Origin: Helicobacter cetorum | Lineage (GTDB): Bacteria > Campylobacterota > Campylobacteria > Campylobacterales > UBA6016 | Direction: 5' to 3' | NCBI GenBank assembly: GCA_022729705.1 | Contig: DZAX01000011.1 | Location: forward strand, 1,063 to 65,062 | Length of the DNA stretch: 64,000 nucleotides | Shown here: piece after piece, positions 1 through 64,000 of the stretch | How positions within the stretch are numbered: the stretch's first letter is position 1 | Layout of the letters: the number at the start of each line of letters is the position of its first letter | Translations under genes and position numbers: made by a program | The notes under the pieces: generated by a model | Told to the model about the DNA's origin: nothing | Databases searched by the model: none | Seen by the model: the letters and a program-made list of their open reading frames with translations, nothing else

Positions 1-1020
1 AATTTGTCCAGCTTTACCAAGTTCATCGTTGGCTTTTAAGATACCATTAAAAGATTTTGTATTTTGTCTCTCTCCGACTTCTACGGTTTTGTCTATTTCG
101 CCGCCCATCTTGGCGAGTGAACTTATAAGTCGCATCTCTTCGTCAACTACTTCTCCCATTTGAGTAGAAGCGGCGCTTAGTTCGTTTGAGATTTTTGTAT
201 TTTTTTGAGACGAATCTTTTGCATCCGCAATAACACATCTTATATTGTCTAAAAGATCAAAAACACTATTCGATATAAGTGAAAGCTCATCGTTGGCGTC
301 ACTTTTTTTAGACATAGTAAGATCTTTTGTTTCGGCTATTATTTGCATATCATTTTTAAGTTTATCAACAGTTTTAAGTATGCTTCTAATTACGACAAAC
401 ACCAATATCGCAACCAAAATAAGACCTATGATATATACTCCGATCGGTGCTGTCATAGATAGTATATAGGCCGTCTCTTTATCTTTATACAATTTTGTAG
501 CTTTTTGGATTTGCATAGACATCATGCTGTTCATTATTGGCAGAACCGGATCTACAGAGTATGGCATATCGCTCTCTGCGTAATCAAGCAAAGAGGAGAA
601 ATCTTTTGTCTTTGCGGCTTCATTTAGCTGACCTAACCCTTGCTTAATGGAAGTTGAAAGTTTTTCTAGTTCCGCCATATCTTTTTTTTCAGACTCCGAA
701 GTCATTGAGGCTTTTATCTTGGCAAGCATGCCGTTTATTTTTGAGTCGCTATTTTCTAGTATTTTTGCAAGTTTGCCAAAGTCTCCCCTGCCCTCTTTTA
801 TCTCTAAAACACTTTTTTTAATCTCAACTTCATAATATTCTTTTAGCAGTCGCATAGTCTCAAGAGGATTTACACTCTCTTTATACATTTTGTCTATAGA
901 GTTATTAAGCACATAGATACCAGCATAGCCGGACATTAGCGCACTGATGGCAAGAATCTGAGAAACCAATACAATTGTAAATATTTTTTTTCTTATAGAA
1001 AGATGCGATAAAAGCTTCAT
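1..1020 (-). CDS. methyl-accepting chemotaxis protein, N-terminal part (3' end is off the left edge)
   Basis: Not in the ORF track because there is no stop in the window. My reverse translation from ATG at comp(1018..1020), with an AGGGG RBS just upstream, reads MKLLSHLSIRKKIFTIVLVSQILAISALMSGYAGIYVLNNSIDKMYKESVNPLETMRLLK. The frame was checked for the first ~60 codons (1020..841) and the last 20 (60..1, ...TKSFNGILKANDELGKAGQI); the middle was only read approximately. Layout is N-terminal TM, helical sensor region, second TM, then a HAMP-like segment. The + ORFs 245..469 and 647..835 are low-complexity shadows of it. Confidence 0.75.
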   Translation of the reverse strand, partial: MKLLSHLSIRKKIFTIVLVSQILAISALMSGYAGIYVLNNSIDKMYKESVNPLETMRLLKEYYEVEIKKSVLEIKEGRGDFGKLAKILENSDSKINGMLAKIKASMTSESEKKDMAELEKLSTSIKQGLGQLNEAAKTKDFSSLLDYAESDMPYSVDPVLPIMNSMMSMQIQKATKLYKDKETAYILSMTAPIGVYIIGLILVAILVFVVIRSILKTVDKLKNDMQIIAETKDLTMSKKSDANDELSLISNSVFDLLDNIRCVIADAKDSSQKNTKISNELSAASTQMGEVVDEEMRLISSLAKMGGEIDKTVEVGERQNTKSFNGILKANDELGKAGQI

Positions 1021-1231
1021 AGAACCCGCCCCTGTGCATAATTAATTTCTAACGCAAAATTATACAATATGAAATAAATAAGTTTGCCAATTTTTTACAA
1101 ATAATGGGATAAATTGTTTAGTCTCTCAATCTTGCGGCATAATACACAAACACCTAGTGGAGGCTAATTTGAATTTTTCAACCTAAAACCAAAAGACAAA
1201 ACAACTAAACTGGACATATAACCAACTCTAC

Positions 1232-1891
1232 TTAAGCAAATTCCAAGGCTCCTCCGACTTCTCCTTTTTTGGAGTGTTTTTTACAATACTCAACAATTGC
1301 GCCATGAAAAAGACTAAACACCTTAACCATATCGCCGTCCACAAGCTTGCAAGCCTTTGCGCTATTTGCATATACGCCGGATTCTAGCCACTCTCTTATC
1401 TCTTCATAAGTAAGCTCATCCAAAGCGCATTTACTTTTTAAAAGCCTAGCGCTATAAGCGTCGGCGACCATTATCTCACGGCGGCACGCATACAAAAGTA
1501 TACTGTCCGCCGACTCGTACCCTATCCCTTTTTGAGCAAGCAACCACTCTCTGTCCACCGATAAAGCAAAGCTTTCAAAAGAGCCAAACTCTACAATGAT
1601 AGCGCAACACAACGCCTTTAAGCGAACGCTTTTTTGATTATAAAACCCGCTTGGGCGTATGAGGGTGCTAAGTGTATCCGTATTCATCGCGGCTATATCC
1701 TCAAGCGAAAAAAAATTATGACGCTTGAGATTTTGAATACTCTTTTCCACGCTCTCCCATTTGGTCTGCTGCGTCAAAATAGCGCCTACTATCACCTCAA
1801 AACTACCGCTACGAGGCCACCAATACTCGTCTCTATCGGTCAAATTTTTCTCAAACTCCAAAAGAGTGCAAAAAAGCTCAAAACTATCCAT
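1232..1891 (-). CDS. endonuclease III-like HhH-GPD DNA glycosylase (MagIII-type)
   Basis: 219 aa. GAILTQQTKWESVEKSI and LLAQKGIGYESADSILLYA are typical of the Nth/MagIII helix-hairpin-helix glycosylase superfamily. Confidence 0.7.
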   Translation of the reverse strand: MDSFELFCTLLEFEKNLTDRDEYWWPRSGSFEVIVGAILTQQTKWESVEKSIQNLKRHNFFSLEDIAAMNTDTLSTLIRPSGFYNQKSVRLKALCCAIIVEFGSFESFALSVDREWLLAQKGIGYESADSILLYACRREIMVADAYSARLLKSKCALDELTYEEIREWLESGVYANSAKACKLVDGDMVKVFSLFHGAIVEYCKKHSKKGEVGGALEFA

Positions 1892-1896
1892 CTGCG

Positions 1897-2706
1897 CTAC
1901 TCAACAAAAGCCTCCATCGAAACAAATAGCTCGCCATCGTCATACGCCTTTATCTTAAAAGCGTCTTTACATCTACCGTCCTCAATATCGCAAACAATTG
2001 CCTGAAATATTTTTTTGCACTCTTTGTTTACAACAAGTCTTTTCCCTGTTCCCATCAAAAAACGATTTATCGGCTCGGCTTTATTGACTCCTATAACGCC
2101 GTCTCTACACCCCGTAAGCCCCACGTCCGCTACAAATCCGCAACCGTTTGTGATGCGCAAATCATCTGTGCCGATGTGCGTATGAGTTCCGGCGATAAAA
2201 GATACATTCGCTTCCAGATAGCGCCAAAGAGCCTCTTTTTCGCTAGTGGTCTCAGCGTGAAAATCTACAAATATGTTGTTAACGCCCTCTGATTTTAAAG
2301 CCTCTACGGCGGTTTTGACAAGACGAAAAGGGTTATCTGAAATCGGCATACTAAAGTGCCCCATGACGTTAATCAAAGCTAGCTTCTCGCCGCCCTTCTC
2401 GATGACGACAACGCCCTCCCCGCCTAGTTCGGCGGGATAGTTTATAGGGCGAATAAGCGGATATTTTTTGAATACTTCTATGACGTCGGGCTTATCCCAT
2501 ATATGATTGCCGCTACTCATCAAATCGGCACCCACATCCGTCATCTCCGCTATAGTCTTTTGTGTCACACCAAAACCGGCGGCTATATTTTCGGCGTTTA
2601 AAATAGCGACGTCTACTCCAAAGCACTCTTTTGCTGCGCTAAGGTGTCGTCTTACCATTTCGCGTCCCGGAGAGCCTATCACATCGCCCACAAACAAAAC
2701 TCTCAT
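1897..2706 (-). CDS. ymdB: YmdB-family metallophosphoesterase
   Basis: 269 aa. MRVLFVGDVIGSPGR, GNHIWD, DFHAETTSEK and GTHTHIGT match the YmdB (TIGR00282) calcineurin-like phosphoesterase pattern. Confidence 0.8.
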   Translation of the reverse strand: MRVLFVGDVIGSPGREMVRRHLSAAKECFGVDVAILNAENIAAGFGVTQKTIAEMTDVGADLMSSGNHIWDKPDVIEVFKKYPLIRPINYPAELGGEGVVVIEKGGEKLALINVMGHFSMPISDNPFRLVKTAVEALKSEGVNNIFVDFHAETTSEKEALWRYLEANVSFIAGTHTHIGTDDLRITNGCGFVADVGLTGCRDGVIGVNKAEPINRFLMGTGKRLVVNKECKKIFQAIVCDIEDGRCKDAFKIKAYDDGELFVSMEAFVE

Positions 2707-3752
2707 TTTTTAGAATCACTTAGCTTGTAAATATTTTCTGACCACCGCAAATCCCCATAAGACCAGTTTTTATAAACTTTTGCCTCTGGATTTCCACAAA
2801 ATTTTCCATGCGCCCATCTAATTTCAATTTTTAAATCAACGGTAAATTCTTCTTTAGTGGCGGTATTTTTAAATTTGAAGGAGAGTAGAACCTCAGGCTG
2901 TCCAGCAATTTTTTGAGCGGCAACTATCCCTAAAATTTTATACTTCTTAATCCAATCAGAGGTTGATTCCAAAACAACAGCGAAAGGCTTTTTATTTTCA
3001 GTTCCAGCAAGAACATATTTAATTCCATTGACTCTAAAAAAGTAATTAAATATAGGCAGTAAAGCCGTACTTGAGGAGTTTATTTTTTTAAATTCATCTA
3101 ATTTAACATTAAAAATATCTGCCGATACAGCACTAACTTGTTGACACAGATTAGAGTATGCCAATAAAACATCCTCAGTTTTCCGTCTATGCAATAAGGC
3201 TACTTGCTTACCAAACGCTCTACGTTGCTCCTTATTGCTATTTTTATAAAAATCTTCAATAGTTTTAAAATTTTCTACGCCTTCAGTATGAATTTTACAC
3301 TGCACAAAGTACTCCTGTAGCTCATCTTTTGCTACTTTTAAAAACCAATCATCACCCTTACGTTTTATTGCAAATAAACCACTTGGCATATCCTCAAAAA
3401 TAGTTATCGGTGAACCATTGATAAAAACATCCGCATTTTCTTTTACAGATATTCTATAATTTGCAACTTCAATATCTTTTGCAACAGATACCGTAGAGCC
3501 TATATTTTCTCTTCCTGTCCATTTGGTATTCCTCGGCTCTATTCCATTTTTTATTAAATATGCTCTTATCGCCTTGCCGGATGCCGCTAAAGCCGCCGTT
3601 GAAACTGACTCATAGCCTCTATCTAGCAGTTCTTGTTTGTAGATAGATGCCGTTTTGGAATCTACATTCTCAATATCTTCAACTCTTTGCGTATTCGCAA
3701 TAGCCATTGCAACACACAATTCCGAAAAAATAGTTTGCGCTCTTGACATCAT
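2703..3752 (-). CDS. putative type II restriction endonuclease (partner of the adjacent m5C methyltransferase)
   Basis: 349 aa. I cannot place it in a named nuclease family. The call rests on context: 4-bp ATGA overlap with the upstream methyltransferase gene, shared AT-rich composition, and the typical M-R gene pair arrangement. Confidence 0.45.
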   Translation of the reverse strand: MMSRAQTIFSELCVAMAIANTQRVEDIENVDSKTASIYKQELLDRGYESVSTAALAASGKAIRAYLIKNGIEPRNTKWTGRENIGSTVSVAKDIEVANYRISVKENADVFINGSPITIFEDMPSGLFAIKRKGDDWFLKVAKDELQEYFVQCKIHTEGVENFKTIEDFYKNSNKEQRRAFGKQVALLHRRKTEDVLLAYSNLCQQVSAVSADIFNVKLDEFKKINSSSTALLPIFNYFFRVNGIKYVLAGTENKKPFAVVLESTSDWIKKYKILGIVAAQKIAGQPEVLLSFKFKNTATKEEFTVDLKIEIRWAHGKFCGNPEAKVYKNWSYGDLRWSENIYKLSDSKK

Positions 3753-4936
3753 GCCACCTTTTCGATTGTATTTTTAGAGCCAAATAAAGTAGCCCAAATG
3801 GACTCTATCTGCTTTGCGATATGATAACCGAGTAACGGTGGTACAGCATTACCTACAAGCTTATATGCTTCCGATGCAGAAACACTATCTGTAACAAAGC
3901 TATAATCATCTGGAAAGGTTTGTATTCTTGCGCACTCTCTGACGCTTAGCCTTCTTTGTGGCAAGCTATATTCTTCTTCTATTAATCCGCCATTTTCTTT
4001 TGATAATCTTCTAAATTCGATACTACCATGATGCTCTGACCGTATAGTTGGGGCGAGTCCATTTAGATTTATTTCAGTTTGCCCTTGACAATGTTTACCG
4101 TAATATTTTGCTTTTGAGTATTTTTGATGAGCTAAATCAGTGCTTACTTCTGGTTCAAAAAGGTCACAAAGCACATCTCTCGCCATTACAAAATTATCTT
4201 TTATATCATGCGTTGGCTCAGGATAAAGATTTATCTCGTTAGTCAAAAGCTTCTGCAAGGTATCACTATTTAATAAATCTTTACGAATGCCGATAAATAT
4301 AATCCTCTCTCTTTTTTGCGGGATGCCATAGTTGCCGGCGTGAAGAATTTTCGGCTCTAAAACAATATATCCGCCGTTAATAGTTCTAAAATCATTTGCA
4401 ATTATCTCTTTAACGTCACCCATACTTACTATACCTTTTACATTTTCAGCAATAAATATTTTTGGATTAATTATGCCTATAGCCTCTCTTAACCAATAAT
4501 ATAGCATTCCCCTAGATTCTGCGCTAGGATTATCAAAGTCCAGCTGATTATTATGTGTTTTATGAGAGTTAAAACCTTTACGCTTTCCCGCAATACTAAA
4601 GTCTTGACAAGGAAAGCCACCAGTTACAATATCTGCCTCTGGAAATATAAACTCTCTGCTCTTGGCTTTTTTGACTAAATCCACAATACTTTCTAAATGG
4701 AATACATCTTTTCTTTTAAAAAAACCTTCCCAAGCTTTTTTGGCGGATAATTTTATGTCGCAGGCAAAAATTGTTTTAAAGTTGGTTGAATGCAATTTTA
4801 CAAAATCATCTTGCGCTTTACTAATCCAAGCTTTATTTGTAATACATTTTGACTTAACCCAAAAATCACCCTCCATGCCCAAATCAAGTCCTCCGCAACC
4901 AGAAAAAAACGATACTACGTTTATTTTATTATTCAT
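3749..4936 (-). CDS. DNA (cytosine-5)-methyltransferase
   Basis: 395 aa with the canonical m5C-MTase motifs: FSGCGGLDLG (I), GGFPCQDFS (IV), ENV (VI), QKRERIIFIG (VIII), TFPDDY and GNAVPP (X). Confidence 0.9.
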   Translation of the reverse strand: MNNKINVVSFFSGCGGLDLGMEGDFWVKSKCITNKAWISKAQDDFVKLHSTNFKTIFACDIKLSAKKAWEGFFKRKDVFHLESIVDLVKKAKSREFIFPEADIVTGGFPCQDFSIAGKRKGFNSHKTHNNQLDFDNPSAESRGMLYYWLREAIGIINPKIFIAENVKGIVSMGDVKEIIANDFRTINGGYIVLEPKILHAGNYGIPQKRERIIFIGIRKDLLNSDTLQKLLTNEINLYPEPTHDIKDNFVMARDVLCDLFEPEVSTDLAHQKYSKAKYYGKHCQGQTEINLNGLAPTIRSEHHGSIEFRRLSKENGGLIEEEYSLPQRRLSVRECARIQTFPDDYSFVTDSVSASEAYKLVGNAVPPLLGYHIAKQIESIWATLFGSKNTIEKVA

Positions 4937-7910
4937 ATTTTTTCATTCTCAAAAATTTTAAAATAGTAGCAAGCACATCGTCGTCATCTTTGCTTGGAGA
5001 GGTCAAATACTCTTTTTTACCGTTTTCATAGTTTACGGTTATACTTTGTCCGTAGTTTGAGATAGCGGACACTCCCGCTTTTATTGAGAGCGCCTTTATC
5101 TCTATAAATAGTAAAAACTGCCTTGTGGGCAAATCCGGCTTGCCAAACCTATCGTTTAGCTCCTCTTCTATCTCATAAATCTCAGAGACTTCGCCCACAC
5201 GGCTAAGCCGTCTATACGCCTCAAGCCGTAATCTATCCTCTGTGATATATTCAGACGATATAAATGCCGAAACAGCCAGTTTTAGCTCAACCTCTTTCTC
5301 TTTTTCATAGTTTTTACCGCTAAGGGCGTTTATCGCATCTTCAAGCATTCGTAGATATAGTCCGTAGCCTATGTTTTTGATATGCCCCGATTGCGCCTCT
5401 CCTACGATATTTCCGCCGCCTCTTATTTCCAAATCTTGATACGCCAAAGCCGCGCCGCTTCCAAGATAGGAGTTTGACTCCAGCGCTATAAGCCGTTTTT
5501 TGGCTTCGTCAGTCAACTCCTCTTTTGAGTCCACAAAGAAATACGCATACCCCTGAACACTTCCCCTGCCGACTCTACCGCGCAACTGATGCAAATCCGC
5601 CATACCAAACATATCCGCAGAATCTATCATAATTGTATTGACGCGAGGCATATTGATACCCGATTCGATGATAGACGTGGAAAGAAGCATATCGTAGCGA
5701 CCCTCCACAAAATCAAGCATAATCTTCTCAGTCTCCTCGGAACCTATTTTGGAGTGCAAAAGTGCTATTCTAAGATTTGGGATTACGCCAAGCAATCTTT
5801 TTTTTGCGTCTTCAAGGCTTGCTATACGGTTGTGAATATAAAACAGCTGTCCGCCGCGCCTAAGCTCTCTCATAACCGCCTCTTTGAGCGCTTTTTCGTC
5901 ATACTCTTTGACAAATGTCTTAATTGGCAATCTCTCTCTTGGCGGCGTATTAATTTCGCTTAAGCTTTTTACTTGCGAAAGAGCCATATTTAAGCTTCTT
6001 GGTATCGGGGTTGCCGACATTGACAAGATATGCGCCGTGCTTGAAAGGGCTTTGAGCTTCTCTTTTTGCTTAACGCCAAACTTATGCTCCTCATCCACAA
6101 CGACCAAAGCCAAATCTTTTGCGTCTGCGTCCAAAAGCGCGTGCGTGCCGATAGCGACTTTTAGAGCGCCGTTTTTTAGAGCTTCAAGCGTCGCTTTTTT
6201 CTCTTTTGAAGATATAAATCTATCAACTTTTTCACACTTTACGCCGTATTTTGCAAATCTCTCATTAAAGCTTTTGTAGTGCTGACTTACAAGCAGGGTG
6301 GTTGGAGCTAGCACAACGGAGGAGTAGCCGTTGATTGCGGCGACAAATACGGCGTTCATAGCGACTTCCGTCTTACCAAACCCAACATCCCCGCTAAGGA
6401 GTCTATCCATGGCCACGCCTCTGCCAAAATCCTCAAATATCTCTTCAATCGTCCTAATCTGGTCGTCTGTATAAACAAAACCCGCTTCTTTTTGAAATAT
6501 AGAAATCTCCGCTTTTTTTGTATCCAGTCTTACGCCCTCTTGAAGCTCTCTCTCAGCCGCCAGGCGCACTATTTCGCCCGCTATCTCAAACAGCCTAGAG
6601 CGTACCGACTCTTTTAGTTTCAAAAAGCTCGATTTTCCAAGCTTATCAAGAGCCGGCACAGCTCCGCCCTCGCCAATATATCTATCGATAAGGGCTAGAT
6701 TTTCGACCGGAACAAGTAGTTTGTCATCATTTTGGTAGCGTATCTCTACAAAATCTTTTGCGCCTCCAAGCACAACAATATTTTTGAGTCCGGCAAAAAT
6801 TCCTACTCCATATTTGTCATGCACTATATAATCGCCGGATTTGAACTCATCAAGTGCAAGAGCTTTTTTTGGTCTTGATTTTGCTTTTTTCTCTTCTTTG
6901 TTTAGGGAGATTATAAACTCAGCTGGACTTTGGATATTGATAACAAAAGAAGCCTCCAGCAGCTTAAAGGAGTTTTTTAGCTCATAAATACCGGCTTGTT
7001 TTAGTAATGCGTCGTTTGCGGATATGACGGTTATTTTTTTGTGTTGATTTGCCTCTAGCGCCGCTTTTACATCTATCGCTTGATGCTCTTTAAACTCTTT
7101 TGCTTCAGGCAAGACGTTTAAAGATACGAGTCTTGCGCAAAGCTCTTCATCTTCTTCGCGCAGCTTTAGCATTGCGGGGCTAAAGCTTCTAAAGGCGTCA
7201 AAAAGAGTCAAATAATCGACATTATCCCAAAAACACCAGAGTCCAAAAGAGTGAGCGTCTTTAAAAAAACCGTCAAATTTGGCGTTTTTGCTTAAGGAGT
7301 TTAGATTTTCAAACTCCTCTTCGCCAAGCGCCAAAAACGCAGGAGCCAAATAGACGTTTTCAAACTCCACCTTATCGCTTTTTTGCGTGTCAATGTCAAA
7401 TTCTCTAATCGACTCTATCTCGTCATCAAAAAAACAGACCCTAAGAGGCTTAGAGAGATTGGGCGCAAAAATATCCATAATATCGCCGCGAAACGAAACT
7501 TCGCCGCTCTCGGCCACTATATCCACAAACTCATAACCGTATCCGTAAAGCTTTGATTTTAAAGCCGCAATATTTACTTTCTGGGCAAAATTAAGCTCAA
7601 AACCGCGCATATATTTTGGGTTTGGGAGAGGTCTTGATAAACTTTTATATGGGGATATAAAGATTTTTTTGTGTTTTGCGGAGCGTAAAAAAGCGTCTAT
7701 TGTCGTAAACAGCTCTTTTATCTCCTCGGTAAAACTTCGGAGGTCGTCGCCAAGCTCAGCCCTAAAATCAGGCGCGACAAAACTCTCATAACCGTAATAA
7801 TCAGCTATATTTTTTAGTTTTAACGCCTCTTTATAATCAGATGACAAAACAGCGAGAGGTTTGGCGCCCGGCTTAAAGCCTCTTAAAAATTCAAAAAACG
7901 AACTTTGCAA
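4929..7910 (-). CDS. mfd: transcription-repair coupling factor
   Basis: 993 aa. Contains the SF2 helicase core (GDVGFGKTEVA, VVDEEHKFGV, SATPIPRSL, QLRGRVGR) plus a CarD-like segment (GDYIVHDKYGVG). Confidence 0.95.
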   Translation of the reverse strand: MQSSFFEFLRGFKPGAKPLAVLSSDYKEALKLKNIADYYGYESFVAPDFRAELGDDLRSFTEEIKELFTTIDAFLRSAKHKKIFISPYKSLSRPLPNPKYMRGFELNFAQKVNIAALKSKLYGYGYEFVDIVAESGEVSFRGDIMDIFAPNLSKPLRVCFFDDEIESIREFDIDTQKSDKVEFENVYLAPAFLALGEEEFENLNSLSKNAKFDGFFKDAHSFGLWCFWDNVDYLTLFDAFRSFSPAMLKLREEDEELCARLVSLNVLPEAKEFKEHQAIDVKAALEANQHKKITVISANDALLKQAGIYELKNSFKLLEASFVINIQSPAEFIISLNKEEKKAKSRPKKALALDEFKSGDYIVHDKYGVGIFAGLKNIVVLGGAKDFVEIRYQNDDKLLVPVENLALIDRYIGEGGAVPALDKLGKSSFLKLKESVRSRLFEIAGEIVRLAAERELQEGVRLDTKKAEISIFQKEAGFVYTDDQIRTIEEIFEDFGRGVAMDRLLSGDVGFGKTEVAMNAVFVAAINGYSSVVLAPTTLLVSQHYKSFNERFAKYGVKCEKVDRFISSKEKKATLEALKNGALKVAIGTHALLDADAKDLALVVVDEEHKFGVKQKEKLKALSSTAHILSMSATPIPRSLNMALSQVKSLSEINTPPRERLPIKTFVKEYDEKALKEAVMRELRRGGQLFYIHNRIASLEDAKKRLLGVIPNLRIALLHSKIGSEETEKIMLDFVEGRYDMLLSTSIIESGINMPRVNTIMIDSADMFGMADLHQLRGRVGRGSVQGYAYFFVDSKEELTDEAKKRLIALESNSYLGSGAALAYQDLEIRGGGNIVGEAQSGHIKNIGYGLYLRMLEDAINALSGKNYEKEKEVELKLAVSAFISSEYITEDRLRLEAYRRLSRVGEVSEIYEIEEELNDRFGKPDLPTRQFLLFIEIKALSIKAGVSAISNYGQSITVNYENGKKEYLTSPSKDDDDVLATILKFLRMKKYE

Positions 7911-7913
7911 CTA

Positions 7914-8297
7914 CTACTCGCCGACTCTTTCTTGAATAGCTCGACCGCCGTTTTTGACATAGCTGTAGCCCTCTAGCATGCCGCCCGCCTCAATAACCAA
8001 AGAGATGCTGTGCACTTCGCCTTCCATCTTGCCGCCCGATAAAATCTCGCAACTATCGCAATCAACTTTACCGTTTATCCTGCCGCCGATAACCACACTT
8101 TTTGCTATGACTTTTCCAGCTATAACACCGTTTTTGCCGACTGTTATTACGCTCTCGGATGTTATGTCACCCTCTATCTCGCCGTCTACATAAAAACTAT
8201 CTTTTACGCTTAGTTGACCGACGATTTTTGCCCCGCTTGATATGACAGATGCTCCGCCTGAGTCTGCCACCTTGTCGCTTCTACCAAAGATCCCCAT
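7914..8297 (-). CDS. ccmA: bactofilin (CcmA-type polymer-forming cytoskeletal protein)
   Basis: 127 aa. MGIFGRS start, then a repetitive beta-helix pattern (VISSGAKIVGQLSVKDSFYVDGEIEGDI...). It follows an M23 peptidase gene, as in the Helicobacter csd1/csd2/ccmA cell-shape locus. Confidence 0.8.
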   Translation of the reverse strand: MGIFGRSDKVADSGGASVISSGAKIVGQLSVKDSFYVDGEIEGDITSESVITVGKNGVIAGKVIAKSVVIGGRINGKVDCDSCEILSGGKMEGEVHSISLVIEAGGMLEGYSYVKNGGRAIQERVGE

Positions 8298-9250
8298 TTT
8301 ACTCTGCTCTCCTTTTCAAATAAATATGCAAAATTTGCATAACCCCACTCAACAAACGGCTCTGGGTTGATAGGCTCATTCATAAACCGCACCTCATAAT
8401 GCAAGTGGGGTCCAGACGTGCGCCCCGTATTTCCCGTGTACGCCACAAGTTGCCCTTTTTTTACAAAATCCCCTTGCCTCACTACAAATCGTGACAAATG
8501 CGCATAAGCGCTTGCAAAACCGTAAGCGTGAGTTACAATTAGCATATTACCGTAACCGCCGTTATATTTTGTAGTATCGACTATACCGTCGGCGGCGGAG
8601 TACACTTTGGTACCCTTTTCAGCTTTTAAATCTACGCCTTCGTGCAACATACTTCTACCAAGAACAGGATGATTTCGGGAGCCAAAGTGGCTTGTAATTC
8701 CGCCAAAAGAGACAGGGGAACCGTTTGGAATATTTCTTAAGAGCATTGTTTTTTGCTCTACGCTAACGGTCGAAAGATCTAGTTTTTGAGCCGGAGCCGA
8801 CTCATTTTTAAGTCCGGCAAGACTCTCAAGGCTCGCTTCCTTCTCTTTTGTCGCAAGCTCAGCCTCTATGACGGTTTTAAGACCCCTATTTTCGGCGATT
8901 AGGTTTTGATAGCCATTTTTTGTATCATTCAAAAGAGTCTCAAGAGCCATATTGTTTGTAAAAGTAAAAAATAGCCCAAGAGAGCCAAAAACAAGGAGCA
9001 ATACAATAAAAATGCTAAAACTAATAATAGCTCTTTTTGTTACCCTGCCGAGCGCAAAACTCTTAAAGCCAAAAGGAGTAGAGACTGTGATAACGGTGGC
9101 GGCGGCCTCTTTACTTCTAGTCGGCGAAGCTTTTGGAAGTTGAATTTTTGGAGTTACAAGCTTTAACTCTTTTGCCTTAGTTTTTTGTCTTTGGAGTTCT
9201 GGAATTCTATTTTTATAACGCAACCGTATTCGCCTAAAGGTATCTATCAA
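8210..9250 (-). CDS. M23/LytM-family peptidoglycan endopeptidase (Csd1-like)
   Basis: 346 aa. One TM segment (IISFSIFIVLLLVFGSLGLFF), a coiled coil, and M23 metal-binding motifs HEGVDLKA and GPHLHYEV. The 3' end overlaps the ccmA start by 88 nt. Confidence 0.8.
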   Translation of the reverse strand: MIDTFRRIRLRYKNRIPELQRQKTKAKELKLVTPKIQLPKASPTRSKEAAATVITVSTPFGFKSFALGRVTKRAIISFSIFIVLLLVFGSLGLFFTFTNNMALETLLNDTKNGYQNLIAENRGLKTVIEAELATKEKEASLESLAGLKNESAPAQKLDLSTVSVEQKTMLLRNIPNGSPVSFGGITSHFGSRNHPVLGRSMLHEGVDLKAEKGTKVYSAADGIVDTTKYNGGYGNMLIVTHAYGFASAYAHLSRFVVRQGDFVKKGQLVAYTGNTGRTSGPHLHYEVRFMNEPINPEPFVEWGYANFAYLFEKESRVKWGSLVEATRWQTQAEHLSYQAGQKSSVN

Positions 9251-10386
9251 GACATTCTTCCCAAAAATTCGGACACAACGCTAAAAGAGCCAAAAACCAA
9301 ATACTCCTCGTCGCTATTTGTTTTTATAAAATCGCTATAAGGAATACTATTTTTTTCAAGAATATTGATGAGAGTCTCTTTTTTAATAATACGTTCGTTT
9401 TCAACATTTAAAATCTCAACTCTTGTTATGCTATTTTTTAGAGCTTGCAATGATAGTTCCGGATTTTTATCATGAAAACAGTTGAATATCAAAACAACCT
9501 TTTTATCATAAAGCTCTCCGGCTATGCGATTTGCGGCTGCGGCGTTATGCCCGACATCCACCACGATATTATGCGCAACTTTCTCAAATCTACCTTTTAT
9601 AACGCTAATAGAATTAAGCTCCACATCACCGACGCCCAAAGCTTTAGCACCCATATACGCCAAGGATAGATTTTCGGCGAGATAGGAGGGTATCCGACGC
9701 CATATTGCAAAATCAAATATTTTTTCTCTATCCTCGGCGCTTAATATTTCATTTAAAAATCGTATAGGCAAATCTACAAACTCATTTTTTATCGTATCAA
9801 TCACTATGGGATCGTTTTGAAAACCAACAATAGTATCACAGTTGGCGGCTTTTAGTTTTGTCTTTGTAATCTCATCTTTTGTCTCTCCAAGCAAGTCTTG
9901 ATGGTCTACATCTATAGAAGTGACAAGTAAAAGCTCTTTTTTAAAAGCGGTTGTAGAGTCTTTTTCTCCGCCGACTCCCGCCTCAAGAACTAAAATATCA
10001 ACGCTTTCTTTAAAAAAAGCATACCCCAAAAGAGTTAATATTTCAAAATAACTTAAAGGCTCAAGAACATCCGCAAATCTTGTTACAAGCGATTGAAAAG
10101 CGACTTCGAGCTCATCCTCCGTGGCGTCCGCTCCGTTTATCCAAAATCTCTCTGTATAAGAAAAGATGTGCGGTGATGTAAAGTGTCCGACTTTAAGACC
10201 GCTACTACGTAAAATCTCCGCCAAAAACCGCCCTGTGCTTCCCTTGCCATTTGTACCGACTATCTGAACCACCCTTGGAAAGTTTGCTTCTTTGCTTAAG
10301 TGCGTTATATAAAAATCTTTAAATCTCTTTTGATCAAACGGAGCATATTCGGCGCCTTTTTTTTGAAGATAAGCTTTTAATGTCAT
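9247..10386 (-). CDS. folC: folylpolyglutamate synthase / dihydrofolate synthase (Mur ligase family)
   Basis: 379 aa. P-loop VGTNGKGST, EAGVGG and TSIDVDHQDLLG match FolC. Confidence 0.85.
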   Translation of the reverse strand: MTLKAYLQKKGAEYAPFDQKRFKDFYITHLSKEANFPRVVQIVGTNGKGSTGRFLAEILRSSGLKVGHFTSPHIFSYTERFWINGADATEDELEVAFQSLVTRFADVLEPLSYFEILTLLGYAFFKESVDILVLEAGVGGEKDSTTAFKKELLLVTSIDVDHQDLLGETKDEITKTKLKAANCDTIVGFQNDPIVIDTIKNEFVDLPIRFLNEILSAEDREKIFDFAIWRRIPSYLAENLSLAYMGAKALGVGDVELNSISVIKGRFEKVAHNIVVDVGHNAAAANRIAGELYDKKVVLIFNCFHDKNPELSLQALKNSITRVEILNVENERIIKKETLINILEKNSIPYSDFIKTNSDEEYLVFGSFSVVSEFLGRMS

Positions 10387-11915
10387 ATAGGATACACCTT
10401 GTTACCACCTATCTCTTTTGCGTTGTGAAGCTCAAAATCTGCGGCTTTTATCAACTCTTTTATGCCGAGGGTATCTTTTCTCTCCGCCAAACCAACGCTT
10501 ACCGTTACGATAATACGATTTTCTTTGTATACAAATCTAGTCGCCTCTATAGCCGCTCTGACCTCTTCGCCATAATTTTTTGCTTCCTTAGCGTCCGTTG
10601 TTGGTAAGATAGCCATAAATATCTCGCCGCCAAAGCGTCCGATTATATCAGTATCACGAAACTTTTTTTTCATAATTTGAGCAAACGATGTAAGAGCCAC
10701 ATCGCCCGCCAAATGTCCGTATAAATCATTAATCTCTTTAAAGTTGTCTATCTCAAAAATAATAACGCTATAGTTGTAATTAGAACTTAAATACAGCTCT
10801 TCTAGCCACTCCATCTCTTCATCTAACGTTTTTCTATTGGCTATTTGCGTCAAAAAGTCCGTTCTTGCCTCAAGCTTTGCATTTTCGAGTTCGCTTTCTA
10901 ATATTTTTACTTCCAATTTTAGCGATTTCATTTGAGAGAGTCCGCTTTTAAGAGTAAGAGCCGCCTGATCCATATCAACGCCCAAAGCGGTTACAAGAGC
11001 GCTTAGTTTTAGCCTAAAGGAGTCAAAGTCACCTTCGTTGCTATCTTCTATGAGTTTTTTGATGGAGTCTACTTTTTGGCTTCCCTGCTCGCTTATCTCC
11101 ATAGATGACGAAAAATCTTTGTAGTATCCATCCAGCATATCGTCTAGCTCAAATATCTTCTCTCTTATCGCTTCATTATCAAGAAAAACTCTTTTAGATA
11201 CCATGCGACCTAATTCACTTTGTGTTTTCTTTTGAAAAAGAGCGGATGGATTACTTTGCAAGCTTTTTTTGAAAAGTTCAAACTCTGCTTCGTCTTGTGA
11301 AAAAGATGGTTTTAGCCCATCTGCAACGGCAAAAACAAGCCCTTCAAGGTTGCGATTGCCTCTATCCAAAAAAGACTCCAACTCTACCGCCAAATCATCA
11401 AGGTAGTGCGATTTGAACGCTATTATAGGTTTAATCAGCTCAAACTCGGTTGGCTTGTAGTTGGCGCCCATAGAGTCCCACTCTCTAGCCAGTCCAAACA
11501 AAAGTTCACTATTTCTTGTGTTTTCAAGCTTATCCAAAGTCGTAGAGGCTAATTTTGCAATCTCTTTGTGACGGAGCTCTTTTACGACTCTCAAAATTTT
11601 TACTATCAATATATATTGAGCGGTTAGATATTCGCTCGCCTCCGTTGGATTTAGTCTGTTGACTTGCGATATAAGAAATTGCACTAGCTCGTTAATATTT
11701 TTTGGAGCGTAGTTTTTGATTAACTTTTGATACCCATCATCGAGCCTTGCTACAAACCTCTCCAGTCTATCGCACTCCTCATGATAAAACCCCTCTTTTT
11801 TCATCTCCCTGCAAAACGCCCTAGAAAACGCCTCGGGAGTGACATCCAAATCTTGCTCTTTTAAAAACCTAATCGCTTTTGCTACTATCTGTTCTGACTT
11901 CATCCAAAGCTCCAA
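10383..11915 (-). CDS. GGDEF-domain protein with non-canonical GGEIF motif
   Basis: 510 aa. Long helical N-terminal region, then a C-terminal GGDEF fold (DNFKEINDLYGHLAGDVAL ... RDTDIIGRFGGEIFMAIL). The GGEIF codons are at comp(10617..10631). The start is uncertain because the ORF overlaps lptE by 47 nt. Confidence 0.75.
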   Translation of the reverse strand: MELWMKSEQIVAKAIRFLKEQDLDVTPEAFSRAFCREMKKEGFYHEECDRLERFVARLDDGYQKLIKNYAPKNINELVQFLISQVNRLNPTEASEYLTAQYILIVKILRVVKELRHKEIAKLASTTLDKLENTRNSELLFGLAREWDSMGANYKPTEFELIKPIIAFKSHYLDDLAVELESFLDRGNRNLEGLVFAVADGLKPSFSQDEAEFELFKKSLQSNPSALFQKKTQSELGRMVSKRVFLDNEAIREKIFELDDMLDGYYKDFSSSMEISEQGSQKVDSIKKLIEDSNEGDFDSFRLKLSALVTALGVDMDQAALTLKSGLSQMKSLKLEVKILESELENAKLEARTDFLTQIANRKTLDEEMEWLEELYLSSNYNYSVIIFEIDNFKEINDLYGHLAGDVALTSFAQIMKKKFRDTDIIGRFGGEIFMAILPTTDAKEAKNYGEEVRAAIEATRFVYKENRIIVTVSVGLAERKDTLGIKELIKAADFELHNAKEIGGNKVYPI

Positions 11916-12402
11916 GTATTGATATTTGAGAGATTAACATATCTATCGCTTTTGCCCCACTATTTTTGATAGCCTCAAATCTTTTGGAGTCTGAAATTGT
12001 ACTGTTTGGCTCAATGGGAAAATCATAGCTTCCGCTTGATACAAAGTTTTTTACACCTTTTTTTGTAAACGCTACGCTATTGAGTGTGACGGTTGCTCTA
12101 TATAGTGTGACATAGCCGTTTTTATCGTATTGTATAGGCGAAAATGCGGCGGCGTCTACTCTAACATTCAGCTTCGTCTCAGCCTTGTCTTCGCTAACAA
12201 TTTTTGATTTAAACTTTGTTATTACCGCTTCGTTTATCGCATCTTTGATAATTACCGTGTTTTCAGGGTCGCTTCTTAGCATTGTTACACTTACAAAAAC
12301 GCCGTCGCCAAAAGTTTGTTTGGCGTAATAGGAGGACGGCTTATATCCGCACCCTCCAAAAAAAAGAGTAGTTACAAAAGCCAAAGCCAAAAACTTTTTC
12401 AC
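11869..12402 (-). CDS. lptE: LPS-assembly lipoprotein LptE
   Basis: 177 aa. Lipobox FFGGC. It lies immediately downstream of leuS, the conserved leuS-lptE arrangement. Confidence 0.65.
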   Translation of the reverse strand: MKKFLALAFVTTLFFGGCGYKPSSYYAKQTFGDGVFVSVTMLRSDPENTVIIKDAINEAVITKFKSKIVSEDKAETKLNVRVDAAAFSPIQYDKNGYVTLYRATVTLNSVAFTKKGVKNFVSSGSYDFPIEPNSTISDSKRFEAIKNSGAKAIDMLISQISILGALDEVRTDSSKSD

Positions 12403-12405
12403 AGG

Positions 12406-14847
12406 CTAGCCTTTTACGACAAAGTTTATAAGTTTATTTGGAACAACAACCTCTTTTATTATCTCGCCGTCAAGCCATTTTGTAGCCTCAACCTTTGCCA
12501 TAGCCAAAATCTCCTCTTTTGAGGCTTCTTTTGGAGCGTTGATTTCGGCTCTTTTTTTGCCGTTAATAGTAATAGCATAAAACACTGTGTCGCTATAAAA
12601 AGCGCTCTCGTCAACCTCTATCTTAGTAAAATTTGAGCATCCAAATAATCTATCGGCTATTTCATGGCAAGCGTGAGGAGCGATTGGCTCAAGCACATTT
12701 GTAAGCACATAATACCCCTCACTCCAAACACTCTCATTGTGTTGAGCGTCAAGCGAATTTAGAGCCTCCATGCAAGCGGCGATAACAGTATTAAACGCAA
12801 ACCCCTCTTCGTAAGCCCCAAGACTCTTTTTTAGAGCTTCGTACACTTTTTTTCTAGCCTCTTTCTCCTGCGGCAAAAGAGTTGAGACGTCAATAGCTGG
12901 TTTTGCGCTTACGCTCTTTAGCGCTTCGCTTTTTTCATAAAAACGTCTTACAAATCTAAAACACCCCTCAACGGCGCTATCGTTCCATTCAAGCTCTTTT
13001 GTCGGCGGGGCGGCAAATAGTATAAATAGCCTAGCTGTATCGGCGCCATATTTTTTGACAAGTTCGTCTGGGTCAACCGTATTGCCTTTTGACTTGCTCA
13101 TTTTGGCGCCGTCTTTTAATACCATGCCTTGAGTTAGCAGATTTTCAAACGGTTCGTCCACGCTTACATATCCAAGGTCTCTTAGAGCTTTTGTAAAAAA
13201 CCTAGAGTAGAGAAGGTGCAGTATAGCGTGCTCAATACCGCCAACATACCTATCCACGGGCATCCAGTAGTTGACGGACTCTTTATCAAACGCCTCTTTT
13301 GCAAAGTTTTGCGGATTTTGAGCGTATCTTAGAAAATACCAGCTAGATTCTGCAAAAGTATCTAGCGTATCTGTTTCACGCCTAGCTTCGCCGCCGCATT
13401 TTGGACATATGCATTTTTTGAAAGCTTCATGCTTTTCAAGCGGATTGCCGCTACCGTCTATCACAACGTCCTCAGGCAACAAAATAGGTAGATTCTCTTT
13501 TTTCTCAGGAACCACGCCGCATTTTTCACAATGAATAAATGGTATAGGCGTACCCCAGTATCTCTGTCTTGATATACCCCAATCTCTTAAACGATAAGTT
13601 TTTACACCCTTACCAATACCAAGCTCTTCAAACTTTTTGATAATAGCAGATTTTGCGTCAACGTTTTGCATACCGTCAAACTCGCCGCTATCAAGCATAA
13701 CGCCCTCTTTTGTATAGGCGCCCTCTATCTCCTCGGGAGCTTTTATGACAGTTTTTAGTCTCAAACCAAATTTACTTGCAAACTCATAATCCCTCTCGTC
13801 ATGCGCCGCGACGCTCATAACCGCTCCACTGCCGTAATCCGCAATAACAAAATTAGCGACCCACAGCGGCAAAATCTCATTTGTCAGAGGATGGACTACT
13901 CTTACACCCGTATCGAAGCCGTCTTTTTCGGCGGCCCCCCTATCTCTTGGGGCAACTCTTTGCATAGTTGAGACTTTGGCACTTTTTTCATCGTCAAGCA
14001 GTGAGTTTTGTTGCATATATCTCACAATCGCATGTTCGGGAGCAAGCGCGCAATATGTCACGCCATACACCGTATCAGCTCTTGTTGTAAACACGGATAA
14101 CTTATCAAAAGAGCCACCTAAAAGCTCTTTTGAAGCCCCGTCAAGCTCAAATGAAAACTCCAACCCCTCGCTCTCTCCAATCCAGTTTTCTTGCATCGTA
14201 AGAACCTGTTTTGGCCAACCCGCTTCAAGGCTCTTAATATCTTCCAAAAGCTCTGAGGCGTAGTTTGTGATAGCTAGATAGTATTGATTCATCTCTCTAA
14301 GCACGACCTCTGTGCCGCATCTCCAACATTTGCCCTCTTCCACCTGCTCATTTGCAAGCACCGTAAGGTCATGCGGACACCAGTTGAGAAGACCGCCTTT
14401 TCGATAGATAAGCCCTTTCTCCCACATATCGATAATAAAACCCTGCTCAAACTTTGTATAATCAGCATCGCAAGTGGCAAAATCTCTTTTTGCGCTAAAA
14501 GACAACCCAAGCCCTTTTAGCTCGCTTCTCATGTAATCTATATTCTCATACGTCCATTTTTTTGGGTGGACTTGGTGTTTTATAGCGGCGTTTTCGGCGG
14601 GCAAACCAAAAGCGTCCCACCCTATTGGATGAAGCACGTTAAAGTCCATCTTGCGGTAGTGTCTAGCAAATGCGTCGCCTATCGTGTAGTTGCGCACATG
14701 CCCCATGTGTATACGTCCGCTAGGGTATGGAAACATTGATAAAATATATTTTTTCGGCTTGCTAGTATCGCTTGATGGCTCAAAAGCGGAGCTTTCCGCC
14801 CACGCTTTTTGCCATTTTTGTTCTATATTTTTAAACTCATAGCCCAT
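12406..14847 (-). CDS. leuS: leucine--tRNA ligase
   Basis: 813 aa. HIGH-type motif ([15 protein letters not shown]), KMSKS motif and a CP1 editing domain. Confidence 0.97.
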
Positions 14848-14850
14848 TAT

Positions 14851-15834
14851 CTACATTGTCCCTTTTTCATATTGCGCTCTCATTCTGTCTTTTTCGATTT
14901 TTATCTTAAGTCTCTCAGCCTCTTTTTCTTTTGCCCTAGCTACGTCATAGCCAAACCAAATCAAAAATGGAGAGGCGATAAATATAGAGCTATAAGCCCC
15001 GATAATGGCTCCAATTAACATCGTAAACGCAAATCCATTGATAATCTCTCCGCCAAATAGATAAAGCGTCAAAATAACAAAAAATAGTGTAAGCACGGTT
15101 AAGACTGTTCTTGAGAGAGTCCTTGAAATAGCCTCGTTGATTATCTGAGGAAGGTTATATTTGCCGTTTGTATCCGGTCTTGCTTCTTTGACGTGCTCTC
15201 TTATTCGGTCAAAAATAATAATAGTGTCATTGATAGAGTGCCCCATAAGCGTAAGCAACGCCGCAAGTACGGTCAGATCAAAATCAACCCCCGCAACAGC
15301 GACGCATCCGGCGGTAATCGCAACGTCATGTATAACGCCAAGCAGCGCCGCAAGTCCAAATCTCCACTCAAATCTAAACGCTAGATAAAGCAGTATCCCA
15401 AGAGAGGAGATGAGCATCGCCATCAACCCTTTTTGCCTTAGCTCATCTCCGACTTTTGGACCTATAATCTCAACTCTTCTAACCTCAAACTTTCCGGTTG
15501 GAGCTAGAAGCTTTGATATGGAGTCTCCGGTGTCTTTTACAACGCTTTGATTTGTCGTTTGGAAACGTACAAGTATCTCATTTTCTTTGCCAAACTCTTG
15601 CAGTTCGGCTCCTTTGAATTCACTTGTTTTTAGTATCTCTCTTATTTTCTCTGTGTTTGGCTTCTCATAATATTTTAGTTGCACGACTGTGCCGCCGGCA
15701 AAGTCAACGCCAAGCTTAAAACCGTGAAAAACTAAAAAATAGACGCAAACAGCCATAACTGCGGCGGATATAGAGAAAATAACCTTGTTTTTTCCCATAA
15801 AATCGTATGTTTTGGAGTTGTTAAACAGTTCCAT
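14851..15834 (-). CDS. secF: protein translocase subunit SecF
   Basis: 327 aa, polytopic. Conserved GxxFxGG (VDFAGGT) and HDVAIT segments. Directly follows secD. Confidence 0.95.
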   Translation of the reverse strand: MELFNNSKTYDFMGKNKVIFSISAAVMAVCVYFLVFHGFKLGVDFAGGTVVQLKYYEKPNTEKIREILKTSEFKGAELQEFGKENEILVRFQTTNQSVVKDTGDSISKLLAPTGKFEVRRVEIIGPKVGDELRQKGLMAMLISSLGILLYLAFRFEWRFGLAALLGVIHDVAITAGCVAVAGVDFDLTVLAALLTLMGHSINDTIIIFDRIREHVKEARPDTNGKYNLPQIINEAISRTLSRTVLTVLTLFFVILTLYLFGGEIINGFAFTMLIGAIIGAYSSIFIASPFLIWFGYDVARAKEKEAERLKIKIEKDRMRAQYEKGTM

Positions 15835-17420
15835 TATTTTCCGCCTTTTAGGTAGCTATTTGGCATACCAAACCACAATCTGATATTTCTACTTTTTTCA
15901 ATTTTTGATAAAAACGCGTCAAACAGTCCATGTGTGCCGACAATTGCGGTAAGCATTGAGATAAGTACCCCTACGGCAAAAACAACCGCAAAACCTTTAA
16001 TTGGTCCTGTGCCGTATACATACATGGCAACAGCCGAAATAACGGCTGTGATATTGGAGTCTACAATGGCGCTCATCGCATTATTGTACCCGTCCTCTAT
16101 CGCCTTTTTAATAGGAACCCCTTGTCTTAAAAGTTCCCTTATCCGTTCGTTTATAATGACGTTTGCATCCACCGACATACCGATGGTTAGCACAAGTCCC
16201 GCCATTCCCGGAAGCGTCATAGTGGCGCCAAATATAGCCATAACCGCCACTATCAGTATAATATTGGAGAGAAGCGCAATATTTGCAAACACTCCGGCAA
16301 CCCCATAATAGGCAATCATAAATCCAAATACAAGAGCGCCGCCAGTCACAAACGCCATAAGACTAGCGTGAATACTATCGGCTCCAAGAGAGGGGCCAAC
16401 GCTTCTTTTTTCAAGCAAGACTACACCGGCGGGCAAAGCCCCGCTTCTAAGCGCTATAGCCAAGTCTCTCGCTTCCTCGGGCGTAAAATGCCCCGTTATC
16501 TGCCCACTTCCGCCGCCTATTCTCTCCCTGATGGATGGTGCCGAATACACTTTACCGTCAAGCACAACCGCAAGTCTTTTACCGACGCTTTTTGCCGTAA
16601 AGTCACCAAAAATGGAGCCGCCTTGCGAGCTTAGTTTAAACTCTATAGATGGTTGTCCGTTTTTGTCATATCCTACACTTGCGTCTGTTAGCATTGTACC
16701 ATCAAGAACGGGAACATCTTTGACGACATATTTTTCTTGCGGATTTTTGTAGTCTTGCAAAACTCGCAAACCGCTCTCTTTTAGCTCCGATTCACCCATA
16801 TTAAAAGCGTCTGCCCTACCCTCGCTTACCTCCATAAGCTCTAGCTTCGCCGTCTTTGCGATAAGCTCTCTAGCTCTTTGCTCCTCGGCTTGGCTCTTTA
16901 CGCCGGGAAGTTCAACCACTATATTTTCTCTTCCAGACTTAGTAACGCTTGGCTCCGATAGTCCAAATAGGTCAAGCCTATTTCGAATAGTCTCCACCGC
17001 TTGCGATACGGCAAACTCTTTTGTCTTAGCTACTTCTTGCGGCGTTAGCGAAACTTCTATTTTATCGCCGTTTTTTTGCGTTTGCAACCCGCCGTCTTGT
17101 TTTAGATAGTCGTCAATTTTTGTTTTCGCCTCTTTATCTATTAAGACAAAACTGAACTTTGTCGGCTCTATCTTAAGAGAGTCTATAGGCAGGTCATTTT
17201 TTTCGGCGTGATATTTAAATCCAAGCGCTGAAGATTTTATCTTCGCCTCGACCGCCTCTTCGGTTTTGACGCCTAGCGAGGTATAGAGACCGCCTTGCAA
17301 GTCAAGACCGAGCTTGACCTTTGCAAAAAAATCAGCTCCGGTAATAGATGGGATACAAAGTAAGACGCCTATCGTTGTTGTGACGATAAATATCCATAGC
17401 CTGATATTTGATTTTTTCAT
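15834..17420 (-). CDS. secD: protein translocase subunit SecD
   Basis: 528 aa. LGLDLQGG, a periplasmic P1 domain and C-terminal TM bundle (SVDANVIINERIRE). Gene order yajC-secD-secF. Confidence 0.95.
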   Translation of the reverse strand: MKKSNIRLWIFIVTTTIGVLLCIPSITGADFFAKVKLGLDLQGGLYTSLGVKTEEAVEAKIKSSALGFKYHAEKNDLPIDSLKIEPTKFSFVLIDKEAKTKIDDYLKQDGGLQTQKNGDKIEVSLTPQEVAKTKEFAVSQAVETIRNRLDLFGLSEPSVTKSGRENIVVELPGVKSQAEEQRARELIAKTAKLELMEVSEGRADAFNMGESELKESGLRVLQDYKNPQEKYVVKDVPVLDGTMLTDASVGYDKNGQPSIEFKLSSQGGSIFGDFTAKSVGKRLAVVLDGKVYSAPSIRERIGGGSGQITGHFTPEEARDLAIALRSGALPAGVVLLEKRSVGPSLGADSIHASLMAFVTGGALVFGFMIAYYGVAGVFANIALLSNIILIVAVMAIFGATMTLPGMAGLVLTIGMSVDANVIINERIRELLRQGVPIKKAIEDGYNNAMSAIVDSNITAVISAVAMYVYGTGPIKGFAVVFAVGVLISMLTAIVGTHGLFDAFLSKIEKSRNIRLWFGMPNSYLKGGK

Positions 17421-17695
17421 TATGCGGCTGTAGTGGCTTCGATTTTTTTAATTACAAAATCTTTTGATAGTTTTACAATAGCGCCCTCATCGTTTATTTT
17501 AACTTTGATAAAATCTTCCTCAGACTTAACAACTTCAGCGTAAATACCGCCGGCTGTTATTATCTTGTCTCCCTTTTGTAAAGCTCCGACCATCTCTTTG
17601 TGTTTTTTTGCTTGAACCTGTTGTGGTCTGATAACAAGCACATATACGATTGCGAATAACACTACTAAAGGCAGAATTTGAACTACAGCTTCCAT
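17420..17695 (-). CDS. yajC: preprotein translocase subunit YajC
   Basis: 91 aa. One N-terminal TM, then IRPQQVQAKKHKEMVGALQKGDKIITAGGI, typical of YajC. Confidence 0.9.
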   Translation of the reverse strand: MEAVVQILPLVVLFAIVYVLVIRPQQVQAKKHKEMVGALQKGDKIITAGGIYAEVVKSEEDFIKVKINDEGAIVKLSKDFVIKKIEATTAA

Positions 17696-18958
17696 TTGAC
17701 AAAACCCTTTAAAGAAAAAATTAAAAATACGACGATTTGGTTTGATTTTAACAAAAGCGTCATTATAAAAGGCTTTTTAGCCGCTTGTGCGCTTTTTAGC
17801 CCGATAGTTTTTACAGCCCTTGGCGTAGAGTCTAAGTTTTTTTTCACGGTTTTAGCACCGTTTGCGTTTGCGCCGTTTTTTCTCTTTACGCGCAAAGAGC
17901 TTTTTTGGTTTGGAGCATTTAGCGGCGTTTTATGGTTTTATTGGATTGGGTTTTCACTTCAGTATTACAATCTTATATGGCTGCTCCCATTTCTTATTTT
18001 TGCTCTATTTTTTTATTATGGAGCTCTATTTTGGATTATAGGTTTTTTTTCAGGTAAGCTTTTCTGGCTTCGCATTGGGGTAATAGCTTTTATCTTTGAT
18101 TTACTGGCTCCGCTTGGATTTGACTGGCTGCGTCCCGAAATGTTATATGTCGACTCATATTTTGGAGCTTCAAAGCTTGATATGCTTCTCTTTTTGTGCG
18201 CTATTGCGATAATAGTGGAATCACGAAAATGGTTTAAGTCGTTAAGTCTTCTGTTTTTTATCTTTGCGTTAACGCTTCAAGTAGACTCCAAAAAGAGTCT
18301 GCCAAATCTAAAAATAGAGCTTGTAAAGACTAATATAGACCAAAATGATAAGTGGAATGACGCATTTAAGCTCAAAATCACAAAAGATAACCTATCATAT
18401 ATTGATAACGCAGTTAAAAACAACGCAGATTTGGTAGTATTGCCGGAGACGGCGTTTCCATATTTTCTAAACGAATCACCGGAGATTATAGAGCTTTTAA
18501 AAGAGCGAAGTTTTTACATCCCCATCCTAACCGGCTCTCTTAAACTACACAATAATATGATATACAACTCCTCTTACTTTTTCAAAAACGGGGAGATGCA
18601 AATTTTTGATAAAGTTGTAGCCGTTCCTTTTGGGGAGGTAAATCCGCTTCCAAAGTTTATGTCAAAAATAGTAAACGACCTATTTTTTGACGGCGCCGAG
18701 GATTACAAAACAGCTGACAAGCCAAGCGACTTTGACGTAAAAGGGACGCTTTTCAGGAATGCTATTTGCTATGAAGCAACAAATGAGACGATATATGCGG
18801 ATAGACCAAAAATTGTGATCGCAACATCCAATAATGCTTGGTTTATGCCGTCATTGGAACCTGTTATACAGAAAATGTTAATGGCTCATATTTCCAAAAA
18901 ATTTGACGTTGTTATATTCCATACCGCAAACAAAAGTGCGTCATTTATCTTGCATTAA
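17678..18958 (+). CDS. lnt: apolipoprotein N-acyltransferase
   Basis: 426 aa. Multi-TM N-terminus and a C-terminal CN-hydrolase domain (VVLPETAFP, NAICYE). The start is uncertain. The TTG at 17678 overlaps the yajC start; a second in-frame TTG at 17696 abuts it. Confidence 0.75.
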   Translation: MNYSFHLTKPFKEKIKNTTIWFDFNKSVIIKGFLAACALFSPIVFTALGVESKFFFTVLAPFAFAPFFLFTRKELFWFGAFSGVLWFYWIGFSLQYYNLIWLLPFLIFALFFYYGALFWIIGFFSGKLFWLRIGVIAFIFDLLAPLGFDWLRPEMLYVDSYFGASKLDMLLFLCAIAIIVESRKWFKSLSLLFFIFALTLQVDSKKSLPNLKIELVKTNIDQNDKWNDAFKLKITKDNLSYIDNAVKNNADLVVLPETAFPYFLNESPEIIELLKERSFYIPILTGSLKLHNNMIYNSSYFFKNGEMQIFDKVVAVPFGEVNPLPKFMSKIVNDLFFDGAEDYKTADKPSDFDVKGTLFRNAICYEATNETIYADRPKIVIATSNNAWFMPSLEPVIQKMLMAHISKKFDVVIFHTANKSASFILH

Positions 18959-19034
18959 GCTTTTCTTTATTTTTTTTACAGTTTACTACGTGCGAAAATT
19001 ATTTTTCATTACGCGTTTATTTAAGGTTTGATTA

Positions 19035-19421
19035 GTGGAAAAAGAATTTACGCTCTCAGAGGGAGCATTTTTGGTGTCGGAGACCGATGAAAAAGGCGTT
19101 ATCACATTTGCAAACGACGATTTTTGCGCAATATCGGGCTTTTTTAGAGAAGAGTTGGTCGGCAAGCCTCACAATATAGTTAGGCACAGAGATATGCCGC
19201 GCGCCGCTTTTAAAGATTTGTGGCAGACTGTGCAAGGCGGCAAAATATGGACTGGATTTGTAAAAAATTTAACCAAAGGCGGCGACGGCTTTTATTGGGT
19301 TTACGCTACCGTATACCCAACGCTTAATTGTCAAAACAAAAAAGCTTATATGTCCTGTAGAAGAATGGCGACAAGAGACGAGATAAAAAAAGCCGAAGAG
19401 CTTTATAAAACACTAAACTAA
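19035..19421 (+). CDS. Aer/CetB-type PAS-domain protein
   Basis: 128 aa. FANDDFCAISGF...GKPHNIVRHRDMPRAAFKDLWQTVQGGKIWTGFVKNLTKGGDGFYWVYATVYP matches the Aer/CetB FAD-type PAS consensus. GTG start. Confidence 0.8.
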   Translation: MEKEFTLSEGAFLVSETDEKGVITFANDDFCAISGFFREELVGKPHNIVRHRDMPRAAFKDLWQTVQGGKIWTGFVKNLTKGGDGFYWVYATVYPTLNCQNKKAYMSCRRMATRDEIKKAEELYKTLN

Positions 19422-19439
19422 ACATAAGGAACGGCAATA

Positions 19440-20444
19440 ATGTTTTTTGGAAATGCAAATCTCGATAAGCTAGAAGAGCTGGAAGATCAAATAATAGAGC
19501 TCATAAGCGGCAAAAGAAATGTTGTGACTTCAAAAGGGGCGGACGATAGCTCAAAAGCGGCGGAACTCTCTAGAAAACTTTTAAAACTCGCCGAAATTTA
19601 TGGTTCCAAAACTCAGCAAGATATGAAAGTAACGGGCGAAATGGTGCTTTTAGCTTCAAAAGTCGCAAACGGTTTTTATGATTGCAGGGTCGGCAACACA
19701 TCAGATACGCCTGAGATAAAAGTACTCGCAAAAACAATCAATGAAATGCTAGACAGCATAGAAGACAGCTTGAAAAAGTCAAACAAAACCCTTAAAGAGT
19801 ACGGCGCCAAAAACTATAGCGTAAAAATCGATATAGGTCACCTTGGTGGACAGATGAAAGAGATGTTGGAGGGGGTTAATACCCTCGGCGAGGCACTCGG
19901 AGAGGCGCAAAAACAAAATGAATTGTCTTCAAAAATGCTGGAGCATAAAGCGGGCGAACTTGGCACGGCTATAGACTCTCTTAAACAGACTACTTTTAAA
20001 GAGCTTAGCCTAATTGTAAACGGAACCTCCAGAAGAATCCTAGAAGCGTCTCACAAACAAAACGAACTAGCAGACAATCTAGCAAAACTAAGCTCAGACG
20101 CCGACCAAGCAAAAGGTATTTTGACCGTTATCGGAGATGTTGCGGATCAAACAAACCTACTAGCTCTAAACGCCGCAATAGAAGCGGCTAGAGCCGGCGA
20201 ACACGGCAGAGGATTTGCCGTTGTCGCCGACGAAGTGCGAAAACTAGCCGAGAGAACACAAAAAAGCCTTACAGAAATCAACGCCACAATTAGCGTTCTA
20301 GTTCAAGGAATAGGCGACAATTCAGACTCGCTAAACGCTAGCGCAAAAGAGATGAACGAGCTAACCGAAGAACTTTCAAAAGTCGACCAAAAAATGGAAG
20401 AAGTTCTTGGTGTGATGAATAACTTAACTGGCAAGGAGAGGTAA
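19440..20444 (+). CDS. soluble MCP signalling-domain transducer (CetA-like, no TM segment)
   Basis: 334 aa. Highly conserved MCP hairpin tip [38 protein letters not shown]. No hydrophobic segment. Starts 19 nt after the PAS gene. Confidence 0.8.
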
Positions 20445-20447
20445 AAA

Positions 20448-20951
20448 ATGGCCGAAGATAAAGAAAAAGTTGCGCCTGCAGGCGATAAGAAAAAAACTAT
20501 CCTAATAGCCGTTGCAGGCGGACTTCTGTTGCTACTGATAGGCGGAGGCGCAATAGCGTTTTTTGTGATTGGCGGCGATAAAGGCGACAATGAAGTGCAT
20601 TCGGCACAACCATCTAAAAAAAGAGCGGTAAGCAAGGATGACTTAACGGTTGGTCCAATGATTGAGCTTGGAAGTCTTGTTGTAAACCTTATGAGCGAAA
20701 GCGGGAATAAATTTGCAAAAATATCCGTAGCACTAGAGCTTGATTCACAAGAGCTTGCTCCGGAAATGACGGCTAAAAAAGCTATAGCGGCGGATATAGT
20801 TATCTCTGTTATCTCTTCAAAAACAGCAGAGGAGCTAATGAACCTAAAAGGTAAAGAGGCAGCTAAAAATGAGATTATGGAAAAAATAAACGAAAGACTA
20901 AAAGACGGTAGAGTCAAAAATGTCTATATTACAAACTTTGTTATTCAGTAA
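20448..20951 (+). CDS. fliL: flagellar basal-body-associated protein FliL
   Basis: 167 aa. Charged N-terminus, a single TM (ILIAVAGGLLLLLIGGGAIAFFVIGG) and the FliL C-terminal pattern (LVVNL...KFAKISVALE...ITNFVIQ). Confidence 0.85.
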   Translation: MAEDKEKVAPAGDKKKTILIAVAGGLLLLLIGGGAIAFFVIGGDKGDNEVHSAQPSKKRAVSKDDLTVGPMIELGSLVVNLMSESGNKFAKISVALELDSQELAPEMTAKKAIAADIVISVISSKTAEELMNLKGKEAAKNEIMEKINERLKDGRVKNVYITNFVIQ

Positions 20952-20959
20952 TTGAACCA

Positions 20960-21097
20960 TTTGATTGATTCTCACATTTTAAGCAAAGCTCAAAATGAGG
21001 TCTTCAGCAGACGGCTCTCGCGGCTTGCCATGATTTTGATTGATTCTCACATTTTAAGCAAAGCTCAAAATGAGGTCTTCAGCAGACGGCTCTCGCG
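20960..21097. repeat. two perfect 63-bp direct repeats (20960..21022 and 21035..21097) separated by 12 bp
   Basis: The unit TTTGATTGATTCTCACATTTTAAGCAAAGCTCAAAATGAGGTCTTCAGCAGACGGCTCTCGCG occurs twice with no mismatch. Each unit holds an imperfect palindrome, CTCACATTTTAAGC/GCTCAAAATGAG. Confidence 0.9.
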
Positions 21098-21133
21098 ACT
21101 AGTCGCTCTTGGAATTAGTGGTTTCAATCTGTT

Positions 21134-21493
21134 TTGATAGGTATTGATATTGTAAAAATAGAGAGGATAGAAAGAGCTGTAAATAGGCGCGGTGCTCTGT
21201 TTTTACGAAAATTTTTGTCCAAAGAAGAGATTGAAAACTCAAAGAGCGCGTCCTCTTTAGCCGCTAAATGGGCGGCTAAAGAGGCTGTGGCAAAGGCTAT
21301 TGGTTGCGGTGTCTGCGCCAAACTAGGTTTCTTGGATATAGAAATAAAAAAAACTGAGCGTGGAGCCCCGTTTGCTATTCTGAGCGAAAGGGCTTCAAAA
21401 GAGTTTGGAGTAGAAAAAATAAGCATATCCATAACGCATGACGGAGGGTATGCTATCGCTGCGGCTATTATTTATCCGCCGCCGACAAACTGA
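21134..21493 (+). CDS. acpS: holo-[acyl-carrier-protein] synthase
   Basis: 119 aa. MIGIDIVKIERIERAV..., AAKWAAKEAVAKA and ISITHDGGYA are typical of AcpS. TTG start. Confidence 0.9.
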   Translation: MIGIDIVKIERIERAVNRRGALFLRKFLSKEEIENSKSASSLAAKWAAKEAVAKAIGCGVCAKLGFLDIEIKKTERGAPFAILSERASKEFGVEKISISITHDGGYAIAAAIIYPPPTN

Positions 21494-21675
21494 AGTAGTT
21501 CAAGCTTATCGCCCTCCTCCAAAAGACGCTTTTCCCAATCGTCTTTTTTTACTATCTGCATATTTATAGCCGCCGCCATTATTTTTGTCTCTACGCCCTC
21601 TTGCTTGATAAATGAAAGCAAGCTTACGCCCTCGCTTATCTCTCTTTTTTCGCCGTTTATAAAAACTGTCATCAA
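21472..21675 (-). CDS. ThiS/MoaD-family sulfur-carrier protein
   Basis: 67 aa. A beta-grasp-sized protein ending in GGG (C-terminal Gly-Gly), with a FINGEKREI start typical of ThiS. Confidence 0.6.
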   Translation of the reverse strand: MMTVFINGEKREISEGVSLLSFIKQEGVETKIMAAAINMQIVKKDDWEKRLLEEGDKLELLQFVGGG

Positions 21676-22679
21676 AACCCTTTCGTAAAACTAATCATCT
21701 TAAATCTCTCTCCAAAGCCCTCAGGCGCAATAAGAGCTTTTACTTTTGCGGCTTCTTTTGCATACGCCGCATTACCGGCTTTTTGCAGATAGATTTGCAA
21801 CAAATCCAAAATCCCAAAATCTACAAGAGCGGACGCTTGGTTTTTGTACTCGCAAAAAATAAATCCTTCTTGCAAAAAAGCTTTTTTTAGATGTTCAAAA
21901 TTAACATCATAAGTCATATCCGCTTTTTTAAAAAAACGGCTTAAGTCGCTTATTCCAAACAGCGGCTCCGTCGTGTGTCCGCTATATATGCGTGCCGAAA
22001 AATCGTTTCTTGCGTAAGCCTGTCCATAATCAAACGTCGTAAAATATAGCTTTTTAAAAGAGCCAAAAAGTTTTTTGGCAAACTCTTCATACCCAAGCGC
22101 TATTTCACCTTTTGTCACACCCAAACTATTTGCAATCTCCATTAGGCTCGGCTCGCAATCTGCAAACTCTATTGCATGCTTGTTTACCACACCGCTTTTT
22201 CCATCCAAAAACAGCTCGCAAGCAAAAGCGTCAAATATTTCGTTTGCAAATACAAATGCGTCTCTATCCTCATATCCGCAAAGAGAGCTTACGATTTCAA
22301 AGTCAACGTCAGAAAAAAACTCACAAAGCTCTTTTTTTTGTAAAGCAGCCACACGCTCTTCTCTCTCCACAATAACAAATTTAACCGTTTTTAGAAGATT
22401 TGGAGCAAGTCCCGCCAAAAAAGAGGCAAAATCTTTTAACGCATAAAGGGAGTTTGCTCCAAATTCACAAATGATGGCGTTTTCGCCAAGCTTGCCCGCT
22501 TCTACTAAAGAGATAAATTTATTTGCGATAGAGCCGCCAAAAAACATAGAGACGCTCGGAGAGGTCAAAAAATCACCCTCCCCTCCAACTTGACCAAGCC
22601 CCTTATAATAGCCGTTTTCTCCATACAACCACTCATTCATATACTCCGAAAATTTCAATCTAAACTCTGGCAAGCGCAC
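21672..22679 (-). CDS. SAM-dependent methyltransferase (DUF185/MidA-like)
   Basis: 335 aa. GDFLTSPSVSMFFG and ICEFGANS motifs resemble the MidA/NDUFAF7 family. Confidence 0.5.
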   Translation of the reverse strand: MRLPEFRLKFSEYMNEWLYGENGYYKGLGQVGGEGDFLTSPSVSMFFGGSIANKFISLVEAGKLGENAIICEFGANSLYALKDFASFLAGLAPNLLKTVKFVIVEREERVAALQKKELCEFFSDVDFEIVSSLCGYEDRDAFVFANEIFDAFACELFLDGKSGVVNKHAIEFADCEPSLMEIANSLGVTKGEIALGYEEFAKKLFGSFKKLYFTTFDYGQAYARNDFSARIYSGHTTEPLFGISDLSRFFKKADMTYDVNFEHLKKAFLQEGFIFCEYKNQASALVDFGILDLLQIYLQKAGNAAYAKEAAKVKALIAPEGFGERFKMISFTKGF

Positions 22680-23841
22680 CCCTAAGCCTTTTAAAACCTT
22701 CGTTTATCTCCTCGTCCGTTATCGTAAGCGGCGGTAAAAACCTAACCGTACTTTGAGCGGATTTGATAACAAGAACGCCCTCTTTAAAAGCTTCATTAAT
22801 CGTATTTTGCATAATCTCATCGCTTTTTGCCCTTAGCCCTCTCAAAAGCCCGATACCTACGACGCCCTCAAATAGATGTGGGAAATCGGCGACAGTAGCG
22901 TTTAAGCGCTCGCTAAAGCTATCTATTCTAGCCGATAATCTTTTGCTTTTATGCTCCTCATCCAATACCCCCAAAACAGCCGTAGCCGCTCTTGTGGAGA
23001 GCGGATTACCTCCAAAAGTAGAGCCGTGGTCTCCGGGGTTAAATATGTCTTTTAAAGTGGTGCAAACAGCCCCTATCGGCACGCCTCCCGCCAAACCTTT
23101 GGCAAGCGTAAATACGTCTGGCTCCACGCCGATAACCTGACACGCCAAAAACTCACCGCTCCTAAAAACTCCGCTTTGTATCTCATCAAACATCAAAAGT
23201 ACATTTTGCTCTTTTGTCACTTCTCTTAACTTTTCAAGCTCTTTTTTATCAAACGCATACACCCCGCCCTCGGCTTGAATAGGCTCCAACATAACCGCCG
23301 CCGTATGCTCGTCAATTCTAGCGATAGCGTCTTCTATGTTTTCCGCATGCACAAAACCATCAGGATACGGACCGAAAAAATCATGAAATCTATCTTGCGC
23401 CGTAGCTTTGAGCGTTGTTATCGTGCGCCCATGAAAAGAGTTTTTAATTGTAATAATCTTATATCTCTTCGTGTCAAAGTTTGCCTCTCCAAACTTTCTA
23501 GCAATCTTTATAGCGCCTTCGTTTGCCTCTGCTCCGCTATTGCCAAAAAAGACGCAAATATCCATTTTTGAGAGCTCTTGTATTTTTTTTGCCGCTTCAA
23601 CTTGCGAATCTATATAGAAAAGATTTGATATGTGATGAACGCCATTTACCGCTTCATTGACGGCTTTTATAAGTGCCGGATGTCTATATCCGACTGAATT
23701 AACAGCAATACCAGACATAAAGTCAATATAGCTTTTACCATTTTTATCGTACAATTTGCAACCATCAGCATCCGTAAAGTTGACGTAGTTTCTTTTGTAT
23801 GTATGAAGTAGATATTTTGACTCTTCTTGTTCGTAATTCAT
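22660..23841 (-). CDS. argD: acetylornithine aminotransferase (class III PLP aminotransferase)
   Basis: 393 aa. GNSGAEANEGAIK, FDEIQSG, and the TLAKGLAGGVPIG PLP-lysine region. Confidence 0.8.
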   Translation of the reverse strand: MNYEQEESKYLLHTYKRNYVNFTDADGCKLYDKNGKSYIDFMSGIAVNSVGYRHPALIKAVNEAVNGVHHISNLFYIDSQVEAAKKIQELSKMDICVFFGNSGAEANEGAIKIARKFGEANFDTKRYKIITIKNSFHGRTITTLKATAQDRFHDFFGPYPDGFVHAENIEDAIARIDEHTAAVMLEPIQAEGGVYAFDKKELEKLREVTKEQNVLLMFDEIQSGVFRSGEFLACQVIGVEPDVFTLAKGLAGGVPIGAVCTTLKDIFNPGDHGSTFGGNPLSTRAATAVLGVLDEEHKSKRLSARIDSFSERLNATVADFPHLFEGVVGIGLLRGLRAKSDEIMQNTINEAFKEGVLVIKSAQSTVRFLPPLTITDEEINEGFKRLRGALARV

Positions 23842-23865
23842 ATTAACAGCCCTTTTTTTAATTTA

Positions 23866-24002
23866 GTTTACCAACCTTACGCACCAAAAACGCAAAGACC
23901 CCTCATTTCTCCCGCGAATGCGGGTAGCTTTAGGGGGTTGCAAGGGACATTCATGTCCCTGCCGCCAATACGGGCTTTGCTCGTATTGGTGCGTAAAATC
24001 AG
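23866..24002 (+). repeat. structured MITE-like repeat, copy 1 (full length)
   Basis: Outer arms TTACGCAC (23877..23884) and TGCGTAA (23890..23896). Hairpins CCCGC-gaat-GCGGG (23911..23924), AGGGACA-ttca-TGTCCCT (23943..23960) and CCAATACGGGC-ttt-GCTCGTATTGG (23965..23989). An 8-mer, TTAATTTA, occurs at 23858..23865 and 24003..24010. Confidence 0.85.
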
Positions 24003-24055
24003 TTAATTTATGAAAAAATTGTATCAAAAGCTTGATAACAAAATAAAGGCGACTA

Positions 24056-26092
24056 ATGCTACATATAAAAACAGAGATAAAAGATAGAGTTCTTATAGTT
24101 GACGACACAAAAACTATAGTTCAAATACTCTCGGTTGTGCTAAAAAAAGAGGGCTTTGACGTTATCAGCGCCTTAAGCGGCGAAGAAGCGCTGTTGCTAC
24201 TTGAAACAGAGCCTGTAGACGTAGTGCTTATGGATATACAGATGGACAACGGAATAGACGGTTTTGAAACATGTAGAATTCTAAAGAACACCGCAAAAAC
24301 AAAAGATATACCGGTTGTTTTTCTAACAGCTTTTGATGATTTGGAGACAAAAGTAGCTGGTTTTGAAGCGGGCGGCGTGGATTTTATATCTAAGTCTTTT
24401 GACAAAATAGAGATACTTACAAGGGTAAAAAGCCAAGTCAAATTATTCAAGCTTCAAAACAGCCTTAAAAGCGGTCTAGCATACATCAAAGCTATACTCG
24501 ACGCAGAAAAACAGCTTGTAGCTATTTATGATGAAAATTTAAATTTAGAAAACTATAATCAAGCTTTTGCGGATATTTTTGCTCCTTCTGCAAACTTTTT
24601 AATATCTCTAAGGCTAAGCCCTTATGAAAAATACGCCTCGCCGGCGAGTGATGAAAAGCTATTTGAGATGTTAGCCACGGGACAACTTTTTAAAAGTCGA
24701 ATAGAAGGAGCAGGCGGAGTATTTGGTATTGAATTAACAGAAGCCAGAGTACTTGGAGATACAAAAAAAATTCTCACAATAAGCGATATTAGTGCGCACG
24801 AGGTCGCCAAAAAACAAGAAATGGAGCTCTTGAAATTTAAAGAGAGATACCACAACGCACAAGAGCAAGACGCTTTTAAAAAACAAAAAAAAATAATTCA
24901 AGACGAAGTATCCCATCTTTTTAAGAATGGGTGGCTTTTTGATTCTTACTATAGACCGCTTGATATTTTAAGCGGGGATACTTTTGGAGCTATCAAGATA
25001 AATGACGATAGATACTTATTTTACATTGTGGACGCTATGGGCAAAGGGCTTAGTGCGTCTGTCACAAGCATTCAATCCACCTCTTTTATCAATAATTCGG
25101 TAGATCAAGCCATAGAACGCGGCGATTTTAAACTAGAAGACGTCATAAAACCGTTTTGCCACTTTATCAAAAAGCAACTTCTAAGCGACGAACTTTTATG
25201 TATTGTATTTTTGGATTTTGATATGAAAAATGAATCAATCAAGATAGCAAACTATGGAATGCCGCCGATACTGCTGGAAACGGCCGACGTGATAAGAAAT
25301 ATAAAGCCAAACAATGCGCCTATTATGTCGTTTTTTTCAAGCGATACAATAGACGATATTAGCCTCAAAGATGTTATCAAAATAGCGCTATACTCGGACG
25401 GTCTCAACGAGGCGGCGTGCAATGATGATAAACCATACTCAAACAGCATTGACACCGATTTTAGAGAATCTACCCTAATAAGAGAGTTTTTAAAAGCTTT
25501 TGAATCAAAAACTTCAAAACTAGACGACGATGTAACACTAATTTTTATATCCAAACCGTCAATGAAAAATTTTCTTTTTAAAAAAACAGTGGAAATTAAC
25601 TCAACTATATCAGAGATTGTTCAATTAAACAAAGAAGCTGAAAAAATGATAAGTAGCGCTGATGTAAATATAAGAGACTCGTCTGAGGCGATGCTTGTAT
25701 TTAGCGAACTCCTGATGAATGCTTTTGAACACGGGGCTCTTAATCTAACGCCGATAGAAAAGCAGCGCCTATTATCTGAAGACAAATATGAGGAGTTTTT
25801 AAATAGCTATGACGATTCGTCTGAGACAAAAAAGATAGTTGTAGGGCTCTGTGTGGCAAAAATAGAAAATAACGATTTAATGCTGGAAGTCGGTATTGAA
25901 GACCCCGGAGATGGATTTGAGTACACGGAAGCGTTTAAATCCATGTATTTCAAAGACAATACTAAATTCTCAGGCAGGGGAATTTGGATGGCAAACGACC
26001 TAGCGGATGGCGTATTCTTTAATGAGCGCGGAAATAAGACAACTTTTTTCAAAAAACTACAAAAAAAATCAAACTCATTTGACGCCCTTTAG
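24056..26092 (+). CDS. response regulator fused to a PP2C (SpoIIE-type) phosphatase and an RsbW-like serine kinase (HsbR-like)
   Basis: 678 aa. REC domain (RVLIVDD...VVLMDIQM...ISKSF). SpoIIE/PP2C region (SGDTFG, VDAMGKG, YSDGLNEA, DDDVTLI). C-terminal HATPase_c: N box ELLMNAFEHG, G1 EDPGDGF, G2 SGRGIWMA. Confidence 0.8.
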   Translation: MLHIKTEIKDRVLIVDDTKTIVQILSVVLKKEGFDVISALSGEEALLLLETEPVDVVLMDIQMDNGIDGFETCRILKNTAKTKDIPVVFLTAFDDLETKVAGFEAGGVDFISKSFDKIEILTRVKSQVKLFKLQNSLKSGLAYIKAILDAEKQLVAIYDENLNLENYNQAFADIFAPSANFLISLRLSPYEKYASPASDEKLFEMLATGQLFKSRIEGAGGVFGIELTEARVLGDTKKILTISDISAHEVAKKQEMELLKFKERYHNAQEQDAFKKQKKIIQDEVSHLFKNGWLFDSYYRPLDILSGDTFGAIKINDDRYLFYIVDAMGKGLSASVTSIQSTSFINNSVDQAIERGDFKLEDVIKPFCHFIKKQLLSDELLCIVFLDFDMKNESIKIANYGMPPILLETADVIRNIKPNNAPIMSFFSSDTIDDISLKDVIKIALYSDGLNEAACNDDKPYSNSIDTDFRESTLIREFLKAFESKTSKLDDDVTLIFISKPSMKNFLFKKTVEINSTISEIVQLNKEAEKMISSADVNIRDSSEAMLVFSELLMNAFEHGALNLTPIEKQRLLSEDKYEEFLNSYDDSSETKKIVVGLCVAKIENNDLMLEVGIEDPGDGFEYTEAFKSMYFKDNTKFSGRGIWMANDLADGVFFNERGNKTTFFKKLQKKSNSFDAL

Positions 26093-26154
26093 CTCAGACT
26101 AAGAGAGTTTTTTTTACAATAGATAGGATTCAAACTAAAAACAAAGGATTTTCC

Positions 26155-26463
26155 ATGCAGATAGAAAGCTCGCAAAACGAATTCGGACACAAGGTTCTAA
26201 TAAAGGAAGTTATTAAAACCATAGAGGACAGCGCAATTTTTAAAAAATTTATTTTTGATCTTTTAGACAAAGACCCCAAGGTAAAAGTTGATATACATGT
26301 ACTAGACTCGTATATACTAACCTCTTCCATCATAGGCTCCGTACTCAAAATGGTTCAAAAAGACGGCGCAAATATCTCTCTTTTCGTATACAACGACTAT
26401 CTATACGAACTGCTTGACAAATTAAACCTTATCACTCTTTTAAATGTCAAGAAAAACTTTTAA
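26155..26463 (+). CDS. STAS-domain anti-sigma-factor antagonist (SpoIIAA/HsbA-like)
   Basis: 102 aa. Size and pattern of a STAS domain, with the conserved DS (phospho-serine position) in VLDSYILTSSIIGSVL. Lies directly downstream of the kinase/phosphatase fusion. Confidence 0.65.
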   Translation: MQIESSQNEFGHKVLIKEVIKTIEDSAIFKKFIFDLLDKDPKVKVDIHVLDSYILTSSIIGSVLKMVQKDGANISLFVYNDYLYELLDKLNLITLLNVKKNF

Positions 26464-26523
26464 GATATTATGTCCATTTAGATTTATGCAAATAAAACAT
26501 TCATGTCAAGATATATCCAGAAA

Positions 26524-26645
26524 CTCACCTTACGGTGCCGCCCCTAAACTCCCCCGCGAAAGCGGGTAACTTCAGGGGGATGCAAGGGACATTTATGTCC
26601 CTGCCACATATACGGGCTTCGCTCGTATATGTGCGTAACATCCAG
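26524..26645 (+). repeat. structured MITE-like repeat, copy 2
   Basis: CCCGCGAAAGCGGG, AGGGACATTTATGTCCCT, CACATATACGGGCTTCGCTCGTATATGTG, and a 3' end GTGCGTAACATCCAG. Same order as copy 1. Confidence 0.85.
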
Positions 26646-26734
26646 CGGCAAAGTAACTCTTTCGTAACACACACACACTACAATCTTTACACAACTAAAC
26701 ACTGTATACAGTGATTCACTAGGGTATTTAGGTC

Positions 26735-27595
26735 ATGAAAAATGTTAACATAGGCGACTTCGTTTTCGAGAGTTTATCTCGGTTTATGGCGCTATCGGTT
26801 TTTGTGGTTTTGGTAGCCATCTTTATAGTTCTCTACGCAGATGCAAAACCAGCGATTGAGGAGTTTGGAACCGCTTTTCTTACAGGAGAAATTTGGGCTC
26901 CAAATATGGAAACCTTTGGCGCCTTGCCTTCTATTTACGGTACTATTATCAGCACCATGATAGCGATGCTTATAGCTACGCCTATAGCGATTGGAATAGC
27001 GATATTTCTAAGCGAAATAGCGCATGATAAAATAAAAGGCGTCGCCGGCACACTGATAGAGTTGCTAGCGGCTATTCCATCGGTCATATATGGTATGTGG
27101 GGTCTATTTTATTTTGTGCCTATCATCAGAGACGCAACCGGCGGTTCGGGAATGGGCTTGCTAACCGGCGGCGTAATACTTGCAATCATGATAGTCCCTT
27201 TTACCGCCTCTATTACAAGAGATTCGATGAATACGACTCCAGATATTCTAAAGGAGTCTGCGTACGCTCTTGGCGCCACAAAATGGGACGTTATAAAAGA
27301 CGTAATACTTCCGTACGCCAAAATAGGCGTTATCGGCTCTGTTATTTTGTCTTTAGGTAGAGCTCTTGGCGAAACGATGGCGGTTACCTTTGTTATGGGT
27401 AACGCTCAAAAAATTCCGAGCAGTATCTTGGAGCCGGCGACCAGTATACCTGTCACACTGGCAAACGAGTTTACGGAAGCGGACAGCGATATATATTACT
27501 CAAGCCTATATTTGCTTGCACTCTTACTATTTGTTATAAGTTTTGCGATTATAGCCACGGCTAAATTCCTTTTCTTGAAAAAAGCGAGACAATAA
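26735..27595 (+). CDS. pstC: phosphate ABC transporter permease PstC
   Basis: 286 aa, polytopic. EAA-loop-like region ESAYALGATKWDVIKDVILP. Confidence 0.9.
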   Translation: MKNVNIGDFVFESLSRFMALSVFVVLVAIFIVLYADAKPAIEEFGTAFLTGEIWAPNMETFGALPSIYGTIISTMIAMLIATPIAIGIAIFLSEIAHDKIKGVAGTLIELLAAIPSVIYGMWGLFYFVPIIRDATGGSGMGLLTGGVILAIMIVPFTASITRDSMNTTPDILKESAYALGATKWDVIKDVILPYAKIGVIGSVILSLGRALGETMAVTFVMGNAQKIPSSILEPATSIPVTLANEFTEADSDIYYSSLYLLALLLFVISFAIIATAKFLFLKKARQ

Positions 27596-27596
27596 A

Positions 27597-28439
27597 ATGT
27601 ACAAAAATAGACGAAAATTTGTAAACACATTAGTTTTGACGCTCTCAACAATGGCGGCTCTTCTTGGTATAGCGATACTATTTTGGATAATAGGCGTTTT
27701 ATTATTCAAGGGTTTAACGGTTATATCGCTTGATACATTTACGCAAGATGGCGTTCCTCCGGGAATGGAAGGCGGCGGTCTAAGACAAGCCCTTGTCGGA
27801 CACCTTATGCTAGTCGGCGTAGCGATGTCGATAGGAATACCTGTGGGTATGCTAGCGGGTACATATCTAAGCGAGTACGGTCAAAATTCCAGAATCGCCG
27901 GATTCGTTAGAGATATATCTGATATTATGATGTCTGCTCCTTCTATCGTTGTAGGCGTTTTTGTTTACGGTATCATGGTTGCTCCGGTACACCACTTCTC
28001 TGGATGGGCTGGAAGCGTAGCTCTTGCCATACTAGCTGTTCCGGTCATCATACGAACAACGGATGATATGCTTAGATTGGTGCCGCAAACACTTAGGGAG
28101 GCGGCGTATGCGCTGGGGGCTCCTAAGTGGAAAGTTATATTTCAAGTTGTTTACAAAGGTGCTTCGGTAGGTCTTATGACCGGCATACTTCTTGGTGTTG
28201 CAAGGGTTGCGGGTGAGACGGCTCCGCTACTATTCACATCGTTTAACAATAACTTTTTTAGTCTCAATATGAACGATTCTATGGCCTCTTTGACAGTTAC
28301 GATGTTTGGATACGCATCAAGTCCATACGAAGATTGGCAAAAACTTGGGTGGGCGGCAGCCTCTATACTAACGTTTGCCGTACTGTTTATCAATATTTTA
28401 AGTAGAGTTATTATGAAATTAAAAAAAGGTAGAAGGTAA
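27597..28439 (+). CDS. pstA: phosphate ABC transporter permease PstA
   Basis: 280 aa, polytopic. REAAYALGAPKWKVIFQVV. Follows pstC. Confidence 0.9.
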   Translation: MYKNRRKFVNTLVLTLSTMAALLGIAILFWIIGVLLFKGLTVISLDTFTQDGVPPGMEGGGLRQALVGHLMLVGVAMSIGIPVGMLAGTYLSEYGQNSRIAGFVRDISDIMMSAPSIVVGVFVYGIMVAPVHHFSGWAGSVALAILAVPVIIRTTDDMLRLVPQTLREAAYALGAPKWKVIFQVVYKGASVGLMTGILLGVARVAGETAPLLFTSFNNNFFSLNMNDSMASLTVTMFGYASSPYEDWQKLGWAAASILTFAVLFINILSRVIMKLKKGRR

Positions 28440-28442
28440 AAT

Positions 28443-29234
28443 ATGTCAACAATAGCAAATGTAAAAGAGACACTTGAGTTAGAAGTAAAAAACTTTAACT
28501 TTTACTATAAGGGTACTACGGAACCGAGCCTCAGAAATATCAATATGCCAATCGCAAAAAATAAAGTAACAGCGCTGATAGGTCCCTCAGGCTGTGGTAA
28601 AACAACGCTTCTAAGAGCTTTCAATAGAATTCACGACCTATACGCCGGAAATAGATACGAGGGCGAAATACTTTTTGAAGAGAATAAAAGAAATATTCTT
28701 TCTAACGATGTGGACTTGATTGATTTAAGACTACAAATCGGAATGATTTTTCAAAAACCAACTCCGTTTCCTATGAGTATATTTGATAATGTCGCATACG
28801 GGCTAAGACTTCAAGGGATTAAAAATAAATCAGAACTTGAGGGAAGAGTTGAGGCGGCCATTAAGGGTGCGGCTCTATGGGGCGAGGTGGAGAAAAGACT
28901 ACACGCCGACGGCAACTCGCTCTCGGGCGGACAACAACAAAGATTATGTATCGCAAGAGCCGTAGCGGTTGAGCCAAAAGTACTGCTATTTGACGAGCCA
29001 ACTTCTGCTCTTGACCCAATATCAACACTTGCGGTTGAGAAACTTATTATAGAGCTAAAAGAGAGATTGACCGTAATCATCGTAACACACAATATGCAAC
29101 AAGCGGCAAGGGTGTCTGATTATACGGCGTTTATGTACATAGGAGACTTGATTGAGCTTGGTCAAACAGAAGAGCTATTTATAAATCCTGCCGAAAAACT
29201 AACAGAAGAGTACATCACCGGTAAATTTGGTTGA
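28443..29234 (+). CDS. pstB: phosphate ABC transporter ATP-binding protein PstB
   Basis: 263 aa. Walker [10 protein letters not shown], signature LSGGQQQRL, Walker [12 protein letters not shown], and the PstB-typical NFYY near the N-terminus. Confidence 0.95.
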
Positions 29235-29251
29235 TTTTACAATAGCCAAAA

Positions 29252-29350
29252 ACTAAACTCTCCCGCATATGCGGGTAGCTTTAGGGGATTGCAAAGGACA
29301 ATTTTGTCCTTGCCGCCAAGATGGGCTTTGCCCATCTTGGTGCGTACCAT
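29252..29350 (+). repeat. structured MITE-like repeat, copy 3 (5' truncated)
   Basis: CCCGCATATGCGGG, AAGGACAATTTTGTCCTT, CCAAGATGGGCTTTGCCCATCTTGG, GTGCGTA. It lacks the 5' outer arm. Confidence 0.8.
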
Positions 29351-29356
29351 ATGGTG

Positions 29357-29647
29357 TCATTTTTTTATTTTATCTTCCACGTAGTTAAACACCGTTAAGC
29401 CTCTATTAAGATAGCCTGTTTGAAGAGTAAAAATCTCTTTAAAAACATTCAAAAAACCCAAAAATGGTACAAGCCACAAAATAGCGATTTTGCCAACATT
29501 TGCTTTTGCCTCATACGAGCTAATTAGATGAAGCACCTCAGCTTCAGACAAATTGGACGCCTTATACAGACCAAAGCCAACCGTTGAAGCTATATTTAGT
29601 AAAATCCCAAATGCAAGATAGTTTTGATAGCTCTCTATTACTTCCAA
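29357..29647 (-). CDS. small membrane protein, function unknown
   Basis: 96 aa with two predicted TM segments. Last gene of a three-gene minus-strand unit with the DHH phosphoesterase. Confidence 0.5.
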   Translation of the reverse strand: MEVIESYQNYLAFGILLNIASTVGFGLYKASNLSEAEVLHLISSYEAKANVGKIAILWLVPFLGFLNVFKEIFTLQTGYLNRGLTVFNYVEDKIKK

Positions 29648-29648
29648 A

Positions 29649-30674
29649 TCACACGCCTTTCATTATTAATTCAATAGCTTTTTTGTACTCAGCGTAAGTA
29701 AAAAACTCTTTGACAGTGTTTGCTCTACCGCCGCTTGCATTTTTATGTCCGCCGCCGCCAAAAAGCGTTTTTGCTATTTCGCTAACGTCTGCTTTGTTAT
29801 TTGAGCGTAGCGATACGTTTCCTTTTGACGATACGTCAATAAAAAAATCATACTCTTCATTTTGTGTTAAAAAACCGTTTGCAATAACGGATACATTGCC
29901 TATTGACACAGTCAAAAAGCCGACATAACCGTCATACTCTACGCTAAACTCATCTTTTTTCATAGATAAAAGAGAAATAACGTATCTGCTTGACAAATTG
30001 TCTATCGTATCGTTTTTGGCGTCACCCTTTAAAAAATCTTTTTTTATAAAGTGTATAGCGTCGTCTAGTTTTATATTTGCAAGCTCCTCACCTAAAAACT
30101 CTTTTGCTCTCGTAAGCGCGTAGAGTTTGTATTGTACGCTTTCGTTTGGAAAGATAAGCTTGTGCAACTCTCTAGTCTCAGTCGTAAGGCGCATAAGTGT
30201 TTTACCAAACTCAAATAAAGGCTCCTCTTCGCACCATAAATCTATAGCGTTAATAGCCTCCACTAGAAGCGTCATCGAGTCGCTTATTACGCCAAAATAT
30301 TCGTATGTAAGCTTTGTCGCACATTTGAAGTTATCAAGCTTGTACCAATCAAACTCTTTTGCCTGCGCCTCTCCGCTAATATGATGATCTAAAAGTTGAA
30401 ACTTTAAATTAAAGCCGTTTGTTTTTAACGCTCTAATCTTGTCATCCAAAAATCTACAATCTTGTACAGTTAGATTAAGGTCTGTTATCAAAAAAAGCGT
30501 CTCTTCCTCTTTTTGGCAAGTCGTCTCAATTTCTGCAACTATCTGCTTTAGCCTAGCGTGTATCTCGTTTCCATAGTTTGAATTAAAAAAACGGGCGTTT
30601 TTTATAAACCTAGAAGATATTAGCTGGCAACCGTAGCCGTCTAAATCGGTATGAGATAAGTGAAAGAGCTTCAT
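29649..30674 (-). CDS. DHH/DHHA1-family phosphoesterase
   Basis: 341 aa. N-terminal SHTDLDGYGC (DHH motifs I/II) and C-terminal GGGHKNASG (DHHA1). Confidence 0.75.
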   Translation of the reverse strand: MKLFHLSHTDLDGYGCQLISSRFIKNARFFNSNYGNEIHARLKQIVAEIETTCQKEEETLFLITDLNLTVQDCRFLDDKIRALKTNGFNLKFQLLDHHISGEAQAKEFDWYKLDNFKCATKLTYEYFGVISDSMTLLVEAINAIDLWCEEEPLFEFGKTLMRLTTETRELHKLIFPNESVQYKLYALTRAKEFLGEELANIKLDDAIHFIKKDFLKGDAKNDTIDNLSSRYVISLLSMKKDEFSVEYDGYVGFLTVSIGNVSVIANGFLTQNEEYDFFIDVSSKGNVSLRSNNKADVSEIAKTLFGGGGHKNASGGRANTVKEFFTYAEYKKAIELIMKGV

Positions 30675-30931
30675 TATTTAGAAAAGAGCTCTGGATTCTC
30701 TTTTTTGACATATTCGACTACTTTTATTATTTCATCAATTCCAAGCATACCGTCATCATCGCCAAAAACTTCGTCTATAGCGTCAAGATATATCTCCGCC
30801 GCATCGTCTAGTCTATTTTTTTTGACTCCCGCAAAATATAGAGCCGCCCTTAACATCTCCTGAAGCACGGCGCTCATCTCTTCTAATGTTACGTCGTCTT
30901 CATTTTCTTGATTGTGTTCATGTTTTGCCAC
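30674..30931 (-). CDS. small acidic protein, function unknown
   Basis: 85 aa, strongly acidic. Its stop overlaps the DHH gene start by 1 nt. Confidence 0.5.
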   Translation of the reverse strand: MAKHEHNQENEDDVTLEEMSAVLQEMLRAALYFAGVKKNRLDDAAEIYLDAIDEVFGDDDGMLGIDEIIKVVEYVKKENPELFSK

Positions 30932-31078
30932 TCTGCGCTCGCTTTAAATTAAATTTTCATATTTTACTTAAAAGCTACTTTTACTTTTGAAACTTCCAGT
31001 CGCCGTAACAGTTTTGTAAAAAGCTCCGCCTATAATTGGAATTCGGACAGTAAACGCTATAATAAATAGGTTATAACA

Positions 31079-33310
31079 ATGAAACATCATCCAATGTCTC
31101 CTAACGGTTTAGACGACGTTAGCAAAAACAACTCAGGCAATCAAGGTCTTGAAGGGATAATCCAGGAGAGAATATCAAGAAGAACGGTATTAAAAGGCAG
31201 CTTAGTTTTGGCGGCTAGTAGTTTTATGGGCATAAGCCTAACTGGTTGCGGCGGAGATGACGCAAGTGCCACGACCACTTCAACTCCTGCTGCTGCGGCG
31301 TTTAGCCTTGGCTTTAGCGCCGTATCAAAAAGCGTTGCCGATGCGCTAAGCATACCAACGGGATACACACATAAGGTATTATTTAGCCTTGGCGACCCAA
31401 TAAACTCTTCGACATCCACATACGCAAACGATGGCACAGAGAGCGGTTCAAGCTTTAACTATAGAGCAGGTGACCACCACGATGGAATGATATACTTCGG
31501 TTTAAACAGCGCGGGAGCCGCAAAAGATTCTTCAAGCTCAACTAGGGGCTTATTATGTATGAATCACGAAAACATAACTCAGCTATTTTTACATACGGCC
31601 TCAGAAGTTGCGGCTGGACTAAGCGCAGCCGGAAGACTAAGCGCCTCCCAGATAGACAAAGAAGTTAACGCTCACGGCGTATCCATCATTGAAGTTGCAA
31701 AAAGCGGCTCCTCTTTTGAAATAAATAAAAGCTCTTCTTATAACAAAAGAGTAACGGCGACAACAGAGATGGATATTTACGGAGCCGCAAAGGGCAACGC
31801 TCTTATACAAACGAAATTCTCCCCTACCGGAGTAAAAACGAGAGGAACTCTAAATAACTGTGCCAGTAACATGACTCCCTGGGGAACATACCTAACATGT
31901 GAAGAGAACTGGGCCGGTTATTTTAAAACCCCTGCAAGCTCTACGCTAGGAACTAAAGAGAAAGCGGCGCAAGAGAGATATATCGGCTCATCAGCCTCAA
32001 ACGGCTCTTACGGCTGGGCAAACCCGCCTGCGACGACTACAGATACAGACGGCTTGTACACTAGATGGAACATTATACCAACAGGCGCATCCGCGACGGA
32101 AGACTATAGAAACGCCGCAAACAATATGGGTTGGGTGGTTGAACTAGATCCTTACAATCCAAGCTCTACGCCTAGAAAAAGAACGACTATGGGAAGATTT
32201 GCGCACGAAACAGCCTCTCCGGCAAAAGCTGTAGTGGGCAAACCTGTGGTATTTTATATGGGCGACGACGCTAGAAGCGAATACGTCTACAAATACGTCT
32301 CAAACAAAAACTGGGAAGCGGCGGATGCGACTACAGGCGGTCTAGCTACAGGGGATAAATACCTAGACGACGGCAAACTATACGTAGCCAAATTTAATTC
32401 CGACGGAACTGGTACTTGGATAGAACTAACTATTTCTAACTCTGCGATAGCTACATACTCAAAATATACGTTTGCAAATCAAGGCGACGTAGCGATAAAC
32501 AGCAGACTAGCCGCCGATGCGGTAGGTGCAACGCACATGGATAGACCGGAGTGGCTTAATATACATCCGGTAACGGGAGATATATATGTAACTCTTACCA
32601 ATAACTCAAACAGAGGAAAAACAGGCTCAAACGGTATGCCTCTAGACCCTGCAAACCCTAGATATTACACTGACGCAAAAGGCTCTTCGAAAAGCTCCGG
32701 AAATGTAAACGGACACATTATGAGAATGCAAGAAAACGGCGGCGACAATACGGCTAGCGCGTTTAAATGGGATATATATTTATTTGGAGCGCAAGCTGAT
32801 GCGGATCCAAAAAATATAAACCTCTCTTCGCTAACAAACGACAACGATTTCTCAAGTCCGGACGGATTGGCGTTTAGTCAAGCAAAACCGGGTCTTATGT
32901 GGATTCAAACGGACGACGGCGCATATACGGACGTTACAAACTGTATGATGCTTGCGGCTCTTCCGGGAAGCTACGGCGACGGTGCTAGCGTATCCATCAC
33001 AAATACCGCCGTTCCAAATGCTTCAAGCGCAAACCAAACAATTACAACATATATGGGTAAAGCCGCTTCAACGTCGACGCTAAAAAGATTTTTGGTAGGT
33101 CCTAAAGGGTGTGAAATCACTGGTATCGCCGAAACTCCGGACGGTAAAACGATATTTGTAAATATCCAACACCCTGGTGAGGACACATCTACGGCAGATA
33201 TAGCCAATCCGACAAACTATCAAAGCCACTGGCCAAAAGGGGGCAGCGCTAGACCTCAGTCTTCGACGATAGTTATCACAAAAGACGACGGCGGTATAGT
33301 AGGCTCATAA
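31079..33310 (+). CDS. phoX: PhoX-family alkaline phosphatase with a Tat signal peptide
   Basis: 743 aa. Twin-arginine motif SRRTVLKGSLVLAASS. DUF839/PhoX-like beta-propeller features (CMNHEN, NNCASNMTPWGTYLTCEEN, MDRPEW, FSSPDGLAF). Confidence 0.75.
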   Translation: MKHHPMSPNGLDDVSKNNSGNQGLEGIIQERISRRTVLKGSLVLAASSFMGISLTGCGGDDASATTTSTPAAAAFSLGFSAVSKSVADALSIPTGYTHKVLFSLGDPINSSTSTYANDGTESGSSFNYRAGDHHDGMIYFGLNSAGAAKDSSSSTRGLLCMNHENITQLFLHTASEVAAGLSAAGRLSASQIDKEVNAHGVSIIEVAKSGSSFEINKSSSYNKRVTATTEMDIYGAAKGNALIQTKFSPTGVKTRGTLNNCASNMTPWGTYLTCEENWAGYFKTPASSTLGTKEKAAQERYIGSSASNGSYGWANPPATTTDTDGLYTRWNIIPTGASATEDYRNAANNMGWVVELDPYNPSSTPRKRTTMGRFAHETASPAKAVVGKPVVFYMGDDARSEYVYKYVSNKNWEAADATTGGLATGDKYLDDGKLYVAKFNSDGTGTWIELTISNSAIATYSKYTFANQGDVAINSRLAADAVGATHMDRPEWLNIHPVTGDIYVTLTNNSNRGKTGSNGMPLDPANPRYYTDAKGSSKSSGNVNGHIMRMQENGGDNTASAFKWDIYLFGAQADADPKNINLSSLTNDNDFSSPDGLAFSQAKPGLMWIQTDDGAYTDVTNCMMLAALPGSYGDGASVSITNTAVPNASSANQTITTYMGKAASTSTLKRFLVGPKGCEITGIAETPDGKTIFVNIQHPGEDTSTADIANPTNYQSHWPKGGSARPQSSTIVITKDDGGIVGS

Positions 33311-33342
33311 AAAACTACGCTTCACGCTTCACGTTCCAAAAA

Positions 33343-33373
33343 CAGGGTTGCAAAAAATTAGCAACCCTGTTTT
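33343..33373 (+). terminator. rho-independent terminator after phoX
   Basis: CAGGGTTGC-aaaaaatta-GCAACCCTG followed by TTTT, 33 nt after the phoX stop. Confidence 0.7.
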
Positions 33374-33478
33374 ACTTCTATTTTTGCACATCTTAAAAAT
33401 ACGCTTAAAGCCGTTTTTACCTTGCTTTGAGTAAAATCATAACATATTTAAAAAACCTACAAAAGAAAGCGGCGTTTT

Positions 33479-33883
33479 ATGTTTGGAATTGATTTAGGCT
33501 CTTTCATTATTATCATGATTGTGGCTATTATATTTTTAGGTCCGGAGAAGCTTCCGGGGATGATTGTGCAGGTTGTGAAGTTTTTTAGAAGTGTCAAAAA
33601 TACGGTACAAGAGGCAAAAGAGAGCATAGAAAAAGAGATAGATTTGCACGAGCTCAAAAACACCGCTTTAGAGTACAAAGAGAAAGTGGAGAAGCTTACA
33701 AACAATCTAAACACTCCCTCTAGTATGTATGACAACAAACATGTGAGCGATATGTTTGGCGACATAACAAAAGATTTTAAAGAGATAGAAGAAAATCTCA
33801 AAAAAGAGATAAGCACTCCGCTTGATAGCGCCCCAAAGCAACTTGAAAACGCAGTAAAAGAGGAAGTTAAAAAAGATGCTTGA
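33479..33883 (+). CDS. tatB: twin-arginine translocase subunit TatB (TatA/B/E family)
   Basis: 134 aa. MFGIDLGSFIIIMIVAIIFLGPEKLP, then an amphipathic helix. Overlaps the tatC start. Confidence 0.75.
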   Translation: MFGIDLGSFIIIMIVAIIFLGPEKLPGMIVQVVKFFRSVKNTVQEAKESIEKEIDLHELKNTALEYKEKVEKLTNNLNTPSSMYDNKHVSDMFGDITKDFKEIEENLKKEISTPLDSAPKQLENAVKEEVKKDA

Positions 33884-34610
33884 GGATTTAAAACCGCATA
33901 TAGCTGAACTCAGGGATAGGCTTATTAAATGCGTTCTTGTCATAGCAATTGCATTTTTTGCCTGTTTCGCCGTTTGGGAGCCTATCATGGAGTGGGTCAC
34001 TATGCCGCTTAAAGAGGCGATGCCAAAAGGCGGCGACGTGATAGCCGTAAAGATGGGCGAGCAGTTTTTTACAGCCGTTAGCGTTTCATTTTTTGCCTCT
34101 CTTATTATCTCACTTCCGGTTATTTTTTATCACCTTTGGTCTTTTTTGGCTCCTGGTTTGTACGAGAATGAGAAAAAATATATTATGCCTTTTGTCACAG
34201 GGGCTACGGGTATGTTTATTGCGGGTGCGCTTTTTGCCTATTACTTTGTATTTCCGGTCGGTTTTGCCTTTCTTGTAAATTTCGGCGGTGAGCAGACTAC
34301 TGCGATGATTAGTATTGCGGAGTATTTGGGCTTTTTCCTAAAACTGATGTTTGGATTTGGACTCTCCTTTGAGCTTCCAGTGGTCGCCGCCTTGCTTGCT
34401 TTTTTTGGGCTTGTAGACGATAGACAGATGAAAGCCTCTTTTCGTTACGCCATCGTTATTATCTTTATCGTAGCCGCAGTTCTTACGCCGCCGGATGTTA
34501 TGAGTCAGCTTATGATGGCGATTCCTATGATTTTGCTATACGGCGCGGCGATAGTGATAGTAAAGATGATAAATCCGGCTCCAAAAGAAGAAGGTGCAAA
34601 AGCTGCTTGA
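33876..34610 (+). CDS. tatC: twin-arginine translocase subunit TatC
   Basis: 244 aa, six TM segments. HIAELRDRLIK and LTPPDVMSQ are conserved TatC segments. Confidence 0.92.
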   Translation: MLEDLKPHIAELRDRLIKCVLVIAIAFFACFAVWEPIMEWVTMPLKEAMPKGGDVIAVKMGEQFFTAVSVSFFASLIISLPVIFYHLWSFLAPGLYENEKKYIMPFVTGATGMFIAGALFAYYFVFPVGFAFLVNFGGEQTTAMISIAEYLGFFLKLMFGFGLSFELPVVAALLAFFGLVDDRQMKASFRYAIVIIFIVAAVLTPPDVMSQLMMAIPMILLYGAAIVIVKMINPAPKEEGAKAA

Positions 34611-35625
34611 CCCTACCCTAACCTCTTCTTACGACTACCAACTGCCGCCCGAAAGAATAGCCGCATATCCGATAAATCCAAGGAGTGCGGCAAAACTACT
34701 AGTTGTGGATAGAAAGAGCGGCGCCGTCACACACTCCACAATCTCAAAAATAGATGATTTTTTGCCGCAAAATACCAAAATAATAACCAACGATACAAAA
34801 GTAATCAAAGCACGCATTTTTGGACATAAACAAAGCGGCGGAAAAATAGAGTGCGTCGTCGTAAAACCTCTTACAAACGGCTCATTTTTGGCGTTAATGC
34901 GCGGAAGAATAAAAGTCGGCGAAAAGGTTTTTTTTGACAACAACCTCTCTCTTGAAGTCATGCGGCTTTTGGAGGACGGAAGCAGGGAGGTTCGCTTTTT
35001 TGACCATAGCGAAGAGCTTGATTTTTACCAGCTAATAGAGAAACTGGAGAAAATTGGTCATATCCCACTCCCGCCATATATCCACAGGGCGGACGAAAAA
35101 AGCGACGAAACAGACTATCAAAGCCGTTTTGCCAAAAATCCCGGAAGCGTCGCAGCCCCAACCGCTTCTTTGCATTTTGACGAAGAGCTTTTGTCAAAAC
35201 TTAGGCAAAAATACGATTTTTACGAACTTACGTTACATGTCGGGCTTGGCACATTCAAATCTGTGGAAGCCGAGGCGCTAAAGGGGCATCTTATGCACTC
35301 TGAATATTTTAACATACCACCGCACACCGCAAAACTGCTAGAATCAGACGTAAAGCTTTTATGTATCGGAACGACGGCGACTAGAACGGTCGAATTTTTC
35401 CACCGTTCAAAACAAGTCGAGGGCGAATGCGATATTTTCATCAACCCGCAAAATCCGCCGCAAAGAGTGGATATGCTGCTTACAAACTTTCACCTGCCAA
35501 AATCGACGCTTATTATGCTCGTATCCGCTTTTTTGGGGCTAGAGAAGACGCTTGAGATATACAAAGAAGCCATAGAGAAAGAGTATCGCTTTTTTAGTTA
35601 TGGCGACGCTATGCTGTTGATATAA
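34594..35625 (+). CDS. queA: tRNA preQ1(34) S-adenosylmethionine ribosyltransferase-isomerase
   Basis: 343 aa. YDYQLPPERIA, GHIPLPPYI, VAAPTASLHF, TNFHLPKSTL. Confidence 0.92.
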   Translation: MQKLLDPTLTSSYDYQLPPERIAAYPINPRSAAKLLVVDRKSGAVTHSTISKIDDFLPQNTKIITNDTKVIKARIFGHKQSGGKIECVVVKPLTNGSFLALMRGRIKVGEKVFFDNNLSLEVMRLLEDGSREVRFFDHSEELDFYQLIEKLEKIGHIPLPPYIHRADEKSDETDYQSRFAKNPGSVAAPTASLHFDEELLSKLRQKYDFYELTLHVGLGTFKSVEAEALKGHLMHSEYFNIPPHTAKLLESDVKLLCIGTTATRTVEFFHRSKQVEGECDIFINPQNPPQRVDMLLTNFHLPKSTLIMLVSAFLGLEKTLEIYKEAIEKEYRFFSYGDAMLLI

Positions 35626-35732
35626 ATGGTACGCTAAGACGAGTGAAGCCCGTCTTTAGCTACGTTAGCCACTGTGGCACTGAAGCTAGCCGCATTATGC
35701 AGCAGAATTGGTTTGTATCACACCCTGTTGTT

Positions 35733-36122
35733 TTACCCCCTAAACTCGCTCCAACGCCTCAAAATCACTAACGCCGCCAAACTATCAGCCCTACCGTCTT
35801 TTGTCTTTGTAAAGCCGCCGCCAACCTCCTCTAACGCCTCTCTTGAACTGCCAAATTCATCTACATACACAACCTCGCCCGTATACGTGAGCAAAGATAC
35901 AAAATGCCTTATACGCCGCCCCATCTCCTCTTCGCTAGAGCCGCCTTTTGGAAGCCCTACAATAAGCTTTGATGCATTTTTTGCTTTTAGCATAGCAGAC
36001 ACATCGCTTGCGGCTTGGTTTCTATTTTTTCGCATTATCGGCTCGCTCGCAAGGGCTATGCCCGCCACTAGCGTCGCTACGCCTATTCTTTTCAGTCCTA
36101 CGTCGATAGCCACAGTACTCAA
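35733..36122 (-). CDS. ruvX: Holliday-junction-resolvase-like nuclease RuvX/YqgF
   Basis: VAIDVGLKRIGVA and LIVGLPKG are YqgF motifs. The track ORF (to 36182) overlaps valS by 56 nt. I prefer the TTG at comp(36120..36122), just after the valS stop. Confidence 0.65.
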   Translation of the reverse strand: MSTVAIDVGLKRIGVATLVAGIALASEPIMRKNRNQAASDVSAMLKAKNASKLIVGLPKGGSSEEEMGRRIRHFVSLLTYTGEVVYVDEFGSSREALEEVGGGFTKTKDGRADSLAALVILRRWSEFRG

Positions 36123-36126
36123 TTTT

Positions 36127-38742
36127 TTACGCCTTTTTTGTAACTGAATCAAAAGACTCCATCTCCGCCTCAATCTTAACAAGCTTTTCTCTAAGTTCGT
36201 TAGCGTTTTTTGTGTTCTCTTCTATTAGCTCTTTTGGGGCGTTGGCTACGAATTTTTCGTTTTTTAGCATACCGTCTAGTTTTGCCAACTCTTTTTCACT
36301 TTTTTCTTTTTGTTTTGTTAATCTTGATATTAGAGCCTCTTTTGCCTCGGCGGTTATCTCTATGAAACTTTCAAGGTTTGTCGATACATCGGCGGCGCAT
36401 CCTGATGGTTTTCTTTCCACATACTCCACGACTTCGCATTTTGCTAGGTTTGAGATAAATTTTTTAGCCGCTTCGTCTAGCGGCTTATTACTTTTGATGT
36501 ACGCTTTTTCTATTCGTTTATTTGCGAGGTCTATCGTCGCTTTGGCACGTCTTACACTTACTATCGCCTCTTTGATTAGTTCAAACTTCTCTATAATATC
36601 CATATCCACAGCCATATCGTTTGGAAAAGCGCTTATCATGATAGACTCGTCCGCACCGCCAAGCTCCGTGTAAAGATACTCGGTAATAAACGGCATAAAC
36701 GGGTGAAGAAGTTTAAGAGACTCTACAAACACGCCGCCTAGCTCACCCACAGCCTCTTTTTCGACCTTGCTAAGCTCAATGCCAAAATCGCAAAAATCAT
36801 CCCAAAAATACTTATACACACTAACAGCCGCATCGCTAAATCTGTAAGAGTCTAGCTGCTCTCTTATCTCTTTGGTAACCTCCGCCATTTTGGCGTACAT
36901 ATATCTGCCAAGCTCCGTTTTTGGGGCTTCTTTTGTCACATCAGTCGGAGTTGCGCCGTTCATCGTGATATATTTTGCAGCGTTAAAGAGCTTGTTTGTA
37001 AAGTTTCTAGACTGCAAAAACTTCTCTTCTGAGAGCCGTATATCGCGCCCCGCCACGGCAAGCATTGCAAGAGCAAAACGAAGGCTATCGGCACTGTATC
37101 TCTCTATAATATCTATCGGGTCGATGACGTTGCCTTTTGATTTGCTCATCTTTTGCCCGTTTTCATCTCTTACAAGAGCGTGCAGATAAACGTCTCTAAA
37201 CGGTAGCTTACCAAGAAACTGCTCGCCCATCATCATCATCCTCGCAACCCAGAAAAAGAGTATGTCAAAGCCGGTGATAAGAAGCGAATTTGGATAAAAG
37301 TCCGCCATATCAGACGGGGTAACTTTTTCGTTGTCCTCATTTCCCCAACCAAGAGGGCTAAACGCCCAAAGAGCGGAGCTAAACCATGTATCTAGCACGT
37401 CCGCGTCTTGCCTTATTGCCAAAGAGCCGCATTTTGGACACTCGCTATGCTCATTCTCTTCACCGCCCCACTCAAAGCCGCAATCATCGCAATACATAAC
37501 CGGAATACGATGACCCCACCAGAGTTGCCTTGAGATACACCAATCCCTAAGCTCCCTCATCCATGAGTCATAGTTGTTTTTCCACTGTTTTGGGATAAAC
37601 TCCGTCTCTCCGGCGTTTGCTTTTTCGATAGCTCCAGCCGCCGCCTCTTTTTTGACAAACCACTGTTTTGAGATATACGGCTCCACGACGTTACCACAGC
37701 GATAACAGCATCCGACTTGATTTGTGTGTTTTTCTATTTTGTCGATAAAGCCATCACGCTCAAGCCCAGCTACTATCTTCTCTCTCGATTCAAGCCTCTC
37801 ATACCCCTCAAATTCACCGCAATGAGAGTTTAGAATGCCTTTTTCATCAAAGATGGTCAAAAACTCCAATCCGTGTCTTTTACCCACTTCATAGTCGTTT
37901 GTGTCATGTGCCGGAGTCACCTTGACCACACCGGTTCCAAACTCCAAATCAACATGCTCGTCGGCTATGATTTTGATAGACTTGCCTATTAGCGGCAATA
38001 TTAGATTTTTGCCTATATGCTCTTTGTATCTCTCATCGTTTGGATTTACCATGATCGCCGTATCGCCAAAGTAGGTCTCAGGTCTTGTTGTAGCAACCAC
38101 TAGATACTCGTTTGAGTCTTCAAAAAAGTATTTGATATGGTATAAAGAGCCGTCGTTTTCGATATGGTCAACTTCAATGTCAGAGAGAGCGCCGTCATGC
38201 GTACACCAGTTTATCATGTAGTTGCCCTTGACAATAAGCTCTTTTGCATAAAGGTCTAAAAACGCTTTTTTAACCGCACTTTTTAGCCCCTCGTCCATCG
38301 TAAATCTCTCTCTGCTCCAAGCGGGGCTAACCCCTACCCTTCTCATCTGGCTTACGATTGTTCCGCCGCTATACGCTTTCCACTCCCACACTTTTTCAAG
38401 GAATTTTTCTCTGCCTATATCCTCTTTTTTGACTCCCTCTTTTAGCAGTTGCTTTTCTACGACGTTTTGAGTCGCTATACCGGCGTGGTCGGTTCCCGGT
38501 TGCCATAGCGTCTTGTAGCCGTCCATTCTTTTGTATCTCACCATTACGTCGCTAAGGGTGTGATTGAGGGCGTGACCTATATGCAGTGAGCCTGTAACGT
38601 TTGGGGGTGGGAGCATTATTGAAAATGTCTTACCCTCTTTTTGGATTTTTGCGTTGCCCTCACACTCAAAATAGCCCTTTTCTTCCCATTTTTTATAACA
38701 ATTTTCTTCAAACTCTTTTGGTAAATATTCAGTTAAAGCCAT
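36127..38742 (-). CDS. valS: valine--tRNA ligase
   Basis: 871 aa. PPPNVTGSLHIGHAL (HIGH), KMSKSKGN, and a C-terminal coiled coil. Confidence 0.97.
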   Translation of the reverse strand: MALTEYLPKEFEENCYKKWEEKGYFECEGNAKIQKEGKTFSIMLPPPNVTGSLHIGHALNHTLSDVMVRYKRMDGYKTLWQPGTDHAGIATQNVVEKQLLKEGVKKEDIGREKFLEKVWEWKAYSGGTIVSQMRRVGVSPAWSRERFTMDEGLKSAVKKAFLDLYAKELIVKGNYMINWCTHDGALSDIEVDHIENDGSLYHIKYFFEDSNEYLVVATTRPETYFGDTAIMVNPNDERYKEHIGKNLILPLIGKSIKIIADEHVDLEFGTGVVKVTPAHDTNDYEVGKRHGLEFLTIFDEKGILNSHCGEFEGYERLESREKIVAGLERDGFIDKIEKHTNQVGCCYRCGNVVEPYISKQWFVKKEAAAGAIEKANAGETEFIPKQWKNNYDSWMRELRDWCISRQLWWGHRIPVMYCDDCGFEWGGEENEHSECPKCGSLAIRQDADVLDTWFSSALWAFSPLGWGNEDNEKVTPSDMADFYPNSLLITGFDILFFWVARMMMMGEQFLGKLPFRDVYLHALVRDENGQKMSKSKGNVIDPIDIIERYSADSLRFALAMLAVAGRDIRLSEEKFLQSRNFTNKLFNAAKYITMNGATPTDVTKEAPKTELGRYMYAKMAEVTKEIREQLDSYRFSDAAVSVYKYFWDDFCDFGIELSKVEKEAVGELGGVFVESLKLLHPFMPFITEYLYTELGGADESIMISAFPNDMAVDMDIIEKFELIKEAIVSVRRAKATIDLANKRIEKAYIKSNKPLDEAAKKFISNLAKCEVVEYVERKPSGCAADVSTNLESFIEITAEAKEALISRLTKQKEKSEKELAKLDGMLKNEKFVANAPKELIEENTKNANELREKLVKIEAEMESFDSVTKKA

Positions 38743-38869
38743 CTTGCAAGATTCCTAGTAGTTTTTGGGCGAATTTTAGCAAAACTCTACTAATGGGCGT
38801 TGCGGCGTAATCTAACCGTAAATATATTGCGATAAAAACATAATCGAAAATAATTCAAGGAGTTACAAA

Positions 38870-40564
38870 ATGGCAAAACTAAGAGACATGGGAATTAGGA
38901 CGAAGCTTCTTTGGCTACTTACGCTTTTACTGGTAGCAGTAGTCGGATTTTATTCTACTTTTACATATAAGATAAAAAAACAAGATTTTTATATAACGAT
39001 AGACTCCAGACTAAAAGACGCAGTGCATGCCGGAACTATGATAATGGGCGACGATTTTCATGACAAGGTCATGGATAAAAATATAAGCTACGACGACTTT
39101 TACAACAAAACCGTGGTTATGACTAAATTTGTTAGGGATATAGGGGTCGAGTACATCTACTCCAAAGTCTTGGTAGACGACAAACTCCACTACACTGTCT
39201 CGACGCTAGACGAAAACGAAACAAAAAAAGAGGATGCAAAACCTTATTATGGGGTTTACACCGAAGACGGTATGCCGCCGCAGGCGCAGCTAAAATGCGT
39301 GCACGAACAAAAAATAGTCTTTGACGAATACAAAGACGACTTTGGACAACACAGGTCTATGTTTTTGCCGTTTACTACAAAAGACGGGCTAAAAGGGTTT
39401 ATTGGAGCCGATATATCTACCGAATACATCGAAGAGGAGCTAAACGGGCTTTTAATGAGAAGCGTAGGTTATGGACTTGGCATATTTGCCATTGTTATGA
39501 CGCTAATTTTTGCAAACTTAAACCCTATAGTGCGCGCCATAGAAAAACTAGCCGAATCCTCAAAAAAAGTGCAAAAAGGAGACCTTAGCGTAAGAAGTGA
39601 TATAAATAGAAAAGACGAACTTGGACTTCTCTCAGAGTCTTTTAACTCCATGGTTGCACAGCTTCAAGAGTCGGTGCACACGCTAGAGTCAAAAGTGCAA
39701 GAGAGAACAAAAGAGCTCTCTCATGCCAACGAGCGAATCATGGACTCTATTTTTTACGCAAAACGGATTCAATCGTCGTTTTTGCCAACAGATGACGAAA
39801 TAAGACACATCTGCAAAGACTATTTTGTTTTGGCAAATCCAAAAGATATTGTCGGTGGGGATTTTTATTGGATGGGTGAATATAGGGGTGGATATTTTAT
39901 AGCGGCTATCGACTGCACGGGGCATGGCGTACCTGGGGCTTTTATGACGCTTATCGTTTCCTCTTTGCTAGAAAAAACTCTTTTGGAGCACAACTCAGAG
40001 AGTCCGGCACTACTAATAGAGTCGGCAAGTCTAAGCAAACTAGAAAAAGAGATAACAGAACACAACTCCGTTAGCCCCGCATTTATCCTCTCAAAGCTAA
40101 ACAAAGAGATAAAAAGAGCCCTAAGACAAGATACACCAGATGGCGAGAGCAACGACGGATGTGATGGCGGACTCATCTTTGTGGATCCTAAAAACAAAAA
40201 AATAAGATTTGCCGGAGCCAACACCTCGCTTTTTATGATAGACCCAAAGGGCGAACTAAGCGTAATCAATTCAGACAAACATTCACTAGGATATAGACAC
40301 TCTGATATAAACTACAAGTTTACAGACCACGAGTTTGATTTGGTGGAAAATACAAGCTTTTATATCACTACAGACGGCATCACATACCAGATTGGCGGCG
40401 ACAAGAAGCTTTCATTTGGCAAAAAAAGACTCTCCAGAACACTGCTAAAGTATAAAGATTTACCGATGAGCGAACAAAAAGAGGCTCTTTGTAAAGAGTT
40501 TGACGCATACAAGCTAAACGAAGTGCAAAGAGACGATAACACCATGGTTGGACTAAGGATTTAA
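38870..40564 (+). CDS. membrane sensor with HAMP and PP2C (SpoIIE/RsbU-type) phosphatase domains
   Basis: 564 aa. TM1 (LLWLLTLLLVAVVGFY), a ~170-aa extracytoplasmic domain, TM2, HAMP (DELGLLSESFNSMV), then PP2C (IQSSFLP, GGDFYW, DCTGHGVPGAFMT, TTDGITYQ, RDDNTMVGL). Confidence 0.8.
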   Translation: MAKLRDMGIRTKLLWLLTLLLVAVVGFYSTFTYKIKKQDFYITIDSRLKDAVHAGTMIMGDDFHDKVMDKNISYDDFYNKTVVMTKFVRDIGVEYIYSKVLVDDKLHYTVSTLDENETKKEDAKPYYGVYTEDGMPPQAQLKCVHEQKIVFDEYKDDFGQHRSMFLPFTTKDGLKGFIGADISTEYIEEELNGLLMRSVGYGLGIFAIVMTLIFANLNPIVRAIEKLAESSKKVQKGDLSVRSDINRKDELGLLSESFNSMVAQLQESVHTLESKVQERTKELSHANERIMDSIFYAKRIQSSFLPTDDEIRHICKDYFVLANPKDIVGGDFYWMGEYRGGYFIAAIDCTGHGVPGAFMTLIVSSLLEKTLLEHNSESPALLIESASLSKLEKEITEHNSVSPAFILSKLNKEIKRALRQDTPDGESNDGCDGGLIFVDPKNKKIRFAGANTSLFMIDPKGELSVINSDKHSLGYRHSDINYKFTDHEFDLVENTSFYITTDGITYQIGGDKKLSFGKKRLSRTLLKYKDLPMSEQKEALCKEFDAYKLNEVQRDDNTMVGLRI

Positions 40565-40663
40565 TGTGGTTTTGTAGTCCATTTGGGCGTTTTTAAGCAT
40601 TATTTAATAAGTATTGTTATACCTTTAGATGGGCAATGTAATTAATCAAAACAAGGGGAAAAA

Positions 40664-41050
40664 ATGGTATTTAATGTTAAGTCGCCGATTTTAGGATTTG
40701 ATGAGCTTGCAAAAGTTGAACTTAGAGGCGTAGATGGTTTTTTTTCTAGTCTAAAAAATGCTGAGGGAGATGTTCCTGCGTTTACGCTTGTAAATCCTTA
40801 CGCTCTTAGAGAGTACTCTTTTGATATACCAACAAGCATAAAAGTACTTCTTGATCTTAAAGAAGATTCAAAAGTTGAAGTATTCAATATTGTGGTTTTG
40901 CAAAACCCTATTGAAAACTCTGCGGTAAACTTCCTAGCTCCGCTTATTTTCAACCACGACAACATGACAATGGGTCAAGCGGTGCTTGAATCTGCAAAAT
41001 ATGCGGACTTTGGCGTTGCCGAAGAGATTTCTGCTTATATGCAAAAATAG
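40664..41050 (+). CDS. fliW: flagellar assembly factor FliW
   Basis: 128 aa. SPILGFDEL..., FTLVNPYAL..., NFLAPLIFN are typical of FliW. Confidence 0.8.
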   Translation: MVFNVKSPILGFDELAKVELRGVDGFFSSLKNAEGDVPAFTLVNPYALREYSFDIPTSIKVLLDLKEDSKVEVFNIVVLQNPIENSAVNFLAPLIFNHDNMTMGQAVLESAKYADFGVAEEISAYMQK

Positions 41051-41068
41051 AGCCTCCCTTTCTTTTAC

Positions 41069-41094
41069 GCAAAACGGACAAAAATCCGTTTTGC
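41069..41094 (+). terminator. stem-loop after fliW (putative terminator)
   Basis: GCAAAACGGA-caaaaa-TCCGTTTTGC, 18 nt after the fliW stop. There is no long U tail. Confidence 0.45.
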
Positions 41095-41237
41095 TCCTCA
41101 CACAAATAAAACTCAATAACTCACCTTTTAATAATAAATACTACTTGTTGTTGCAAAATAATAAACGCTACAATACAAGATGAAATAGGGCGGCGTTTAA
41201 CAAATAATTAACACTAAATGGTTACTTTATATGCGTT

Positions 41238-41323
41238 CATCTCCGAATGCGGGTAGCTTTAGGGGATGCAGAGACATTTCTTGCCGCCAATACAGGCTTT
41301 GCTTGTATTGGCGCACAACATCA
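41238..41323 (+). repeat. structured MITE-like repeat, copy 4 (5' truncated, hairpin 2 degraded)
   Basis: CTCCGAATGCGGGTAGCTTTAGGGGATGCA..., CCAATACAGGCTTTGCTTGTATTGG. It ends 18 nt before the PCuAC ATG. Confidence 0.75.
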
Positions 41324-41340
41324 AATCAGAGGAAAACAAA

Positions 41341-41796
41341 ATGAACCTATCCAAAATTACAGTTTCCACGCTAACCATCGGCGCAATTTTATTAGCCGGA
41401 GATATAAAAGTCGGCGATCCGTTCGTCAAAGAGATTGCTCCAAATATGAAAAATAGTGCGGCGTTTATGAGCATCAAAAATGACGGCGACAAAAAAGTAA
41501 ATCTACTATCGGCAAAAAGCGACGTATCGTCAATTACAGAGCTACATACGCACGGTAAAAAAGATGGAATGATGGTAATGTACAAAGTTCCAAACATAGA
41601 GATACCGGCAAAAGGCGAAGCACTCCTAAAACCGATGGGGCTGCACGTCATGCTAATAGGTCTAACTAAGCAGATAAAAGAGGGCGATACCGTAAATTTA
41701 GAACTTACGTTTGACAACGGTGAGAGCGTAAAAGTAGCCGCTCCCGTAAAAAAACTGCAAAACGTTATGAAGCCTAACTCGGATACTCATAAATAA
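41341..41796 (+). CDS. periplasmic copper chaperone PCu(A)C (DUF461)
   Basis: Signal peptide MNLSKITVSTLTIGAILLAG. HTH...MMVM and GLHVML copper-binding motifs. I start at ATG 41341 because the track start at 41266 lies inside repeat copy 4. Confidence 0.75.
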   Translation: MNLSKITVSTLTIGAILLAGDIKVGDPFVKEIAPNMKNSAAFMSIKNDGDKKVNLLSAKSDVSSITELHTHGKKDGMMVMYKVPNIEIPAKGEALLKPMGLHVMLIGLTKQIKEGDTVNLELTFDNGESVKVAAPVKKLQNVMKPNSDTHK

Positions 41797-42257
41797 TGAA
41801 ACTGTCATTTAGCAAGACTATCTGGCTTGAAATCGGCTTAATAGCCTTGCTAATAGCTGGCTATTTCACATCTGATATGCTCGCATACGTCAAGAAACAA
41901 AATATACGCTTCACAGAACAAAACGGTTGCGAATTAAATCAAAAAGATTGCGAATTGGTCATCAAGGACAATTCGCGCTTAATAGTCTCCGTGGAGCCAA
42001 AAATCATAACGCCGCTACAGGCGGCAAAGTTTATCGTAAAAAACGAGGGCGCAAACGAGGTAAAAGTAATAAGCAAGGGATTAAACATGAATATGGGGGT
42101 TCACGAACACCATTTCAAGAAAGTATCCGAAGGTGTTTTTGAAGCTTCTATTCTTTTACCGTCTTGCTCCCTCGCTATGAAATGGCAAATAGACGTTATC
42201 ATCTCAAAAGACAGCGGCGAATACGGCGGCAGTTTTATATTATGGAGTAAAAATTAA
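41796..42257 (+). CDS. membrane-anchored protein of unknown function in the copper operon
   Basis: 153 aa. N-terminal TM, several Cys and His (MNMGVHEHHF). TAATG stop-start overlap with the PCuAC gene. Confidence 0.55.
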   Translation: MKLSFSKTIWLEIGLIALLIAGYFTSDMLAYVKKQNIRFTEQNGCELNQKDCELVIKDNSRLIVSVEPKIITPLQAAKFIVKNEGANEVKVISKGLNMNMGVHEHHFKKVSEGVFEASILLPSCSLAMKWQIDVIISKDSGEYGGSFILWSKN

Positions 42258-42260
42258 CAG

Positions 42261-42827
42261 ATGACTAAACAAAAAAAAATAATATTGGTTCTGTTGCCGT
42301 TGCTTGTAGCGCTTGGATTTGGCTCATTTTTGTATTATCAACACACGGCAGAGGTCGCAAAATATAGCTTTACGGTACAAAGCGATACAAAAGAGATAAA
42401 GTTATCAGATTTTAGAGGTAAAAAAACAATCGTCTATTTTGGCTATGGATTGTGTCCTGATATTTGCCCAACCACACTTACGGCGATAGCCGGAGCTCTC
42501 AACAAGCTAACGCCGGTAGAGCTAAACTCCATAGAGGTTGTTTTTATTAGCGTAGATCCAGATAGAGACAAACCCAAAGAACTTAGCGTATTTGCGCGCT
42601 ATTTTCACCCAAAAATTATAGGCGCTACAGCTAATGAAGCGCATATTAAAACCGTCGCAACAAACTATGGAGCTTCATACAAAAAAGTACCCCAGCCAGA
42701 CTCCGCCATAGGGTATTCGGTAGCGCATAGCGCCGACGCATATCTGATAGGCAAAAATGGCAAACTTGAAAAAGCGCTTCCTTTTGGCGCATCATCTGAT
42801 GAAATAGCCGCTGACATTAGAAGATAA
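42261..42827 (+). CDS. SCO1/SenC-family copper chaperone (thioredoxin fold)
   Basis: 188 aa. N-terminal TM, FGYGLCPDICP (CxxxC) and a conserved downstream His (VAHS). Confidence 0.85.
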   Translation: MTKQKKIILVLLPLLVALGFGSFLYYQHTAEVAKYSFTVQSDTKEIKLSDFRGKKTIVYFGYGLCPDICPTTLTAIAGALNKLTPVELNSIEVVFISVDPDRDKPKELSVFARYFHPKIIGATANEAHIKTVATNYGASYKKVPQPDSAIGYSVAHSADAYLIGKNGKLEKALPFGASSDEIAADIRR

Positions 42828-42855
42828 AATTTTTGACACAACTCCTGATTATACA

Positions 42856-42985
42856 CTGATGTTACGCACAAACACGAGCAAAGCCCGTATTTGCGGCAGG
42901 GGCTATTCGCCCCTTGCATCCCCCTAAAGCTTCCCGCATTCGCAGGAGAATGGAGGTTGTAGGAGCTTTGCGTGCGTAAGGTCAG
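42856..42985 (-). mobile_element. structured MITE-like repeat, copy 5 (full length, inverted), with target-site duplication
   Basis: Ends are CTGATGTTACGCAC and GTGCGTAAGGTCAG (a 14-nt TIR, 12/14 matched). It is flanked by direct TTATACA at 42849..42855 and 42986..42992. Confidence 0.85.
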
Positions 42986-43156
42986 TTATACATAGCTTTT
43001 GGCGCAAAACAGTGTAAAGAGCTAGCAACAATCGTAACCATTGACTATTTTCAATCAATATATGTGAAAAAATCAAGAAAAAATCCTATTTATAAAATCT
43101 AATATAACATTTTTTTTAGTATCATATAGTGTTTGTAAGCAAATAAAAGGTTTAAA

Positions 43157-45178
43157 GTGGCGTTTGAAAAAATTAAATTTTTTACTACTGTCGCATGCCT
43201 ATCGACTATAAAGACGCTCGCAAGCGACGCCGTTGTAGTTGACTTAACAAACGATATACACAACTTTACCAACGCCGCCGTAAAAACAAAACAAAATATA
43301 GATTATCTACCATTCATAATGTCCGTCTCTGATGGCGACAATCTTTCAAAGCTTGGAGTTCTTACTCTAAAAGAAGCCTTAATGTTGTTTGTCGGCGTAG
43401 ACGTATCAACAGATAATATAAAAAGTCAATCACCTATTTTTCGCGGCTCAAACCCTTTTGCACATGGACAAAGTAAGCTTATTATAGACGGCGTTGTCGT
43501 CAACGATAGAGTCTCAGGCGGATATACGGCGTATTTGGATATGCCCATAGAGATGATAAAAAGAATAGAAGTTGTAAGAGGTCCGGGAAGTTTTGCCGAT
43601 GGTTCAAACGGATACGCAGGCACAATTAACGTAGCCACATACGCCAAAGACGGCTCAAAAGAAGGCGGCAAGGCTTACGTCCTGTACGGCTCATACAAAA
43701 ATAGAAGTGTGGGAGCCTTATACAACACAAAAATCGGCAATTTTTTGTTTCATATAGACGCCTATACGCATAAAGATAATATGAAAATTAGTACAAACGG
43801 AAAAGACGGTCTAAGCTATAGCAAACAAAATAGCTCCTTATCGCGCTCCGGAGAGGTTGACATAGGGCTGGAAACATCGGCTTTAAGCGTCGCTATAAAG
43901 TCTCAGGAGCTTTCGATAGTAGGTCGTTTTACCTCGTACCAACCCGGAAGCGCCTTTGGAATGCTAAACACTCTTCCAAACGAGGATGGAAGCCAAAAAA
44001 TGCCGTCTTGGTATCTTGAGGGGACATATAAAAAAGAGCTTACGGCGGATGTTTTTGTAGAAACTAAAATAGGATACATGGAGGACGGATGGGAGAGCTA
44101 TGCTCGATCTTATCCGGCGGGTATGAAGGCGGCGCACACTGTTTTTCAAGACGGTTATTGGGCGGATCTTTTATTGACAAATAGGGTTATATATGGCGGC
44201 GTCTCCATAAGATATGACGGCTTAAAAAACCATACCCCAAAAATAGGGGCGTATCAAGGTGATGAAAAAAATATTGATTTACGCTCTATAACTACAAACA
44301 GGATCACCGGCGCAGGATGGGTGGACTACACAAAAAGCGCGCCATTTTTTGACGGAGAAGCGGCAAAAAGAAAAACAACAAAACTATATCTAAGCGACTC
44401 TTGGGAAATCTCTGAGAGTTTAGCCTTGTCATTTGAGCTAGGAAGCGACAAGGCTAGCGATTTTGAAAGACAAAATGACTATCGCGCGGCGCTTGTGTGG
44501 CAGATAAGCGACTCCGATATTCTAAAAACCATGACGAGTACGGCATACCGCGCCCCATCATGGCAAGAGCTATACGGCATAAACAATACGGCGCGAATCG
44601 GAAGCAAAAACCTAAAACCAGAGAGAGTTCGCGCATATGAAGCTCAGTATATTAAAAAACTAAACCAAGACAACTCGCTTGCTATAAATCTATTTTTTCT
44701 ACAAAATAAAAATCAAATTAATAAAATTAACGCTCAAAACCAATATAGAAATGCCGGAGATTCCTTAATATATGGAGTTGAAACGGAGTATAAAAAAGAG
44801 TTTAGCACAGGAATCTTATGTGTGGGCTACTCGTTTTTAAAAGGCAAAACAAACAACGAAGACTCTTTGCCATCAGCCGCTAGACGTCTATTTAAAGGCT
44901 CGGTTTTAAAAAAAATATACCCTGGATTCTCTATCGCCGGAAATATCGTTTATGTGGGAGATAAAAAACGAGTCGCGTCGGACAATAGAGACGAAACACC
45001 ATCATATACGACAATCGACGCAATCGTAAACTATGACGCCAAAAAATGGGGAGCGCAGTTTGGCGTAAAAAACGCTACAAACACAAGAGCGTTATATCCC
45101 AGTGAACAAGGTTCTTACCCAGGTGATTATCCCACAAGCAAACAGACTCTGTTTGTAAAACTATTTGCTAGGTTTTAG
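43157..45178 (+). CDS. TonB-dependent outer-membrane receptor
   Basis: 673 aa. Plug-domain pattern (IEVVRGPGS), a long beta-barrel region and a C-terminal aromatic residue (LFARF). GTG start. Confidence 0.75.
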   Translation: MAFEKIKFFTTVACLSTIKTLASDAVVVDLTNDIHNFTNAAVKTKQNIDYLPFIMSVSDGDNLSKLGVLTLKEALMLFVGVDVSTDNIKSQSPIFRGSNPFAHGQSKLIIDGVVVNDRVSGGYTAYLDMPIEMIKRIEVVRGPGSFADGSNGYAGTINVATYAKDGSKEGGKAYVLYGSYKNRSVGALYNTKIGNFLFHIDAYTHKDNMKISTNGKDGLSYSKQNSSLSRSGEVDIGLETSALSVAIKSQELSIVGRFTSYQPGSAFGMLNTLPNEDGSQKMPSWYLEGTYKKELTADVFVETKIGYMEDGWESYARSYPAGMKAAHTVFQDGYWADLLLTNRVIYGGVSIRYDGLKNHTPKIGAYQGDEKNIDLRSITTNRITGAGWVDYTKSAPFFDGEAAKRKTTKLYLSDSWEISESLALSFELGSDKASDFERQNDYRAALVWQISDSDILKTMTSTAYRAPSWQELYGINNTARIGSKNLKPERVRAYEAQYIKKLNQDNSLAINLFFLQNKNQINKINAQNQYRNAGDSLIYGVETEYKKEFSTGILCVGYSFLKGKTNNEDSLPSAARRLFKGSVLKKIYPGFSIAGNIVYVGDKKRVASDNRDETPSYTTIDAIVNYDAKKWGAQFGVKNATNTRALYPSEQGSYPGDYPTSKQTLFVKLFARF

Positions 45179-45180
45179 GC

Positions 45181-45708
45181 ATGACGGCAAAATTATTAAT
45201 ATTTTTATTACTATCAATAGCCTCTTTCGGATATGACGAACTCCTCTTAGAGGCGCAAAGCTCTGTGTTGCCAAAAATAGCACTTTTAGACAAAGATATA
45301 CAAAAGAAACTAATCGGCGGCAAACTACAAATTGTCATAGCCTGCAACGCCGCTGATATCGAACTCGCAAAAGAGACCGCTCAAAAAATTATGACAGCCA
45401 CAGGCGCCAAAGTGGGCGCATTTGCGCTAAACATCCTAGCGGTGGAATTTTCACAACTTTCTAAGGCGGATGCAAGTATGATATACATTCTAAATTCGAA
45501 CGATGTAACCATCAAAAAGGCTACTCAAATAGCGTCGCAGAAAAAAATAGTTAGCTTTGTATTTGATAAAGCAAATCTTAAAAATGGAGCTATGCTATCC
45601 ATGAGTATTGAAAGAAGCGCCGTCATAACTCTAAGCAGAAGCGTAATGAAAGAGTCCGGCGTTCAGTTTGTAGACTCTTTTTATAAGATTACTAGAATAG
45701 TCGAATAG
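45181..45708 (+). CDS. periplasmic YfiR/DUF4154-like protein
   Basis: 175 aa. Signal peptide. The C-terminal pattern (...VITLSRSVMKESGVQFVDSFYKITRIVE) resembles the YfiR family as I recall it. No search was run. Confidence 0.45.
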   Translation: MTAKLLIFLLLSIASFGYDELLLEAQSSVLPKIALLDKDIQKKLIGGKLQIVIACNAADIELAKETAQKIMTATGAKVGAFALNILAVEFSQLSKADASMIYILNSNDVTIKKATQIASQKKIVSFVFDKANLKNGAMLSMSIERSAVITLSRSVMKESGVQFVDSFYKITRIVE

Positions 45709-47088
45709 ATGAGTAAAATAAACTTTTCTCTCTCAACTAAGATTTTAGCAAGCTTTATAGCGGCTATGTTGGCGGTATTTGCATACTTTGCATACTCCGT
45801 TGTAATAAGCGTAAAAGACGGTATGCTTATATCGGAAAAAGAAAAAGGAGCCTTGCTTCTTAGCTCGGTAGCTCCCGATATAGGTATGAGTCTCTATCTC
45901 GGGTTTGAAGCGCAAGGGGCGCAAAAAGCAAAAGAGCTTTTAGAGTATCAAGACGTTTTATCCATAGACGTAAAAACCGTAGACGGGCGCTCAATCGGAC
46001 ACTTCGAATCGCCAAGCACCGCAAGTGAGGATTTAAAAAGAGCGATAAGAATAAACAAAACAATCAAAGACAGTATAAGCGGCAAACAAATCGCCATCTT
46101 GGAGATGAACTACTCAAACAAAAACTACCAAAGATTGATTGATAATTTTAAAGAGCTTATTTTTAAGTTTGGAGCCATTTCGGCGCTTATTTTTATGTTT
46201 ACTCTTGTTTTTGTAAAATGGCTACTCTCTCCGCTCTCCACTATAGCCTCAAAGATGAGAGAGTATGTGCCGGGCAAAAACATAACTTTTGATAGAAATG
46301 AAAGCGACGACGAAATAGGCTCCATAATCACCTCTTTTAAAGCTATGCAGATCAATATAGACAGTTTTCTGGAGGAGATTAGAACAAAAGACGGCGAACT
46401 TATGCGTCAATCAAAACTAAAAGCGCTTATGGATATGATAAGCGCCGTGGCTCACCACTGGAGGCAACCTCTTAATGCGACAGGTATAATACTTCAAGAG
46501 TTTAGATATGCGCATAAATTTGGAGAGCTAAATGAGGCGTTTATTGAAAAAAATATAGAGATGGGGATGGGAATATTAAATGGTATGTCAAAAACCATTG
46601 ACGACTTTCGACTATTTTTTGCCTCAAATGAAAAAGAGGAGAGCGTAGACATCGGCAAAGCAAGCTCTGAAGCGATAGAGTCCTTAGCTAATCAGCCACT
46701 CTCCAAAGAGATAGCCATAAAAATACATGGAGATAATTTTTTTGTCACCGGACAAAAAGAGCTCCTAACAGACGTTATAGCGCAGGTAGTATCAAATGCA
46801 AAAGACGCTTTAAGCGAAAAAATAGCTAGCAACAAAGATTTTAAGGCTTTAATAACTATCTCGCTAAATTCCGATAAAAAAAGCTTTGAGTGCAGAGACA
46901 ACGGCGGAGGTATGAACGCCGAGGCTTTAGGAAGAGTTTTTGAGCCGTACTTTACCACAAAAGAGCAAGGCAAAGGCGTAGGTCTCGGTCTTTTTATGGC
47001 ACGCACAGTGATTGCAAATATGAACGGCAAACTCAGCGTATCAAATACGGACGACGGTTTTTCTGTGTTAATTGAGTTTGAGCACTAA
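45709..47088 (+). CDS. sensor histidine kinase
   Basis: 459 aa. Two TM segments, H box SAVAHHWRQPLN, N box SNAKDAL, G boxes RDNGGGM and GKGVGLGL. Confidence 0.85.
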   Translation: MSKINFSLSTKILASFIAAMLAVFAYFAYSVVISVKDGMLISEKEKGALLLSSVAPDIGMSLYLGFEAQGAQKAKELLEYQDVLSIDVKTVDGRSIGHFESPSTASEDLKRAIRINKTIKDSISGKQIAILEMNYSNKNYQRLIDNFKELIFKFGAISALIFMFTLVFVKWLLSPLSTIASKMREYVPGKNITFDRNESDDEIGSIITSFKAMQINIDSFLEEIRTKDGELMRQSKLKALMDMISAVAHHWRQPLNATGIILQEFRYAHKFGELNEAFIEKNIEMGMGILNGMSKTIDDFRLFFASNEKEESVDIGKASSEAIESLANQPLSKEIAIKIHGDNFFVTGQKELLTDVIAQVVSNAKDALSEKIASNKDFKALITISLNSDKKSFECRDNGGGMNAEALGRVFEPYFTTKEQGKGVGLGLFMARTVIANMNGKLSVSNTDDGFSVLIEFEH

Positions 47089-47115
47089 AAATCTCTTGTC
47101 GCTTTACATTTTTTT
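46874..47115 (+). repeat. left copy of a 242-bp perfect direct repeat (kinase 3' end plus 27 bp downstream)
   Basis: Identical base for base to 53243..53484. Confidence 0.95.
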
Positions 47116-47239
47116 AAAGGGTGACGAGGTTTAAAACTATTGATGTTTTGGAAAATAGAAACTGGTAAAATAGCGGCTGTTCCGATACCCAAACTACAAG
47201 CCCCGCAAACTCAGCGGGGCAAAACTCCATAAAACAAAC

Positions 47240-47268
47240 TTGACCTCATATATCCAATAAGATATAAT
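47240..47268 (+). promoter_or_regulatory. sigma70-type promoter of the TA pair (probably leaderless mRNA)
   Basis: TTGACC (47240..47245), 17-nt spacer, TATAAT (47263..47268). The ATG of the toxin gene begins 7 nt after the -10 box, and there is no RBS. Confidence 0.45.
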
Positions 47269-47274
47269 CTTGTT

Positions 47275-47619
47275 ATGAAACATTGGAATATCAACTACTT
47301 TTTTAATATCAACGGCAACTCACCAGTAAAAGAGTGGATTGATGAGTTGTCCGATGAATCGAAAGCGGAGATTTTCAAAGTTTTTGAGCTTTTAAAAAAG
47401 TACGGTATAGAGCTTGGATTGCCTTTTGTCAAGTGCCTTGAGAGCAAAATCTATGAAGTCAGAACAAAAGACAAATCCGGCATTTATCGGGTTTTGTATT
47501 TTGCTCATACGGATAGAACTTTTGTACTGCTTCACGGTTTTAAGAAGAAAACACAGGCTACGCCTAGAAAAGAGATTGATATAGCCATAAAAAGAATGAA
47601 AGAGGTACAAAATGGATGA
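47275..47619 (+). CDS. RelE/HigB-type (Gp49-like) toxin
   Basis: 114 aa. PVKEWIDEL..., KIYEVRTKDKSGIYRVLYF..., FVLLHGFKKKTQATPRKEIDIA is the Gp49/HigB-like toxin pattern. The toxin-first order and 8-nt overlap with the antitoxin gene fit HigBA. Confidence 0.75.
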   Translation: MKHWNINYFFNINGNSPVKEWIDELSDESKAEIFKVFELLKKYGIELGLPFVKCLESKIYEVRTKDKSGIYRVLYFAHTDRTFVLLHGFKKKTQATPRKEIDIAIKRMKEVQNG

Positions 47620-47884
47620 TTTTCAAAAACACCTGCAAGAGTCCTTGAAGGACGAAGCGTTTAGAGCCGAGTATGAAGCCAAAGAGCTAAGATATAAGGT
47701 AATAGACATTTTGGTGGGGCTAAGAATCCAATACAAACTAACGCAAGCCGAACTAGCAAAAAAACTAGGGACGACGCAAACGGTAGTGAGCCGAATAGAA
47801 AACGGTAGCGTTAATGTTGGAATCGACTTTTTGCAAAAATTGGGTACGGCTTTTGGTAAGAAGGTAGAGATAAAGGTAGGCTAA
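47612..47884 (+). CDS. XRE-family HTH antitoxin
   Basis: 90 aa. HTH LTQAELAKKLGTTQTVVSRIENG. Confidence 0.75.
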   Translation: MDDFQKHLQESLKDEAFRAEYEAKELRYKVIDILVGLRIQYKLTQAELAKKLGTTQTVVSRIENGSVNVGIDFLQKLGTAFGKKVEIKVG

Positions 47885-48109
47885 TCGGCTGCCATGTAGT
47901 ATAAAAAGTGAAGATTGAATACCTAACCCCGAAATTTATATACCACTTGAGGTTTTGGTGGGCGATAAGCAGGGGTTGGAATTTGCCAAGTGAGTATGTG
48001 CAAAAAATAGCCTGTCCCCGTTTCCTAAACAACTACACAAAAAATAAGATAGAAAACTATGAGGGGTATTATAGTTTTTGAGTTCAGAGGAGTTTGATTC
48101 TAAACGATT

Positions 48110-48372
48110 GTGGATGATGGTCAAAAAACGATACGAGAGATTGAATCAGAAGATGGATGTTTGATATTTGATGACACGGTTCAAGAAAAAGCATGGACGG
48201 ATGAGAGTGAAATGATGTGCTATCATTTTGATCATACCAAAGGGCGGAGTGTCAAGGGGTTAAATATTTTAAATGCCCTCTATCATAGTAATGATACCGC
48301 CATGCGTAGCCTATGAAATTGTTCGTAAGCCCATTCATTTTTGTGACCTAGAAACCAAACAAACTCCCGCTT
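48110..48372 (+). pseudogene. internal fragment of a DDE (IS4/IS701-like) transposase, frameshifted and truncated
   Basis: The 68-aa piece ...LIFDDTVQEKAWTDESEMMCYHFDHTKGRSVKGLNILNALYHS carries the DDE first-Asp region. It continues in another frame (IPPCVAYEIVRKPIHFCDLETKQ) and runs into the res 3' end. A stop lies immediately upstream at 48101. Confidence 0.6.
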
Positions 48373-51251
48373 AAAGAACTCTCGTTTATCTTAGCACTCC
48401 TTGCAATATCCTCCATATCCGCACCGCTTTTTTGAAGGCTGTAAAACTGTGTTTCTCCCAAAAGTAAGTAGCTCCAAGTTTTGGACTCTCTTGAATCTTC
48501 ATCAAGTGCATTTATGCGACGGATAAAATCTAAAGTTGCCCGTTGTTTTTGCTTGACATTGACATCTTTTAAATCTTTGTCCGATTTTGTCTCCACCAAA
48601 TAGATATTTGTTGCAGTTTCAATCATAAAATCAGGATAGTAACTAGCCATCAATCCATCATCTCTAAAATAGCTAATCGTTGCAAAATCGTGTTTGAACT
48701 CTAAAATTTTGATAAATTTCAGCACCTTGCTATCTTTGTCTAAAAACTCTAAAAATGCTTTTTCAAATCCCCCTTTATTGGATGGATATGATGTTTTTTC
48801 GTAGATTGTTTTTTGTAAATCTAGCGAAAAATTTGCCCTCATATTCAAACTACTAATCTTTGAAAAATAGATTTTATTTACAAGAGGTTTTATATAAGTT
48901 GTACTATTTTGCATATTGTAAATAAGTCTATGTATCTCATTGGTAATATGTGTTGTGATATTTGCATTTTTGAGCATCAAAACTCGCCAACTCTCATCTA
49001 CAAAAGGATTGAACTCTTGTCCAAAAAGTTTTGTTCTTATATATTTATCCAAAACTCCTAAAAGTTGGGGTTGATATATTTGCATTGATGGCAAGGCTCG
49101 ATTATGTCCTCGCACTTTTAATTGCCCCATTTTATGCGTTAAAATTTCTAAAATCTTTTGCAGATACTCGTTGTAGCTATTAGCTGTAAACAGATCCGCA
49201 CTTATCATATAATCGCCAAAAGTTGTTTTAACCGTTAGCTCTTCAGAGTGAAAAACCTCGCCTTTTGTAGTCCATGATTTAAGCTGTTCCAAACTATGGC
49301 ACAAGTATGGCGGAAGTGCATTTACATCAAACTCAGGTGCGTTTAACTCCTCCTCTTCATCTTTGACTATCTCCAAAAATGCCATGTCATAATCTTCATA
49401 GTTCTCTTTGAGCCCCACTTTTATCATGTCGCCCGTAGAAGTTCCCTCTTTTAACTCATTTTCATCAAAACCAAACTCATCCTCAGAGAGTAAATCCCTG
49501 TAAAACTGGCTAAAAGCAGGATGTTCGATGATGCTCAAAACATCCAAATAAGAGCTAGGACTTAGTTTGTCTTTTAAAACTCTTTGTCTATTTTCTCGTT
49601 TTTCATCTTCAAATTCAGCTCCTCGATACATAAGTCGAAGCCCTCGACCGATAGTTTGCTCCAATAAAATCGAAGATTGATTTGACCTAAGTGGCACAAT
49701 CACACAAACATTTGATACATCAAATCCCTCTTTGAGCATCAAAACAGAAATTACAACTTTTGGATTTTCATAAATATCAAGATTAAAAAGTTTTTGTTTT
49801 AAACTAGCCCATTCCTCTTTTGGTATTTCTCCATTTTTTTTAGAATGAACTCCCATAAACTCATCATTTTTAAAACCTATCTCAATCAAAAAATCTTCTA
49901 CAAATCTTACAACTTCCGTATCTTCACACATGATAAGCATTTTTGGATGTTTTGGATTATCAAGTTTTGAAAAATCTTTTTCTAAAATATTTAGTTTCGT
50001 AAGTCCAGCTTGTATCATTATTCTTTGACCATCACTTAGACCTATCACTTTATTTGAGCCTTCATCTCTTAGGGCTTTAAAGTCTAACTCCAAAGTAGAT
50101 AACTCTTTTCTTTTATCAATAGTTATTATTTTTACCAAACCATCTTTTATGGCACTATTCAAATCAAAATCTACGACGACATGAGGGAAATAGTGTTTAG
50201 CTCTTTTTTCTCCGCTTCCCGTCGTGTCGTAAGGGGTTGCTGAAAAATCTATTTGAATAAACTTACTTCCTTTATTTTTGGCTATAAAATTTAAAGATTT
50301 TTGCCACTCAACCTCTTGAATTTCTCCTGCAGATTTATTTTCGTGGATATGATGGGCTTCATCATTCATAACTACCAAATCATCAAGCCCAGCTAAAAAC
50401 TCTATTTCTCCACCACTAAAATAAGCATTATCAAGAGATTCCAAACTATTTCCTGCCGAAGTTCCAGGTCGTGCTGGAAAAATATCTGCAATCACACCAC
50501 TTGGGTCATCAAGTGGGCTTATCTCCTCAGCTTCTTCTTTCCCCATAAACAAATGCCAATTTGAAATAACCAACATCCCATCACTTGTAATTTTTTTGCC
50601 TATTTCATCTTTCGTTACAACACTTGAAGATAAAAAAGCTTTGATTGTCATCTCATATTTCCCGGATACAAAAAGCTCTTTGTTTTTAAATATATCACTT
50701 GTGTTTACATCACGGCTTCCATCAACTCTTTGTTTGCCCATATAGCTATCAAGCAATCTTTCATATACGATAAGCCCAGGAGCTATAAGCAAAAAGTTTT
50801 TTGAGTATCTTCCACGTTTTTCTTTTTCGCTTCTTGCATTGAGGTATTGCCAAATAAAAAGTGCGTTCATAACCCAAGTTTTTCCGGTACCTGTTGCCAT
50901 TTTCATACCGTATTTTGGGATATTGTATTTCTCTTTTGTTAGAAGTTCGGAGTTTAGTTTTAGTATAAGTTCTTTGTCGCACTTTTCATAAATCTCTAAA
51001 ACTGAACTTACTTTTAATATCTCATGTAGATAAATAGTATTTAAAATAGCTTGTTTTTGCCCTCTATGAAAATTTATCTCTCTCTGGCTTATATGCGGTT
51101 CACAAAACCAAAACTTGATTAAATCCGCCGTTGTAGGGGTCGCAAGAGTTAAAAACTCTCCACTTTCCCAAAGTTCATTTACTATTTTTGAGATACTTTG
51201 AGCTAGCTTTAGAGGAGTTTCACCTGTTAGAGTATTTATAGAAGTTGCCAT
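48348..51251 (-). CDS. res: type III restriction enzyme Res subunit
   Basis: 967 aa. SF2 helicase motifs (MATGTGKT, MNDEAHHI, SATP, TIGRGLR) and a C-terminal PD-(D/E)xK-like YYPDFMIE...YLVETK. Confidence 0.9.
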   Translation of the reverse strand: MATSINTLTGETPLKLAQSISKIVNELWESGEFLTLATPTTADLIKFWFCEPHISQREINFHRGQKQAILNTIYLHEILKVSSVLEIYEKCDKELILKLNSELLTKEKYNIPKYGMKMATGTGKTWVMNALFIWQYLNARSEKEKRGRYSKNFLLIAPGLIVYERLLDSYMGKQRVDGSRDVNTSDIFKNKELFVSGKYEMTIKAFLSSSVVTKDEIGKKITSDGMLVISNWHLFMGKEEAEEISPLDDPSGVIADIFPARPGTSAGNSLESLDNAYFSGGEIEFLAGLDDLVVMNDEAHHIHENKSAGEIQEVEWQKSLNFIAKNKGSKFIQIDFSATPYDTTGSGEKRAKHYFPHVVVDFDLNSAIKDGLVKIITIDKRKELSTLELDFKALRDEGSNKVIGLSDGQRIMIQAGLTKLNILEKDFSKLDNPKHPKMLIMCEDTEVVRFVEDFLIEIGFKNDEFMGVHSKKNGEIPKEEWASLKQKLFNLDIYENPKVVISVLMLKEGFDVSNVCVIVPLRSNQSSILLEQTIGRGLRLMYRGAEFEDEKRENRQRVLKDKLSPSSYLDVLSIIEHPAFSQFYRDLLSEDEFGFDENELKEGTSTGDMIKVGLKENYEDYDMAFLEIVKDEEEELNAPEFDVNALPPYLCHSLEQLKSWTTKGEVFHSEELTVKTTFGDYMISADLFTANSYNEYLQKILEILTHKMGQLKVRGHNRALPSMQIYQPQLLGVLDKYIRTKLFGQEFNPFVDESWRVLMLKNANITTHITNEIHRLIYNMQNSTTYIKPLVNKIYFSKISSLNMRANFSLDLQKTIYEKTSYPSNKGGFEKAFLEFLDKDSKVLKFIKILEFKHDFATISYFRDDGLMASYYPDFMIETATNIYLVETKSDKDLKDVNVKQKQRATLDFIRRINALDEDSRESKTWSYLLLGETQFYSLQKSGADMEDIARSAKINESSLSGSLFGF

Positions 51252-51252
51252 T

Positions 51253-53208
51253 TTACACCTCCTCTTTTACCATAGATTCAAAACCAAAAACATCAACTGC
51301 TTTGACACAAACGACTCTTTTATCTTTTCGCGCAACCATGATTTTTGCACTATAAATCACATGAAGAGGGTCACCGTCATTTGCCGTGTTTTCTCTGTAA
51401 TCTTGCCATTTGCTTCTAAAGGTCACGCCGTCATAATCAGGGTCGATACTCCAATACTCAATAAGTGCCAACGGGTCAGTTGCCATAAGTTTTTGAAGTG
51501 CTTTTTTATCGTCATCATCAAGGGGAATATTATCAGGGCTTAAAAGTATGTAATTATCAAGGCTTATTTGTAACTCTTCAAGTTCGCTGTCATAGACTTT
51601 TTTCTCTATTGGTTTGATAACTAGATATTGCAACGAGCTAAATCTGATTTTGCCACTATCAACTAGTTTTTTATAAGTAGCTTTTGATTTGAGTTTATCA
51701 AGTAAATCAGGTGGAATAACCAAAACTTCAAGCTTTGAATCATTTAGTTCATTGATAGCACTACTTATATCGTATGCAAAATTCCACCCTAAAACTACAA
51801 CTTTTTCCCAACCACCTAAGAAGTTATCCCTTAACTCAATAGCTTTTTTCAAAGTAGCAAATCCAGTCATCTTGCTGGGACTATCTACAAAAACCAAAGT
51901 TTTTTTATCTTTGATATATCCCAAATTTTGCGGATGTTCATCTCCAAATCCTAAAGCCCCGCTTCCGCTCTCATCGCTAAAAAGTGAAATCACAACTTGA
52001 GATAAATCTCCGATTCGTTTATAAAGTTTGCTACTTTCAAATGCCTCTTTTTGATAATCGCCGATAGATTGATATAAAAACGGTTTCACTTCATTGTCAA
52101 TCAGCCTTTTTCTTTGTACCATAATAGAGGGTTTGCCAATGTCGGAGCTTATCCATCTGCGACCAAGCTTTTCAGCAACGGCGGCAGTTGTACCGCTTCC
52201 ACCGAAAAAATCGGCAATAATTGAGTTTTCATTTGATGAGGCTTTTATTATTCGTTCTACTAATTTTGATGGTTTTTGTGTTATGTATCCAACAAGTTCA
52301 TTTCTCCATGATGATACATTTGAAATATCTGTCCAAAAATCTTCTGGAATCTTCCCTTTTTCATGTCTTTCTAGTTGTTCCTCTTCATTATAATCCTTTT
52401 TTCCATGTACTCCTCTAGCATTTGTAAAGTCAGCTTTGTAAGCAATACGGATATCATCTGCATTAAAAACAAAATTGTTTGTTTTTGCATATCTGAATAT
52501 AACATCATGTTTTTTTGGAAAATCCTTATTTGCAGGACTTGGACCAGTATAACACCAAACAATCTCATTCCTAAAATTCTCTTTTCCAAAAATATCATCA
52601 AGCAAAATTTTCACATAATGCCCCACATGCCAATCAATATGCACATATATTGAGCCTTTTTCACTTAAAAGTTCTCTCATCAAAGCAAGTCGTGGATATA
52701 TCATTTTAAGATAACTAACCGTTCCATCTTTCCAAGTATCAGCATAAGCAAACTGTTCTATTACCGTTGGTTTTTGATTTAGATTTACATTTGGTAGAGT
52801 GATTTTTGTCCGATAATCAGCCTTTGAGTCAAACGGTGGGTCGATATAGATTAAGTCGATTTTCCCTCTCATACTTTCAAGTCCACTTGCACTATCACCG
52901 GCAAGAAGTCCTTGTATCACCAAGATATTATCCCCATAAATCAGCCTATTTTTCCAAGCATTTTCATCCTCAATAGTTGGTAACTCTCCACGAAAAAGTC
53001 CGCTTATATCTTTGCTAGGCAAAACTAGCTCATTGGTTTGTAAAGCCAAAGCATTTCCGCTATTGATTCGCTCAAGTATTCGAGCCGCTTCAGCACGCCC
53101 CTCTTTTACTATTTTTGGTAACTCTTCTATTAGTGATAAAGGCATAATTTCCCTCTTTTTACTTTTAAATAACTCAACTTTCGCACATAACCCCAGCTCC
53201 AAATTCAT
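51253..53208 (-). CDS. mod: type III DNA methyltransferase Mod subunit (N6-adenine)
   Basis: 651 aa. Motif [11 protein letters not shown] and SAM-binding [12 protein letters not shown]. Lies 1 nt upstream of res. Confidence 0.9.
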
Positions 53209-53242
53209 TCAAACAATCTAGCTAACAATCTATAAAAGCCTC

Positions 53243-53457
53243 ATAAAAAAAGCTTTGAGTGCAGAGACAACGGCGGAGGTATGAACGCCGAGGCTTTAGG
53301 AAGAGTTTTTGAGCCGTACTTTACCACAAAAGAGCAAGGCAAAGGCGTAGGTCTCGGTCTTTTTATGGCACGCACAGTGATTGCAAATATGAACGGCAAA
53401 CTCAGCGTATCAAATACGGACGACGGTTTTTCTGTGTTAATTGAGTTTGAGCACTAA
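53243..53457 (+). pseudogene. orphan 3' fragment (last ~70 codons) of the histidine kinase gene
   Basis: Same sequence as 46874..47088 including the stop, but with no upstream reading frame. Confidence 0.85.
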
Positions 53458-53484
53458 AAATCTCTTGTCGCTTTACATTTTTTT
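53243..53484 (+). repeat. right copy of the 242-bp perfect direct repeat
   Basis: Identical to 46874..47115. It is followed by one extra T in the T run. Confidence 0.95.
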
Positions 53485-53806
53485 TATTTACTCATCTTTC
53501 GCACCTAATTTTAAGCGGTATGCCTTATGAAATCGCAGTTAAGTAGGGCATTATAGAAATATATTCAACACTACTTGACACTGATACTAACTTTTTTAAA
53601 ACCCCTATTTAAAGGCTTTAAAAAGAGAGAAAAAATCTATCAATAGATTTTGTGCTACTCTTTTAAAAGGAATGGTACAACGTGGTAAAACTTGGCGCTT
53701 AAACAAAAACCTCCTCTCCCATATAACCTTAAAACCGCTATAATTACCCAAAAACTACGGCTATGCAATCAAACGCCACAAGCAAACAATAGGGAAAAAC
53801 CAAAAC

Positions 53807-54937
53807 ATGAGCAATAGAATCTTTCTCTCCCCTCCGCACATGGGCGGCAATGAAACCAAATACATACAAGAGGCGTTTGACGCAAACTATATCTCTTCTG
53901 TGGGCGAGCAGCTATCTAGGTTTGAGGGGTCGATTTGCGCTTTTACGGGTGCAAAGTATGCGGTGGCTCTTACTAGCGGCACGGCGGCTATTCATTTGGC
54001 TTTGCGCGCCGTTGGGGTGAAGGACGGGGATGAGGTGTTTAGCTCCTCTTTTACTTTTATTGGTGGGGTGGCTCCTATTTTGTATGAGCGTTGTACGCCG
54101 TTTTTTATCGACTCGGATGAGGATAGTTGGAATCTTGACCCATTACTGCTCCTTGAAGAGTTGGAGAGTCGTAAAAAAAGCGGGGCGAAAATGCCAAAAG
54201 CGCTTATTTTGGCTCACCTCTACGGACAAGCGGCGAGAATAGAGGAGATACAGGAGATAACGCACAAATACGGCATATACACAATTGAAGATGCGGCGGA
54301 ATCGCTTGGTGCGACGGTTGGGGGTAAGCAGACGGGGACGTTTGGCAAGGTCGGCATATACTCTTTTAACGGTAATAAGATTATCACGACTAGCGGCGGC
54401 GGTATGCTTGTCACGGATAGCGAGAGGGTGGCTTCTCAGGCTAGATTTTTGTCTACACAGGCAAAAGAGCCGTTTTTGCACTACGAACATAATACATTTG
54501 GCTACAACTACCGTATGAGCAATGTGGTGGCGGCTATTGGGCGCGGGCAGATGGAAGTTTTGCCGCATCGCATAGAGAGAAGACGGGAGATTTTTGCGCT
54601 TTACAAAGAGATGTTAAAAGATGTGCCGGAGATAAAATTTATGCCTGAAGTCGCAAAAAGTAAAGGTAATAGATGGCTAACGACTTTTTATTTGGATGAA
54701 AAGCTAAAAACAATGCCGCGCGACATAATAAAAGCTCTTGAAGAGAGAAACATAGAGTCTCGACCACTATGGAAGCCGATGCACGCCCAACCTGTTTTCA
54801 AAGACGCGCCACGCCGCGTCAACGGCTTTTCGGATATGCTTTTTGAGAGAGGATTATGCTTGCCATCGGGCTCTTCAATGAGTGATGAAGACGTGGCTTT
54901 GGTTGCAAAAATTGTGCTTGGTGTAATCAAAAAATGA
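53807..54937 (+). CDS. pglE: DegT/DnrJ/EryC1-family sugar aminotransferase, PglE-like
   Basis: 376 aa. FLSPPHMGGNETKYI, NGNKIITTSGGGMLV, HYEHNTFGYNYRMSNV, RPLWKPMHAQPVFK and CLPSGSSMSDEDV closely follow the Campylobacter PglE sequence as I recall it. Confidence 0.6.
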   Translation: MSNRIFLSPPHMGGNETKYIQEAFDANYISSVGEQLSRFEGSICAFTGAKYAVALTSGTAAIHLALRAVGVKDGDEVFSSSFTFIGGVAPILYERCTPFFIDSDEDSWNLDPLLLLEELESRKKSGAKMPKALILAHLYGQAARIEEIQEITHKYGIYTIEDAAESLGATVGGKQTGTFGKVGIYSFNGNKIITTSGGGMLVTDSERVASQARFLSTQAKEPFLHYEHNTFGYNYRMSNVVAAIGRGQMEVLPHRIERRREIFALYKEMLKDVPEIKFMPEVAKSKGNRWLTTFYLDEKLKTMPRDIIKALEERNIESRPLWKPMHAQPVFKDAPRRVNGFSDMLFERGLCLPSGSSMSDEDVALVAKIVLGVIKK

Positions 54938-54975
54938 GCAAACAATAAAAGTTTTGTTAATCAGAGGTGGTTTCG

Positions 54976-56973
54976 CTAAATAAAATTGCCGCTAGAATAG
55001 TTCACTTTGCCGAAGCCGGAGGATAATATCTCTTCCATGCCGACAAATTTCTTACAAGAGGCGTCTTCTAAGCTCTTTTTGGACGACTCCTCCACCTTTT
55101 TGGCAACGCTACCGCATTCGTTTACAAACCTAGCGTTATCCTCAATCATCCTATCAAATCTAGACAAAGAGTCGCTAATTTGGGTTATGCCGTATAACTG
55201 CTCTTGATTTGCAGAGGCCACATCTTGTACAAGCTCCGTCGTCTCGTTTATCTTTGAGCTAATTTTACCAAAACTCTCCAATAGGGCACCTATAATTTGC
55301 TTGCCCTCTTTTGCCCTTTCTTGCGCTCTATGGGCGGTGTCTTGTATCCGCTTTGCCGCTTCCGCACTTTTTGTGGCTAGACTTCTAACCTCTTGCGCCA
55401 CCACCGCAAACCCTTTTCCGGCCTCTCCAGCAGTCGCCGCTTCAACGGCGGCGTTGAGAGAGAGGATATTTGTTTGAAAAGCTATGTTGTGTATGATAGA
55501 AATTGCATCGTTAATTTCGTCGGTTGCCGCAACTATACCCTCCATCGAAGTCGAACTATCCCCGACCAAAGAAGTTCCCTGTATCGCACTCATTTTAGTC
55601 TCTTCAGCCAATTTTGCCATTATTTTGGATTTGTAAGTATTACTTTGGAGATTGCTCAAAACCTCTTCCATAGCCGAGCTGGTCTCCTCTATACTTGCCG
55701 CATAATCGTCGGCGCTATTGCCTAGAGAATTTAAATATTCGCTCAAAATAGTCGAATCGAGTTTAAGCTCTATTCCAAGCCTCAAAGAGTTCTTAAGAGC
55801 CTCGTTAATAGCAAAGCCTAGGTGGTTAACTCCAAAAGTAAGCCTGTCAAATACTCCGCCTATTTCATCGTCGCTCCTGAGAGATAGGGTTTTTGTGTAG
55901 TCAAAATTAGAGTATGTATCTAAAACGTCTTCTATCTCTTTAAATCTACTTTTCGCACTATTAAGCATATTGTTAACGTCGTTTTTTAACTCTTCTAACG
56001 CAACATTTGGGGTAGTTTTTTCTATACTATGCTCGTAGTGTCCGCAATTTGCCATATTAATAACCGCTTTTGCGTCTTCAATAACTTCATTATCCATCAA
56101 AATAAAGTTTTCTACCTTTACTATTTGCCCATTCACAATACTTGCCATCTGCCCAAACTCGTCTCTACCCTCTATATTGATAGGCTCCACTCTTTTAATC
56201 TCTCCGTTTAAAAACATAAAAAAGCTATTTAAACCAGTTTGGAATAGTTTTAACTTACGATTTACGTCCCTTGTAATCAAATAGGTAAAAAAAGCCGCTA
56301 TACCAAAAATAATAGCTATAAAAATGGCTATTTTTTCTAAATTCTTAGCAAATTGACTTTCTACGTCGTCTATATAGATTCCGCTACCAAAAACCCAACC
56401 CCACGGCTCAAATTTTTTGACAAAACTAAGCTTTTGGTATAGCTCTACAGAGGTTTTACCGCCCTCTAACGGCTTAGGCCACTTATAGCCCACATATCCG
56501 GCTCCATACTCGTTTGTCGCCTCTATAAAAGCAATAAAAAGATTTTTTTTACCATCCGTTTTGGTTATATTTGAGTTAAAGCCAAATTGTAAAAAATCGG
56601 CGCAGTTAAATTTCTCGTCATCCATTTCCTTTCCGTCTAACGCCGGAACTGTTGGATGCATAATCATTTTAGGAAACGGGCTAGAGGAGTCGTTAATCCA
56701 TATATACTCTTTTTGATTATATCTAACATCCTTAATGACGTTCTTAACGTTTTCTTTGGCTTGCGCTTCGGAAATTTCTCCGCGTTGAAATCTTTTATAA
56801 TTATAGTCCGCAATATGGTATGATATTTCTACGATATTTTTTAATTTCTCTTTTTTTTCGTTCAATGTGTTATTTTTTTGCTGAAGCGTTAGCCAAAAAA
56901 CGATCGCAATGGTGCACGTCAAGGAAATAACGACTAGCAATAGCATTTTATATTTTAAGGTCATGTGTTTCAT
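54976..56973 (-). CDS. methyl-accepting chemotaxis protein with a periplasmic Cache-type sensor
   Basis: 665 aa. TM1, sCache-like segment ([26 protein letters not shown]), TM2, and the MCP tip [34 protein letters not shown]. Confidence 0.9.
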
Positions 56974-57099
56974 ATTGTTTTCCTTATATTCAAACGGGTA
57001 TCGTAACTGATTATTTTGTGTCTAGCTTTATTGAAAATAGAGCCTATCAAAGACAATCTTAAAGAAAATTATCCGTAAATTACAAATTTGTAACAAACA

Positions 57100-57117
57100 G
57101 AGGGGGCACCCCCCCTA
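57100..57117 (-). terminator. G/C hairpin with T-rich tail (putative terminator)
   Basis: The minus strand reads TAGGGGGGGTGCCCCCTCTGTTTGTT: a GGGGG/CCCCC stem, a short loop, then a T-rich tail. Confidence 0.4.
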
Positions 57118-57389
57118 AAAACTATGTTTTCTCATAGTGCGTTTAATAGCAAAGCCAATGATTATAGGCTTTGTATAATTTTAAAAAGTGAAAATGAGAG
57201 TTTTTAGAGGTACCCACAAGAGACTCTTTGTTAAAAACACCTAGCCATGACTTGCTCTTCCGGTTGTTTTTAGTATTTTTAAAGCAACCGGGGTTCCTGT
57301 TTTGTTGGCTTAACTTAATGGCAGTGACTCGGAGAGTGGGAACTAGGGGATGACGAAGTGGCGCAAAATAACACCTGATGCCATTTCTT

Positions 57390-57791
57390 TTAATCCATAT
57401 TTACAACGCTAAATTGAAGTATTTTGGGATTATCATCTTCAAGACAGTAGCCCGTACCGCTTTTTGTCTCCTCCATCAGTTGCATAATGCATGTTAAGGT
57501 TCTGTTTTCTTTTGATACTAGGTACCCTTTTGCATTGCCGCTTATATGCCTAATCATCGGATGAAGCTCAAATCTTTGATTTACGTCAAAAACAAGATTG
57601 CCGTAATAAGAGGCACCCTTAAGATACAAAGACAAAGAGCCGTTTTTGTTTTGTATAGCGTTCATATCAGGCTTTTGTGCTTGAGAGTCTACGCTTGAAT
57701 GTGTTTGATATTTTGAAGCGCATCCTGAAAATAGTGCCAAACAAACAAGAAGCAATGCCGTATTTTTAACTATCATTTTATTTTTCCTCAA
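57390..57791 (-). CDS. lipoprotein, function unknown (gene 5 of the exported-protein operon)
   Basis: 133 aa. Signal peptide with lipobox LFSGC. Overlaps the upstream gene by 14 nt. Confidence 0.7.
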   Translation of the reverse strand: MRKNKMIVKNTALLLVCLALFSGCASKYQTHSSVDSQAQKPDMNAIQNKNGSLSLYLKGASYYGNLVFDVNQRFELHPMIRHISGNAKGYLVSKENRTLTCIMQLMEETKSGTGYCLEDDNPKILQFSVVNMD

Positions 57792-58005
57792 ATAATTTTT
57801 TCATCTCTTGGTCTTGCTTTTCAAAAAATTTATCCAACTTTTTATCTAGCTCTTCATACTCTTTGTTTGCAATCTGAGGCTCTTTTTTTTGGTCTGCGCT
57901 TTTATCAATGTTTAATTTGATTAGGTATCCCGTAGCCCCTAGATTTAGCAAACATAAAAAAGTAATAACTATCATAAAAGTCGATGTTTGTTTTTGTGCG
58001 TCCAT
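57778..58005 (-). CDS. small single-TM coiled-coil protein (gene 4)
   Basis: 75 aa. TM FMIVITFLCLLNLGATGYLI, then a charged helical tail. Confidence 0.55.
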   Translation of the reverse strand: MDAQKQTSTFMIVITFLCLLNLGATGYLIKLNIDKSADQKKEPQIANKEYEELDKKLDKFFEKQDQEMKKLFEEK

Positions 58006-58022
58006 TGTTTACCTTTCTGACT

Positions 58023-60053
58023 TTATGGAATATCAATAGCCGATACGGCTGATTCAAAGCTCATAATTACGTCTTTAAGGAGCTGTACCCTCAAAAATTC
58101 TCTTTCTTGACCAATCGGCATATCAAATGTTGGATTTGTTTCAAAAGATTTTTTTGATTTAAACACAGCGTCCTTTAGAGATTTATTCTTTATCTCTTGC
58201 GCCTCGTATACTCTAAAGCCCCCGGTAATATCGCAACTTAGCGCTTCAAAACCTTTTGTTTGCGACGGTTTTTTTGATTTAACCTCCAGCCAATGTACGG
58301 GCTGTAGACAATATTTCGTAGAAGGAGTCGTGACAATCGGCGTTTTGTCAAATTTTGTATCGTCGATATTTCTTTTTAGAGCCGCCGATAGACCATTGGC
58401 GTCATAAAGCGGGTATTTGAAAGACTTTTTAATCAAATATCTTGCAGTCTCGTCAAACCCGTTGATATTTATAGCATCCATTTTTGATGGTTTATCGCAT
58501 AATGAAAATAGTTTTGCATCAGATGGGGCGCTTGAGGCGATTACATCCTCGGCGACAATATCACCTCTTTCGACGCTTAGTTTTTGAGAGATTTTTAGAG
58601 AGTCTAACGTAGCTTTTACCATAGTATCTGATTTTTCGTTTATTACGGCTTCTTGGAGCGGAATAAGAATATTTTTTTTATCTCCAACTGAACCTATGTT
58701 TTTGTATATGGTTATAGTAGCTCCTGGCGCCAATAGGTTTTTATCGTCTTCAAACTCTATTTTTAATCCGTTTACGCTCTTAATTTTGTAAGCGACCTTA
58801 TCAAATGAAACTCCTTTTGAAAAAGACTCCGCCAATTTTAGCGTCGCATTTTTCATGACAGTTTCAAATCTAGCACTTTTTGACTGACCTTTACCGTGCG
58901 CTACAACGTCTACAATCTCCTCAAAAGCGCAATCGCTATGAAACACCCTGCCGCTAGCGTCGACAAGCTCCCCGCAAGCTCCGACATAATATGTTTTTTG
59001 CTTTGTATAATCGACATTTGTCGGGGCCGTATACCCAAAAGGACCGTCAAAGTAGAGTCTCAAAAAATAATCAGGCACAGATCGTTTCCCCTCCAAAACC
59101 CTAACTCCTGATTTTGAGATAATATCTCGCTTTGCGGCATAAAAATCTTTGCCGATTGATACCAGCGCAAAAGCACCGCTCTGAGCTATTTTGTCGGAGA
59201 ATATCTCATATAGCATTTGTTCAGGCGGCGTTTCCTGAATTTTTTTATCTATGTCAATATCAAGTAGTGTTACGCGAGGTTTTTTGATGCCGTCTAGCGT
59301 TCCGTTGTAAGTTTTTATGAGAGTATCGCCCTCTTTGGTTAGGTATTGTGGAAACTCATCTTGACCTATGGAGTAGCCGTTTGTCGAGTACAACACCTCC
59401 ACACTGCCGTTTTCTCTAGCTAGCGTATCGCCCTTAGCTATTCCGCCATCAAGTCCTTTGTCTAGTATGAGCAACCCGCCCTCAAGTCCGATGACTTTTG
59501 CAGATAGTTTTTGCGGCTTGAAGTTTTGGCTCGCCTCTTTTGCTAAATGCTCAAAAAGTCTTTGATAGCTTGCCGTATACCAATCCGCTAATTTTTTTGT
59601 TTTTTCGGCGCCGATAGCCGATAAATCGCCTTGCGTAATGTCTGTATACGAATGAGAGTACAAAATATCCCCATTTGCCATATTTAAAAAGTTTAAACTA
59701 GCGGTTACCGGAAGTGTGTAACTTTTTATAGACGAACCGCTCATTTGCTCTTCATAAACCGATGCTCTAGAAATTTTTAGATAGGCGGCAAATGTATTTT
59801 TTATATTTTTCTTGTCAATTTCGTTTTTTGCGTCAGGATAGTATTTTTTTAACGCTGCGTTGAAGGTGTTTAAGATATTTTGACTGTTTGCCCCTTTTGA
59901 CGCTACAAATATAGGGTTTTTCTCTGTGCTTTCTTCGGCTATGAGCATTTTTGGAACCCAAATAGAAAAAGAGTCGTTTCCAAACGCCGCCGAAGAGAAA
60001 AGTAAACTGGCAAGGGCGATGTAAAGTGCCCTATTTGTTCTACGCAAAATCAA
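58023..60053 (-). CDS. large secreted protein, function unknown (gene 3)
   Basis: 676 aa. Signal peptide ALYIALASLLFSSAAFG. I recognise no catalytic motif. 4-nt overlap with gene 2. Confidence 0.7.
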   Translation of the reverse strand: MILRRTNRALYIALASLLFSSAAFGNDSFSIWVPKMLIAEESTEKNPIFVASKGANSQNILNTFNAALKKYYPDAKNEIDKKNIKNTFAAYLKISRASVYEEQMSGSSIKSYTLPVTASLNFLNMANGDILYSHSYTDITQGDLSAIGAEKTKKLADWYTASYQRLFEHLAKEASQNFKPQKLSAKVIGLEGGLLILDKGLDGGIAKGDTLARENGSVEVLYSTNGYSIGQDEFPQYLTKEGDTLIKTYNGTLDGIKKPRVTLLDIDIDKKIQETPPEQMLYEIFSDKIAQSGAFALVSIGKDFYAAKRDIISKSGVRVLEGKRSVPDYFLRLYFDGPFGYTAPTNVDYTKQKTYYVGACGELVDASGRVFHSDCAFEEIVDVVAHGKGQSKSARFETVMKNATLKLAESFSKGVSFDKVAYKIKSVNGLKIEFEDDKNLLAPGATITIYKNIGSVGDKKNILIPLQEAVINEKSDTMVKATLDSLKISQKLSVERGDIVAEDVIASSAPSDAKLFSLCDKPSKMDAININGFDETARYLIKKSFKYPLYDANGLSAALKRNIDDTKFDKTPIVTTPSTKYCLQPVHWLEVKSKKPSQTKGFEALSCDITGGFRVYEAQEIKNKSLKDAVFKSKKSFETNPTFDMPIGQEREFLRVQLLKDVIMSFESAVSAIDIP

Positions 60054-61474
60054 TCAAACATCTCCTGTTTTGACTCCAAATCTTTATCTCTAGCATTTTT
60101 CTGAATTAAAGAGCCGATTTTGGCTCCTAATTCGGTAGCCGCTTGGACTCTTACGTTATTCATGCATCCCTCGACGCCTGCATCGCTAACTTTTAGAGTT
60201 TTCAGTGTTCCGCCCGGAAGTTCGATATTGCTCTTTAAAGGCGCTATACTTATCGTGCCGGTGTTCAATCCGCATCTAAAGTCACCGACATTGTCTTTTT
60301 CAGGGTTGTAGCCTATCTCTAAAGTTCCTATTCCGATATAGCTAGCTTCTGGTCTTTTGAGCCTCATGAATTTTTTGAAGTTATCGCCGTTGCTTCTCAG
60401 AGCCTCTGCGTATGAACTGTACCTCTTTTTTGTAGTTTTTTCAAAATCTGCGAGTAGTCCGGAGCCGTCTTCAAATTGAACGCCAAAACGACCAAGTGTT
60501 GCTTTAAGCTCGTTTTTCATAGCGTCGTTAAGGGTACTTTGAGGTTTTAATGCGGCTATATTCACGGTTCTTGCATAGTGAAACTCCTCTTTGTCTGTCA
60601 CATTGTTTTTGACATTTTTGGAAGAAGAGGAGTTTTTGTTGGATGAGCTTGATGCTGAGGCTTGATAGTTTTTACTTTGAGCCATTTTTGCTTCACTACT
60701 ATTTGCGTAGCTTGCCGACTGCCTTGCAGAGCCTCTCTGGCTTGCCGCAACCGCCGCATCGTCTCTTCCGTATACCGAAACGCCGTTTTCTGATATTGCC
60801 GCCCGTGACGACGCGCTACCCACATATTTAGCGTCGTATGACGCCGCCGCGTTAGCCTTGCCGGACGCCGAGTTTTTTGCGCTAAAAGAAGCGGACGCTT
60901 TATCGCTTACTCTCATATTGGATGTGCTTGCCGAGGCTGAATTTCTTGAAGAGTTTTCTTTGTAGTTACTACTATTATCTCGTTTGTAGTCTATTCTCTC
61001 ATCCATCGGTACTTGTGAAGCACTAGCTTGGTCTATTTTGACAGCTTCGTCTATAAAGACAATGACGCTTCCCAAGTTTTTTGTTTTATTTGACAATGCG
61101 CCAAGTCTCACATCTCTTAATGCATCAACAAAAGCGGCATCGTCAATTTCCAAAGTAACTTTGACCGCATACGTCGCCGAATCAGACCTATCTCTCTCTA
61201 TCTTAGGCGAACTTTTTAAAAAAGTGTCTTGTTGTTGTGTTAGCTGTAAAATTCCAGGATGATCGGCGGGAACCTTCAAACTTCCTAGTGTCTTTTTTAC
61301 GGCTTGTAAGACCGCATCCGCTAGAGCTTTTTTCTCGGCGATATTTTTTACGCTTTGAGGGTCGCTAGAGGCTATCGGGACGGAGCCTATACCTACTGCG
61401 GTAAATGCGAAAGCGTTTTGTGAACAAATTAGCGTCGCATATATTGCGGCAATGCTTAGCAAGCTTTTTTTCAT
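60050..61474 (-). CDS. secreted protein with an LPP20/FlgT-N-like N-terminal region and a Ser/Ala/Asn-rich disordered centre (gene 2)
   Basis: 474 aa. Signal peptide ending NAFA. The N-terminal AVGIGSVPIASSDPQSVKNIAEKKALADAVLQAV resembles LPP20/FlgT_N-type domains. About 130 aa are low complexity (SASASTSN...SASSSSNKNSSSSKN). Confidence 0.65.
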   Translation of the reverse strand: MKKSLLSIAAIYATLICSQNAFAFTAVGIGSVPIASSDPQSVKNIAEKKALADAVLQAVKKTLGSLKVPADHPGILQLTQQQDTFLKSSPKIERDRSDSATYAVKVTLEIDDAAFVDALRDVRLGALSNKTKNLGSVIVFIDEAVKIDQASASQVPMDERIDYKRDNSSNYKENSSRNSASASTSNMRVSDKASASFSAKNSASGKANAAASYDAKYVGSASSRAAISENGVSVYGRDDAAVAASQRGSARQSASYANSSEAKMAQSKNYQASASSSSNKNSSSSKNVKNNVTDKEEFHYARTVNIAALKPQSTLNDAMKNELKATLGRFGVQFEDGSGLLADFEKTTKKRYSSYAEALRSNGDNFKKFMRLKRPEASYIGIGTLEIGYNPEKDNVGDFRCGLNTGTISIAPLKSNIELPGGTLKTLKVSDAGVEGCMNNVRVQAATELGAKIGSLIQKNARDKDLESKQEMFD

Positions 61475-61479
61475 CTTTA

Positions 61480-62156
61480 TTATTTACCACTTTCTTTCGG
61501 GGCTTGCTTGCTATCTGTTGGTGCGACAAACTTTATTCCGTTTGCACTCGCAAGCCCATAAAGTTTGTCGCCTATGTTTGCTATGGTGATTATGTTATCG
61601 GGAAGAGTGACTACCATATCTTTGAGTTGACCCAATTGAGAAGAGTATTTTGTCGCCGCCATGGGATTTGCAGAGAGAGAAGCCATCATGCTTTTTGCAC
61701 TCGACAAGGTATCTTTGTATTTTAAACCCGAGAGCATAAAGTTAAATCCTCCGCTTAATAGAAGATTTGTTGTTTTTTGATTAGCCTTTGCAAACTTATC
61801 TTTGGTTTCTTGCGATTCTAAAGCGGCGCTTATCGCCGTTTCCTTATCACTTTGCACTTTATTTATCGCCGCTTCTTTTTCCTGTGGGTCGGATATTGTC
61901 TTTGCCGCCTTTAGAGCCGATTCAAATTTAGCGGCTTCTTCTTTTGACAATAAGGCTTTGGCTAGAGTGTCTGATGATTTTTGGAGTAGCGTTTTTGCGA
62001 TTACGTAGTTTTTGATTGTGGCGTCTAAAGCGTTTACACTAACCTCTTGTGTACCCCCCCCGTTGCAGTTGTCGCAGCCGAAGTTATAGAATCAAACATT
62101 CCCGCATTAGCTCCGCTAATCGCCAAGAAGCTTACCAAAACAATTTTTTTAAACAT
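61480..62156 (-). pseudogene. phase-variable (currently frameshifted) secreted helical protein (gene 1)
   Basis: ATG at comp(62154..62156) with an AAGGGGA RBS encodes MFKKIVLVSFLAISGANA..., a signal peptide. The G8 tract (C8 on +, 62054..62061) shifts the frame to a TAA at comp(62034..62036). One extra G fuses it in frame to ORF 61480..61950. Confidence 0.75.
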
Positions 62157-62261
62157 ACTTTCCCCTTATGATTTTTTCACAGTTCTAAAGAACCAGATAC
62201 TTATAATTTACAGAATAGCCGCTTAATAAAAACTTAAAAATAAGTATCCTGCAAAACGCCC

Positions 62262-62486
62262 TTATTGGGGCGGGAAATAATTATGACGCTGTTGATTATT
62301 GTCAAGCTTCACCACATTTGGAGACTCTTTTTGGCACAAAATATTACCAACTTTGTCGGTTAGCACCGTGTAATCCTCAGCTTTAGCAAAGTTTTCGATA
62401 AAATCCATCATCGCATTTGCATCGCCGGAACATCTTGGAATGTCTTTTGCTATTTTTTCAAAGATTTTCATAACTGATTTCATCAA
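62262..62486 (-). pseudogene. pepD: 5' fragment of an aminoacyl-histidine dipeptidase (PepD-like) gene
   Basis: 74 aa. IFEKIAKDIPRCSGDANAMMDFIENFAKAEDYTVLTDKVGNILCQK matches the first ~55 residues of PepD-family peptidases (which are ~480 aa), then diverges and stops. Confidence 0.5.
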
Positions 62487-62507
62487 AAAACTCCAAAGGC
62501 TTAAGTT

Positions 62508-62678
62508 TTGTTTAGATTATTTTTACTAATTGTTCCTTTGTTTTTTGCCGGTTGCTACTCAAAGTGCGGCGTAACAAGCGAATACTATTGCGAATGCAAA
62601 GAGTACTACGATATCGAGGGTGTATATCACAAAGATTGTCCAAGCGGCATTTTTGATTTTGGCGCAAAGAAAAAATAA
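62508..62678 (+). CDS. small Cys-rich lipoprotein (not in the ORF track)
   Basis: TTG start with AAAGG 8 nt upstream. Encodes MFRLFLLIVPLFFAGC (lipobox) plus YSKCGVTSEYYCECKEYYDIEGVYHKDCPSGIFDFGAKKK. Its stop is 4 nt before the cmoB start. Confidence 0.4.
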   Translation: MFRLFLLIVPLFFAGCYSKCGVTSEYYCECKEYYDIEGVYHKDCPSGIFDFGAKKK

Positions 62679-62681
62679 GAG

Positions 62682-63560
62682 TTGGATAAGAAATTACAGA
62701 CAAAGGACATAAAACCGCTTTATGAGCGTCTTTTGGCGATGGAGCCTATAGCTTCAAAAGTGACGTATGGCGACTTTATAGAGATAGAGACCGGACGCTC
62801 TTTTGCAAAGGACGGCGAAATATACGAGCTTGCAAAAGCTCTCTCTCCATGGCGCAAAGGACCTTTTAGGATAGATGAGTTTGAGATACAAAGCGAGTGG
62901 AATAGCTATGTGAAGTTTGATATTTTGGCGCCGCATATTGATATTGAGGGTAAGACGGTTGTTGATATAGGCGCAAACAACGGCTACTACTCGTTTCGTA
63001 TGGAGTCTTATAATCCAAAACAGATAATTGCGATAGACCCGTGGGCTATTTTTTATCTACAGTTTTTGTTTATAAATAAGTTTATCGACTCAAAAAAAAT
63101 AGATTTTCGACTTATCGGTATGGAAGATATGGCGGATGAGAGGATAAAAGCGGATACGGTTTTTTGCCTTGGTGTCTTATATCATAGAAGCGACCCGATA
63201 GCCGCGCTAAAAGAGATAAAAGCGTGCCTAAACGACGGCGGAGAGCTGATAATAGACAATCTTGTAATCTTAAAAGAGGGGCATTACGCCCTTTGTCCGC
63301 CGACTAGCTATGCAAAAATGAGCAACGCCTACTTCATACCCTCTATCGATACTATGATGGGTTGGCTTGAGCGTGCCGGATTTGTAGATTGCGAGCTTAT
63401 AGGGGTCAAAAAAACGGAGTTTAGCGAGCAGCGAAAGACGGAGTGGATAGGTGGTTTGAGCTTGGATAGCTTTTTGGATCCAAACGACGATACAAAAACG
63501 ATAGAGGGTTTTGACGCTCCGGTCAGGGCTTATTTTAAATGTAAAAAAAGAGGGAAATAG
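62682..63560 (+). CDS. cmoB: tRNA U34 carboxymethyltransferase CmoB
   Basis: 292 aa. SPWRKGPF motif, EWNSYVKFD, and the SAM-MTase fold VVDIGANNGYY. Confidence 0.8.
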   Translation: MDKKLQTKDIKPLYERLLAMEPIASKVTYGDFIEIETGRSFAKDGEIYELAKALSPWRKGPFRIDEFEIQSEWNSYVKFDILAPHIDIEGKTVVDIGANNGYYSFRMESYNPKQIIAIDPWAIFYLQFLFINKFIDSKKIDFRLIGMEDMADERIKADTVFCLGVLYHRSDPIAALKEIKACLNDGGELIIDNLVILKEGHYALCPPTSYAKMSNAYFIPSIDTMMGWLERAGFVDCELIGVKKTEFSEQRKTEWIGGLSLDSFLDPNDDTKTIEGFDAPVRAYFKCKKRGK

Positions 63561-63563
63561 ATA

Positions 63564-64000
63564 ATGGCAAAAGATAAAGAGAGAAAAACTGATTTTATGA
63601 TGGAAGAGGAGGTGCTAAATACTCACCTCTCCATCGACAGAGCTTTTTCGGGTGATATTATAGAGCTTGAAAAGGGTAAGTGTGTAGTAACGTTTACCGG
63701 AACAAAAGAGATGAAAATAGACGAGCTTGGTCTTGTGCATGTAGGTTTTATATTTGGTGCGGCTGATTTTGCGGCAATGGCGGCCGTTAACGAGCCAAAT
63801 GTGACGCTCGCAGACGTAAGTGCTAAATTTTTAGCTCCCGTCGAGGTTGGCAAGACGGTTATTTTTACCGCTACGTCTAGTCATATTAGCACAAGAACAA
63901 GAGATGTAAGCGTAGTTGGAGTAATGGGCGAGATAAAGGTGTTTGAAGGGGTATTTAAAGCTGTTGTTTTGGATAGACATCCGCTAAAGATAAAATTGTC
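63564..64000 (+). CDS. hotdog-fold (PaaI-type) thioesterase, 3' end off the window
   Basis: Not in the ORF track (no stop). ATG 63564 with an AGAGGGA RBS. ...LGLVHVGFIFGAADFAAMAAVNEPNVTLADVSAKFLAPVEVGKTV is a hotdog-fold pattern. Confidence 0.6.
   Translation, partial: MAKDKERKTDFMMEEEVLNTHLSIDRAFSGDIIELEKGKCVVTFTGTKEMKIDELGLVHVGFIFGAADFAAMAAVNEPNVTLADVSAKFLAPVEVGKTVIFTATSSHISTRTRDVSVVGVMGEIKVFEGVFKAVVLDRHPLKIKL

Follow-up and report, generated by a model that had tools for sequence, protein, structure and literature searches.

What kind of element is a short intergenic repeat that folds into several hairpins, recurs five times within 64,000 nucleotides of a Helicobacter cetorum genome, and changes the sequence of its hairpins while keeping their pairing? 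Here, the whole of this 64,000-nucleotide stretch is called the window, and coordinates refer to it unless a locus is named. The original prediction took the repeat as a candidate for a new family of structured MITEs or ncRNAs. The analysis described below indicates, with a probability of about 0.8, that it is an undescribed MITE family of Campylobacterota, common in the sulfur-oxidising members of the phylum and present in Sulfuricurvum, Sulfurimonas, Sulfurovum and some Helicobacteraceae, and that its core is under selection as a single-strand fold. MITEs as a kind are already known; the notable feature of this family is a core conserved strand-specifically across genera.

Copies in the window

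Re-reading of the sequence has confirmed the five copies, their coordinates and their hairpin sequences, except for the start of copy 1, which had been placed at 23866. The element proper occupies 23871-24002, and 23866-23870 is flank. The core 17-mer GCGGGTAGCTTTAGGGG, with up to three mismatches allowed, matches the window only at the five copy sites, against 0.06 matches expected. Consistently, a family profile (nhmmer) finds the same five copies and none besides, with E-values of 2e-32 to 4e-14. The covariance model R1 scores the five copies between 91.4 and 54.8 bits. With filters off, R1 also detects a degraded sixth copy (21.7 bits, E about 1e-6), which was absent from the original prediction and overlaps the final codons of a 343-aa ORF at 34594-35625. 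The features are as follows.

23871..24002, plus strand: copy 1, full-length, 132 bp; R1 91.4 bits
23871-23884, plus strand: left terminal inverted repeat (TIR) of copy 1, CCAACCTTACGCAC
23911-23915/23920-23924, plus strand: P1 of copy 1
23925-23941, plus strand: linker of copy 1, TAGCTTTAGGGGGTTGC
23943-23949/23954-23960, plus strand: P2 of copy 1
23965-23975/23979-23989, plus strand: P3 of copy 1
23989-24002, plus strand: right TIR of copy 1, GTGCGTAAAATCAG
26524..26645, plus strand: copy 2, core intact, P1 loop GAAA; R1 78.4 bits
29252..29354, plus strand: copy 3, core only, without left arm, tail GTGCGTACCATATGG; R1 84.6 bits
35612..35711, minus strand: sixth copy, degenerate; P1-like hairpin, linker TAGCTTCAG, P3 and tail GCGTACCAT; P2 lost
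41238..41323, plus strand: copy 4, degraded, core only, P1 damaged; R1 54.8 bits
42849..42855, minus strand: right target-site duplication of copy 5, TGTATAA, 7 bp
42856..42985, minus strand: copy 5, full-length, 130 bp, TIRs CTGACCTTACGCAC ... GTGCGTAACATCAG; R1 83.4 bits
42986..42992, minus strand: left target-site duplication of copy 5, TGTATAA, 7 bp

Copy 1 lies between argD and a response regulator gene, copy 2 between a 102-aa ORF and pstC, copy 3 between pstB and a convergent ORF, copy 4 between fliW and an LpqE-like gene, and copy 5 between an SCO1-like gene and a TonB-dependent receptor gene. Copy 3 begins 17 nt past the pstB stop codon, and copy 4 directly precedes the SD+ATG assigned to the LpqE-like gene. 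Both TIRs are present in copy 1, where the target duplication has decayed (TAGTTTA / TTAATTT). The left TIR of copy 2 is degenerate (CTCACCTTACGGTG), and its right TIR, GTGCGTAACATCCAG, contains one additional C. The window copies are mutually 58-76% identical, indicating that they are old and diverged, and they all still fold. They are as distant from one another as from the copies of other genera, with the pairing kept in all of them.

Directly 3' of copy 2, at about 26667-26680, there is a (CA)5 run that is kept in sister strains. A weak R1 match at 20951-21039 on the minus strand (15.5 bits, E about 5e-4, filters off) contains a P3-like hairpin only; it is unconvincing and may be a very old remnant or a chance match.

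Distribution across Campylobacterota

A scan of species-representative genomes with the 17-mer GCGGGTAGCTTTAGGGG gave at least 95 stretches. About eight of the matches listed are obvious chance matches; the others come from Campylobacterota, the carriers among them being Sulfuricurvum, Sulfurimonas, Sulfurovum, unclassified Sulfurimonadaceae/Campylobacterales and one Helicobacter isolate. A metagenome scan gave 100 stretches; 80 of them were taken as loci, and nhmmer matches were obtained in 80 of the 80 (91 hits). In 721 kb of loci, the R1 model gives 141 hits. The strong set consists of about 110 copies (110-112) from more than 30 genomes. Because copies in one genome are related, these copy counts are to be read as counts of non-independent events, and a single Sulfuricurvum MAG, NZ_JALNYS01, is the source of 53 of the 112 strongest copies. 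The window itself matches MAG GCA_022730395.1 and the JGI TB_PC08 samples, which derive from sulfidic-cave biofilms of Frasassi.

No match to the family was found among PLSDB plasmids, GenBank phages or IMG/VR. The original prediction did not recognise the element as a described family, and Rfam 15 agrees: at the gathering threshold, neither the whole window nor, in 10 loci spanning all variants, any of the elements gives a hit, and around copy 1 a search at E<=10 returns noise only. Literature searches on the taxa in connection with MITEs or repeats, and on the sequences of linker and TIRs, returned nothing relevant.

Hairpins and linker of the element

From 5' to 3', the element consists of a left arm, a TTAGTAA-like box, P1, the linker WAGCTTYAGGGGG, P2, GCC, P3 and the right TIR. 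In most copies, the left arm is a near-perfect palindrome of about 45 bp, formed by the left TIR and an inverted copy of it further inside. P1 is either CCCGC/GCGGG or CCCGCATC/GATGCGGG. P2 is AGGGAC/GUCCCU and is often lengthened by G-C and U·G pairs, and P3 is a stem of 11-12 bp with a highly variable sequence. The tail, CGTAACATCAG, is the right TIR and overlaps the 3' strand of P3. A CCCCT...AGGGG helix enclosing P1 had been included in the shared order of the repeat. Such a helix is present in copies 1, 2 and 5 (CCUCC in copy 5) and in some copies of the Sulfurovum/Sulfurimonas type (CCUCU) but is missing in the large Sulfuricurvum subfamily, where P1 is the 8-bp stem CCCGCATC/GATGCGGG. 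The outer helix is therefore not a family-wide feature.

The invariance of the linker in the primary loci is partly circular because these loci were retrieved by that 17-mer. A fair sample is provided by 46 further copies, which R1 found in the same loci and which were unselected by the search pattern. In the about 30 fairly complete copies of this sample, WAGCTTYAGGGGG is kept, and two of its positions vary. In four genomes (loci L003, L094 and L038 and the Helicobacter locus L092), an unrelated AT-rich stem, CGAAAAAC/GTTTTTCG or CGAATTTT/AAAATTCG, stands in place of P1 and still abuts the linker. Because the linker is kept beside a swapped P1, it is the linker and not the sequence of P1 that is the constrained part.

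In L092 (Helicobacter sp. 16-1353), positions 766-1125 hold three tandem divergent units upstream of one gene; P1 of these units is CGAATTTT/AAAATTCG, P2 and P3 differ, and the linker TAGCTTTAGGGGG is unchanged. In the sister strains represented by L097 (about 3838-3875) and L099, a 36-nt insertion forming a hairpin, AGAGCCACCCATCGCCTATTGGCGATGGGACCCGGC, takes the place of TTA in the otherwise invariant linker of copy 3; the equivalent window position is about 29281. This insertion could be another tiny mobile hairpin. Three further candidate features have been dropped: a small peptide encoded from the P2 loop, of which the start codon is not conserved; a tracrRNA-like similarity of the antisense strand, which amounts to a 13-nt resemblance on the wrong strand; and a kissing contact of the linker with the loop of the left arm, which is not conserved.

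Terminal inverted repeats and target-site duplications

Alignment of many copies defines TIRs of 14 nt, the left one being CTGA(CC/TG)TTACGCAC and the right one GTGCGTAACATCAG. The outer arms described originally are real but were given too short, as they correspond to the inner part of the 14-nt TIRs CTGACCTTACGCAC / GTGCGTAACATCAG. Of the 112 strong copies, 51 have both TIRs; window copies 1 and 5 are among them. A 7-bp target-site duplication is perfect in 29 of these 51 full copies and has one mismatch in another 7; several of the full copies that lack a matching duplication are off by one position. The duplicated heptamers vary from copy to copy, are 93% A+T and have the consensus T-T-A-A-W-A-A. 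The insertion sites are thus AT-rich, TTAAWAA-like heptamers, often located at stop codons or just 5' of ribosome-binding sites, and such a preference bears on the evolution of operon structure.

TIRs combined with a target-site duplication of fixed length and variable sequence are the signature of a DDE transposase. Their presence here indicates transposition by a transposase that makes staggered cuts, and the TIRs and 7-bp duplications prove that the elements have transposed. The proposal of a new, structured, MITE-like family is supported. The elements are also small (130-146 bp or about 215 bp), non-coding and present in multiple copies. It is very probable that the family is a MITE mobilised in trans, with a transposase that cuts with a 7-bp stagger at TTAAWAA; the enzyme moving it would be of the DDE type.

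The full-length copies fall into length classes. Elements of 130-134 bp are of the window, Sulfurovum and Sulfurimonas type, those of 141-146 bp are of the Sulfuricurvum type with P1 extended to 8 bp, and those of 211-216 bp have an 85-nt insertion in the P2 loop. This insertion forms two extra hairpins, which themselves covary and have GAA or GAAA loops. Longer elements of 321 bp and 358 bp, the latter with three tandem cores, each lie within one TIR pair and are flanked by duplications. Empty sites were sought in sister strains and none was found; copies 1-5 are present at the same sites there.

Members of the long subfamily (about 215 bp) are found at L065 5155-5370 and L007 1030-1215 and in L056, L005 and L095. 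They have perfect duplications, and the subfamily moves as one unit. Its insertion includes an A-run/stem/T-run hairpin, AAAAAAGCCAACTGCTTGGCTTTTTT, that resembles a bidirectional terminator.

Search for the parent transposase

No autonomous parent with these TIRs was detected, either among the 200-odd loci examined (about 1.3 Mb) or within the window itself. TIR pairs that are 100-7000 bp apart and have matching flanks comprise only the 321- and 358-bp non-coding derivatives, and long repeats shared between loci are orthologous regions only. Clustering of 560 ORFs near copies produced one large cluster of two-component signalling proteins and no transposase, and neither a multi-copy ORF nor a TIR-enclosed ORF was seen in the window and the 200-odd loci. 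The genes that end at the core were also considered as a shared transposase; this was rejected because they are unrelated housekeeping genes.

The same TIRs also bound other short non-coding elements, whose interiors are unrelated or whose left arm is much longer, at L088 6583-6735, at L083 around 5328 and at L005 2943-3263. One transposase apparently services several MITE families. Because elements with the same TIRs have other interiors, the core is not simply a requirement of the transposase.

A 28-nt direct repeat at 53163-53190 and 53481-53508 (82% identical, 318 bp apart) has a core, CTCAACTTTCGCAC, that resembles the left TIR of the family. The 58-aa ORF between the two repeats (53281-53457) reads like the C-terminal ATPase part of a histidine kinase and may be a gene fragment.

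Copies without the left arm

A recognisable left TIR is absent in 57 of the 112 strong cores, and window copies 3 and 4 and the sixth copy are of this kind. Such cores are no less intact than full copies. In many cases, the core begins 0-13 nt past the stop codon of an unrelated housekeeping gene, and that stop codon is often supplied from inside the TTAGTAA-like box. The target TTAAWAA resembles this internal box, so that similar heptamers would flank the palindromic left arm of an inserted element. Slippage or palindrome deletion between these heptamers may remove the left arm, leaving immobile copies that consist of the core and the right end; window copies 3 and 4 and the sixth copy would be examples.

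At orthologous sites in different Sulfuricurvum species, three core-only copies are 95-100% identical over P1, linker and P2, compared with 73-88% identity of the coding flanks. This identity could reflect selection in place. Copy 4, however, offers a second explanation. Between near-identical sister strains, copy 4 has 8 differences in 90 nt, including one C-G to T-A double change, with about 130 nt of its flank being identical; a 5-nt deletion affects P2 of copy 4 in the window, and the same P2 is intact in the sister strain L101. Gene conversion from one copy to another explains this pattern best, and concerted evolution may thus also underlie the identity at the orthologous sites.

Covariation and strand asymmetry

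The compensatory changes noted in hairpins 2 and 3 of the window copies extend to the family, as both hairpins covary across about 140 copies. In the 141 R1 hits, standard pairs occupy 95.0% of the helix cells, compared with 81.4% after column shuffling, and none of 500 shuffles reaches the observed value. When partners are slid by 1-3 columns, pairing falls to 33-49%. Double changes occur at 24 of the 26 pairs. When each of the 33 genomes contributes a single copy, 96.8% of the cells are paired against 83.6% in shuffled alignments, the highest shuffle reaching 85.8% (0 of 500 at the observed value), and double changes are seen at 20 of the 26 pairs where 9 are expected.

The exceptions to Watson-Crick pairing are strongly asymmetric. 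In the 110 strongest copies, G·T/T·G occupies 112 helix cells and A·C/C·A 20, and the counts with one copy per genome are 48 and 1. The preference for G:T rather than A:C on the drawn strand, first seen in the window, is thus a property of the family. Because the in silico fold energy is similar for both strands, the evidence for the strand consists of these wobble counts. We conclude with high confidence that the core is held as the fold of one single strand and that its linker is constrained in sequence. The strand under selection would be the sense strand of the element itself.

Orientation of the element and role of the core fold

Orientation was counted from rough gene calls (longest non-overlapping ORFs) around the 112 copies. 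Among elements between co-directional genes, 30 are sense and 29 antisense. The sense:antisense split is 18:9 for full copies and 12:18 for core-only copies, showing no consistent bias. Sense and antisense elements do not differ in their ratio of G·T to A·C (35:4 and 32:5, respectively), and the orientation does not follow local GC skew (46:33 in loci with a clear skew, p = 0.18). A core acting within host transcripts should show a preferred orientation, which is not observed. Because the orientation is random and the G·T excess is equal in both directions, the constraint is intrinsic to the element and does not come from one-way host read-through. This argues against a cis-acting element of the riboswitch, attenuator or terminator type. 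A strand bias that is independent of the direction of host transcription and replication narrows the cause to something element-intrinsic and testable.

The original prediction spoke of a strand-specific RNA structure under selection. The strand-specific fold stands. However, the step to RNA is weakened by the orientation data, by copy 1, inside which no promoter-like or terminator-like site was found, and by the elements that combine the same TIRs with other interiors. The best surviving alternative keeps this step: the core P1-linker-P2-P3 would be primarily a functional ncRNA, be it a small RNA gene, a cis-regulatory element or a processing element, that has spread through the genome, and the MITE ends would be secondary. 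Strong covariation, a near-invariant purine-rich single-stranded linker, a G·U-type wobble far above A·C, GAAA/GAA-type loops, an optional two-hairpin expansion of the P2 loop that covaries as well, and the high identity of orthologous core-only copies relative to their coding flanks are all in its favour. However, sense and antisense elements are nearly equal in number and have the same wobble bias, the genes adjoining the copies are unrelated housekeeping genes, a U-tract is absent after P3, and full copies have TIRs and target duplications. Furthermore, gene conversion as seen at copy 4 could also yield the high identity at orthologous sites. A primarily functional ncRNA is therefore improbable.

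It has also to be considered that the hairpins are functionless and that their palindromy was passed on from a few master copies and maintained by gene conversion or by self-templated palindrome repair. Copies are not independent, the comparison of copy 4 with L101 suggests conversion between copies, and the two strands fold about equally in silico. However, the double changes at 20 of 26 pairs and the 48:1 ratio of G·T to A·C persist with one copy from each of 33 genomes, and strand-neutral DNA repair would not give 48:1. In addition, P1 has been swapped for unrelated stems with the linker kept, and the window copies have diverged as much as copies of different genera, yet their pairing is intact. 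Functionless hairpins are thus very unlikely.

Even less credit is due to a single-stranded DNA hairpin element of the REP/BIME (RAYT), IS200/IS605-derived PATE or integron attC type, a substrate of an HUH or tyrosine enzyme. In its favour, the fold is strand-specific whatever the chromosomal orientation, many copies lie right behind stop codons, and the sequence has GTAG just 3' of P1 and TTAC in the left end, resembling REP and IS608 motifs. However, REP/RAYT, IS200/IS605-PATE and attC systems are not known to have target duplications or TIRs, and REP/RAYT and PATE elements insert next to a fixed short motif, whereas among the 51 full copies 36 have their 14-nt TIRs flanked by variable 7-bp duplications (7 of them with one mismatch). 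These models are largely refuted by the TIRs and duplications. In addition, the ends are unlike the R''/R' core sites of attC (RYYYAAC/GTTRRRY), and the copies are scattered among housekeeping genes (argD, pst, fliW and TonB-receptor genes in the window) without cassette arrays.

The preferred reading remains a MITE with a core selected as a single-strand fold, and several roles of this fold may be considered. At slightly below even odds, the fold acts as RNA from the sense strand of the element. Such an RNA would arise from a weak promoter in the left arm or from read-through; the putative promoter would be located in the internal TIR copy, which reads TGCGTAAAAC or TTAGTAAT a few bases 5' of P1. 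Clearly less probable, and about equally so, are an action of the fold as single-stranded DNA in mobilisation and a fold inherited from the untranslated region of the parent, homogenised by conversion and without a present role. Somewhat more doubtful still is the idea that the three-hairpin core and the invariant WAGCUUYAGGGGG linker form a self-contained functional RNA (or single-stranded DNA) module between transposon ends; an RNA that binds a protein or switches its conformation would be an example. If this were true, the element would be a 'mobile ncRNA gene' spread over several Campylobacterota families, with left-arm-less copies retained at orthologous operon sites.

Comparison with known repeat families

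ERIC/IRU elements of Enterobacteriaceae and Vibrio are non-coding imperfect palindromes of about 127 bp. They are intergenic, often transcribed and MITE-like with TIRs. They are conserved across genera beyond their surroundings and show compensatory changes; their function is debated, with mRNA stability and processing as candidates. The present family resembles ERIC in its size, TIRs, intergenic non-coding position and a structure kept by compensatory changes. However, ERIC duplicates TA and forms one long hairpin, whereas the present element duplicates 7 bp and has three hairpins and an invariant linker; the two have no sequence similarity and belong to different phyla. Why some MITEs should preserve an internal fold together with a fixed single-stranded motif in different genera is an old puzzle, also posed by ERIC, of which the present family is a clean case.

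Correia elements (CREE/NEMIS) of Neisseria are MITEs of 100-155 bp that occur in high copy number next to genes and can be co-transcribed and fold. No cognate transposase of Correia elements is known, and the same gap exists in some accepted MITE families. The likeness to the present family lies in a TIR-bounded, gene-adjacent MITE without a known transposase. However, Correia elements have 26-bp TIRs of another sequence, a TA duplication and an IHF site and are found in one genus only, whereas the present family has a covarying multi-hairpin core and occurs in several Campylobacterota families. Membership in Correia/NEMIS was rejected because the TIR sequence differs from the consensus and the duplication is 7 bp.

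BOX and RUP of Streptococcus pneumoniae are multi-hairpin, non-coding repeats built from varying numbers of modules, and stable RNA structures are predicted for them. Their modularity is paralleled here by the three-core array in L007 and by the long P2 variant. However, BOX is without a TIR and duplication signature, and RUP duplicates TA and matches the ends of IS630-Spn1; neither has a sequence relation to the present family. REP/BIME elements (REPIN), which are mobilised by RAYT, are short extragenic hairpins, often located past stop codons, in which a hairpin and a GTAG-type motif are recognised strand-specifically. They differ in having no TIRs or duplications, whereas 7-bp duplications are the rule here, and no RAYT-like gene was seen near copies. 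ERIC/IRU, Correia and BOX/RUP thus appear to be the nearest analogues in function and structure, none of them with the same sequence, duplication length or plan of three hairpins and a linker.

Annotation of the element

The family and its covariance model provide a defined MITE for a phylum in which none was found described in the literature searched. They explain recurrent conserved intergenic blocks of 100-140 bp in Sulfuricurvum, Sulfurimonas and Sulfurovum genomes and MAGs. Such blocks can break assemblies and mislead the calling of gene starts. The five copies listed originally had all been described as intergenic, which holds for every one of them, with the caveat that some gene calls begin the next ORF inside copy 4. 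Public gene calls start the LpqE-like ORF (176 aa) within this copy, at 41266-41323. The SD+ATG at 41322 is probably the start of the LpqE-like gene, the mis-called one having been caused by copy 4.

Follow-up and report, generated by a model that had tools for sequence, protein, structure and literature searches.

A probable MITE family with a hairpin-forming interior in Sulfuricurvum, Sulfurimonas and Sulfurovum

Introduction

A 130-bp intergenic element, referred to here as copy 5, is probably one insertion of a MITE family of the Sulfurimonadaceae (Sulfuricurvum, Sulfurimonas) and of Sulfurovum. The window, that is, the whole 64-kb stretch of DNA that was analysed, contains five copies of the family and a decayed sixth, which were located by repeat finding and profile search. 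The structural features of MITEs are found together in these elements: they are small, they lack a gene, their termini are inverted, they are bordered by target duplications of varying sequence, and they occur in many dispersed copies. The only unusual aspect of the element is a well-conserved core of three hairpins with a strand bias.

The family is an undescribed and unannotated repeat of sulfur-oxidising Campylobacterota, including the type strain of Sulfuricurvum kujiense. Its copies break assemblies and sit a few tens of bases from gene starts and stops, where they could alter the expression of neighbouring genes. In addition, if the strand-biased core is a real requirement, the family offers a tractable case for studying why some small transposons keep structured cores.

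The insertion and its relatives in the window

Copy 5 occupies positions 42856-42985 on the minus strand and is a full-length member of the family (118.5 bits with nhmmer; 73.8 bits with a covariance model, over model positions 1-143). It begins 29 nt after a Sco1/SenC gene (42261-42827) and ends 172 nt before the gene of a TonB-dependent receptor (43157-45178). The heptamer TTATACA abuts the element on both sides, and its two occurrences, read directly in the sequence, are identical; these would be the left (42849-42855) and right (42986-42992) copies of a 7-bp target-site duplication. The outer context reads ...CTCCTGA before the left heptamer and TAGC... after the right one. On the strand of the window, copy 5 starts with CTGATGTTACGCAC (42856-42869) and finishes with GTGCGTAAGGTCAG (42972-42985). 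The reverse complement of the latter, CTGACCTTACGCAC, agrees with the start at 12 of 14 positions, with mismatches at positions 5 and 6. The 'top' strand of the family corresponds here to the minus strand of the window, copy 5 being inverted with respect to copies 1-4. In family orientation, then, the left terminal inverted repeat lies at 42972-42985 (minus strand) and has the consensus left end of the family, CTGACCTTACGCAC, while the right one lies at 42856-42869 (minus strand) and has the consensus right end, GTGCGTAACATCAG. Positions 5-6 of the two ends are unlike in all copies, the left end having CC and the right end TG. Because this difference is conserved throughout the family, the imperfect match is a fixed left/right trait and not a sign of decay of copy 5.

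Such an arrangement is rarely produced by chance. The window was scanned for exact 7-bp direct repeats that enclose 60-400 nt and whose inner 14-nt inverted ends agree at a minimum of 12 positions, and the site of copy 5 was the sole match. In resamples generated with a first-order Markov model, the same pattern appeared on average 0.017 times per window, and five of 300 resamples had one match. Thus, the description of copy 5 given by the first-pass annotation, with inverted ends agreeing at 12 of 14 positions between flanking TTATACA heptamers, was borne out both by reading and by the scan. No promoter-like or terminator-like sites were seen in or adjoining the element. In strain L003, the left heptamer has mutated to TTCTACA, and the insertion is therefore older than the strains that share it.

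The remaining copies of the window are also intergenic, and copies 1-4 lie on the plus strand. Of the five, copies 1 and 5 alone have retained both termini, those of copy 2 being altered. Copy 1 (23871-24002, plus strand) is full length; its left end is degenerate, reading CCAACC in place of CTGACC, and a clean duplication is missing. Copy 2 (26524-26645, plus strand) has altered yet recognisable ends and a deletion after the left end, and it also lacks a duplication. Copy 3 (29231-29353, plus strand) retains hairpins P2-P4 (see below) and the right end but has lost the left terminus, which is also missing from copy 4 (41219-41326, plus strand), where P3 is partly deleted. A probable sixth copy, strongly decayed, consists of P2-like and P4-like remnants at 35625-35712 (minus strand; nhmmer 20.1 bits, E = 1.5e-4) and falls under the cut-off of the covariance model; it sits between a gene that ends at 35625 and another that starts at 35674.

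For copy 1, a possible 8-bp duplication had been proposed. The repeat itself, TTAATTTA, is present as read, at 23858-23865 and 24003-24010. Nevertheless, the family consensus places the start of the element at 23871, which leaves five bases (GTTTA) between the left repeat and the element, and the left flank is different in the related strain L238; the duplication at this site is consequently only putative. Around copy 4, strain L003, which encodes an identical Sco1, has an additional gene for a methionine-sulfoxide reductase (PMSR), lying between that of FliW and the element (1382-1924, compared with 41051-41218 in the window), and so this neighbourhood varies between strains.

Other repeats were observed in the window. 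A perfect 242-bp direct repeat (46874-47115 and 53243-53484), equal to the 3′ end of a histidine-kinase gene (45709-47088), brackets an island of about 6.1 kb with low GC (0.34-0.35). The island carries genes for a Gp49/HigB-like toxin (47275-47619) and for the Res (48348-51251) and Mod (51253-53208) proteins of a type III restriction-modification system, and it looks like an insertion into the end of the histidine-kinase gene. Finally, two direct repeats of 66 nt, 98% identical and with starts 75 nt apart, are found at 20960-21100.

Target duplications across the family

If copy 5 arose by transposition, other full-length members would also be expected to carry flanking duplications, as the first-pass annotation had pointed out, and they do. 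Copies were collected in which both ends, CTGACCTTACGCAC and GTGCGTAACATCAG, are within three mismatches of the consensus. Once orthologues of the copies in the window had been set aside, 28 independent copies remained, from genomes of Sulfuricurvum, Sulfurimonas and Sulfurovum. An exact 7-bp duplication abuts both termini in 11 of the 28, one more has an exact 8-bp duplication, and another an exact 11-bp duplication, so that clean duplications of at least 7 bp are present in 13 of these full-length copies. When a match at six or more of the seven flanking positions is accepted, the number rises to 15 of 28, including the 11 exact cases. As a control, the left flank of one copy was compared with the right flank of another, and the match was exact in 1 of 756 pairs; with a 7-nt shift, there were no exact matches.

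The duplicated heptamers are TGTATAA, AATAAAA, TATATAA, TGTTTAA, ATAAGAT, TTAAAAA, TTAGAAT, TTATATA, ATAATAA, TTAATAA and TAAGAAA. Since they are AT-rich and differ from copy to copy, they belong to a duplicated target and not to the element. The composite variants described below are likewise flanked by a duplication around the whole unit, as seen in the 215-bp form, whose P3 loop carries an insert, and in the L020 copy, which has an internal tandem unit. The length of the duplication is not strictly constant (7, 8 and 11 bp). These duplications would be the footprint of transposition with a staggered cut. About half of all family copies have no left terminus, and such copies could therefore not move by this mechanism.

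Distribution and genomic context

One genome per species was scanned with the core motif GCGGGWARCTTYAGGGG, which matched many phyla by chance. By profile search, genuine copies were restricted to Sulfuricurvum, Sulfurimonas, Sulfurovum and assemblies labelled as unclassified Campylobacterales or 'Helicobacteraceae'. About 60 further copies were found in contigs of the three genera and of unclassified Campylobacterales. The Sulfuricurvum assembly NZ_JALNYS01 alone has at least about 40 matches in at least 21 loci. In the type strain S. kujiense DSM 16994, plasmid pSULKU01 holds one degenerate, unannotated copy between a gene of the TolC family and an Rrf2 regulator gene (L133 4958-5099, equal to about 45716-45857 of NC_014754.1). 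The window itself matches the metagenome-assembled genome GCA_022730395.1 and metagenomes from oil-sands tailings ponds.

The elements are 130-146 bp long, or 215 bp with the loop insert. They have no coding capacity, as hairpins fill the body and the overlapping open reading frames are spurious. Copies are intergenic and occur in either orientation; between co-directional genes, 16 are sense and 11 antisense, with no orientation bias seen relative to genes. In two cases (L071 2914-2987 and L015 6601-6685), a tRNA gene lies about 55-75 nt from a copy, which may be a coincidence. Viral contigs and phage records gave no real match to the family. The window and 8-12 related loci had no match in Rfam 15 at the gathering threshold, and for copy 1 only chance-level matches were obtained at E values of up to 10. 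Literature searches found no described MITE in Sulfuricurvum or Sulfurimonas.

A structured interior

Between its termini, the element folds into three local hairpins, which on copy 5 are all read from the minus strand. P2 (42933-42946), predicted by folding as CCUGC-GAAU-GCGGG, is followed by the near-invariant tract AAGCTTTAGGGGG. P3 (42896-42917) has the form GCAAGGGGC-GAAUA-GCCCCUGC, and P4 (42869-42893) the form CAAAUACGGGC-UUU-GCUCGUGUUUG. The tract between P2 and P3, GCGGGTAGCTTTAGGGGG, is nearly invariant across genera. When compared with shuffled sequences, the element has folding z-scores of -4 to -7.5.

Simple inspection of the five copies of the window reveals compensatory changes. 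When 20 copies are aligned with plain MAFFT, P4 includes one pair that is UA in 11 copies, AU in 7 and CG in 2, and another that is CG in 11 and GC in 6. A covariance model was built on 12 copies with a hand-drawn structure and recovered 80 matches. In the resulting alignment, which is fitted to the structure and in which cells count sequences and not events, 91.4% of cells are paired, compared with 79.4% after column shuffling and 32-48% with slid partners. In the same model-fitted alignment, 41 of 42 pairs have changes on both sides and the pairing of the three hairpins is 93.5-96.7%: helix 4 (P2) is 96.7% paired; helix 5 (P3) is 94.5% paired, with seven of its eight pairs changed on both sides; and helix 6 (P4) is 93.5% paired, with all 12 pairs so changed.

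Non-canonical pairs in this alignment give an indication of the strand that folds. In P2-P4, there are 112 G·U cells against 22 A·C cells, at 22 and 7 of the 28 pair positions, respectively. The corresponding numbers in the terminal helix are 37 and 26, in addition to many other mismatches. As an A·C pair on one strand is a G·U pair on the other, selection appears to have favoured folding of the interior on the top strand alone, which suggests that the form under selection is a single strand, either RNA or single-stranded DNA. The termini, by contrast, would behave like putative double-stranded protein-binding sites. Passive read-through transcription offers no explanation for this asymmetry.

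Modular variants and a second repeat family

The family is built from modules. Of 32 full-length copies, 23 have a nearby inverted copy of the left terminus on which this end folds back; the resulting stem is a perfect 18 bp in L043, and the copies of the window have lost the feature. The internal inverted copy of the left end is, in turn, a direct repeat of the right end. A unit of 106-109 nt that comprises P2-P4 and the right end is arranged head-to-tail after one full-length copy, and such tandem arrays are found at L032 6335-6694, L041 7678-7928, L071 3059-3308 and L020 7210-7421. The L020 composite is flanked as a whole by the duplication TGTTTAA. If the right end recombined unequally with its internal direct copy, such arrays would result, and many of the copies that have no left end may have the same origin.

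Insertions add further diversity. In the 215-bp variant, the P3 loop contains an insert of about 78 nt with a terminator-like hairpin, GCCAACTGCTTGGCTTTTTT, and then a run of T; forms with a P3-loop insert occur at L109 2704-2918, L032 990-1204, L025 2943-3150 and L039 2493-2851. In L039 and L041, a separate 5′ module of 120 nt (CTTTATTAACTA...GATAGACGGTAT) is joined to P2-P4.

Finally, the 24-nt tip of P4, AAATACGGGCTTTGCTCGTGTTTG, recurs exactly in a different and very abundant repeat family of metagenomes Ga0082212 and Ga0268262. A scan with the P4 tip AATACGGGCTTTGCTCGT mostly matched this other multi-hairpin repeat, in loci L139-L257 (e.g., L140, L143 and L152) with a GC content of 45-62%. 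This repeat has ATACCAAGTTGC as its inverted termini, and about half of its copies are bordered by a 3-bp TNA duplication. It has the same layout as the MITE family, a fold-back left end and then a string of hairpins; its modules are shuffled between variants, and it is absent from Rfam. For the MITE family, the three-hairpin core could be a strand-specific module, acting as RNA or single-stranded DNA for the element or for the host, and modules of this kind may pass between unrelated small transposons, an idea that we regard as speculative and rather unlikely.

Empty sites and a possible mobilising partner

An insertion of this kind predicts that related strains without the element carry a single TTATACA between the Sco1 and TonB-dependent receptor genes. 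This had been anticipated by the first-pass annotation and was looked for, and no such site was found: an exact-pattern scan of metagenomes for the predicted empty site of copy 5 gave no matches, and BLAST of 42 predicted empty sites against related loci found none. All contigs that encode an identical Sco1 carry copy 5, and all those with an identical aminotransferase carry copy 1; none is empty. The element is absent from L116 and L117, whose Sco1 is 87% identical, and so are about 70 nt of flanking spacer. Because the whole spacer there is only 13 nt long, compared with about 206 nt in the window, the site is not collinear with that of the window. In relatives with a Sco1 of about 70% identity, the element is also absent, and an HSP20 gene is found in the position of the spacer. 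An apparent empty site in L005 proved to be an artefact of identical flanks.

In the proposed mechanism, a transposase supplied in trans would bind both ends of the element and cut the target with a 7-bp stagger, and repair of the gaps would then produce the 7-bp duplication. The autonomous partner of the family would be predicted to have the ends CTGAYSTTACGCAC in inverted orientation. That copy 5 is non-autonomous, as had been noted before, still stands, since the element has no gene and ends matching it were found in the window nowhere other than at the copies themselves. In the window and the related loci, the end motifs appear only at small copies.

A search that covered the window, about 0.5 Mb of related loci and 100 kb of pSULKU01 did not turn up the expected insertion sequence with matching ends. 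The related loci had no inverted ends with a 7-bp duplication at a distance of 0.6-4 kb. The YREK motif of IS4 transposases (Y-x2-R-x3-E-x6-K) was present in none of 259 open reading frames of at least 280 aa from about 0.5 Mb of Campylobacterales loci, which amount to a small share of the genomes. The 100 kb of pSULKU01 had no annotated transposase and no second end, blastn of the left end against plasmids was negative, and the open reading frames upstream of copies without a left end revealed no parent insertion sequence. As for the earlier attribution to a DDE transposase, such an enzyme is inferred from the terminal inverted repeats together with the duplication.

The end features of the element nonetheless provide a lead. 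Members of the ISPepr1 subgroup of the IS4 family generate direct repeats of 7-8 bp, prefer AT-rich targets and have 5′-CT ends, with the terminal consensus YT-AA-YTT---A (De Palmenaer et al. 2008, PMC2266710). The element end CTGACCTTACGCAC fits six of the eight conserved positions of this consensus, with mismatches at positions 5 and 9. On these features, the ISPepr1 subgroup would be the best-fitting mobilising partner, a tentative assignment that is possibly correct but that we would not expect to hold.

Alternative explanations

The features of the interior raise the question of whether the family might be, mainly, a structured non-coding or cis-acting RNA whose terminal repeats form a closing helix and whose flanking repeats are incidental. 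In its favour are the strong covariation in the three hairpins, the conserved unpaired tracts and an excess of G·U over A·C, the last of which points to one folding strand; the hairpin loops also take insertions, as in many RNAs. However, an RNA gene leaves unexplained the 7-bp duplications, which differ in sequence and occur far above chance. The termini have many mismatches and no G·U bias, and, together with the duplications, this rules them out as a mere closing helix. In addition, orientation relative to neighbouring genes is unbiased (16 versus 11), although a bias would be expected of a cis-acting RNA, copy 5 has no promoter-like or terminator-like site within or beside it, and Rfam gives no match. 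This explanation is thus very unlikely, and an RNA function would at most be superimposed on a mobile element. On the other hand, a plain cut-and-paste element has no obvious need for strand-specific internal hairpins, which is one point against the MITE account.

A folding single strand would also be expected if the element moved as single-stranded DNA by means of an HUH (Y1) transposase, similarly to the palindrome-associated derivatives of IS200/IS605 or to REPINs. The internal hairpins fold strand-specifically, 23 of 32 full-length copies have a fold-back left end, and Epsilonproteobacteria are classic hosts of IS605 and IS608. Elements of the IS200/IS605 type and REPINs, however, do not duplicate their target on insertion and lack terminal inverted repeats, whereas 13 of the 28 copies have clean duplications of at least 7 bp and the 14-nt ends are inverted repeats. 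A one-sided conserved tetranucleotide or pentanucleotide target was not seen either, so that the combination typical of those elements (no duplication, a fixed short target and no inverted termini) is not what the family displays, and movement of this type seems highly improbable. Recombination or gene conversion among scattered copies might instead account for the spread of the family, without transposition, and the flanking repeats would then be microhomologies. The 106-109-nt tandem arrays do look as if the right end and the internal direct copy had recombined unequally, and template switching at quasi-palindromes could restore stems without selection. Nevertheless, recombination does not yield exact 7-bp duplications that, in several genera and at unrelated loci, lie directly against fixed termini, and template switching would not give the asymmetry between G·U and A·C, which makes spread in this manner scarcely credible. 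Transposition of a MITE by an enzyme acting in trans thus remains the preferred explanation for copy 5 and its family.

Comparison with known systems

Bacterial MITEs such as the Correia (NEMIS) elements of Neisseria are about 100-150 bp long and geneless, have terminal inverted repeats and a target duplication, and lie between genes in both orientations; to our knowledge, no cognate transposase is known for the Correia elements. The family described here shares with them its size, the lack of a gene, the inverted repeats, the duplication and the many intergenic copies. It differs in that its duplication is 7 bp and AT-rich, instead of a TA dinucleotide; in that its inverted repeats are only 14 nt long and have a fixed 2-nt difference between left and right; and in that it contains three separate, covarying local hairpins and not one long hairpin from end to end. 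With the ISPepr1 subgroup of IS4, it has in common the duplications of 7-8 bp, the AT-rich targets, the 5′-CT ends and six of eight consensus positions, although it has no transposase gene and the link comes from end features alone.

The modular organisation recalls other repeats. BOX of Streptococcus pneumoniae and ERIC of enterobacteria are modular intergenic repeats with a variable number of units, stable predicted single-strand folds and compensatory changes. Modularity, variable internal units and compensatory folds are therefore common to all of them. There is no sequence similarity, however, and the tandem unit of the present family contains a transposon end; BOX, in addition, has no clear terminal inverted repeats or duplications. 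Finally, REPIN/RAYT systems and IS200/IS605 derivatives resemble the family in being rich in hairpins, in folding on one strand and in having fold-back ends, but they lack target duplications and terminal inverted repeats, whereas here duplications are the rule.

Follow-up and report, generated by a model that had tools for sequence, protein, structure and literature searches.

The window, by which we mean the whole 64-kb stretch of DNA that was analysed, contains two direct repeats identical at 242 of 242 positions. They enclose 6,127 bp, henceforth the islet, with a toxin-antitoxin (TA) pair, a piece of a transposase gene and two type III restriction-modification (R-M) genes. The features of the locus are as follows.

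45709-47088, plus strand: intact sensor histidine kinase gene, 459 aa (ORF; Pfam HATPase_c E 2.8e-15, HAMP weak)
46874-47115, plus strand: left repeat copy, 100% identical to 53243-53484, present in L004 too
47116-47274, plus strand: spacer from kinase to toxin gene, with GC-rich hairpin (47200-47220) and promoter-like site (47240-47268)
47275-47619, plus strand: HigB-like toxin gene (Gp49/DUF891, RelE/ParE superfamily; Pfam PF05973)
47612-47884, plus strand: XRE-type HTH antitoxin gene (Pfam HTH_3 E 5.8e-13), sharing 8 nt with the toxin gene
48110-48347, plus strand: internal fragment of an IS701-family transposase gene (NCBIfam NF049921), cut at right by the R-M cassette end
48348-51251, minus strand: res, type III restriction subunit, 967 aa (Pfam ResIII E 1.6e-12; PADLOC REase_III E 1.8e-27)
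51253-53145, minus strand: mod, methyltransferase of the type III N6-adenine/N4-cytosine class, 630 aa (Pfam N6_N4_Mtase E 1.1e-44)
53146-53242, minus strand: region upstream of mod; 53172-53242 is unique and stands where relatives have a small HTH gene and intergenic DNA
53243-53484, plus strand: right repeat copy, an orphan kinase 3' fragment with a 58-aa ORF (53281-53457) inside
53485-53806, plus strand: right flank; 53485-53704 is unique and AT-rich, homology to the DegT locus of a sister species begins at 53705

The left repeat consists of the final 215 nt of the kinase ORF, including its stop codon, and 27 nt downstream. The repeat occurs in exactly two copies in the window, and no other direct repeat of such kind of at least 40 nt was found there. 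An earlier note on this DNA had described both the perfect identity and this content of the repeats; the kinase ORF agrees with the latter, and both perfect repeats recur, with the same islet, in a second assembly (GCA_022730395.1), whose 45-kb contig is 99.85% identical over 21.4 kb. The AT-richness of the interior, then judged by eye, is borne out by a GC content of 0.355 (35.5%) for 47116-53242. This is the lowest value among all 6.1-kb windows of the 64-kb stretch, in which non-overlapping windows have a mean of 0.410 +/- 0.013 and a minimum of 0.391. Orthologues of the kinase share 93% and 78% amino acid identity with it, and synteny upstream of the gene is kept (a TonB-dependent receptor followed by a 175-aa ORF). 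A search for exact matches to the 58-aa product retrieved only two contigs, one of which reportedly has mostly the same neighbour genes as the other; we read both as occupied sites. The DegT gene lies in another genomic context in contig L025.

Downstream of the left repeat, the TA operon is preceded by a strong predicted promoter-like site (TTGACC-17-TATAAT). Organization of the pair, with a small toxin gene first and an overlapping HTH antitoxin gene second, is that of HigBA-type type II systems, and the assignment to a HigB/RelE-type toxin with an XRE antitoxin made previously is confirmed by Pfam (E 7e-29 for PF05973 and, rounded, 6e-13 for HTH_3). The toxin also matches the NCBIfam RelE/ParE family TIGR02683 with a score under its cutoff, and it belongs to a 90%-identity cluster of 24 members from many contigs. 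Of the transposase gene about 80 codons are left, 48110-48316 corresponding to positions 54-106 of the 318 of the NF049921 model (E 1.7e-16). The frameshifted internal piece of a DDE transposase reported earlier is an internal IS701 fragment; as to the frameshift, three-frame translation, read by eye, gives an apparent one near 48300, after which VAYEIVRKPIHFCDLETK seems to carry the gene on in a different frame as far as the Res stop. The boundary of the remnant falls exactly at the R-M cassette.

The res gene lies directly downstream of mod, the stop codon of mod being adjacent to the start codon of res. Mod matches the PADLOC profile MTase_III (PDLC03633) with E 7.4e-84 at positions 71-610 of 616, that is over nearly its full length, and EcoP15I Mod (PDB 4zcf_A) with E 7e-16. 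Although its ORF stays open back to 53208, the start given for mod in the earlier note, the true start is probably at 53145 (MPLSLIEEL..., 630 aa), because homologues and the gene call of the other assembly begin there. The 90%-identity cluster of Mod comprises only two members, and its central recognition region is unlike that of L014/L015. Res matches type III profiles in its SF2 helicase region and, less strongly, in a C-terminal nuclease-like domain: Helicase_C, RE_endonuc and TnsA-like_N all score below cutoffs, and a C-terminal endonuclease domain is only weakly indicated. The best NCBIfam match of Res, the BPTD_3080 family, is below cutoff as well; its homologues carry the source name "type III restriction enzyme". 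The pair resembles EcoP15I-type systems in having mod upstream of and adjacent to res, a beta-class Mod of about 630 aa with variable centre, and a Res of about 970 aa with helicase region and nuclease-like domain. It differs from them in that its Res is too diverged for a sequence match to any solved structure. The two genes are predicted to act in the cell as a defence and methylation system. Type III systems in general hemi-methylate an asymmetric site and cut DNA, at the expense of ATP, where two such sites stand in inverse orientation.

Mod-res cassettes related at 77-83% nucleotide identity are present in five or more further chromosomal contexts. Altogether, the cassette occurs in at least six different contexts in hosts of 26-41% GC, and Res at least 90% identical is encoded in Aliarcobacter cryaerophilus. 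From these comparisons, the cassette is clearly mobile. In all contexts its DNA homology breaks off with the Res stop codon on one side (48353-48378; 48353-48356 in all but one) and at 53157-53171 on the other, some 12-26 nt before mod begins. The homology thus stops 71 nt short of the right repeat. In all six related contexts a small divergent HTH gene lies upstream of mod, encoding a member of a conserved family of about 62 aa in five of them and an XRE-type HTH protein in the sixth. This gene is absent from the cassette of the window; the type III system had been called complete, and whereas the mod-res pair is indeed intact, its small upstream gene is missing.

Of the five other contexts of the cassette, four show no long repeat at its flanks. 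The exception is a cassette behind rpsI (GCA_053526915.1, L016, and SRR14517977, L017), the Res of which is 86% identical to that of the window. The direct repeat on the two sides of this cassette, 81 nt long with 86% identity (about 120 nt with one indel), duplicates the rpsI 3' end and its terminator. Both insertions are thus delimited by a repeat of the 3' end of the upstream gene together with downstream DNA, without integrase. Unlike the repeat behind the kinase, the one at rpsI is shorter and diverged, it encloses nothing but the cassette and lies directly against the Res stop, and that copy has an XRE-type regulator gene.

The left junction of the islet also exists elsewhere. A nearly identical haplotype of kinase 3' end, spacer and toxin gene was found in metagenome contigs L106 and L107, in which the spacer is 100% identical and contiguous with the kinase end. 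Both contigs diverge from the window inside the antitoxin gene, with 15 SNPs between 47779 and 47884 and unrelated sequence past 47886, which places a recombination breakpoint inside this gene relative to them. Since the kinase-TA junction occurs here with different DNA past the antitoxin gene, the islet is, by sequence comparison, a mosaic and not a single element. The view of a single element taken in the earlier note has to be given up also in the light of the IS701 remnant, which is cut exactly by the cassette. These two contigs (about 940 nt) could themselves be chimeras joined within the widespread TA module.

We searched for the unoccupied kinase locus in relatives. An exact pattern of the empty junction (kinase directly followed by 53485 onward) gave no hits in JGI metagenomes, and a scan of the genome collection for the empty site returned distant kinases only and no close relative, this uncultured species being very thinly sampled. 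The empty allele was not found in sister species either; DNA downstream of the orthologous kinase is different in each case, and consists, by contig set, of a 7TMR-DISM kinase pair, an IS3-like remnant with pdxA, or aldolase genes. Given these differences, the kinase 3' end is a recurrent recombination boundary. Since the empty site was not found, the empty allele is hypothetical and the route of insertion is one that we infer. The first ~10 nt of the spacer (AAAGGGTGAC) resemble the sequence that follows the kinase in a sister species (AAAGGTGGC), a weak hint from about 10 nt that native downstream sequence runs on past the left repeat and not past the right one.

Insertion of R-M systems with long target duplication is a published class (Furuta, Abe and Kobayashi 2010, NAR 38:2428, PMC2853133; Nobusato et al. 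2000, ref. 37 therein). Such duplications are on record for every R-M type, mostly in naturally competent species, and often span a start or stop codon; they include type III systems of Campylobacter jejuni with repeats of 110-208 bp (identities 195/208 and 106/110) (PMC2853133). Membership was defined there by R and M homologues inside an insert of less than 20 kb, a direct repeat of more than 30 bp that is not multi-copy, no other mobility genes, and a related empty site with the repeat present once and both flanks aligning (PMC2853133). In the window, res and mod lie between the repeats, the insert is 6,127 bp long, the 242-bp repeat is 100% identical and has two copies in 64 kb, and among the principal ORFs an IS701 fragment is the only trace of mobility genes. 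The islet matches this integrase-free class in sequence features, with the reservation that the class requires an empty-site genome and none was found. Similarity extends to the short insert of low GC content with over-long direct repeats and no integrase, to the repeat spanning a stop codon so that the target gene survives, and to an epsilon-proteobacterial (Campylobacterota) host. The islet differs from the class in holding a TA pair and an IS701 scrap as well, in its perfectly identical repeats, and in the placing of the cassette, which is 5'-truncated next to one repeat and 1.2 kb away from the other.

Other classes of mobile DNA were considered. A transposon or composite transposon was rejected, as neither the islet nor the cassette has terminal inverted repeats at its ends, an intact transposase is lacking and the duplication is 242 bp, not short. 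An att-flanked integrase island or prophage was rejected too: profile search of the islet's six principal ORFs, in agreement with what had been noted before, gave no match to an integrase or recombinase family, and the 64-kb window has no tRNA or tmRNA gene. The attL/attR-like label once given to the repeats is thus a poor analogy for a pattern of integrase-free long target duplication (PMC2853133), and with both copies identical there is no evidence of a replacement copy of the kinase end brought in by the element. The block is supported as horizontally acquired, AT-rich DNA bounded by a duplicated gene 3' end, the duplication of which leaves the kinase intact. The most sensible reading is that recombination rather than a site-specific recombinase moved it, which was one of the two options offered before.

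Specifically, we consider it probable (roughly 0.6) that the islet is an integrase-free mosaic with the mobile type III mod-res cassette as its core, assembled by homologous and illegitimate recombination, and that the repeat is a footprint of joining. Donor DNA from another strain of the same population would have entered the cell, plausibly by natural transformation, competence of this uncultured Campylobacterales lineage being assumed. The incoming allele would have carried kinase, TA pair, IS701 remnant, res and mod in this order. On its left side, homologous recombination would have taken place within the kinase/TA region. On its right side, the fragment would have been broken about 100 nt upstream of mod, with loss of the small HTH gene of the cassette, and the broken end attached by illegitimate recombination to the kinase gene that the recipient already had, at 46873/46874. 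The junction would sit 242 bp upstream of where the alleles diverge. The right edge of the repeat, 27 nt past the stop codon, would then be the place where the alleles differ. A single novel junction (53242|53243) would suffice to yield both an intact kinase and perfect direct repeats.

Homology-facilitated illegitimate recombination is known from natural transformation of Acinetobacter, Streptococcus pneumoniae and Pseudomonas stutzeri. It likewise combines a one-sided homology anchor with illegitimate joining of the other end, and one-sided anchoring would therefore account for the single novel junction and for the truncation of the incoming cassette at one end. In classical cases, however, recipient DNA is usually lost, whereas the islet shows a duplication, and no donor, recipient or microhomology was found for it.

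Perfect repeats could also arise if a non-replicating circle, composed of the islet and one 242-bp copy, entered an empty kinase 3' end by single homologous crossover (Campbell-type integration). Excision across the two repeats in another cell could give rise to such a circle, which could then enter by transformation. Identity of the repeats, their length well over the minimum for RecA-type recombination and the lack of recombinase genes among the principal ORFs speak for this, as does the cycle of insertion, amplification via repeats and release proposed by Furuta et al. (PMC2853133). Yet it would account for spread and not for the origin of the first duplication, neither circular junction nor empty site was observed in the JGI metagenome pattern scan and the look-up of the 58-aa product, and native-like sequence seems, weakly, to follow the left repeat and not the right. 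We regard it as unlikely. Less likely still is break-driven insertion into a long staggered target, the original Kobayashi-type model. Two nicks 242 bp apart in the target, or a double-strand break with resected ends for which the restriction enzyme may be responsible, would be followed by ligation of a linear R-M fragment and fill-in. Sharp cassette borders and the second long-repeat insertion of the same R-M family, at rpsI, would fit, and a property shared by R-M systems, e.g. double-strand breakage, has been hypothesized to underlie the pattern (PMC2853133). However, the repeats enclose a mosaic of TA pair, IS remnant and R-M genes instead of the cassette alone, the cassette is 1.2 kb from the left repeat, the left junction is found also in contigs with different content past the TA pair, and the mechanism has no experimental precedent.

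The duplication might also be an artefact, in which the assembler threaded a separate circular or alternative-allele molecule sharing 242 bp into an empty chromosomal site. Both sources appear metagenome-assembled (contigs of 66,445 and 44,991 bp), usual k-mer sizes are smaller than the exact repeat, and contig L107 begins exactly 41 nt before the right end of the repeat, as at a graph branch point. This is nevertheless very improbable, as the same path was assembled in two data sets with 29 mismatches and 4 gap positions between them across 21 kb, a 6.4-kb circle without replication gene is implausible as a stable replicon, and finished genomes offer well-documented cases of analogous repeat-flanked R-M insertion (PMC2853133). 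Finally, direct repeats overlapping a gene 3' end, AT-rich accessory DNA and mobile-element scrap are what would be left of an island that had targeted the kinase 3' end as attL/attR and since lost its integrase. We give this the least credence: the principal ORFs match no integrase or excisionase family, the scrap derives from an IS701 DDE transposase and not from a tyrosine or serine recombinase, and 242 identical bp far exceed typical att cores. Moreover, the related rpsI cassette is also flanked by a long repeat without integrase, and the cassette is found at many unrelated sites.

If homologous and illegitimate recombination built the islet, RecA-type recombination between the repeats could lead to loss, amplification or circularisation of the unit, which could re-enter an empty allele by single crossover or spread by two-sided homologous recombination. 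The TA and R-M pairs may disfavour loss of the islet. A bolder and doubtful proposition is that the cassette of small HTH gene, mod and res is an autonomous, recombinase-free mobile unit, with its own Res helicase-nuclease, or breaks provoked by it, driving insertion at gene 3' ends with long duplications. One cassette family accounts for two independent repeat-flanked insertions, behind the kinase in the window and behind rpsI in L016. Were this true, the long-standing hypothesis of a "virus-like life cycle of R-M systems" would become testable by experiment, cultivable Aliarcobacter having relatives of at least 90% identity.

Further, differences between the two assemblies are clustered, with 2.6-2.8 per kb in the islet and right flank vs 0.6 per kb in the left flank, as expected of short recombination imports.

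The earlier note described an island behind a histidine kinase gene, bounded by identical 242-bp direct repeats that carry the kinase 3' end. This description holds: the repeat finder recovers a two-copy family, 242 nt long and 100% identical, and no other long dispersed repeat of such kind was detected in the whole 64-kb window with a 14-nt seed. The locus is arranged as follows.

Features of the kinase locus in the window
45709-47088: kinase ORF
46874-47115: left repeat copy, starting within the kinase ORF and ending in a T run 27 nt past its stop codon
47116-53242: islet (toxin-antitoxin pair, IS701 fragment, type III res and mod)
48348-51251, minus strand: res
51253-53145, minus strand: mod
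53243-53484: right repeat copy, with unrelated sequence in front of it, 34 nt beyond the mod start derived from the ORF, and a single additional T before unrelated DNA behind it
53705-54940: DegT/LegC-family aminotransferase gene

Extension of kinase-derived sequence by 8 nt to the left of the right repeat was considered and rejected. Six of these 8 nt match the sister-species allele, but so do 0.5% of window 8-mers, and the similarity is too weak.

Profile matches confirmed the gene content reported for the islet, namely a toxin-antitoxin pair, a frameshifted transposase fragment and type III mod-res. The toxin is Gp49/HigB-like (PF05973, E 7e-29) and its gene is overlapped by that of an XRE-type HTH antitoxin. 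The transposase fragment belongs to the IS701 family (NCBIfam NF049921, E 1.7e-16, model positions 54-106 of 318); its translation, read by eye, seemingly runs on past the frameshift to the Res stop codon. The adjacent mod-res pair fits type III profiles of PADLOC (MTase_III, E 7e-84, nearly full length; REase_III, E 2e-27). EcoP15I Mod in PDB matches the window Mod at E 7e-16, and PDB sequence search with Res gave no match. The type III mod gene is present as claimed; its start, previously placed at 53208, is most likely 53145 (630 aa), since homologues and the gene call of another assembly begin there. No simple-sequence repeats, a possible sign of phase variation, were found in mod.

The interior, judged AT-rich by eye, has a GC content of 35.5%, the lowest among all 6.1-kb windows in the 64 kb (others 41.0 +/- 1.3%, minimum 39.1%). 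Absence of an integrase was likewise corroborated, as no integrase/recombinase family match was obtained among the principal ORFs between the repeats. The window contains no tRNA gene, and its Rfam scan gave no match. Region 46000-54500 had no megablast match in plasmids, and tblastn of Res against plasmids retrieved only ~45% identical relatives from other phyla; neither search identified a plasmid vehicle.

Exact matching of the kinase protein led to a second assembly contig (L004, GCA_022730395.1, 44,991 bp). It aligns to window 35709-57086 with 99.85% identity and contains the same islet with both perfect repeats. Between the two sequences there are 33 differences, made up of 29 mismatches and 4 gap positions; all lie outside the repeat copies. 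These differences are clustered, their density rising from 0.6 per kb in the left flank to 2.6-2.8 per kb across the islet and right flank, as would be expected from short recombination imports or mixed-strain consensus sequences. The window derives from a 66,445-bp NCBI contig, and because relatives are labelled "Campylobacterales bacterium" MAGs, both contigs are apparently metagenome assemblies. Identical 242-bp repeats are a hazard to short-read metagenome assembly, and a small risk of mis-threading remains, though the two assemblies agree.

The earlier note proposed a search for an empty site, i.e. the kinase 3' end without the islet. None was found in the genome collection, in JGI metagenomes or by protein look-up. 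Scan of the collection, from which the species is absent, with the kinase retrieved only 22-26% identical kinases from other phyla, and the empty-junction pattern had 0 matches in JGI metagenomes. Exact matches to the orphan 58-aa kinase fragment would reveal other occupants of the site; they were obtained only from the two known occupied contigs. DegT relatives were used as a route to the right flank in other strains; the closest one, on sister-species contig L025, shares the gene only, in other context. Neither a donor nor a circular form was observed.

The mod-res cassette is the mobile core of the islet. Res has many close homologues (84-91% aa identity), and its 90%-identity cluster includes an Aliarcobacter cryaerophilus protein (WP_260924958.1). 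Contigs fetched for six Res homologues represent five other chromosomal contexts, with GC content of host flanks from 26% to 41%.

Chromosomal contexts of related mod-res cassettes
L014/L015: small ORFs on the left, NiFe-hydrogenase genes on the right
L016/L017: rplM-rpsI on the left, ahpC on the right
L018-L021: MmeI-type R-M gene on the left, peptidase M1 on the right
L022: transposase on the left, purH on the right
L023/L024: efflux/MarR genes on the left, exonuclease-family gene on the right

BLASTN homology of these cassettes to the window (77-83% identity) is confined to one segment: its mod end falls at 53157-53171, ~12-26 nt upstream of where mod starts, and its Res end at 48353-48378, at the stop codon. 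The unit common to the relatives is slightly larger and extends to a small gene that lies upstream of mod and is transcribed divergently from it. In five of six related loci (L014, L015, L018, L022 and L023) this gene codes for a conserved ~62-aa HTH-like protein (MTQRDMAGYL...NWRRDKPHLYEIVMKGF...QQNADELKALEE; e.g. L014 1106-1294, minus strand), which may act as a controller; in the sixth it codes for an XRE-type HTH protein. Borders of the relatives' cassettes are formed by the stop codons of the small gene and of Res. One cassette is thus found with razor-sharp, gene-end borders across six genomic contexts. Neither terminal inverted repeats nor short target duplications were observed. The window cassette is without the small HTH gene, so that the type III system, called complete before, is present as a mod-res pair lacking this component; 71 nt of unique sequence link it to the right repeat. 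The centre of mod (window 52303-52555, presumed target-recognition region) is unrelated to L014/L015 while the remaining gene aligns, and the 90%-identity cluster of the window Mod has only two members. Both observations point to recognition-domain swapping within the cassette family.

Long flanking repeats were also found at rpsI. In L016 (GCA_053526915.1) and L017 (SRR14517977), the cassette, composed of the XRE-type HTH gene, mod and res, is flanked by an 81-nt direct repeat with 86% identity, which reaches ~120 nt when one indel is allowed. The left copy consists of the last 68 nt of rpsI and the terminator hairpin, and the right copy begins at the Res stop codon. This is a second family member with the same kind of gene-3'-end duplication. 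Around the cassettes of L014/L015, L018, L022 and L023/L024, no long flanking repeats above chance were found. We consider it improbable that such insertions are the work of the cassette family itself.

The islet has a mosaic structure. Exact matches to the toxin came from two ~940-nt contigs of sulfidic-cave metagenomes, L106 and L107 (JGI 3300000232 and 3300000233). In them the 3' end of the kinase gene (166 nt, 100% identity) is followed by the same junction, the same spacer (159/159) and the toxin gene. They differ from the window at 15 positions within 47779-47884, and homology is gone after 47886; the tail of L107 gave only low-complexity matches to window 47887-48110. A recombination breakpoint is therefore located within the antitoxin gene, provided that L106 and L107, being short, are not chimeric. 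At the other side, the IS701 fragment is oriented toward the cassette and apparently cut off at the Res stop; joining of the cassette hence took place within an IS copy that was already there.

The region behind the kinase is a patchwork of gene-sized pieces. The DegT/LegC gene, whose GC content (0.47) is high for the window, is 94.7% nt identical to that of L025, and the match comprises only the gene and 100 nt upstream. In L025 its neighbours are modBC and a capD-like gene; in the window it is solitary, with the islet on one side and a chemoreceptor gene on the other. It represents a transplanted patch the size of one gene. In the sister species the kinase is 93% aa identical, and DNA behind it varies with the contig set. 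In one, a 7TMR-DISM kinase and a regulator form a convergent pair; in another, an IS3-like remnant comes first and a pdxA-like gene after it. A relative with a 78%-identical kinase has aldolase genes at this place. The kinase 3' end is thus a recurrent recombination boundary. Another sign of this site collecting mobile DNA is a decayed IS3-like transposase remnant in sister-species contig L006 (5710-6024, minus strand; HTH part fused to ...YNFRRFHSALNYEKP end), directly after the orthologous kinase gene.

The locus can be written as A-D-B-D-C: A stands for the 5' part of the kinase, D for the 242 bp, B for the islet and C for the DegT side. We infer every step of its origin, and favour one homologous and one illegitimate crossover between two alleles, A-D-B and A-D-C. 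The sole new junction would then be 53242|53243, and the right edge of D would mark the onset of divergence between the alleles. In agreement with this route, the cassette is truncated at its 5' end close to 53242|53243, and the A-D-B left junction is found in L106/L107. The same holds for the ~10 nt 3' of the left repeat (AAAGGGTGAC), which are weakly similar to sister-species post-kinase sequence (AAAGGTGGC), while sequence after the right repeat is not. A Campbell-type single crossover of a circle with one copy of D would account for spread and is a likely means of it at later stages, but leaves the origin unexplained. The original "long target duplication" idea instead assumes that a linear fragment was ligated in at a staggered or resected break, which was then filled in. 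Defining features of integrase-type islands and of transposons were tested and are absent; the locus is therefore neither.

Long target duplications by R-M systems were reported for types I-IV, mostly in naturally competent bacteria (PMC2853133). Repeats of Helicobacter pylori examples are ~100-420 bp long, and those of Campylobacter jejuni type III examples have identities of 195/208 and 106/110. In many cases the repeat extends across a start or stop codon, so that the target gene is spared, and repeat-flanked units were proposed to amplify and be released (PMC2853133). All features of this class that can be tested are present here, the empty site not having been found, and the locus is therefore best filed in it. 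Particular to it are the perfect repeats, the mosaic content and the cassette truncated beside the novel junction. Of the initial interpretation, foreign, integrase-free and recombination-borne DNA stands; a single element with att-like ends does not, and the pattern had already been described. The finding leaves current understanding unchanged. To the mechanistic question of how R-M systems spread in the absence of mobility genes, the locus adds a clean example, in which perfect 242-bp repeats enclose the type III system of an uncultured lineage within Campylobacterales. Such identical repeats predict within-population instability of the defence and methylation genotype by loss, amplification or circle formation.

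Other repeats were observed elsewhere in the window. An 88-nt family occurs at 23908-23995, 26550-26637 and 29259-29346; its copies are 85-86% identical, ~2.6-2.7 kb apart and contain three internal palindromes. An inverted copy (~42855-42956) is intergenic, just past a SCO1-like gene and upstream of a TonB-dependent receptor gene (43157-45178). Similar sequence is present in comparison contig L028 and at the start of L006. The family has no Rfam match and looks like a REP- or MITE-like intergenic element. Region 57390-61950 (minus strand), flanked by the chemoreceptor gene and a cmoB-like methyltransferase gene, contains four co-directional ORFs of 133, 676, 474 and 156 aa. No Pfam match was obtained for the 676-, 474- and 156-aa products, only a sub-threshold one was obtained for the 133-aa product, and PADLOC gave none for all four; this may be another accessory block. 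Finally, 20960-21025 and 21035-21100 form a near-perfect (98%) tandem duplication with a 66-nt unit and a 75-nt period.
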